A stretch of 16,016 nt of DNA, taken from positions 1 through 16,016 of the forward strand of contig JBGQGY010000090.1 in the NCBI GenBank assembly GCA_041497675.1, given 5' to 3'. The notes below the pieces were generated by a model. It ran no database searches. It worked only from the letters and a program-made list of their open reading frames with translations, and was not told the origin of the DNA. Position numbers and translations under genes: made by a program. Below, piece after piece: positions 1-16,016 of the stretch; positions within the stretch are counted from its first letter, which is position 1; each line of letters opens with the position of its first letter. Origin of the DNA: a bacterium (GTDB lineage: Bacteria > Sysuimicrobiota > Sysuimicrobiia > Sysuimicrobiales > Humicultoraceae).

Positions 1-2
1 CC

Positions 3-956
3 GTCGCCGCCCACTGCGGGCGGTGTCACTCTGAGCAGGGGTTTCTGGTGTGGCTGCGGCAACTCCAGGCGGGCAACCCCGGACTCATCGTCAAGCCCGA
101 TGGGTCGCCGGCGGATGTGCCGTATCTTGCGAGTCTCGGGCTGACCCGGTTCAGCGTGAGACCGCAGACCTGCACCACGTGTCATCAGACGGACTACAGT
201 GTGCGCCAGGTTGCGACGACCCCGATGCTGCCCGCCGGATTCCGCGCGATTGGCGTGGGGCTGGGCGCGCAGTGCATGCTCTGCCATAATACCCGGAACG
301 GCGCCGCCATCTGGAACCAGGCCGATCCTGGGCGATATACGGCCCCCCACGTCGCGGCTCAGGCCGACGTGATCATGGGAAAGAACTCCTACTTCCTGGA
401 CTACGGGAACAATTTTATCTCGCCGCACGCGAGCTTTACCGGTGACTCGTGCGTGACCTGTCACATGCGCTTCAGCAAGGAGCCACACACGTTCAAGGTC
501 GATCCGGCGGCCGTCTGCTCGCGCTGCCATGGCGCCGACATGAACGCGTCCCGCGTGCAGGGCTCTACCAAGGCGCAGCTCAATGAACTGGAACGGGCCA
601 TCAAGGCCAGGATCATGGGTGCCAAAGAGCGGATTCGGGTCGTCCGAGCCTGGGATCCCAAATCCGACAACTACACCGACAGCGTGCAGGTCGATCCGGC
701 GTCGATCGCCTCGGTGGACCTGCAGGAGATCCACGGACAGCAGGGCGTCAAGCTAAACCTGAGCGGCGGGCGCGCGCTTTACGCCGAGATGGGTGGACTC
801 AATGATGCCTCCGGCCGGCCGTCGTTTGCCACCAGCGACCCGGTCGTACGGGCAGGCTGGAACTACTACCTGATCCACGGTGACGGCTCATTCGGCGTGC
901 ACAACCCGCGGTTCGTCCGGCAGGTGATCCTGACCACGCTGGACGCGCTGAAGTAG
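3..956 (+). CDS. Multiheme cytochrome c, 5'-truncated (C-terminus resembles NrfA/OcwA/OmhA-like c552 fold)
   Basis: Frame is open from the window edge (VAAHCGRCHSEQGF...). Five CxxCH visible (CGRCH, CTTCH, CMLCH, CVTCH, CSRCH). Helical C-terminus with WNY...DGSFGVHNP motif. TAG stop at 954-956. Confidence 0.85.
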   Translation, partial: VAAHCGRCHSEQGFLVWLRQLQAGNPGLIVKPDGSPADVPYLASLGLTRFSVRPQTCTTCHQTDYSVRQVATTPMLPAGFRAIGVGLGAQCMLCHNTRNGAAIWNQADPGRYTAPHVAAQADVIMGKNSYFLDYGNNFISPHASFTGDSCVTCHMRFSKEPHTFKVDPAAVCSRCHGADMNASRVQGSTKAQLNELERAIKARIMGAKERIRVVRAWDPKSDNYTDSVQVDPASIASVDLQEIHGQQGVKLNLSGGRALYAEMGGLNDASGRPSFATSDPVVRAGWNYYLIHGDGSFGVHNPRFVRQVILTTLDALK

Positions 957-969
957 AACCGGCGGACGA

Positions 970-2292
970 CTATGAGGGGGGCGCCGGGCCGGGCAGGGCC
1001 TTTACCTTGAGATAGAGGCCCAGCGCCAGTACTGCCAGCACTGCCAGCGCCAAGACGAGCCCCCGCCGCCGGAAGTCGATCTCGGCCAGACCGGCCCGCC
1101 CCAGGTCGGCGGCCCGCTGGCTGAGTCCTACGCCTTCGGTCGCCGCGGTCTGGACTTCTCGGAGCGACAGGCTGTGCACCAGGTTGCGCGCCATGATGAG
1201 CTGCGTCTGCGCATCGCTGAGGGGTAGCTTCGCGTCGGTCATGTCCATGCCCGCGTTTTCGGCGCGGGCCACAACCTCAGACGCCGAGGCCATGCTGCTC
1301 TTGAGGTCTTCCAGCGCCGTCCGGATGGTTTTCGCGGCGGTTCCACCCTTACTCGTCTCGGTATGACACTGGACGCAGACGGCCGGCGCGGTTGCTCCCA
1401 CCATGGCATCCGACGGCTGGACGATCCGGTGATTGCTGTGGCAGACCGTGCACTGCGGGAGCCCCATGGCCTGATAGGCTGCTTTGTGGGGGCTGCGAAC
1501 GAAGAGGTCGCGCTGTGAGCTGTGGCACTGCGCGCAGACGTTGGCGACCGACGAGACGCCCGGTGGCACAGCGCCATGGTTGCCGTGGCAGTCGTTGCAG
1601 GCCGGTGCTTGTTTGCTGCCCCGCTTGAGCAACGCATCTGCGTGGATGCTGGCCCGATACTCGGCGTACTGCGTCGTGGCGATCCCGTAGGGCTTCATGT
1701 ACTGCGCGTCGGCGTGACAGCGCGCGCAGGTGGCCGGCACGTTCGTCCGAAACACGGGCGACTTGCTATCGGATACGGCCAAGATCGGGTGTACACCATG
1801 GCAGGAGATACAGGTGGCCACCCGCGTGTCCCCCTTCGCCAGCTTCTGGCCGTGGACGCTGGTGAGGAAACGGGCGACCTCATCGGTCGGGATCTTCGGG
1901 TTGAACTTGCGCATCACTTCTGGGTTGGAATGACAACTCCCGCAGAGCGCCGGGAGTTGCGCGGGCTTCGGCTTGCCCACGAATCCCTTCTTGGGATCCA
2001 TCGCCTCCATGCCCGGAGCCTTGGGATCGCCCCCATGGCAGGCCGAGCACGAGAAGCCGCGCTTCACGTGGATGTCGTCGGCGATGCGCAGCGCCGGCGC
2101 GGCCAGGCGCCCTCCGAGGTTGCGATGGCAGTCGATACAGCTGTCAGATGGCGCGGTCTGGGGCGCTGGAGTGACCGGGGACGCGGGAGGAGCCGCCGGC
2201 GAGGCCGGCGCCGCGGGGGTCGACTGCGGACGGACAACCCAGAGTCCCCCGACCATCAGTGCCAGGAGTGCCCACCGCGTGAAGAGGCGCAT
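970..2292 (-). CDS. Membrane-anchored nonaheme cytochrome c
   Basis: N-terminal hydrophobic signal, Pro/Ala linker, nine CxxCH (CIDCH, CSACH, CGSCH, CISCH, CARCH, CNDCH, CAQCH, CTVCH, CVQCH), Ala-rich helical stalk, C-terminal TM helix (GLVLALAVLAVLALGLYL). Starts 6 bp after the cytochrome b stop. Confidence 0.92.
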   Translation of the reverse strand: MRLFTRWALLALMVGGLWVVRPQSTPAAPASPAAPPASPVTPAPQTAPSDSCIDCHRNLGGRLAAPALRIADDIHVKRGFSCSACHGGDPKAPGMEAMDPKKGFVGKPKPAQLPALCGSCHSNPEVMRKFNPKIPTDEVARFLTSVHGQKLAKGDTRVATCISCHGVHPILAVSDSKSPVFRTNVPATCARCHADAQYMKPYGIATTQYAEYRASIHADALLKRGSKQAPACNDCHGNHGAVPPGVSSVANVCAQCHSSQRDLFVRSPHKAAYQAMGLPQCTVCHSNHRIVQPSDAMVGATAPAVCVQCHTETSKGGTAAKTIRTALEDLKSSMASASEVVARAENAGMDMTDAKLPLSDAQTQLIMARNLVHSLSLREVQTAATEGVGLSQRAADLGRAGLAEIDFRRRGLVLALAVLAVLALGLYLKVKALPGPAPPS

Positions 2293-2298
2293 CGCTCC

Positions 2299-3351
2299 CT
2301 ACGGGACCAGGTATCCGTAGATCGTCATTCCGGCCATGTACAACACGGCGAACACGGCTATGACCAGGGCGATCCGGCGCGCCCGCGTTTTCTGGTCTCC
2401 GCGGTCCAGCAACGGGACGGCCAGCAGCGCCAACGCGGCCAGCGTGAAGCCGAGGATGCCCAGGCGCTCGCCCTCAATGCCCAGCACGTGCGAGGGGATC
2501 AGTTTGAGAGTCTGAAACATGAACACGAAGTACCACTCGGGCCTGATACCCGCGGGGGCGGGCGCGAGCGGATCCGCCTTCTCGCCCACCGGCCACGGCA
2601 GCAGCACCGCAAGCACGGCCAGCACGCCGATCGTTATCACCCAGACGATCGCCTCTCTCAACGCGAACTGTGGGACAAACGGGTGCGCCCGACCCGGTCC
2701 TCGCTCGTCTGCACGGCTCATCCCGTGCAACTGCACAAGGAAGATATGGAGCGCGAGGGTGATCCCTATGAGTGCCGGCAAGATCGCCACGTGGATGCCG
2801 AAGAAGCGGCTCAGCGTGGCTTGCGTGACGTCCTCGCCGCCGCGGAGCAACACGAGCAGGACGTGGCCCACCACAGGCACCGCGCCGACGATTTCCGTCC
2901 CAACTTTCGTCGCGAAATAGGCCAGCGTGTTCCACGGCAGCAGGTAGCCGGTGAAGCCGAAGCCGAGGGTGAGAAAGAGCAGGAGCGCACCCGACATCCA
3001 TGTGAGCTCGCGGGGGCGGCTGTACGCGCGCACAAAGAACGACCCGAACATGTGGGCGAAGACCCAGAAGACCATCAAGTTGGCCGCCCAACTGTGGATC
3101 GACCGCACCAGCCATCCGAAGGGCACCTTGGCCATGATGAACCGCACGCTCTCGTGCGCGGCTTCGGCCGTCGGCCGGTAGTACATGAGCAGGAGGAGTC
3201 CGGTGACCACTTGGATGAGGAACAAGAACAGCGTGATCCCACCGAAGTAGTAGACATACCAATGGCGGTTGATCGGAACGCTCTTGTGGCGCAGGAAGTC
3301 GTCGGCGGCACGCCACTTGAGCCGATCCTCGAGCCAAGTACCGAGACTCAT
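2299..3351 (-). CDS. qcrB: Cytochrome b subunit of a Rieske/cytochrome b complex (unsplit b6+subunit IV type, ~350 aa)
   Basis: FGG...TGLLL..YY.P, RSIH-x13-H, PRELTW.SG, GFTGYLLPW, RFFGIH-x14-H and the Qo-site PEWY motif. Start moved to ATG 3351 (MSLGTWLEDRL), 8 bp after the Rieske stop. Confidence 0.93.
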   Translation of the reverse strand: MSLGTWLEDRLKWRAADDFLRHKSVPINRHWYVYYFGGITLFLFLIQVVTGLLLLMYYRPTAEAAHESVRFIMAKVPFGWLVRSIHSWAANLMVFWVFAHMFGSFFVRAYSRPRELTWMSGALLLFLTLGFGFTGYLLPWNTLAYFATKVGTEIVGAVPVVGHVLLVLLRGGEDVTQATLSRFFGIHVAILPALIGITLALHIFLVQLHGMSRADERGPGRAHPFVPQFALREAIVWVITIGVLAVLAVLLPWPVGEKADPLAPAPAGIRPEWYFVFMFQTLKLIPSHVLGIEGERLGILGFTLAALALLAVPLLDRGDQKTRARRIALVIAVFAVLYMAGMTIYGYLVP

Positions 3352-3359
3352 GGGCGCGG

Positions 3360-3806
3360 CTAGGCTGTGCGGGTGACGACGATGTCGTTCCCCTTGACCG
3401 TCACACCGAACTCCGCGAGCGGCCTGGGCGGCGGGCCCGACAGTACCTGCCCGCTCAGCGGATCGTAATGACCGTCGTGGCATGCGCACCAGATGTGCCC
3501 GAAGTCGCCCCGGTACTGCACCGTGCAGGACAGATGCGTGCACACGGCGCTGAAGGCTTTGTAGGTGCCCTGCGAGGTGTGCACGAGGAGCGCCGGCTTG
3601 CTACCGAAGAGGAAGACTTTGCCCGAGTTCGGCTGCACGTCACCCACCTTGGCGGCCACGATGCTCCCCGCTGAGACTTCCTTGACCTGAGGCGGGATCA
3701 AGTACCGGATGAGAGGATACAGGACCGTGCCGGCGAGGGCGGCCAGGCCGGCGCCGAGCAGATAGTCGGCCAGCGTTCTGCGGGTGATCCGCGGGGCTTT
3801 CACCAC
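3360..3806 (-). CDS. qcrA: Rieske [2Fe-2S] subunit of the Rieske/cytochrome b complex
   Basis: TRRTL twin-arginine followed by a TM anchor. Box I CTHLSC, box II CACHDGHY, C-terminal GPPPRPL. Confidence 0.93.
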   Translation of the reverse strand: MVKAPRITRRTLADYLLGAGLAALAGTVLYPLIRYLIPPQVKEVSAGSIVAAKVGDVQPNSGKVFLFGSKPALLVHTSQGTYKAFSAVCTHLSCTVQYRGDFGHIWCACHDGHYDPLSGQVLSGPPPRPLAEFGVTVKGNDIVVTRTA

Positions 3807-3818
3807 ACGTGCCCTGTT

Positions 3819-6800
3819 CTAGGCCTTGACCACCCTGACCTTCGTATCGTAGAAGACCGCACTCCCCCCGATCTGGTCGGTGAGGCAGGTATTCGCAAGC
3901 TGAGGGTCGGTGCGGAAGACGGCATTCGCGTGAACCCCGGTCCGCCGGCGCGGATCGCCCTTGACGACCCGTCCGTCAATGACGACATCGGAAGCGCCAC
4001 TGGCCCAGTGCCCGTAGCCGACTGCGAAAGTGATGACGCCGGGCCGAATGCCTTCGGTGAGTTTGATCTTGCCGACGATCGGAATCCGCCGGCCGTTTTT
4101 CAGGTCCCACTCACCGCGCGGGTTCGTCGCTGATGAGATCCGCACACGGTCACCGTCGTTGAGGTTCCGCGCTTTCGCATCCTTCGCGTGCATGTAGATC
4201 AGGTTCTCCGGCAGGATGCTCGTCAGCCAGTAGTTGGTGATCGTTCGGCTCTTCGTGTGGAGGATGACGCGGTTCGTAATGAGGTTCAGATCGTAGCCCG
4301 CTGCGTCGTCGCGAATGGGCCGGCCCTGGCTGTCCGCCACGGGATGATACCCAGGGGTCCCAGAGAAGTACTTGCCGCTGAACGCGTTCTTGCTCGTGGC
4401 CACCTTCTCGAGGTAGAGGTTGACCAAGTTGCCGTAGTGACCTCGCAGCTTCTCGCCGTCGAAGGCCCCCTCGTATTCCATGAAGCGACCGCCGCGGTTC
4501 AGGACGTACACGATCTTCTTCCACCAGCGCTCGCCCGCGGCCGCCCGCCAGCGGTCTGGATCGAAGACCGATCTGGGCAGATGCTGACGGGCCGCCAGAA
4601 AGATGCGTTCCTCCTCCGGGGAGGCGTCTGGCACCTCGTCCCCGGCCCGGTCTCCGAACGCGACGTTCGCCGCTTCGCGAACGTAGAAGTCATCGGGCCG
4701 CAGGAGGTCTTGCCCGGGGCCGAACGCGTCGTTGCCAAATCCCGGAAGTCCGAGTTTCTCGGCGATCCCCAGCATCAACGCTTCAAACGACGCCGGCATC
4801 TCCTCGCCGAAGACACGCACTGACCGCGTCAGGGGCGCGATGACGGGGCTGTAGGCCGGCGCTACCTTGGGGAGCACGCTCGGGTGCGTCCCGTGGAAAT
4901 CCCACCGCTCGAGGTAGGTGACGTCGGGGAAGATGTAGTCGGCGTACATGGACGTCGGTCCGATCAAGATGTCACTGGCGATGACCAGCGGGATCTTGGT
5001 GGGATCGGCCAGGATCTCGATGTTGGTATGACCCGCCGGCAGCGAGTAGGTGGGCGCGGCCGTGTACAACAGGACGATCTTGATCGGGTAGGGATAGCCT
5101 TCGGCCGCCGACGGCAGGGTCTCCTGGTAGATGTCGCTCGCCATGGGGTACCACTGGCGCTTCGCCGGGTAGCCTTTGAACAGGGTCGAGTCTTCGTACT
5201 TCTCCTCCGTCCGGATCAGTGGCGTGCCAAACGGGGTGTTCCGGTTGGGGTGCATCGAGCGGACGTTGAACGGCGCGCCGGGCCGGCCACCGGCCTGGTC
5301 GTAGGCGCTCGCCCACGCCGATCCGCCCCTCCAGTCATAGTTGCCCACGAGCGTATTCAATGCGTACCACGTGAAGCAGTTGTAGAAGCCGTTCGTATGC
5401 TGGCTGCAGCCGCGGTGGAGATCGACGGCGGCCCGCTTGCCGTGGCTGGTGAACTCCTTGGCCAGTTCAACGATGTCCTCTGCGGACACACCCGCCAGCG
5501 CGGCCCAACCGGCGATGGAGCGCATGCTCGCCTCCTCGTACAGGAGCTGCATCGCGCTCTTCGCCTGGATGCCGCCGACGAATGTGTCGACCAGCAGGTC
5601 GCCCTCGACTGTGGTGCGGGTGTCGTAGGGATCAACGGCAACCGGCCTCCCATCCTTCAGGACGACGAAGAGATCGCGGTCGGAGAGCCCGACCTCAGAC
5701 GCCCGCAGAAACTTCCCAGGGTGTCCCTCCTCGATCTTCACCAACCATGAGGCGTTGCTCCACGTCGGTTCGCCGTCGGCCGTGGCCGCGGCACGGTTGG
5801 CATTGGCCAGGTACTTCGAATCGAACCGCCGTTGCTCGATGACCCACCGGATCATGCCGAGCGCGATAGCGGCCTCGGTGCCTGGCTTGTTGGGCAACCA
5901 CTTCCACGCCTTGCTGGCCGACCGCGAGAATCGGGGATCGACGACCGCGATCTTGAGGCGACCGGTGACGATACCTTTCGTCAGCTTGCCGGCGCGCAGC
6001 GGCGGGCCGTAGTTGGCTTCCAGGGGATTGGCGCCGACGAAGATGAGAAACTCGGCGTGCTCCGTGTCCGCCTGCCAGTAGAACTTGCGGCCCCCGGTCC
6101 ATGTGCCGCCGCTGTATTGGTCGCTCATCGCCTTGCCTGTGAAGTAGAGCGACCCCTGGCAGACCGTGGTGTGGCCGAGCCGGTTGATCGTCCCGAAGGC
6201 GTCGCCGGCGAACCGGGTCACGAAGTCGCCGCGGCCGCCCTTCTCCCGACCCTTCCAGTAGACGAACTGGTTGTTCTTGGGCCCGAGATCCGGATGGTCG
6301 GGGTCGATCAGCGTGTGGAGATGATCCCGGTACTTGCGCTTGAACTCCTCGACGGTCATCCTTTTCTGCTTGACCACCGCGACATCCGCCGCCATCGACC
6401 GGGCCACGTTCGGGTCGCGGAGTGCGTACACGTCCTTGAAGCCTTCAATCACACGGTTCTCCTCGCCAGGGATATTGGCGAAGAGCCGGCCGCCCGTGAC
6501 GATCTCGCTGATGGCCTGATCGAAGGGGATGGTCTTCCACTTGTTCGATCCTCTGGGACCGGCCCGCTTGAGCACCGTGCGGATCCGATATGGGTCGTAG
6601 ACGGTCTGGATGCCCGCCTGGCCCTTGGGACAGATCGTCCCGGTCACAGGTGCCAGGTCTCCGATCGGCGTCGTGTAGGGAAGATGCGGAGCCATGGTCC
6701 ACGGGCTCAGCGGATTGCCGTCGATCTTGACCGCCACGCCCCGGTCGAGGCTCACCTTGATCCCGCACCCCGTGTTGCACTGCAGGCAGACGGTGTAGAG

Positions 6801-6971
6801 GGTATTCTCCGGTTTGCCGTAGGGATACGCAGCAGTACCGTCCGCGGCCTCAGCAGGGAGTATGGTGCGCAGGGTGTTCGAGATCCGGCTGTAGGCAGCC
6901 GCGCCTCCGAGGAGGGCGGCCGAGGCGAACAACCCGCGGCGGCTTACCCTTTCCGATGTCTTCCGTGGCAT
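3819..6971 (-). CDS. Tat-exported Mo/W-bisPGD oxidoreductase catalytic subunit, TtrA/SrdA (tetrathionate reductase-like) family
   Basis: 1050 aa; SRRGLF Tat motif; FS0 motif CLQCNTGC-x44-CPKG; DPYR...LKRAGPRG..KW; likely Mo ligand Cys in GHTTVCQG; DYIFPD.TYLERW; C-terminal molybdopterin dinucleotide-binding domain (GYGHW). GGGAGGGAG RBS upstream. Substrate cannot be determined from sequence. Confidence 0.88.
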   Translation of the reverse strand: MPRKTSERVSRRGLFASAALLGGAAAYSRISNTLRTILPAEAADGTAAYPYGKPENTLYTVCLQCNTGCGIKVSLDRGVAVKIDGNPLSPWTMAPHLPYTTPIGDLAPVTGTICPKGQAGIQTVYDPYRIRTVLKRAGPRGSNKWKTIPFDQAISEIVTGGRLFANIPGEENRVIEGFKDVYALRDPNVARSMAADVAVVKQKRMTVEEFKRKYRDHLHTLIDPDHPDLGPKNNQFVYWKGREKGGRGDFVTRFAGDAFGTINRLGHTTVCQGSLYFTGKAMSDQYSGGTWTGGRKFYWQADTEHAEFLIFVGANPLEANYGPPLRAGKLTKGIVTGRLKIAVVDPRFSRSASKAWKWLPNKPGTEAAIALGMIRWVIEQRRFDSKYLANANRAAATADGEPTWSNASWLVKIEEGHPGKFLRASEVGLSDRDLFVVLKDGRPVAVDPYDTRTTVEGDLLVDTFVGGIQAKSAMQLLYEEASMRSIAGWAALAGVSAEDIVELAKEFTSHGKRAAVDLHRGCSQHTNGFYNCFTWYALNTLVGNYDWRGGSAWASAYDQAGGRPGAPFNVRSMHPNRNTPFGTPLIRTEEKYEDSTLFKGYPAKRQWYPMASDIYQETLPSAAEGYPYPIKIVLLYTAAPTYSLPAGHTNIEILADPTKIPLVIASDILIGPTSMYADYIFPDVTYLERWDFHGTHPSVLPKVAPAYSPVIAPLTRSVRVFGEEMPASFEALMLGIAEKLGLPGFGNDAFGPGQDLLRPDDFYVREAANVAFGDRAGDEVPDASPEEERIFLAARQHLPRSVFDPDRWRAAAGERWWKKIVYVLNRGGRFMEYEGAFDGEKLRGHYGNLVNLYLEKVATSKNAFSGKYFSGTPGYHPVADSQGRPIRDDAAGYDLNLITNRVILHTKSRTITNYWLTSILPENLIYMHAKDAKARNLNDGDRVRISSATNPRGEWDLKNGRRIPIVGKIKLTEGIRPGVITFAVGYGHWASGASDVVIDGRVVKGDPRRRTGVHANAVFRTDPQLANTCLTDQIGGSAVFYDTKVRVVKA

Positions 6972-6986
6972 GTCGCTCTCCCTCCC

Positions 6987-7949
6987 CTATCGGCCGTGGC
7001 AGGTCTGGCAGGATTCCGGCGTGCTGACTGGCATCGTCTGGCGCGAGGCTGCGCCAACGTAGAAGATCCTCGGCTCGGTGCCGCGGCTCTCGTTGACGCG
7101 CATCGTCTTCTCCCGCGACCGCAACTCAGACACCAGGCTCTCGATGTCGTTGGCGTCGCCGAAGTACATCGCCCCGCCGATGCACGTCGCCACGCACGCG
7201 GGCAGCAGGCCTGCCTCAATCCGCTGGAGGCAGAAGTGGCACTTGCGGCCGGCGCCGATGGGCAGCGCCCCGTCAATGCGGGTCCAGACCTTGCCGTATT
7301 CCACATGGGGACGCGTCTCGTAGGCCTGGCGGGCCGGGGTACCGTCGGTCCAGTAGCGACCCTCATCGAAGTAGAGCGCCTTGTAGGGACAGGCCTTCCG
7401 GGCTGCGACGAAAGCCTTCCGGCCAAACTTCTGGTAGTCGACGGTGACGATCCCGTCGGGACGCTTGGCCATCGAGCCGGGACTGACCGCGTTGGCGGCC
7501 GGGAGGCAGGGTGGCTTGTCGCACTGCTGGCAGTTCGTCGGCATGAATGACGCCTGCACGTTGGGGAACTCTCCGGATTCCACTTTGGGTACGGTCCGGT
7601 AGGAGACACCCGGCGGCAGGCCGTTCTCTGCGGTGCAGGCGACCGTGCACGCGTCGCAGCCGATGCACCGGCGGGCGTCGATGACCATGGCCCACTTGCG
7701 CTGCTCGACCGGTTTCGCCAGCGTTCGGTAGAGGTCGCGCTGCATCCTCACGATCTGATGCTCACCGGGTTTGGGATCTCGAATGGCCGTCGGCACAGGA
7801 GGAGCGGCATTCGCCTGTCGTCGCGGGACCGCCCCGGTCAGGACACTCACACTGCCCAGAGCAATCGCAGCCGAAGTGCCCTTCTTGAGAAAAGCGCGCC
7901 GCTTCATGGGCGGCGCCTCCTGAACTGGGCCTGCAGTTTCCCTCGCCAC
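6987..7949 (-). CDS. TtrB/DmsB-like Fe-S electron transfer subunit, atypical (three clusters predicted; C-terminal CxxCH)
   Basis: KRRAFLK Tat motif; WAMVID..RCIGCDACTVAC; CQQCDKPPC; CPY; KCHFC..RI..GLLPACVATC; GTEPRIFY. GTG 7949 and ATG 7907 both have a GGAGG RBS. Confidence 0.9.
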   Translation of the reverse strand: MARETAGPVQEAPPMKRRAFLKKGTSAAIALGSVSVLTGAVPRRQANAAPPVPTAIRDPKPGEHQIVRMQRDLYRTLAKPVEQRKWAMVIDARRCIGCDACTVACTAENGLPPGVSYRTVPKVESGEFPNVQASFMPTNCQQCDKPPCLPAANAVSPGSMAKRPDGIVTVDYQKFGRKAFVAARKACPYKALYFDEGRYWTDGTPARQAYETRPHVEYGKVWTRIDGALPIGAGRKCHFCLQRIEAGLLPACVATCIGGAMYFGDANDIESLVSELRSREKTMRVNESRGTEPRIFYVGAASRQTMPVSTPESCQTCHGR

Positions 7950-8034
7950 CTTGGCACCTCCGGATACAACAACTGCCGACGATGCACGTCAGACGACCTG
8001 TACATCGTCCAAGGGACTGCGGGTAGTGGACTTG

Positions 8035-8080
8035 TAGTACTTTCGAGCCAATGCTACCTTGGGGTACTCCGCCCAAGGTA
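8035..8080. promoter_or_regulatory. Candidate response-regulator binding sites upstream of the ttrB-like operon
   Basis: TAGTACTTTCGAGCCA (8035-8050) matches 13954-13969 at 11/16. Perfect inverted repeat TACCTTGGG-N8-CCCAAGGTA at 8055-8080. Confidence 0.4.
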
Positions 8081-8102
8081 TCGGACGTTGAGAGGATTTT
8101 CG

Positions 8103-8276
8103 GATCGCTCGGTCCGAGGGAGCAGCGCTTCTCGCAAATTCCTGACAGGGGCAATCAACCACTTTCTGACTCCCAATCAAATCGGGGCAGATGGGCTCAA
8201 GATCGGTCGGTGGACTGATGACAGGGGGCACCGGGAGCGCTAATATGCTTATGAGCGCATATAAGCATAACCTGGT
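8103..8276 (+). repeat. Direct repeat copy 1 (~174 bp)
   Basis: Aligns with 8533-8707. 47 bp are perfectly identical (8114-8160 vs 8544-8590); few differences over the first ~130 bp, more divergent at the 3' end. Confidence 0.95.
8218..8269 (+). promoter_or_regulatory. Sigma70-like promoter overlapped by a putative ArsR operator
   Basis: ATGACA (8218-8223)-17 bp-TAATAT (8241-8246). Palindromes ATATGC-N8-GCATAT (8243-8262) and TATGCTTAT-N8-ATAAGCATA (8244-8269). Confidence 0.65.
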
Positions 8277-8327
8277 CAGGGCCGGTGAGGCGGACACACC
8301 TGTACCTTGGCGGAGGGAGGAGCGACT

Positions 8328-8645
8328 ATGAACTGCTACGAGTGCGCGTTGGCCAACGAGACGGTTGCGGCCGTCGCGGTTTGCGGGCACTGCGGGGTTG
8401 GGCTCTGTCTCCAGCACTTGCGCAAGGCGCAGGTGTACCGTGTCGGTGGCACCCTTTACGGCTGCGAGCATCAGCTCGCCGAGGTTGGCCGACCGTGGCT
8501 CGGTGCGAATGCCGCTGAGCCGTCCGGTCGTAGATCGCTCGGCCCGAGGGAGCAGCGCTTCTCGCAAATTCCTGACAGGGGCAATCAACCGCTTTCTGAC
8601 TCCCGATCAAATCCGAGGGCAGACGGGCTCAAGATCGGTCGGTGA
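8328..8645 (+). CDS. Small Cys/His-rich protein, DUF2180-like
   Basis: Strong RBS (GGAGGGAGGAG) before ATG 8328. Pattern MNCYEC...AVAVCGHCGVGLC.QH...GCEH. The last ~37 codons run into repeat copy 2. Confidence 0.7.
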   Translation: MNCYECALANETVAAVAVCGHCGVGLCLQHLRKAQVYRVGGTLYGCEHQLAEVGRPWLGANAAEPSGRRSLGPREQRFSQIPDRGNQPLSDSRSNPRADGLKIGR

Positions 8646-8707
8646 ACTGATGACAGGGGCACCGCGACGTTAGTGTGTGAATGAGCGCATACAAGCATTA
8701 CCCTGGT
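8533..8707 (+). repeat. Direct repeat copy 2 (~175 bp), ending 1 bp before the arsR ATG
   Basis: Near-identical to 8103-8276. Carries the degenerate promoter/operator ATGACA...TAGTGT and GTGTGT-N8-GCATAC. Confidence 0.95.
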
Positions 8708-8708
8708 T

Positions 8709-9143
8709 ATGAGAGCGATCGTTGAGGCCTTTAAGGCTCTTTCCGACCCGACGCGGGTCAGGGTCATCGCCTTGCTCGCGGAGGTGCCGGACGGTGCCTG
8801 CGTATGCGAGCTCGTGGACGCCCTGCGGCTTCCTCAGTATCAGGTGTCCAGGCATCTGGCTGTGCTGCGCGCCGCGGCCCTGGTCGATACGCGTCGGAAA
8901 GGGACGTGGGTCTTCTACGGGATGCGGGCCGACCTGCCTGAGCCTGTTGCAGGTATCGTAGGCGCCGTTGGCGGGGGAACCCCGGATGAGGTCATGACTG
9001 AGGATCGCCGGCGGCTTCGCCAGCGGCTGCAACTGCGCGAGGATGGGGCCTGTGTGGTGGGATATGATCCAGTGCGATCGTTCCGAGAGATCATCCCGCT
9101 CCGACTGGTGCCCGCGACGAAAGGGAGGTCAAGCCGTGCCTGA
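8709..9143 (+). CDS. arsR: ArsR/SmtB family As(III)-responsive repressor
   Basis: FKALSDPTR.RV, metal-binding ACVCEL, VSRHLAVLR HTH, RKGTWVFY wing; heads the ars cluster. Confidence 0.9.
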   Translation: MRAIVEAFKALSDPTRVRVIALLAEVPDGACVCELVDALRLPQYQVSRHLAVLRAAALVDTRRKGTWVFYGMRADLPEPVAGIVGAVGGGTPDEVMTEDRRRLRQRLQLREDGACVVGYDPVRSFREIIPLRLVPATKGRSSRA

Positions 9144-9468
9144 CACCGACAAGGTTACCATTGAGGTCTTCGCCCCTCCGATGTGCTGCCGTGGGGGGGG
9201 TGCGGCCCGACGGTCGATCCGGCCCTGCTGGACATCAGCGAGACTCTGGTCCGCCTGAAGCGGCAGCACGACGGGCAGGTGGCGGTCGAGCGTTACATAC
9301 TGCTCCACCAGGCCGGCAAGTTTCATGCAGGCGGCGCCGGTGATGGCGATCCTGCGCTCACAGGGGGCGGGGACGCTGCCCATGACGTTGGTTCGGCGAC
9401 CGGATTGTCGCTATAGGGCGATACCCTCGTATCAAGAACCGGCGGACGCCGTGGCGGCGGGTCCGTAG
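9136..9468 (+). pseudogene. arsD: arsD arsenite metallochaperone pseudogene (about 4 frameshifts)
   Basis: RBS AAGGGAGG, GTG 9136. Segments in shifting frames: IEVFAPPMCC / CGPTVDPALL...VERY.L.HQ..KF / MQAAPVMAILRSQG..TLPMTLV / GDRIVAIGRYP / SYQE.ADAV..TAG, matching the ArsD pattern MCCxxGxCGPxVD...LP..LVDG.IV..GRYP. Confidence 0.85.
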
Positions 9469-9473
9469 CCAAT

Positions 9474-9700
9474 ATGGAGGATTGGATTGAGCGTTCCGCA
9501 AGATTCGAACCGTACTGGCCGGAGTTGAGTCAGTTCGTGCTCTTCTCCGGAAAGCGCAGAGTCGGGAAGACAACGATGGCCGTGGCGACAGCGTGCACCA
9601 CCGCAACGGGGCAGATGGTGGCTCTCAAGCAGACGCTGGCCGAACAATTCGGCATTCGCTACGTCACGATTCAGATGGAAGCGGTAAATTGCGGCAGGGG
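9474..9700 (+). pseudogene. arsA: arsA 5' stub fused in frame to the 3' tail of a CDF (CzcD/ZitB-like) transporter
   Basis: FVLFSGKRRVGKTTMAVATA is a degenerate ArsA Walker A (GKGGVGKT) directly after arsD, followed by LKQTLAEQFGIRYVTIQME..NC, resembling the CDF C-terminal FGI.H.TIQ.E motif. Confidence 0.7.
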
Positions 9701-9775
9701 ACGGTCGCGCGCGGGGGAACGGTGGCACGATGGACCTAGCTCACGTGTGCGCCTACTGGGAGGCAACGTTGTCCG

Positions 9776-10936
9776 ATGCGGAAGAAAACCACGGCTGACC
9801 TGGCTCCACGTCCCGAAGGTGCGAGTAAGTCGCGAGAGACGTTGCTTACCCCGATAGTAGCGGCGAGAAAGACCCTCGGTCCGTTCGAACGGTATCTGAG
9901 CATCTGGGTCGGCGCGTGCATGGTTGTCGGGGTCTTCCTGGGGAAACTGCTGCCCGCGCTCACCGATGGGCTCCGGCGGCTGGAGTTCGGTGCGGGCAGC
10001 CAGATCAACCTCCCGATCGCGGTCCTCATCTGGCTAATGATCATCCCGATGATGATGAAGGTCGACTTTGCCGCAATCCGGAACGTCGGCAGGCGGCCGC
10101 GAGGGCTGTTCGTGACCCTCTTTGTCAATTGGTTGGTCAAACCGTTCTCGATGGCGTTCATCGCGTGGCTCTTCTTCCGCCACATCTTCGCGGCTTGGAT
10201 CGCCCCCACTGAGGCGGACCAGTATATCGCCGGGGCCATCATCCTGGCCGCGGCACCCTGCACCGCCATGGTCTTTGTGTGGAGTTATCTCACGGACGGC
10301 GACCCCGGCTACACACTCATGCAGGTCTCCGTCAACGATCTCATCATGCTCGTTCTCTTCGCGCCCATCGTGCGATTTCTCGTCAGCGGTGCCTCTTCGC
10401 TCGAGGTCCCTTTGCGGGTGCTGCTGTACTCGGTCGGCATCTTTATCGTGATACCGCTGGTGCTGGGCGCCTGTCTCCGAAGCTGGTTCGTCCGGCGGCG
10501 CGGCGTGGTGTGGTTCACCGAGGCGCTGCTGCCCCGCTTTGCACCGGTCAGCATGATGGCATTGCTCGCCACGCTGGTCCTGATCTTCGCCTTCCAGGCC
10601 GACAATATCACGAGCAAGAGCCTCCACGTGATCTTGATCGCGATTCCCATTCTTATTCAAGTGTATTTCAACTCCTCGCTGACGTACGGCCTGATGAGGC
10701 TGTTCCGGGTTCAGCACGCGATTGCTGCGCCGGGCGCGTTGATCGGGGCAAGCAACTTCTTCGAGCTTGCGGTCGCAACAGCCATCGCCCTCTTCGGCCC
10801 CGGCTCGGGCGCCGCCCTGGCCACCGTCGTCGGCGTCCTGATTGAGGTTCCGGTGATGCTCTCAGTGTGCTCGGTGTGCAACCGCACCCGGCACTGGTTC
10901 CCGGCCGGTACCGGCGAGGCGGCAATCAGTCCTTGA
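9776..10936 (+). CDS. acr3: ACR3 family arsenite efflux transporter
   Basis: FERYLSIWV, NLPIAVLIWLMI.PMM, NWLVKPFSM, APCTAMVFVWS with the essential Cys, GASNFFELAVA, GVLIEVPVML. Exact start uncertain. Confidence 0.96.
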   Translation: MRKKTTADLAPRPEGASKSRETLLTPIVAARKTLGPFERYLSIWVGACMVVGVFLGKLLPALTDGLRRLEFGAGSQINLPIAVLIWLMIIPMMMKVDFAAIRNVGRRPRGLFVTLFVNWLVKPFSMAFIAWLFFRHIFAAWIAPTEADQYIAGAIILAAAPCTAMVFVWSYLTDGDPGYTLMQVSVNDLIMLVLFAPIVRFLVSGASSLEVPLRVLLYSVGIFIVIPLVLGACLRSWFVRRRGVVWFTEALLPRFAPVSMMALLATLVLIFAFQADNITSKSLHVILIAIPILIQVYFNSSLTYGLMRLFRVQHAIAAPGALIGASNFFELAVATAIALFGPGSGAALATVVGVLIEVPVMLSVCSVCNRTRHWFPAGTGEAAISP

Positions 10937-10974
10937 GGGAAAGGCCCGGCCTACGACGAACAAAATCCACCAAC

Positions 10975-11412
10975 GTGCAGAGGCAGCGGATCCTTTTCCT
11001 GTGCACCCATAATTCTGCCCGCTCACAGATGGCGGAAGGTCTGCTCCGGACCGCGGCCGGCGACCGCTTCGAGGTTCACAGCGCAGGGACGATCGCGACA
11101 TCCGTGCGACCGGAGGCCATCCGGGTGATGGCCGAACTCGGCATCGACATCACGGGCCACGAAAGCAAGACTGTCGACCGTTTCCTGAAGCAACCGTTCG
11201 ATTGGGTGATTACGGTCTGCGATGACGCGGCGGAAGCCTGTCCGATGTTTCCTGGCCCGGGACATCTGTTACATTGGTCGCTGCCCGATCCCGGCGCGGT
11301 CCAGGGCAAAGAGAATCAGCGGTTCGCGGTGTTTCGGGGGGTGCGGGATCGGTTGCGCCGGCTAATCACCGACTTCATCACCCAATACGGCAGTGGGACA
11401 TTCGTGCCGTGA
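10975..11412 (+). CDS. arsC: Thioredoxin-coupled arsenate reductase (LMW-PTP fold)
   Basis: ILFLCTHNSARSQMAEG P-loop, resolving pair VITVCDDAAEACP, HW.LPDP. Start GTG 10975, or TTG 10933 overlapping the acr3 stop. Confidence 0.93.
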   Translation: MQRQRILFLCTHNSARSQMAEGLLRTAAGDRFEVHSAGTIATSVRPEAIRVMAELGIDITGHESKTVDRFLKQPFDWVITVCDDAAEACPMFPGPGHLLHWSLPDPGAVQGKENQRFAVFRGVRDRLRRLITDFITQYGSGTFVP

Positions 11413-11590
11413 GCCATGGCCTCCTCGGGCCGCTGCGCCCTCGTCGTGGTCGGACCGATGAACGCCGCCCGGGTTTGCCGGGGAGGTATGAGCCTGTCCC
11501 CAGCGCAGTACGTGAAGGAAACTTGGAGAGTGAACAAACTCGACATGACTGGCGTATTGCTCCGAATTGCGGGGGAATCTCTCCGAGGCG

Positions 11591-12331
11591 CTAGTCGGTT
11601 GGGGACTCGCCTTCGGCCTGCGCCTCGGGGGGGGATGGTGGAGGCGCGAGCCCGCGTGCTTCCAGGTCCTCGAACTCCCCCGCGTGTTCGTGACGCAGCC
11701 GTTCCACGGGGATCCTACCAGTGAACATCGCCGGATCCATAGGGAAGATGTTCGGCCGGAAGTGCGCGTTGTAGAAGTGCCAGATGATCACGGCAAACAG
11801 CGCGAGAAGCGCTTCGCCGCCGTGCACAACCCGCGAGGCTGGAATGACGACCCCCGGAAGCCACCGGGTCACGATGATCGGGAACCACATGATCAGTCCG
11901 GTGGCGACCATCAGCGCCGTGCCCCACACGACCGCCCAGTACTCGAACTTCTGGCGGTAGTCGAACCGGCCGAAGCGGGGACGTTCGCGTCGACGGCCCG
12001 CCAGAAAGACGGCATCGTCGATCAGATCCCGCACGTCCGCACGTGAGAAGTGCATGTCGTGGCGCCGCACGGGCCGCTTCCGGCCGGCCACCACGGCTAC
12101 AAGGTGGTACAGCCCCTGTGCGATGAGAATCACCGCGAGCGTCCGGTGAATGCGCCGGGTGGTCTCGATCCCGCCGAACATAGCGATCAGCCGCCCGGCC
12201 CAGTCGGCAGCCGAGTACTTCTGCGGCAGACCCGTCAGCGCCAAGATGTTGAACGATAGCAGCAGCACAAAGTGCTCAACCCGCTGCGCCAGCGAGAACC
12301 GTTCGACCGTGGGCTCTCCCCGGCGCATCAT
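11591..12331 (-). CDS. Diheme cytochrome b, FdnI/CbcL membrane-domain type
   Basis: RFS..QRVEH...LALTGLP, RRIHR, RFDYRQKFEYWA..WG...M..TG..MWFP, VVHGGEALLA...IWHFYNAH, EH. ATG 12331 overlaps the upstream TGA (ATGA). Confidence 0.9.
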   Translation of the reverse strand: MMRRGEPTVERFSLAQRVEHFVLLLSFNILALTGLPQKYSAADWAGRLIAMFGGIETTRRIHRTLAVILIAQGLYHLVAVVAGRKRPVRRHDMHFSRADVRDLIDDAVFLAGRRRERPRFGRFDYRQKFEYWAVVWGTALMVATGLIMWFPIIVTRWLPGVVIPASRVVHGGEALLALFAVIIWHFYNAHFRPNIFPMDPAMFTGRIPVERLRHEHAGEFEDLEARGLAPPPSPPEAQAEGESPTD

Positions 12332-13209
12332 GCCCGCCCACCCCATCGGGTCACGGCCCAATGCCAGAGATCCAGCCCCGTCAGGACGACGAGCACACCG
12401 ACGACGCCCGGAATGAGGATGAGGTAGAACAGCTGCGCCAGGTAGACGAGCGTCGAGTGGCGCAGGCTCGGTATCCGATGCTCGGTCCAGGCCGTCGCGA
12501 AGAGCGGGCCGGCTTTGGCGTGGCACCGGCGGCAGGTGGTCAGGACATTGGCCGGCGCCACCGGCGATTCGGGATCCGCCACGCGCCTGACGGCGTGGGC
12601 GGTGTGGCAGTCGTAGCAGACCGCCGATGGCGACCGGACGGCGGGCGTGACCAGACGGTAGAGCCTCGTGGTCACACCGTGGAACTCTTCGACGTAGGCC
12701 TGGTAGACGGGACGTAGCCCGTACCGCCGCATCACCGCGTCGTCGGCGTGGCAGTTGCCGCAGGTCTCGGGGATGCTGTTACGGAAGGCTGCCGACTTGG
12801 GTTTGATGACTGCGTGGGTCGTGTGGCAGGACGTGCACAGCGGGACGTCGCCCAGGCCCATCCGCAGGCCCCGGCCGTGGACGCTCAGCTCATACATCTT
12901 GGACTGGTCCGCGTGACAGGTCGCGCAGACCTGCTGGGCCACGACTCGATAGGATCGGCGCGAGGTGGCCGTCCGGGCCGGATGAGGATACCCAGTGTGG
13001 GTCGTGTGACAGGTCGTGCAGGTGAAATCTTTGTGGACGGACGCCGCGAATTTCTTGGAATTGATCGTGACGTCCAGCGCTCCGTCAGGGAAGGTGATCG
13101 CGGTCCCTTCGACCTGATGACACGCCAGGCAGGCTTCGTTATCCTGTGCGACGGCTGGCTGTGGGGAACCGAGTATCCACGCGGCGACAAGCAGGATCAG
13201 CCAGTACAC
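12328..13209 (-). CDS. Heptaheme cytochrome c with C-terminal TM anchor (CbcL periplasmic-domain-like)
   Basis: Signal peptide (AVA|Q); seven CxxCH (CLACH, CTTCH, CATCH, CTSCH, CGNCH, CYDCH, CRRCH); C-terminal hydrophobic helix; translationally coupled to the cytochrome b. Confidence 0.92.
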   Translation of the reverse strand: MYWLILLVAAWILGSPQPAVAQDNEACLACHQVEGTAITFPDGALDVTINSKKFAASVHKDFTCTTCHTTHTGYPHPARTATSRRSYRVVAQQVCATCHADQSKMYELSVHGRGLRMGLGDVPLCTSCHTTHAVIKPKSAAFRNSIPETCGNCHADDAVMRRYGLRPVYQAYVEEFHGVTTRLYRLVTPAVRSPSAVCYDCHTAHAVRRVADPESPVAPANVLTTCRRCHAKAGPLFATAWTEHRIPSLRHSTLVYLAQLFYLILIPGVVGVLVVLTGLDLWHWAVTRWGGRA

Positions 13210-13289
13210 TCAGGCCCCCTTGCGGCAGGCGTCACGTCCAGGATAACGAACGTCACTGCCTCCGACAATAGGAACTCTGCCTGCGACGC

Positions 13290-13493
13290 CTACCGTCCGT
13301 ATAGGACGACGTAGGTTGCGTAGAGGCCGGCGCCGGTCAGGGTGCCGCCCAGCAGCATCGCCGCACTGTTGATGATCGCCCAGAAGGCGTTGCAACCGCG
13401 CAGCCGGCGGCCGCAATGCACCACCAGGAAGGTCCCCACGGCGACCAGCGACCAGAACACCAAGAACGCCAGCGCGATGCCGATCGGATGCAT
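13290..13493 (-). CDS. Small two-TM membrane protein, unknown function
   Basis: RBS GAGGGAGGG before the ATG; two hydrophobic helices separated by HCGRRLRGC; in operon orientation. Confidence 0.65.
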   Translation of the reverse strand: MHPIGIALAFLVFWSLVAVGTFLVVHCGRRLRGCNAFWAIINSAAMLLGGTLTGAGLYATYVVLYGR

Positions 13494-13506
13494 TGTCCAC
13501 CCTCCC

Positions 13507-13857
13507 TCAGGCCGCCTGATGAGTCAGGCTGCCTTCGATGACACTCACGAGCTCCCTGACGGTTGTCGCAGGAGCCCGCCGTCCCTCGAGCACAAGCACC
13601 GCTTCATCCGCGAGGTCCATGGCCACGACTTTGAGATGCGCCCCGCCACCCATCAGCCTCACCACGGCATCCGGATGCTGCTCCTCGGTCTCGCGGTCGA
13701 CCAGGATGACGTCGGGATGGTGCGCATCCACGCAGCGATACACAGCATCCGCCGATCTGGCAATCGCCACGACATCCAGATCTTCCCGATGCGCCAGGCT
13801 CCGCATGGCCCTGACGAAGACGGGTTGATTGGACCAGATCAATAGCCGGCAGCGCAT
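13507..13857 (-). CDS. Stand-alone degenerate receiver (REC)-like protein
   Basis: RBS GAGAGGAG, ATG 13857. RLLIWSNQPVF...LDVVAIA...HPDVILVD is a REC-like pattern, but the acidic DD pair is missing and there is no output domain. Confidence 0.7.
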   Translation of the reverse strand: MRCRLLIWSNQPVFVRAMRSLAHREDLDVVAIARSADAVYRCVDAHHPDVILVDRETEEQHPDAVVRLMGGGAHLKVVAMDLADEAVLVLEGRRAPATTVRELVSVIEGSLTHQAA

Positions 13858-13953
13858 CGTTGGTCTCCTCTCAATCTCGACGATAGACCAGTGTGCCGGT
13901 GTATCCAATCGCTGCTTGGAGCCATGCGGGGGAGGAAGTTTGGGGCGCGCCTC

Positions 13954-13969
13954 TAGTTCCTTCGGACTA
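13954..13969. promoter_or_regulatory. Imperfect palindrome, candidate NarL-family operator
   Basis: TAGTTCCTTCGGACTA overlaps the regulator's stop codon, ~100 bp upstream of the REC/cytochrome genes. Confidence 0.4.
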
Positions 13970-14617
13970 CGACTCTGGTGGGGTGATGATACCTTCCCGG
14001 AGGGCGTACATGACCGCCTGGACACGATTCTGCAGGTGGAGTTTTTCGAGGATGTTCCGCAGGTGGTTCTTCACGGTATTTTCAGAGATCTGGAGGTGCC
14101 GCGCGATCTCTTTGTTGGCGTCTCCCCGAGCCACGAGCTCGAGCACCTGCCGCTCGCGGGCCGTGAGCGTCGGGCCCGGTCGCGGCGTGGGGTTGGCAAA
14201 TTCGTGAAGGATCTTGGCCGCCATGGGCGGCGCAAGGGGAGCCTCGCCGCGCTGGACCTGTTGGAGGCAGGCGATCAGATCGTCGGGGTCAATGTTCTTG
14301 AGCAGGTAGCCCTGCGCTCCGCCCTTGACGGCGGCAAAGAGATCCTCCTCGCTCTCAGAGACCGTCAGGATCACAATACGCACGTGTGGCATTTCCTCTT
14401 TGATCCGGCGGGTGGCTTCGAGGCCGCCGATGCCCGGCATCCGGACGTCCATGAGAATGACGTCCGGCATCAATTCCCGAGCCCTGTCGATCACCTGCTG
14501 GCCGTCGCCGGCCTCCCCGACGACCTCGATATCATCTCGGCCGGCCAACAGCCCGGCCAGGCCCCGGCGGAAGAGCACGTGGTCGTCGGCCAGCAGCACA
14601 CGGATCTTCTCGGTCAC
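13967..14617 (-). CDS. NarL/FixJ family response regulator (REC + LuxR HTH)
   Basis: VLLADDH..FRRGL, DVILMDVRMP, GYLLK, LTAREREQ-like LT.RE.QVL..VA.G..NKEIA..L.ISE.TVKNH..NILEKL. RBS GAGGAGGAG. Confidence 0.96.
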   Translation of the reverse strand: MTEKIRVLLADDHVLFRRGLAGLLAGRDDIEVVGEAGDGQQVIDRARELMPDVILMDVRMPGIGGLEATRRIKEEMPHVRIVILTVSESEEDLFAAVKGGAQGYLLKNIDPDDLIACLQQVQRGEAPLAPPMAAKILHEFANPTPRPGPTLTARERQVLELVARGDANKEIARHLQISENTVKNHLRNILEKLHLQNRVQAVMYALREGIITPPES

Positions 14618-14646
14618 TGCTCCTCCTCACGCACCGCAAATCTCGC

Positions 14647-16016
14647 TCACGCGACCGGGACCACCAGCGCCACCGTGGTGCCCTGTCCCGGCGCGGAGGT
14701 CACCTCCAGAGCGCCCCCGATGCTCTCGGCGCGCTCGCGCATCGTCTCCAGACCGAACCGCTCGCCCGTTTCCGCCCGCACGGCCGCGATGTTGAACCCG
14801 CACCCGTCGTCGGTCACCCGCACCAGAAGCCGATCGTCTTCGGCCGCGAGCGTCACGGTCACGGCGCCGGCCCGGGCGTGCTTGCGAACGTTGGTCAGCG
14901 CTTCCTGGACGATCCGAGTCACCTGGACTGCGGCCACGGCGGGCAGCGGCGGAATCGGATCCCGCACATCGTAGACTACCGGCAGTCTGGTCTGATCGCG
15001 GAACAGGCTGATCTGTGTCCTGAGCGCCGTCACGAGGTCTTCCCGCGCCCCGGAGATTTTCAGTCCCAGGATAGCATGGCGGACCTCATCGTAGGCGTCA
15101 CGGATCGTTTGACGCATCTGGGCCAACTCTTCCCCGGCCTCGCGTGTTCTCCCGGCTGTGACCAGGTCTTCGACAATCTTGGCCTTGAGGTTGAGGAACC
15201 CTAAGCTCTGCCCAAGACTGTCGTGCATCTCGCGTCCCAGCCGGTCACGCTCCTCCAGGATCGCGAGGCTCTGCACCTGCTCGTACAGGCGCGCGTTCTC
15301 GATAGCGATGGCCGCCTGATTGGCCATGCGGCTCAGCAGGTGGACATCGTCGTCGCTTGTCGGCTGCACCCGGCGGAAGGCGATGACCAGCGTCCCGATG
15401 GTCTTGCCCCGGGTCGCGATCGGCACTGCCGCGTGTGTCCGCAGTTCTTCGTGCCGAACCAGAGGATCGAGCTCGTGCGTAATGTGCGAGTTGGTGAGGT
15501 AGTCGTCGACTACCAGCGGCTGACCGGTGAGCATGACCTGACCGGCGACGCCTTGCCCGGGCGCGAGTTCCGCACCCATCAGCGCGTGTCCGCGGAGGCC
15601 GCTTGCCGCGCGCATGATCAGCCGGCCGCGGCCCTCATCCAACAGGCTCAGCATCGCCGCGTCGGCGCCCAACAACTCGCGGGCGCTGGCCACAACCATG
15701 TCGAGGACCCGCCCGACATCGGACAGGATGGTAATCTCGGTACCCAGGCGGTAGAGGGCTTCGGCTTCCCGGCGTCTTTCGGCTGTCTCCTGGAACAGCC
15801 TGGCGTTCTCGACCGCCACGCCCACCTCCTGGGCCACGGTCGACAACAGGTTTGATTCGGCCTCGGCATAACGTGCCCCGGGCCGTCCAACGATCGTCAG
15901 CTCACCGAGGAGCCGGTCCTTCGCCCGTACCGGCACTCTGATGAACGGCCTGGCGTCTCCTCCATCTGAGAACGCGATCACGCCGGCGGCCACAGCCCCG
16001 CGATCGAGCTTGCCAA
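14647..16016 (-). CDS. GAF-domain sensor histidine kinase, HisKA_3 (NarX/NarQ/DosS-like), 5'-truncated
   Basis: Two GAF-type repeats ending in AVENARLF and AIENARLY; H-box ERDRLGREMHDSLGQ; QEALTNVRKHA, DDGCGF, FGL..MRERA. Frame stays open to the window end. Confidence 0.95.
   Translation of the reverse strand, partial: GKLDRGAVAAGVIAFSDGGDARPFIRVPVRAKDRLLGELTIVGRPGARYAEAESNLLSTVAQEVGVAVENARLFQETAERRREAEALYRLGTEITILSDVGRVLDMVVASARELLGADAAMLSLLDEGRGRLIMRAASGLRGHALMGAELAPGQGVAGQVMLTGQPLVVDDYLTNSHITHELDPLVRHEELRTHAAVPIATRGKTIGTLVIAFRRVQPTSDDDVHLLSRMANQAAIAIENARLYEQVQSLAILEERDRLGREMHDSLGQSLGFLNLKAKIVEDLVTAGRTREAGEELAQMRQTIRDAYDEVRHAILGLKISGAREDLVTALRTQISLFRDQTRLPVVYDVRDPIPPLPAVAAVQVTRIVQEALTNVRKHARAGAVTVTLAAEDDRLLVRVTDDGCGFNIAAVRAETGERFGLETMRERAESIGGALEVTSAPGQGTTVALVVPVA

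Follow-up and report, generated by a model that had tools for sequence, protein, structure and literature searches.

A candidate heme-tagged, anchorless Ttr-like molybdoenzyme encoded within an older multiheme-cytochrome cluster of Humicultoraceae

How does a molybdoenzyme of the TtrA lineage exchange electrons with the membrane when no NrfD-type subunit is encoded beside it? The window analysed here, 16,016 nucleotides that make up an entire contig (JBGQGY010000090.1) of a Humicultoraceae genome, raises this question. On its minus strand, five co-directional genes encode an FeS subunit (B; 6987..7949), a catalytic subunit (A; 3819..6971), a Rieske protein (3360..3806), a cytochrome b (2299..3351) and a nonaheme cytochrome c (MHC9; 970..2292). 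The ORF coordinates reproduce the order and the gaps of 15, 12, 8 and 6 bp claimed in the first-pass annotation. Its claim that no NrfD/PsrC/TtrC gene is present is likewise borne out: PF03916 has no match anywhere on the contig, and the three NrfD genes found by a profile search of the genome lie elsewhere (contigs C113, C26 and C189), those on C113 and C189 adjoining weak A-like matches.

Every junction is spanned by contigs assembled from four independent DNA runs, which rules out an assembly artefact. The neighbourhood survey that had been proposed finds the order B-A-Rieske-cytb-MHC9 again in four other genomes, which represent three genera, and the arrangement is therefore not due to chance. 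The gene spacing fits a single transcript. The A-to-Rieske spacer measures 12 bp in the window versus 77-121 bp in the relatives, where it has about the same length as the b561-to-Rieske spacer of clusters without B-A, a likeness that makes a promoter internal to the cluster possible.

Regulatory genes and repeats surround the cluster. A LuxR-type response regulator (13967-14617, minus strand) and a GAF histidine kinase (14647-16014, minus strand, cut at the contig end), both identified with Pfam, also stand upstream of the cytochrome cluster in relatives, whether B-A is present or not (L129, L132, L135). Between B and arsR lie two copies of a 170-bp element (8103..8702, plus strand), about 95% alike and 430 bp apart, each ending in a palindrome-bearing stretch just 5' of a plus-strand gene (a DUF2180 ORF and arsR); the repeat is possibly a duplicated promoter/operator. 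At the other end, a pentaheme cytochrome c gene (3..956, plus strand), cut by the contig start, converges with the nonaheme gene. Among relatives at a greater distance, the module begins with this pentaheme-type gene (MHC-Rieske-cytb-MHC9).

The A subunit, a Mo-bisPGD catalytic protein of 1050 residues, was assigned from Pfam, NCBIfam, alignment and tree. It contains the Molybdop_Fe4S4, Molybdopterin and Molydop_binding domains, and its N-terminus displays an RR motif (SRRGLF), pointing to putative Tat export, together with the CxxCxxxC...C motif of FS0. Alignment to 6cz7 and 2vpw places Cys271 with the cysteine of the ArrA 'HSSVC' stretch, consistent with a Cys-ligated Mo-bisPGD. The TtrA model NF011567 is its best NCBIfam family (471 bits, residues 217-1040); since this score is far under the equivalog cut-off of 1750, the kinship holds at lineage level only. 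The ArrA model NF041714 reaches 99.1 bits against a cut-off of 1600, and the NarG model 16.8 bits. On these grounds we assign A to the TtrA/SrdA/alternative-Arr lineage, as defined in the available text of Wells et al. (PMC7331816, PMC10100899), and the TtrA-family label of the first-pass annotation stands at that level.

The A tree is built from homologs outside the characterised members of the lineage. The window falls within a clade of seven rows and then one of 25, both NrfD-less and both starred, and the phylogeny that had been called for thus places the window among 25 closest rows that share its lack of an NrfD/TtrC partner. Across the wider family, NrfD adjoins A at 28 of the 80 loci taken from genomes and at 66 of the 80 taken from metagenomes, and a gene with at least three CxxCH motifs lies within 3 kb of A in 11 of 80 loci.

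The B subunit is a variant FeS protein (Pfam Fer4_11) with a Tat-type N-terminus (KRRAFLK), whose best NCBIfam match is the TtrB model at 133 bits (cut-off 416). Alignment of 69 B subunits reveals 12 conserved cluster cysteines, versus 16 in the four-cluster type, and a C-terminal extension; residues A152, F175, K178 and A183 occupy the positions of the last group II cysteine and the first three group III cysteines. B is thus predicted to carry three [4Fe-4S] clusters, the fourth having been lost. By analogy with Fdh-N, the lost cluster is presumably the one that normally faces the membrane subunit. At its C-terminus, B ends in a CxxCH motif (CQTCH, then GR and the stop; 6996..7010, minus strand), a putative covalent heme c site. 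Such a motif occurs in the final seven residues of B at 31 of 42 NrfD-less loci versus none of 27 NrfD loci, all of which have 16 cysteines and lack the tail, and none of the 49 NrfD loci from metagenomes has it. The 12-cysteine pattern and a C-terminal CxxC occur jointly at 31 NrfD-less loci, the window included. On the tree, the association between tail and NrfD loss amounts to three changes, and the independent-pairs test is without power. From this pattern we infer that the tail may hold a covalent heme that accepts electrons from c-type cytochromes.

Two sets of genes in the window could provide such cytochromes. In the first, the Rieske [2Fe-2S] protein has an N-terminal, PetC-type transmembrane anchor (TM_PetC) and both cluster boxes (CTHLSC ... 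CACHDGHY); it scores 49.1 bits with PF00355 (cut-off 20.3) and 74.8 bits, under the cut-off, with the NCBIfam b6f PetC model, and has 20 orthologs. The cytochrome b is a fusion of b6 and subunit IV types (PF00033, 168.5 bits; PF00032, 43.2 bits). Its longest ORF form starts at 3543, and the ortholog alignment begins at Met 3351. The translation contains the Qo-site motif RPEWY and four histidines, spaced H-x13-H (helix B) and H-x14-H (helix D); cytochrome b6 gives the best PDB matches (E 1e-55), and 20 other genomes encode orthologs with 59% identity or more. Cytochrome b6 carries a cysteine for heme ci, and Tyr-Phe occupies the aligned position here. MHC9 combines a signal peptide, nine CxxCH motifs, each invariant across 16 orthologs, and, at the C-terminus, a helical region and a transmembrane anchor. 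It likely serves the Rieske/cytb module as its cytochrome c subunit, because its gene invariably follows cytb in the loci compared and because a 765-residue homolog, P0188, is fused to cytochrome b.

The second set lies upstream of B and comprises a heptaheme cytochrome c (MHC7; 12328..13209, minus strand) with seven CxxCH motifs, a signal peptide and a C-terminal transmembrane helix (motifs, Pfam), and a diheme cytochrome b of the FdnI/HydC type (b561; PF01292; 11591..12526, minus strand), the true start of which is probably near ORF residue 54-56. MHC7 is conserved beside b561 in L129, L132, L134, L135, L136, L148 and L163. We regard the pair as a second candidate quinol:cytochrome c module, likened by architecture, not sequence, to CbcBA/CbcL of Geobacter sulfurreducens: CbcA is described as a heptaheme cytochrome that has a C-terminal helix as its anchor and a b-type membrane subunit as its partner (PMC13591261, available in part). 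According to the same source, several alternative quinol oxidases feed one periplasmic cytochrome pool in Geobacter, which is comparable to the two modules here; the Geobacter modules serve extracellular acceptors (PMC13591261), whereas the pair in the window flanks a Mo enzyme.

Are these modules dedicated to the enzyme? Among 94 genomes of CSP1-3/Sysuimicrobiota, the Rieske-cytb-nonaheme module is present in 21, with B-A adjacent in only 5; of the 18 cytb-centred loci whose length permits a judgement, at least 14 have the module without adjoining B-A. In L132 and L134, B-A separates b561 from Rieske, in L130 and L131 it immediately precedes Rieske, and three genomes join MHC7-b561 straight to Rieske with B-A absent (L129, L135, L136). 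The order MHC7-b561-B-A recurs in L148 and L163. It is retained in L010 too, where a 2376-bp deletion has removed Rieske, cytb and MHC9 and left B-A intact; in L011 and L012, B-A stands alone with MoeA/MobB. An A homolog occurs in 12 of the 21 genomes with the module versus 12 of the 73 without, the genomes being related and thus non-independent samples, and half of the 12 genomes with both (6) have the two 15 kb apart or on separate contigs. Judged by this distribution, Rieske-cytb-nonaheme is an independent, self-standing module, and by the A tree the NrfD-less state is older and far wider than the link to Rieske/cytb.

What the enzyme acts on is indicated by its neighbours. In the window, an ArsR-family regulator transcribed away from B (8709..9143; Pfam), an ACR3 arsenite efflux transporter (9776..10936; TIGR00832, 371.5 bits, cut-off 282.8) and a thioredoxin-type ArsC of the LMW-PTP fold (10867..11412, domain from ORF residue 42; TIGR02691, 128 bits, under the cut-off of 174), all on the plus strand, form an ars island that separates b561 from B. 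The closest A homolog (G020, 89% identity) is on a contig apart from the module, beside arsP-arsR, which diverge from B-A. Genes for Acr3, ArsC, ArsM-like proteins or ArsP occur in 17 of 80 related loci, and in 30 of 80 counting ArsR and PhnD-like sensors; none of the 20 cytb-centred loci has ars genes. Phosphate-porin-like genes lie beside B in diderm lineages. The island, the arsR-arsP of the closest homolog and the ars genes of the 17 loci therefore indicate arsenic, and arsenate, being reduced, is the most likely substrate.

Known systems resemble the locus in parts. Salmonella TtrBCA and Bacillus selenatarsenatis SrdBCA belong to the same Cys-ligated Mo-bisPGD lineage, with an A subunit of about 1050 residues and the FeS gene ahead of it. 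They are tetrathionate and selenate reductases with an NrfD-type C subunit and a four-cluster, 16-cysteine B, whereas the window enzyme has an arsenic context, no C, a predicted three clusters and the C-terminal CxxCH. Shewanella ArrAB is a soluble two-subunit arsenate reductase with no membrane subunit, fed by CymA, a multiheme quinol dehydrogenase of the membrane whose gene lies elsewhere; its A subunit is of a different clade from that of the window (ArrA model 99 bits vs 1600 cut-off), and to our knowledge ArrB has no heme motif. Muramatsu 2020 is reportedly among the sources on Ttr-like alternative arsenate reductases. Enzymes of this kind are linked to arsenate respiration in the available portions of four reports (PMC13608581, PMC5492636, PMC7331816, PMC10100899), with Pyrobaculum aerophilum PAE1265, Melioribacter roseus MROS_1076, Anaeromyxobacter sp. 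PSR-1 and Limisphaera 4302-co as examples (PMC5492636, PMC13608581, PMC7331816). As around the family of the window enzyme, ars genes and PhnD-like sensor/kinase/regulator sets accompany them. By these descriptions, to which the likeness refers rather than to sequence, they are ABC complexes, unlike the C-less enzyme here, and the accounts, as available, report none with Rieske/cytb or a heme-tagged B.

Rieske and cytb genes have been found with Mo enzymes before. In haloarchaeal pNar (NarGH, NarB Rieske, NarC cytochrome b), they accompany an outward-facing Mo enzyme, as in the window; the enzyme is of another family and has no multiheme cytochromes, and the available text proposes a Q-cycle-like coupling, a proposal there as here, with only NarC co-purifying with NarGH (PMC7754194). 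Similarly, the Nap of Caldithrix abyssi is a periplasmic Mo enzyme without the usual quinol dehydrogenase, encoded with Rieske/cytb, for which the accessible part of the source proposes the tetraheme NapM as go-between by genomic inference (PMC5317091). That system pairs NapA with a soluble tetraheme protein, and the window a Ttr-like A with an anchored nonaheme one (PMC5317091).

The first-pass annotation had proposed that B, A, Rieske, cytb and MHC9 form one dedicated complex in which Rieske/cytb replaces TtrC and oxyanion reduction is Q-cycle-coupled. The intergenic gaps, too short for a terminator, the order shared with four other genomes in three genera and a heme motif on B that suits cytochrome partners all speak for it. 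The first-pass annotation had passed over the ars genes, the second candidate quinol module (heptaheme and diheme b, 11591-13209) and the altered B subunit with its three clusters and C-terminal CxxCH. We consider the dedicated complex quite improbable, and Rieske/cytb/nonaheme did not take the place of TtrC: NrfD loss predates and exceeds the association with the module, most module-bearing genomes have no adjoining B-A, B-A persists without the module in L010, and a second donor module lies upstream. Moreover, the As(V)/As(III) potential, about +60 to +135 mV, is close to that expected of a menaquinol-type Rieske centre, so any Q-cycle would have little driving force with arsenate. The upstream pair could instead be the real quinol dehydrogenase for AB, with the Rieske module serving other partners and its adjacency reflecting a shared regulon or insertion site. 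The intact MHC7-b561-B-A of L010 and the position of the pair immediately before B in L132, L134, L148 and L163 favour this possibility, as does the low potential described for Geobacter CbcBA, which suits arsenate better than a high-potential Rieske chain (PMC13591261, in its available part). Yet in the window the ars island intervenes between b561 and B while A is only 12 bp from Rieske, the kinship with CbcBA is one of architecture only, and, since the pair is joined to Rieske where B-A is absent, it is no more AB-specific than the Rieske module; we hold this alternative to be unlikely.

Electrons might also flow in reverse, with AB oxidising arsenite and passing electrons through the B heme and multiheme cytochromes to an oxidase, while Rieske/cytb, running backwards, could reduce menaquinone in support of CO2 fixation. 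A precedent for such a reversal is the uphill pathway of Acidithiobacillus ferrooxidans, and periplasmic dehydrogenases typically have an architecture that is anchorless and coupled to cytochromes. ArsR and the ars genes are compatible with either direction, and a published account describes the phylum as chemoautotrophic and from arsenic-rich hot springs (PMC11604079, available in part). Against this, both flanking modules are of quinol-oxidising kinds, and the Ttr-like members with physiological data in the available reports are all tied to arsenate reduction, though none has the heme-tagged B; reverse flow thus strikes us as very doubtful. A substrate other than arsenic (tetrathionate, selenate, thioarsenate or antimonate), with ars neighbours present by chance or co-selection, would accord with the catalytic versatility of the lineage (PMC10100899, in its accessible text), with TtrA as the best NCBIfam model for A, and with the in-cluster B-A of L132 and L134, which have no ars genes within the 20 kb examined. 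This is a minor possibility, given the recurrence of ars genes, PhnD-like sensor sets and phosphate-type porins around the family and the divergent pairing of the closest homolog with arsR-arsP.

In sum, because the module occurs without B-A, B-A occurs without the module and a second candidate donor lies upstream, we favour, with moderate confidence, a cassette in a cytochrome network over a dedicated five-subunit complex: an anchorless, heme-tagged AB, most likely arsenate-reducing, placed in an older cytochrome cluster between two quinol:cytochrome c modules. The FeS subunit would have lost one [4Fe-4S] cluster and gained, with the C-terminal CxxCH, a covalent heme that takes electrons from c-type cytochromes. 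In Humicultoraceae, the B-A cassette would have come to lie inside an older multiheme-cytochrome cluster with its own two-component system, accompanied in the window by the ars island, with the heptaheme and diheme-b module upstream and the Rieske/b6-type module with its anchored nonaheme cytochrome downstream. Electrons would then pass from menaquinol through one or both modules to the multiheme cytochromes, the B heme and three FeS clusters, the Mo site and finally As(V). Both cytochrome modules occur without the enzyme in related hot-spring bacteria, and the proposed wiring is therefore plausible, not exclusive.

The window, a single entire contig (C90) from a 272-contig, 3.97-Mb genome bin, carries on its minus strand five co-directional genes separated by gaps of 15, 12, 8 and 6 bp: B, the FeS subunit of a Ttr-like enzyme (6987-7949), A, its Mo subunit (3819-6971), a Rieske protein (3360-3806), a cytochrome b in which b6 and subunit IV are fused and which carries PEWY (2299-3351), and a nonaheme cytochrome c with nine CxxCH motifs and a C-terminal membrane helix (970-2292). 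ORF coordinates, together with Pfam and NCBIfam matches that back the identity of each gene, bear out the layout described in the first-pass annotation. Its statement that NrfD, the membrane anchor of TtrBCA- and SrdBCA-type complexes, is absent beside the enzyme also holds, since no NrfD gene lies on the contig. The three NrfD genes of the host genome are on other contigs, and the copies on C113 and C189 are adjacent to weak A-like matches. Contigs from four other DNA runs span every junction, which excludes an assembly artefact and, with it, a chimera. We regard the observation of this gene arrangement as solid, and a dedicated Q-cycle complex, as first proposed, is only one among several readings of it.

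The start of the cytochrome b gene was set at the 3351 end because its orthologs align from residue 1; cytochromes b6 are its best solved relatives (E 1e-55), and the nine CxxCH motifs of the nonaheme cytochrome are invariant across 16 orthologs. A pentaheme cytochrome gene (3-956) is convergent with the nonaheme gene. Upstream of B, on the plus strand, lie arsR, the gene of an ACR3 arsenite pump (371 bits; the NCBIfam cut-off is 283) and a thioredoxin-type arsC, all assigned by Pfam and NCBIfam. Beyond these ars genes the minus strand encodes an FdnI/HydC-type diheme cytochrome b, here b561 (11591-12526), then, at 12328-13209, a heptaheme cytochrome bearing a C-terminal helix, and a LuxR-type regulator with a GAF histidine kinase. 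Rfam at its gathering threshold gave zero matches within the window, and pattern scans were at chance level for both promoter-like (2 versus 2.2 expected) and terminator-like sites (10 versus 8.1 expected).

Between B and arsR, a 170-bp element occurs twice (8103-8272 and 8533-8702), the copies being about 95% identical and 430 bp apart. Each copy ends just 5' of a plus-strand gene and has a palindrome within its final stretch, TATGCTTAT-N7-ATAAGCATA in copy 1 and degraded in copy 2. The pair looks like a duplicated promoter/operator, and the element may represent an ArsR site that faces the divergently oriented B-A operon. Between the two copies lies a small Cys-rich plus-strand ORF (8307-8645, likely start ATG 8329) that matches DUF2180 (E 2.4e-7) and whose 3' end overlaps copy 2; its product may be a metal- or arsenic-binding protein.

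The A subunit contains FS0, molybdopterin and dinucleotide-binding domains and a Tat motif (SRRGLF); in alignment, Cys271 corresponds to the cysteine of ArrA's 'HSSVC' stretch. The earlier assignment to the TtrA family stands in part. TtrA is the best NCBIfam match, yet A scores only 471 bits against a cut-off of 1750, and the ArrA model scores lower still (99 bits, cut-off 1600). On these grounds A is, as judged from sequence, a member of a lineage named TtrA/SrdA/alternative arsenate reductase by Wells et al. (PMC7331816, PMC10100899), and not a TtrA equivalog. The family comprises more than 3,112 proteins at E ≤ 1e-20, the best 120 homologs each being at least 57% identical to A, and among its named sources are Armatimonadota, Rokubacteria, Methylomirabilales, Bipolaricaulota, Tectomicrobia and Zixibacteria.

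We surveyed the neighborhoods of A homologs in 80 genome loci and 80 metagenome loci. An NrfD gene, with the assignment Pfam-confirmed on two representatives, directly precedes A in 28 of the genome loci (27 B-NrfD-A, 1 cut), and NrfD matches lie beside A in 66 of the metagenome loci, L154 and L168 among them; by these counts the canonical ttrBCA layout is the commonest. In a FastTree phylogeny of 77 A subunits and 3 outgroup paralogs, restricted to rows of at least 950 aa, the window A groups with its own bacterial family in a 7-row clade, which is nested in a 25-row clade, both on starred branches. NrfD is absent from all members of the 25-row clade on this tree, so the close homologs are not all NrfD-linked, and NrfD presence changes at least 8-10 times across the tree.

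Absence of the anchor often goes with a variant form of B. Among 69 loci with a usable B (27 with NrfD and 42 without), every B of an NrfD locus (27/27) has 16 cluster cysteines and no tail, whereas 31 of the 42 NrfD-less loci encode a B with 12 cysteines and a C-terminal CxxCH, 2 have 12 cysteines with the tail incomplete or absent, and 9 have 15-16 cysteines and no tail. The window B ends in ...PESCQTCHGR; the CxxCH falls inside the final seven residues of B, and none of 49 NrfD-type metagenome loci has it. In the 12-Cys form, group II is missing its last cysteine and group III its first three, and one [4Fe-4S] cluster is consequently gone. The exclusivity of NrfD and tail is striking and rests on few events: the A tree shows only 3 changes of the tail, and when NrfD and tail were compared by independent pairs (6-8 usable pairs, b differing in 1-2, median p = 1) the test had no power, so that the association rests on the raw counts and the three changes. 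We take the group III cluster, by analogy with formate dehydrogenase-N, to be the one nearest the membrane subunit. We infer that this enzyme type may have swapped its membrane-facing cluster for a putative covalent heme that would take electrons from cytochromes. A gene with at least three CxxCH motifs lies within 3 kb of A in 11 of 80 loci, which is consistent with cytochrome partners.

Two further features of these subunits were observed. In the NrfD-less B of L019, L032 and L229, a C-terminal extension ends in His and one or both CxxCH cysteines are lost (...LCKSQHP, ...AAAYHT and ...TTSVHT are examples); such tails may be degenerate tags or non-covalent heme-binding tags. The 11 loci with a multiheme gene near A include L016 and L032, from bins of NC10 and Myxococcota, in which an MtrA-like decaheme and a porin of the MtrB/PioB kind neighbor B-A pairs that are heme-tagged or NrfD-less; this hints that some family members could be wired to an outer-membrane electron conduit.

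The Rieske-cytochrome b-nonaheme module is an independent unit. We searched 94 genomes of the phylum (NCBI label Armatimonadota; the unpublished G017 and G024 are counted only as rows without a cytochrome b ortholog) and found orthologs of the cytochrome b, at 59-83% identity, in 20 other genomes. B-A stands directly before Rieske in 4 of these 20 loci (L130, L131, L132 and L134), each in a different genome, so that the arrangement does recur; in L132 and L134 heptaheme-b561 precedes B, followed by A-Rieske. In 3 of the 20 (L129, L135 and L136) heptaheme-b561 is joined straight to Rieske-cytb-nonaheme with no B-A, in 9 the order is pentaheme-Rieske-cytb-nonaheme with every gene on one strand, in 2 the module is alone, and 2 loci are of insufficient length to judge. 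The GAF kinase and LuxR regulator lie 5' of the cluster whether B-A is present or absent. At E ≤ 1e-10 the nonaheme family, itself large, has more than 3,007 members, and in one of them a fusion to a cytochrome b is seen.

Other settings of the module are also seen. One of the two module-alone loci, L143 (11698-16352, genome G039), continues with a triheme gene and another Mo enzyme that shares 26% identity with A and has FeS and NrfD subunits of its own; here the module adjoins a molybdoenzyme for a second time, independently. In L132 (11833-13296, genome G026) the nonaheme gene is followed by a gene for a 487-aa EB_dh protein (PF09459, a domain that binds heme b in type II DMSO-reductase gamma subunits), a protein that lacks a counterpart in the window. 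The host genome has a second Rieske/cytochrome b locus with two tandem cytochrome b genes (contig C11:15581-18210), which rules out the module as the organism's only complex III.

B-A appears to come and go around this cluster. At E ≤ 1e-100, 24 of the 94 genomes have an A homolog: 12 of 21 genomes that carry the module and 12 of 73 that lack it, related genomes being non-independent samples. Where both are present, B-A adjoins the module in 5 of 12 genomes (G000, the host, with G007, G026, G027 and G032), is apart from it in 6 (G020, G005, G006, G092, G050 and, by 15 kb, G014), and in G028 the contig ends make adjacency undecidable. Compared with L009, locus L010 has a clean 2376-bp deletion, with flanks at 92-94% nucleotide identity, that takes the Rieske cluster domain, the cytochrome b gene and the greater part of the nonaheme gene and leaves heptaheme-b561-B-A intact; in L011 and L012 only MoeA/MobB genes follow B-A. 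Relative to the window, metagenome locus L148 is 97% identical in the heptaheme and 94% in b561 but 77% in B and 80% in A, and it lacks the ars island between b561 and B, a contrast that suggests that recombination exchanges the B-A cassette within a conserved frame. Between A and Rieske, the spacer measures 12 bp in the window versus 77-121 bp in relatives, close to the 103-155 bp of the b561-to-Rieske spacer in clusters without B-A. This modular history is informative.

The substrate of the enzyme is probably arsenic, most likely as arsenate, as read from the ars context in the window and in related loci and from published Ttr-type cases. Beside the closest A homolog (89%, in G020), arsR and the gene of an ArsP-type permease are encoded in divergent orientation. 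Acr3, ArsC, an ArsM-like methyltransferase or ArsP lies near A in 17 of the 80 genome loci, or in 30 when ArsR and PhnD-like binding proteins are included; a PhnD-like protein is found in 11, a histidine kinase (cluster c4) in 12, a LuxR-type regulator (c3) in 15 and a predicted outer-membrane porin in 16, one representative of which matches a phosphate porin family. Representatives were checked by Pfam, and the counts are lower bounds because many contigs are short. The PhnD-like protein, kinase and regulator are grouped before B in, for example, L037, L044, L046 and L049, and ars genes occur in none of the 20 loci centered on a cytochrome b ortholog, a small control. The same context characterizes the Ttr-type locus of Melioribacter roseus, where two reports place an 'ArrTSR' sensor set and arsRPCB upstream and describe increased ttrA transcripts on arsenate (PMC5492636, PMC13608581); they also record proposals that Ttr-like enzymes reduce arsenate in Pyrobaculum, Anaeromyxobacter PSR-1 and Limisphaera.

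We propose that the anchorless, heme-tagged enzyme would act as an arsenate reductase, with electrons passing from menaquinol through adjacently encoded membrane cytochrome modules to heme-tagged AB. The Rieske/cytb-nonaheme complex is one candidate donor and could add a Q-cycle; its tight gene coupling in the window and the recurring A-Rieske adjacency argue for it. The earlier claim that Rieske/cytb is tied to the enzyme is upheld as adjacency in 5 genomes, but the module is independent, and elsewhere B-A is absent or apart from it. A complex prediction for B (60-320) and the nonaheme cytochrome (46-400), run control-free with their own alignments, scored 0.00 in both runs and speaks neither for nor against. 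The heptaheme and diheme-b pair is the other candidate. The arsenate couple has a low potential, which favors this donor, as does the persistence of heptaheme-b561-B-A after loss of the module. In its layout the pair resembles Geobacter CbcBA as described in PMC13591261. The system may also operate in reverse, arsenite oxidation feeding the cytochromes. In its most specific form, the Rieske/cytb reading holds that a putative heme c on Tat-exported B replaces the membrane-proximal [4Fe-4S] cluster, docks with the nonaheme cytochrome of the Rieske/cytb complex in Humicultoraceae and couples arsenate respiration to a Q-cycle, which we consider rather unlikely as a whole.

Rieske/cytb genes are paired with outward-facing Mo enzymes elsewhere: the window shares this feature with haloarchaeal pNar (PMC7754194) and with the Nap cluster of Caldithrix abyssi, for which a tetraheme go-between has been proposed (PMC5317091), both cases being unproven. 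In line with the first-pass annotation, our literature search, mostly at the level of titles and abstract openings, found no description of a Rieske/cytb arrangement for the Ttr-like lineage; it likewise gave none of a heme-tagged B. The words Rieske, tetrathionate, molybdopterin and cytochrome b are absent from the main text of the Sysuimicrobiota paper (PMC11604079); supplements may bear on this.

The Ttr-like family is large and spread over many uncultured phyla, and part of it appears to have traded its membrane anchor for a heme-tagged FeS subunit dependent on cytochrome networks. Arsenic respiration and oxidation influence arsenic mobility in aquifers and hot springs, and surveys usually count arrA, arxA and aioA alone. 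The cluster is a clear case of modular respiratory-chain evolution, with a terminal-enzyme cassette entering and leaving a conserved cytochrome cluster. In the window, one such enzyme lies between two different quinol-oxidizing modules, and it is therefore testable how much energy is conserved on low-potential arsenate and whether Rieske/cytb can serve such an acceptor. If heme-tagged B does draw on Rieske/cytb through a Q-cycle, it would represent the first case of an arsenate reductase driven by Rieske/cytb, and its H+/e- yield would exceed that of NrfD-type or CymA-type systems.

Follow-up and report, generated by a model that had tools for sequence, protein, structure and literature searches.

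The molybdoenzymes closest to the one described here are of the Ttr type. The Salmonella-type enzyme TtrBCA provides the best family match for both of its subunits, and the two have in common the placing of the B gene before the A gene and Tat signals on both products, the latter being a described feature of the Ttr clade (PMC2500031); A is likewise about 1050 residues long with a cysteine ligand to molybdenum. The present enzyme departs from TtrBCA in having no TtrC/NrfD, no ligands for the cluster FS4 and a CxxCH extension on B, in scoring far below the equivalog cut-offs, and in the Gly-Arg (GR) motif of its A subunit, which is reported from all arsenic enzymes and not from true Ttr (PMC12949373). 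Ttr-like arsenate reductases have been described in Anaeromyxobacter sp. PSR-1, Pyrobaculum aerophilum (PAE1265) and Melioribacter roseus (MROS_1076) (PMC12949373, PMC5492636, PMC11462812), and these, together with the enzyme of Geobacter sp. OR-1, share with ours a TtrA-like subunit carrying the GR motif. In their drawings or descriptions these papers depict TtrABC or TtrBCA enzymes with four clusters. The ttr locus of M. roseus resembles ours in having ars genes nearby, along with ArrTSR-like sensors (PMC5492636). Anchorless Ttr-type A and B genes are also known from TtrC-less TtrAB clusters (Hashimoto 2022, PMC9751629; Dissulfuribacter 2026, PMC13490349); those papers record the missing gene, with no mention of a remodelled B subunit or a tail in the passages considered.

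Outside this group, ArrAB of Shewanella ANA-3 (6cz7), a heterodimer of A and B that is soluble in the periplasm, supplies the top structural hit for B and has an active-site His-x-x-x-Cys and a Gly-Arg motif in common with our enzyme; it differs in its gene order, A-B, and in the clade of its A subunit, our A scoring 99 bits against an ArrA cut-off of 1600. It takes electrons from the membrane cytochrome c CymA. FdhAB of Desulfovibrio donates electrons to periplasmic cytochromes c, and we know of no C-terminal CxxCH tail on its small subunit. In haloarchaea, the molybdoenzyme pNarGH and a Rieske/cytochrome b pair, NarB/NarC, are encoded in one operon. Unlike our B, ArrB keeps four clusters (PMC2500031). 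FdhAB is closer in this respect, being soluble and anchorless with one cluster fewer in the small subunit and four [4Fe-4S] clusters in the whole enzyme (PMC9774666); its small subunit (D. vulgaris 6sdr_B, D. gigas 1h0h_B) has the same ferredoxin fold (Foldseek E about 1e-12) but is only about 21-23% identical to B, so its cluster loss is an independent one. In C. jejuni the Rieske/cytochrome b complex Qcr feeds the periplasmic molybdenum reductases Nap and Tor, a case of a periplasmic molybdoenzyme wired to the quinone pool in this way (PMC6195509). The link proposed below differs from both Qcr-Nap/Tor and pNarGH in that it would run through multihaem cytochromes and a three-cluster B, and it is confined to a few Sysuimicrobiota genomes.

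The B subunit and its partner

The window, a stretch of 16,016 nucleotides from a Sysuimicrobiota genome, holds on its minus strand a gene (6987..7907; 306 residues and a stop codon) for a TtrB-like ferredoxin predicted to bind three [4Fe-4S] clusters. Residues are numbered from Met1 at 7905-7907; the computations, run on 6987-7910, included one extra residue ahead of it. The protein begins MKRRAFLKKG, in which RRAFLK (7884..7901, minus strand) is a Tat export motif whose consensus, RRxFLK, is kept across two homologue alignments, A1 and A2. Its ferredoxin-type fold, homologous to that of PsrB, ArrB and NarH, is evident from Pfam (PF13247, Fer4_11, 3.7e-19), from PDB sequences (PsrB 2vpw_B, 6e-33; ArrB 6cz7_B, 2.3e-28) and from structure. 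An alignment-based AlphaFold2 model reached a pLDDT of 94.3 (a single-sequence AlphaFold2 version, pLDDT 33.9, was discarded), and Foldseek searches with this model placed ArrB 6cz7_B and PsrB 2vpw_B on top, with a probability of 1.00 for ArrB, PsrB and ActB and a TM-score, normalised to PsrB, of 0.84. The best NCBIfam family is TtrB (NF011569), with 133.2 bits against a cut-off of 416, and ArrB (NF041715) gives 114.2 bits, under its curated cut-off of 450. The label TtrB is a loose one for this protein, as the score falls below the cut-off and the context points to arsenic.

The A gene (3819..6971, minus strand) starts 15 nt past the B stop and encodes a TtrA-like Mo-bisPGD enzyme of 1050 residues, which scores 471 bits against the TtrA model NF011567 (cut-off 1750). 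On the same strand lie its Tat motif SRRGLF (6927-6944), giving Tat signals on both subunits, its FS0 motif (6765-6788 and 6621-6635), the Gly-Arg motif KGREKGGRG (6228-6254) and the Mo-ligand Cys within HTTVC (6159-6173), which aligns with HSSVC of ArrA (6cz7_A). The Gly-Arg motif stands 18-26 residues before HTTVC, and its pattern, xGRxxxGR, shows no variation among 40 A subunits; its register with R165 of ArrA is presumed, the 6cz7_A alignment beginning just past the motif.

Loss of the four FS4 ligands

Four-cluster proteins of the PsrB/DmsB/NrfC type have four Cys groups with 16 cysteines for FS1-FS4. B has 12 of these, at canonical spacing; the absent ones are the fourth Cys of group II and the first three of group III, which we take, from the NarH, PsrB and FdnH structures, to be the ligands of FS4, the cluster nearest the membrane. 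Groups I (CIGCDACTVAC, 7635..7667) and IV (CHFCLQRIEAGLLPACVATC, CHFC...CVATC, 7182..7241), both on the minus strand, are complete. The altered segment, 7389..7532 on the minus strand, is bounded exactly by the first Cys of group II and the surviving one of group III, and the translation of 7386-7535 reads NCQQCDKPPCLPAANAVSPGSMAKRPDGIVTVDYQKFGRKAFVAARKACP. Group II retains Cys126, Cys129 and Cys134, with Ala138 in the place of Cys4 and a 3-residue insertion, while in group III a basic, Ala-rich stretch replaces Cys1-3 and leaves only the fourth, Cys173 (7389-7391), an FS3 ligand. In the HMMER alignment to PsrB 2vpw_B, CVPVC---PTGA lies over CLPAANAVSPGS and CI--ACGACIAACPY over FGRKAFVAARKACPY, showing substitutions plus small insertions in B at the FS4 positions. 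Translation and alignment thus bear out the sequence-only reading of this gene, which had claimed that exactly the four FS4 ligands were gone.

The four cysteines are absent from all 120 best homologues (50-99% identical), one of which, P0045, has a single stray Cys within the segment. The FS4-less state occurs in 32 distinct genomic loci, the window counted, and 178 distinct FS4-less B proteins were collected. A decaying gene, or an error of assembly or sequencing, would also account for missing cysteines. Nothing was found in favour of this, although poor assemblies of this organism do exist: the database entry P0131, a candidate for a long or fused B homologue, turned out to be a frameshifted assembly of the window's own B gene. 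Against this explanation, to which we assign practically no weight, stand the intact reading frame, the canonical spacing of the 12 remaining cysteines, the high-confidence model, and the recurrence of the pattern over homologues and loci. Assembly error, which would have undone the original claim, is ruled out by contigs of three other DNA runs, one of which may be the window's own source sample: contigs X1 and X3 agree over 7389-7532 without any difference, X7, which covers the segment from 7414, has a single third-codon-position change at 7458, and none of these contigs has an insertion or deletion there. The loss of the FS4 ligands is real, and is due neither to decay nor to chance nor to assembly error.

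The replacement segment was described in the same early reading as rich in Lys and Arg, and this character is conserved. The 16 residues before group III Cys4 contain on average 4.56 Lys plus Arg in the 178 FS4-less proteins versus 1.8 in 88 FS4-bearing ones, and the replaced segment is net positive in 166 of the 178.

Absence of a membrane anchor

A NrfD/TtrC gene adjoins B or A at none of the 32 FS4-less loci, versus all 15 FS4-bearing TtrB-like loci. This comparison was made by Pfam searches of 158 flanking ORFs, whole-genome placing of PF03916 matches, tblastn and a six-frame HMM search, the last being a repeat of the test, greedy ORF picking having sometimes taken antisense frames in GC-rich loci; the absence is weaker at L004, L008, L038 and L041, where contigs end about 1 kb or less from B or A. 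The six-frame search found no NrfD in the window, so the ttrBCA order, with TtrC between B and A, does not apply here, and the three NrfD genes of the genome all lie on contigs other than the window's. B and A are adjacent at 30 of the 32 FS4-less loci and at L020, the contigs of L038 and L041 stopping inside or just after B. At the FS4-bearing loci the order is B-NrfD-A, except at L019, where it is B-A-chaperone-NrfD (the A of L019 is elsewhere in our analysis called distant).

In a tree of B built without the trait columns, one branch parts 30 FS4-less from 15 FS4-bearing rows with support of 100/100, and the FS4-less proteins form a single clade. The loss of FS4 therefore tracks the absence of the anchor, and the view that it is an adaptive remodelling tied to the lost TtrC, as opposed to decay, is supported by the 0/32 versus 15/15 distribution and the single clade. 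FS4 loss is a conserved design of anchorless enzymes. The tree of A subunits disagrees with that of B, so TtrA-like enzymes have probably exchanged the B module among themselves. A search with the B protein of L018 and a look-up of ten protein clusters brought up no named isolate, and tied the clade to no experimentally studied enzyme.

Two proteins considered as fusions of B with a cytochrome were rejected, P0129 being a fusion of NrfD with a B that has FS4 and P0134 an FS4-bearing B with an additional C-terminal domain. An ORF of about 340 residues that precedes B at L006, L007, L009 and L010 was considered as a new membrane anchor and set aside: it has a signal peptide, no further hydrophobic segment and a C-terminal aromatic residue, and looks like an outer-membrane porin. 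In Dissulfuribacter a porin gene is likewise reported to adjoin the ttr cluster, there a ttrBCA homologue (PMC13490349).

A C-terminal extension with a candidate haem site

The sequence-only reading had proposed the Lys/Arg-rich segment as a docking site for a cytochrome. It did not notice a C-terminal extension (6990..7052, minus strand) that offers a more specific candidate for the electron port. FS4-bearing TtrB proteins terminate at ..VYYL, and the FS4-less proteins extend 12-22 residues further. In the window the extension ends in CQTCH (6996-7010, residues 300-304), which has the form of the CxxCH haem-attachment motif of c-type cytochromes and is a probable site for haem c, with His304 serving as its axial ligand. 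A CxxCH tail was found in 87 of 133 FS4-less and in none of 84 FS4-bearing proteins; after sequences were added and de-duplicated, the FS4-less count stood at 137 of 178, with 38 having the His alone and three neither. Of the 31 loci whose C-terminus is complete, 28 carry CxxCH and three the His alone, and the His is invariant in all 36 rows of alignment A1. For the tail the model predicts a helix (residues 254-260), at a pLDDT of only 66-80.

We read the tail as a probable haem site taking the place of FS4. A His that is nearly invariant while the Cys vary is what one would expect of an axial ligand to haem, and the 38 proteins with His but not both Cys, with the three that have neither, imply that covalent haem would not be universal. 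No distal Met or His ligand was found among the clade-specific conserved columns. Alternatively, B may carry no haem, in which case a three-cluster subunit would pass electrons directly from FS3 to a cytochrome docked on the Lys/Arg patch and the tail would be structural or bind another metal. The conserved basic patch fits this arrangement, as does the lack of a full CxxCH in 41 of the 178 proteins, and the export route adds to it: the usual targets of haem c attachment are unfolded proteins exported by Sec, the signal of B is Tat and not Sec, and we know of no precedent for haem c on a Tat substrate, although a CxxCH on a terminal tail could stay accessible. The soluble FdhAB of Desulfovibrio, with three small-subunit clusters and no haem, offers a model for such an enzyme (PMC9774666). 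We nevertheless regard a haem-free B as rather doubtful, given that the tail occurs with FS4 loss only, that its His is so much better conserved than its Cys, and that 137 of 178 proteins have CxxCH among their final 16 residues, far more than chance would give. Neither the FS4 loss nor the CxxCH tail was found mentioned in the open-access literature searched.

The surrounding cytochrome genes

Downstream of A, and like it on the minus strand, lie genes with the domains of a Rieske/cytochrome b complex (PF00355, PF25471, PF00033 and PF00032), the cytochrome b having both its N- and its C-terminal domain. A Rieske [2Fe-2S] protein with a PetC-type transmembrane anchor (3360..3806; Pfam Rieske, 5.4e-13, and TM_PetC; NCBIfam b6f PetC-like) begins 12 nt past the A stop. 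It is followed by a cytochrome b in which b6 is fused to subunit IV (2299..3351; Pfam Cytochrome_B, 2.9e-49, and Cytochrom_B_C; NCBIfam cytochrome b6, ExtP-like), with eight predicted membrane helices, and by the last gene of the operon, mhc (970..2292), for a multihaem cytochrome c with nine CxxCH and a C-terminal membrane helix. The gaps between B, A, Rieske, cytochrome b and mhc are 15, 12, 8 and 6 nt, and L031 and L034 have these genes in the same order. Upstream of B, also on the minus strand, are mhc3 (12328..13209), for a cytochrome c with seven CxxCH and a C-terminal membrane helix, and a gene of uncertain start codon for an FdnI/HydC-like membrane cytochrome b (11591..12346; Pfam Ni_hydr_CYTB, 3.8e-14; NCBIfam formate dehydrogenase gamma-like). 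Together these two genes may resemble a split quinol:cytochrome module of the CbcL type. Only eight small contigs of an RNA run, X24, fall on the stretch, in 9 of 30 bins and with matches to A and B; they demonstrate neither transcription, nor a transcript spanning the operon, nor induction. The main text of the paper on the phylum Sysuimicrobiota (PMC11604079) makes no mention of ttr, Rieske or molybdopterin.

The mhc3 and FdnI-like genes stand directly upstream of B in L004, L031, L033, L034, L036 and L038, and proteins with eight CxxCH are encoded upstream of B in L005 and L022. The Rieske/cytochrome b genes follow A in the window, L031 and L034 only (3/32), with a remnant in L033, and the 21 loci of other phyla have no adjoining cytochrome b and, for the most part, no adjoining cytochrome c. 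The expectation that FS4-less homologues would co-occur with Rieske/cytochrome b genes thus fails as a general rule. Two related genomes (L060, L061) possess the cluster of mhc3, FdnI-like, Rieske, cytochrome b and mhc genes without B-A, so B-A here lies inside a cytochrome cluster that exists in its own right and was not recruited by B-A; the adjacency may reflect an insertion rather than a dedicated complex.

Substrate and direction of electron flow

Between the FdnI-like gene and B, on the plus strand, lies an arsenic resistance block (8307..11412) comprising a Pfam DUF2180 ORF (8307-8645), an ArsR-family gene (8709-9143; NCBIfam), acr3 (9776-10936; 371.5 bits with NCBIfam acr3, whose cut-off is 282.8) and, within an ORF at 10867-11412, a thioredoxin-type arsC (NCBIfam ArsC pI258-type, 128 bits). 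From these neighbours and the Gly-Arg motif of A we infer that the enzyme is most likely a Ttr-like arsenate reductase, converting arsenate to arsenite. Genes of ars type, or PhnD-like sensors with sigma-54 regulators, occur at 11 of the 32 FS4-less and 3 of the 15 FS4-bearing loci and, among the former, recur over at least five phyla. L006, L007, L009 and L010 resemble the description of M. roseus, with B-A in all four and, in L006 and L007, a histidine kinase and sigma-54 regulator as well.

Alternatively, the enzyme may act on a compound of sulfur or selenium (tetrathionate, thiosulfate, sulfite or selenate), the proximity of ars genes being incidental. TtrA and TtrB are the best family matches, ars context is missing at 21 of the 32 FS4-less loci, and rhodanese genes beside B-A in L012, L015 and L016 fit sulfur chemistry too; TtrC-less TtrAB-type enzymes are moreover reported in sulfur-disproportionating bacteria (PMC9751629, PMC13490349). 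We consider such a substrate improbable, however, in view of scores far under the TtrA and TtrB cut-offs (471 versus 1750 and 133 versus 416), the arsenic genes or sensors at 11 loci, and a GR motif in every A subunit aligned that true Ttr is reported to lack (PMC12949373).

The enzyme could also work with arsenic in the opposite direction, as an anaerobic or microaerobic arsenite oxidase. B would then pass its electrons to multihaem cytochromes and these to a terminal oxidase, or else the electrons would travel uphill by way of the Rieske/cytochrome b complex. Genes of ars type flank arsenite oxidases too. L014, L016 and L018 carry PhnD-like periplasmic sensors with sigma-54 regulators, sets that in our judgement resemble the AioXSR/ArxXSR systems of arsenite oxidisers, and Rieske centres are of high potential and suit accepting electrons more than donating them. 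Arr and Arx show that closely related enzymes can run in opposite directions (PMC7331816). The reported Ttr-like arsenic enzymes are nonetheless all reductases (PMC12949373, PMC5492636, PMC11462812), the same sensor type is described at the arsenate-induced ttr locus of M. roseus (PMC5492636), and a Qcr-type complex is reported to support the reduction of TMAO at +130 mV (PMC6195509), near the arsenate couple at +139 mV (quoted in PMC13490349), all of which makes an oxidase unlikely in our estimation.

Model and significance

The data presented above have led us to propose a soluble Ttr-like molybdoenzyme that is exported by Tat to the periplasm, has no NrfD/TtrC quinol-binding anchor and uses B as its electron-transfer subunit. 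Three [4Fe-4S] clusters of B, FS1-FS3, would wire FS0 and the Mo-bisPGD of A; the FS4 site would have been rebuilt as the basic, alanine-rich segment, and the CxxCH tail would most likely carry a His-ligated haem that takes over the role of FS4 as the port for electrons to or from multihaem cytochromes c. In the window the B-A cassette would work from inside the cytochrome cluster, with the 7-haem cytochrome c and FdnI-like cytochrome b upstream and, as downstream partners in one tight operon, the Rieske protein, cytochrome b and 9-haem cytochrome c. Menaquinol electrons would reach the enzyme through these membrane cytochrome complexes and not through TtrC, and the substrate would most likely be arsenate, reduced to arsenite. 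We favour this picture of an anchorless enzyme with a three-cluster B, a haem tail as its port to cytochromes and arsenate as its substrate, and judge it reasonably probable as a whole. Observed in it are the absence and conservation pattern of the four Cys, the association with a missing NrfD gene, the motif of the tail and the order of the genes; the cluster number, the haem, the cytochrome partners, the direction in which electrons flow and the substrate are deduced from these.

Several papers merely record ttrC as 'missing', whereas the anchorless form is a distinct conserved design, with three clusters predicted in place of four, a basic patch at the old FS4 site and a probable haem tail. 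The cysteine pattern, the CxxCH/His tail and the absence of NrfD may serve as markers by which Ttr-type enzymes coupled to cytochromes can be told from those coupled to quinol, in genomes as in metagenomes. In some rice paddy soils, Ttr-like genes are now reported to predominate among the transcribed genes for respiratory arsenate reductases (PMC11462812). Should the haem be real, it would extend the cofactor set of molybdoenzyme ferredoxin subunits, give the first Fe-S/haem hybrid among 'four-cluster proteins', with haem c on a Tat substrate, and raise the question of how haem gets onto a Tat-exported protein. The fullest form of the proposal, which we put forward tentatively and hold to be somewhat less probable than its opposite, is that of a widespread Tat-exported clade in which a haem on the CxxCH tail replaces both FS4 and NrfD, whose B module has been swapped among TtrA-like catalytic subunits, and which in some hot-spring Sysuimicrobiota is wired, within a single operon, to a Rieske/cytochrome b/multihaem complex. 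The operon link suggests an energy-conserving and testable route for arsenate respiration, and, if the proposal is true, arsenate respiration would be coupled to a Q-cycle in some hot-spring Sysuimicrobiota.

Loss of the FS4 ligands in B

The ferredoxin-type iron-sulfur subunit B (6987–7907, minus strand) lacks all four ligands of the membrane-proximal cluster FS4 and keeps its other 12 cluster cysteines, a claim of the sequence-only reading that translation, alignment to PsrB and the completeness of cysteine groups I and IV bear out. The segment at 7386–7535 (minus strand) translates to NCQQCDKPPCLPAANAVSPGSMAKRPDGIVTVDYQKFGRKAFVAARKACP; in group II, Cys126, Cys129 and Cys134 are kept and Ala138 occupies the Cys4 position, and in group III Cys173 alone is kept. 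Relative to PsrB, the changes consist of substitutions plus one 3-residue and one 2-residue insertion. The remaining 12 cysteines are enough for three [4Fe-4S] clusters. Structures of NarGHI, PsrABC and Fdh-N assign the four lost positions to FS4, the cluster facing the membrane subunit.

An assembly error is contradicted by contigs from three other metagenome runs, which show no insertion or deletion over 7389–7532 and no change in the cysteine pattern. Two of these (X1 and X3) have zero differences in that interval and the third (X7), whose coverage starts at 7414, has a single third-position change at 7458; codons 6996–7010 at the C-terminus are identical across the three runs, one of which is possibly the source sample of the window itself.

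The closest family is TtrB, two of whose defining features, four clusters and a TtrC partner, are lacking in B. B would work in the manner of the FdhAB small subunit of Desulfovibrio, a soluble enzyme; that subunit has three clusters and the same fold, and the whole of FdhAB contains four clusters (PMC9774666).

The loss extends well beyond the window. Screening 5.8 billion proteins yielded 1830 matches at E ≤ 1e-10, and in none of the 120 listed (50–99% identity) were the four FS4 cysteines present; one of these 120, P0045, has a single stray Cys in the group II/III segment. At the same threshold, 1539 proteins of a representative library matched. The motif classes among 269 retrieved homologues were 133 FS4-less, 84 FS4-bearing, 7 mixed and 46 partial; after addition of a second search and removal of duplicates, 178 FS4-less and 88 FS4-bearing proteins were available. 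FS4 loss in B is a conserved family trait.

Several individual sequences deserve comment. An apparent long B homologue of 527 aa from a public database (P0131) proved to be a frameshifted read-through of the same B-A locus in a poorer assembly, and apparent long homologues need checking before they are read as fusions. Group I reads CVGDHAC in the FS4-less B of a Desulfobacterales MAG (L015) and of a “Deltaproteobacteria” MAG labelled Myxococcota (L018); in the FS1 motif, Asp stands at the second Cys position, which suggests an Asp-ligated or 3Fe cluster. In one FS4-bearing TtrB (L048, G004:C63), group II reads CMQCENPPVLPVCP, with Val for the third Cys, which could be a sequencing error or variant FS3 ligation.

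Absence of the membrane anchor

Two sets of loci were compared: 25 from species-representative genomes of many phyla, and 28 cut around 30 other B-like places in the phylum of the window, which shows a B-like match in 27 of 94 genomes (G024, flagged as unpublished, enters these tallies only, and no claim is based on it). Once five duplicates had been removed, 32 loci (the window among them) were FS4-less and 15 were FS4-bearing and TtrB-like; L056, whose truncated B leaves the FS4 state unreadable, was placed outside both classes. The anchor gene NrfD/TtrC was sought by Pfam on 158 flanking ORFs, whole-genome PF03916 coordinates, tblastn and a six-frame HMM, the last of which also picks up distant NrfD genes of the genome.

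By these four methods, NrfD was found beside B or A in none of the 32 FS4-less loci versus all 15 FS4-bearing loci, counts that include related and hence non-independent genomes and four contigs (L004, L008, L038 and L041) that stop within about 1 kb of the B/A genes. This agrees with the proposal that FS4 loss is matched to the absence of TtrC. In FS4-bearing loci, NrfD lies directly 3' of B in the order B-NrfD-A, save in L019, where it follows A and a chaperone gene. The FS4-less locus L040 has one NrfD 3.7 kb upstream, behind a separate FS4-bearing ferredoxin gene.

Histories of B and A

In a careful maximum-likelihood tree of B, computed from an alignment stripped of the tail and of the group II/III segment, one branch with 100/100 support parts 30 FS4-less from 15 FS4-bearing rows. 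In the tree of A (40 rows) the two types are intermingled, which requires three changes. A single split is rejected by an AU test (ΔlnL 234, p about 1e-113), somewhat generously, as the groups were named after the tree was seen. FS4-less B therefore seems to have one origin and A does not. On the simplest reading of these trees, TtrA-like lineages have exchanged the anchorless B module or, the other way round, the B-C pair. The two histories are strongly incongruent, and A itself has two active-site types, HTTVCQGSLYF and HTxICEQSHHIA, each of which pairs with FS4-less and FS4-bearing B.

Proposed replacement of FS4

In the FS4-less clade, group II reads AANAxxP where FS4-bearing proteins have VC---P, and the CIGCRYC stretch of group III is replaced by a longer, Ala-rich, basic segment. 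This segment averages 4.56 Lys plus Arg in the 178 FS4-less proteins versus 1.8 in the 88 FS4-bearing ones, and its net charge is positive in 166 of the 178. FS4-bearing TtrB proteins stop at ..VYYL; FS4-less proteins extend 12–22 residues further. Of the 178 FS4-less proteins, 137 close this extension with CxxCH, 38 have the His but not the full Cys pair, and in 3 both elements are missing; a CxxCH tail was seen in 0 of 84 FS4-bearing proteins. In the 31 loci whose C-terminus is complete, CxxCH is present in 28 and His alone in three (L039–L041), and the His is invariant in an alignment of 36 sequences. The window version of the motif is CQTCH (6996–7010). An AlphaFold2 model of B built on 128 sequences (overall pLDDT 94.3) places it in a short helix, with a tail pLDDT of 66–80.

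An invariant His with variable flanking Cys is the pattern expected of a heme axial ligand with optional covalent attachment, and we give roughly an even chance that the tail is a heme site standing in for FS4. Against this reading speaks above all the Tat export of B, which has a twin-arginine signal (RRAFLK; A carries SRRGLF). Either heme attachment to the exposed tail would follow export, or heme binding would precede it; we know of no precedent for either in a Tat-exported protein.

Gene neighborhood and possible cytochrome partners

The window is an entire contig of 16,016 bases from a genome totaling 3.97 Mb, whose nearest relatives in the trees are labelled Candidatus Sysuimicrobiota, formerly CSP1-3. 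Five closely packed minus-strand genes form one operon: B, the TtrA-like Mo-bisPGD enzyme A (1050 aa, 3819–6971), a membrane-anchored Rieske protein (3360–3806), a cytochrome b6/subunit IV fusion (2299–3351) and mhc, a cytochrome c with nine CxxCH motifs and a C-terminal membrane helix (970–2292), separated by 15, 12, 8 and 6 nt. On its upstream side B is preceded by plus-strand genes for ArsR, Acr3 and a thioredoxin-type ArsC. Farther out, the minus strand carries the gene of a membrane cytochrome b that is FdnI-like, then mhc3 (a cytochrome c with seven CxxCH motifs), and next the genes of a response regulator of LuxR type and a histidine kinase with a GAF domain. Between B and arsR lies a small DUF2180 ORF rich in Cys (8307–8645, plus strand); a DUF2180 ORF also adjoins Acr3 in a Solibacteraceae locus (L021, 6569–6901), and the gene may be an uncharacterized member of arsenic islands. 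A further multiheme cytochrome c with at least five CxxCH motifs (3–956, plus strand), truncated on its 5' side at the contig end, lies convergent to the last gene of the operon, and its orthologue is equally placed in L031, L033, L034 and L036. Small contigs of a 2018 freshwater-sediment metatranscriptome match A and B at 5642–5918, 6664–6982 and 7621–7787, two of those at 5642–5918 with zero differences; these offer a hint only, as DNA carry-over is possible.

A general co-occurrence of FS4-less B with Rieske and cytochrome b genes, which the sequence-only reading had proposed to test, did not hold. Rieske, cytochrome b and multiheme genes lie 3' of A in the window, L031 and L034 only, and are absent from the remainder of the 32 FS4-less loci, apart from Rieske and multiheme fragments downstream of A in L033. 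There (G004:C11, about 7490–7812) Rieske residues 24–83 and multiheme residues 381–436 are left, which looks like a recent deletion of the Rieske, cytochrome b and multiheme genes in this relative.

In six loci of the family of the window (L004, L031, L033, L034, L036 and L038), mhc3 and the FdnI-like gene lie directly 5' of B; in the window, the ars genes part them from B. Two loci of related genomes, L060 (G006:C104) and L061 (G020:C136), have the order kinase-regulator-mhc3-FdnI-Rieske-cytochrome b-mhc with no B-A inside, and these genomes carry B-A elsewhere (L001 and L002), with ArsP, ArsR and molybdenum-cofactor genes as neighbors. B-A lies between the FdnI-like gene and Rieske in the window, L031 and L034, and in the window the ars genes lie there too. 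The cluster lacking B-A points to a stand-alone respiratory unit into which B-A was inserted in some genomes, and B-A behaves as an insertable cassette. The FdnI-like cytochrome b, the Rieske/cytochrome b pair and the two multiheme cytochromes may constitute an undescribed respiratory complex; the genome has two more cytochrome b genes elsewhere.

Other clades have other neighbors. Proteins with eight CxxCH motifs precede B in L005 and L022, and porin-like genes do so in L006, L007, L009 and L010. Signal-peptide proteins adjoining B-A in L006 (889–1896), L007 (8524–9549), L009 (3755–4774), L010 (8742–9962) and L014 (10734–12023) have a C-terminal aromatic residue and no Pfam match, and look like outer-membrane porins. 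As an OprO/P-like porin is described beside a ttr cluster in PMC13490349, they may be an oxyanion-specific porin family.

Novelty and likely function

“TtrAB lacking TtrC” has already been noted (PMC9751629 and PMC13490349). Neither FS4 loss nor the CxxCH tail was found mentioned in the open-access main texts searched; the finding of a remodelled, anchorless B is real and coherent and, as far as searched, undescribed.

A scores 471 bits against the TtrA model, whose cut-off is 1750, and shares His-x-x-x-Cys with ArrA. A GR-containing motif before the Mo ligand is invariant in 40 of 40 A sequences; one study reports that Arr, Arx and Ttr-like arsenate reductases have Gly-Arg and that true Ttr lacks it (PMC12949373). 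Genes of the ars type or AioX/ArrT-like sensors accompany 11 of 32 FS4-less and 3 of 15 FS4-bearing loci. Published work has linked arsenate respiration to Ttr-like enzymes in M. roseus (PMC5492636), in paddy soils (PMC11462812) and, as cited in PMC12949373, in Anaeromyxobacter PSR-1 and P. aerophilum. An arsenite oxidase and a reductase of a sulfur or selenium compound are live alternatives for B-A. The GR motif, His-x-x-x-Cys, the ars context and the published Ttr-like enzymes together favor the reading that B-A would be a cytochrome-coupled arsenate reductase.
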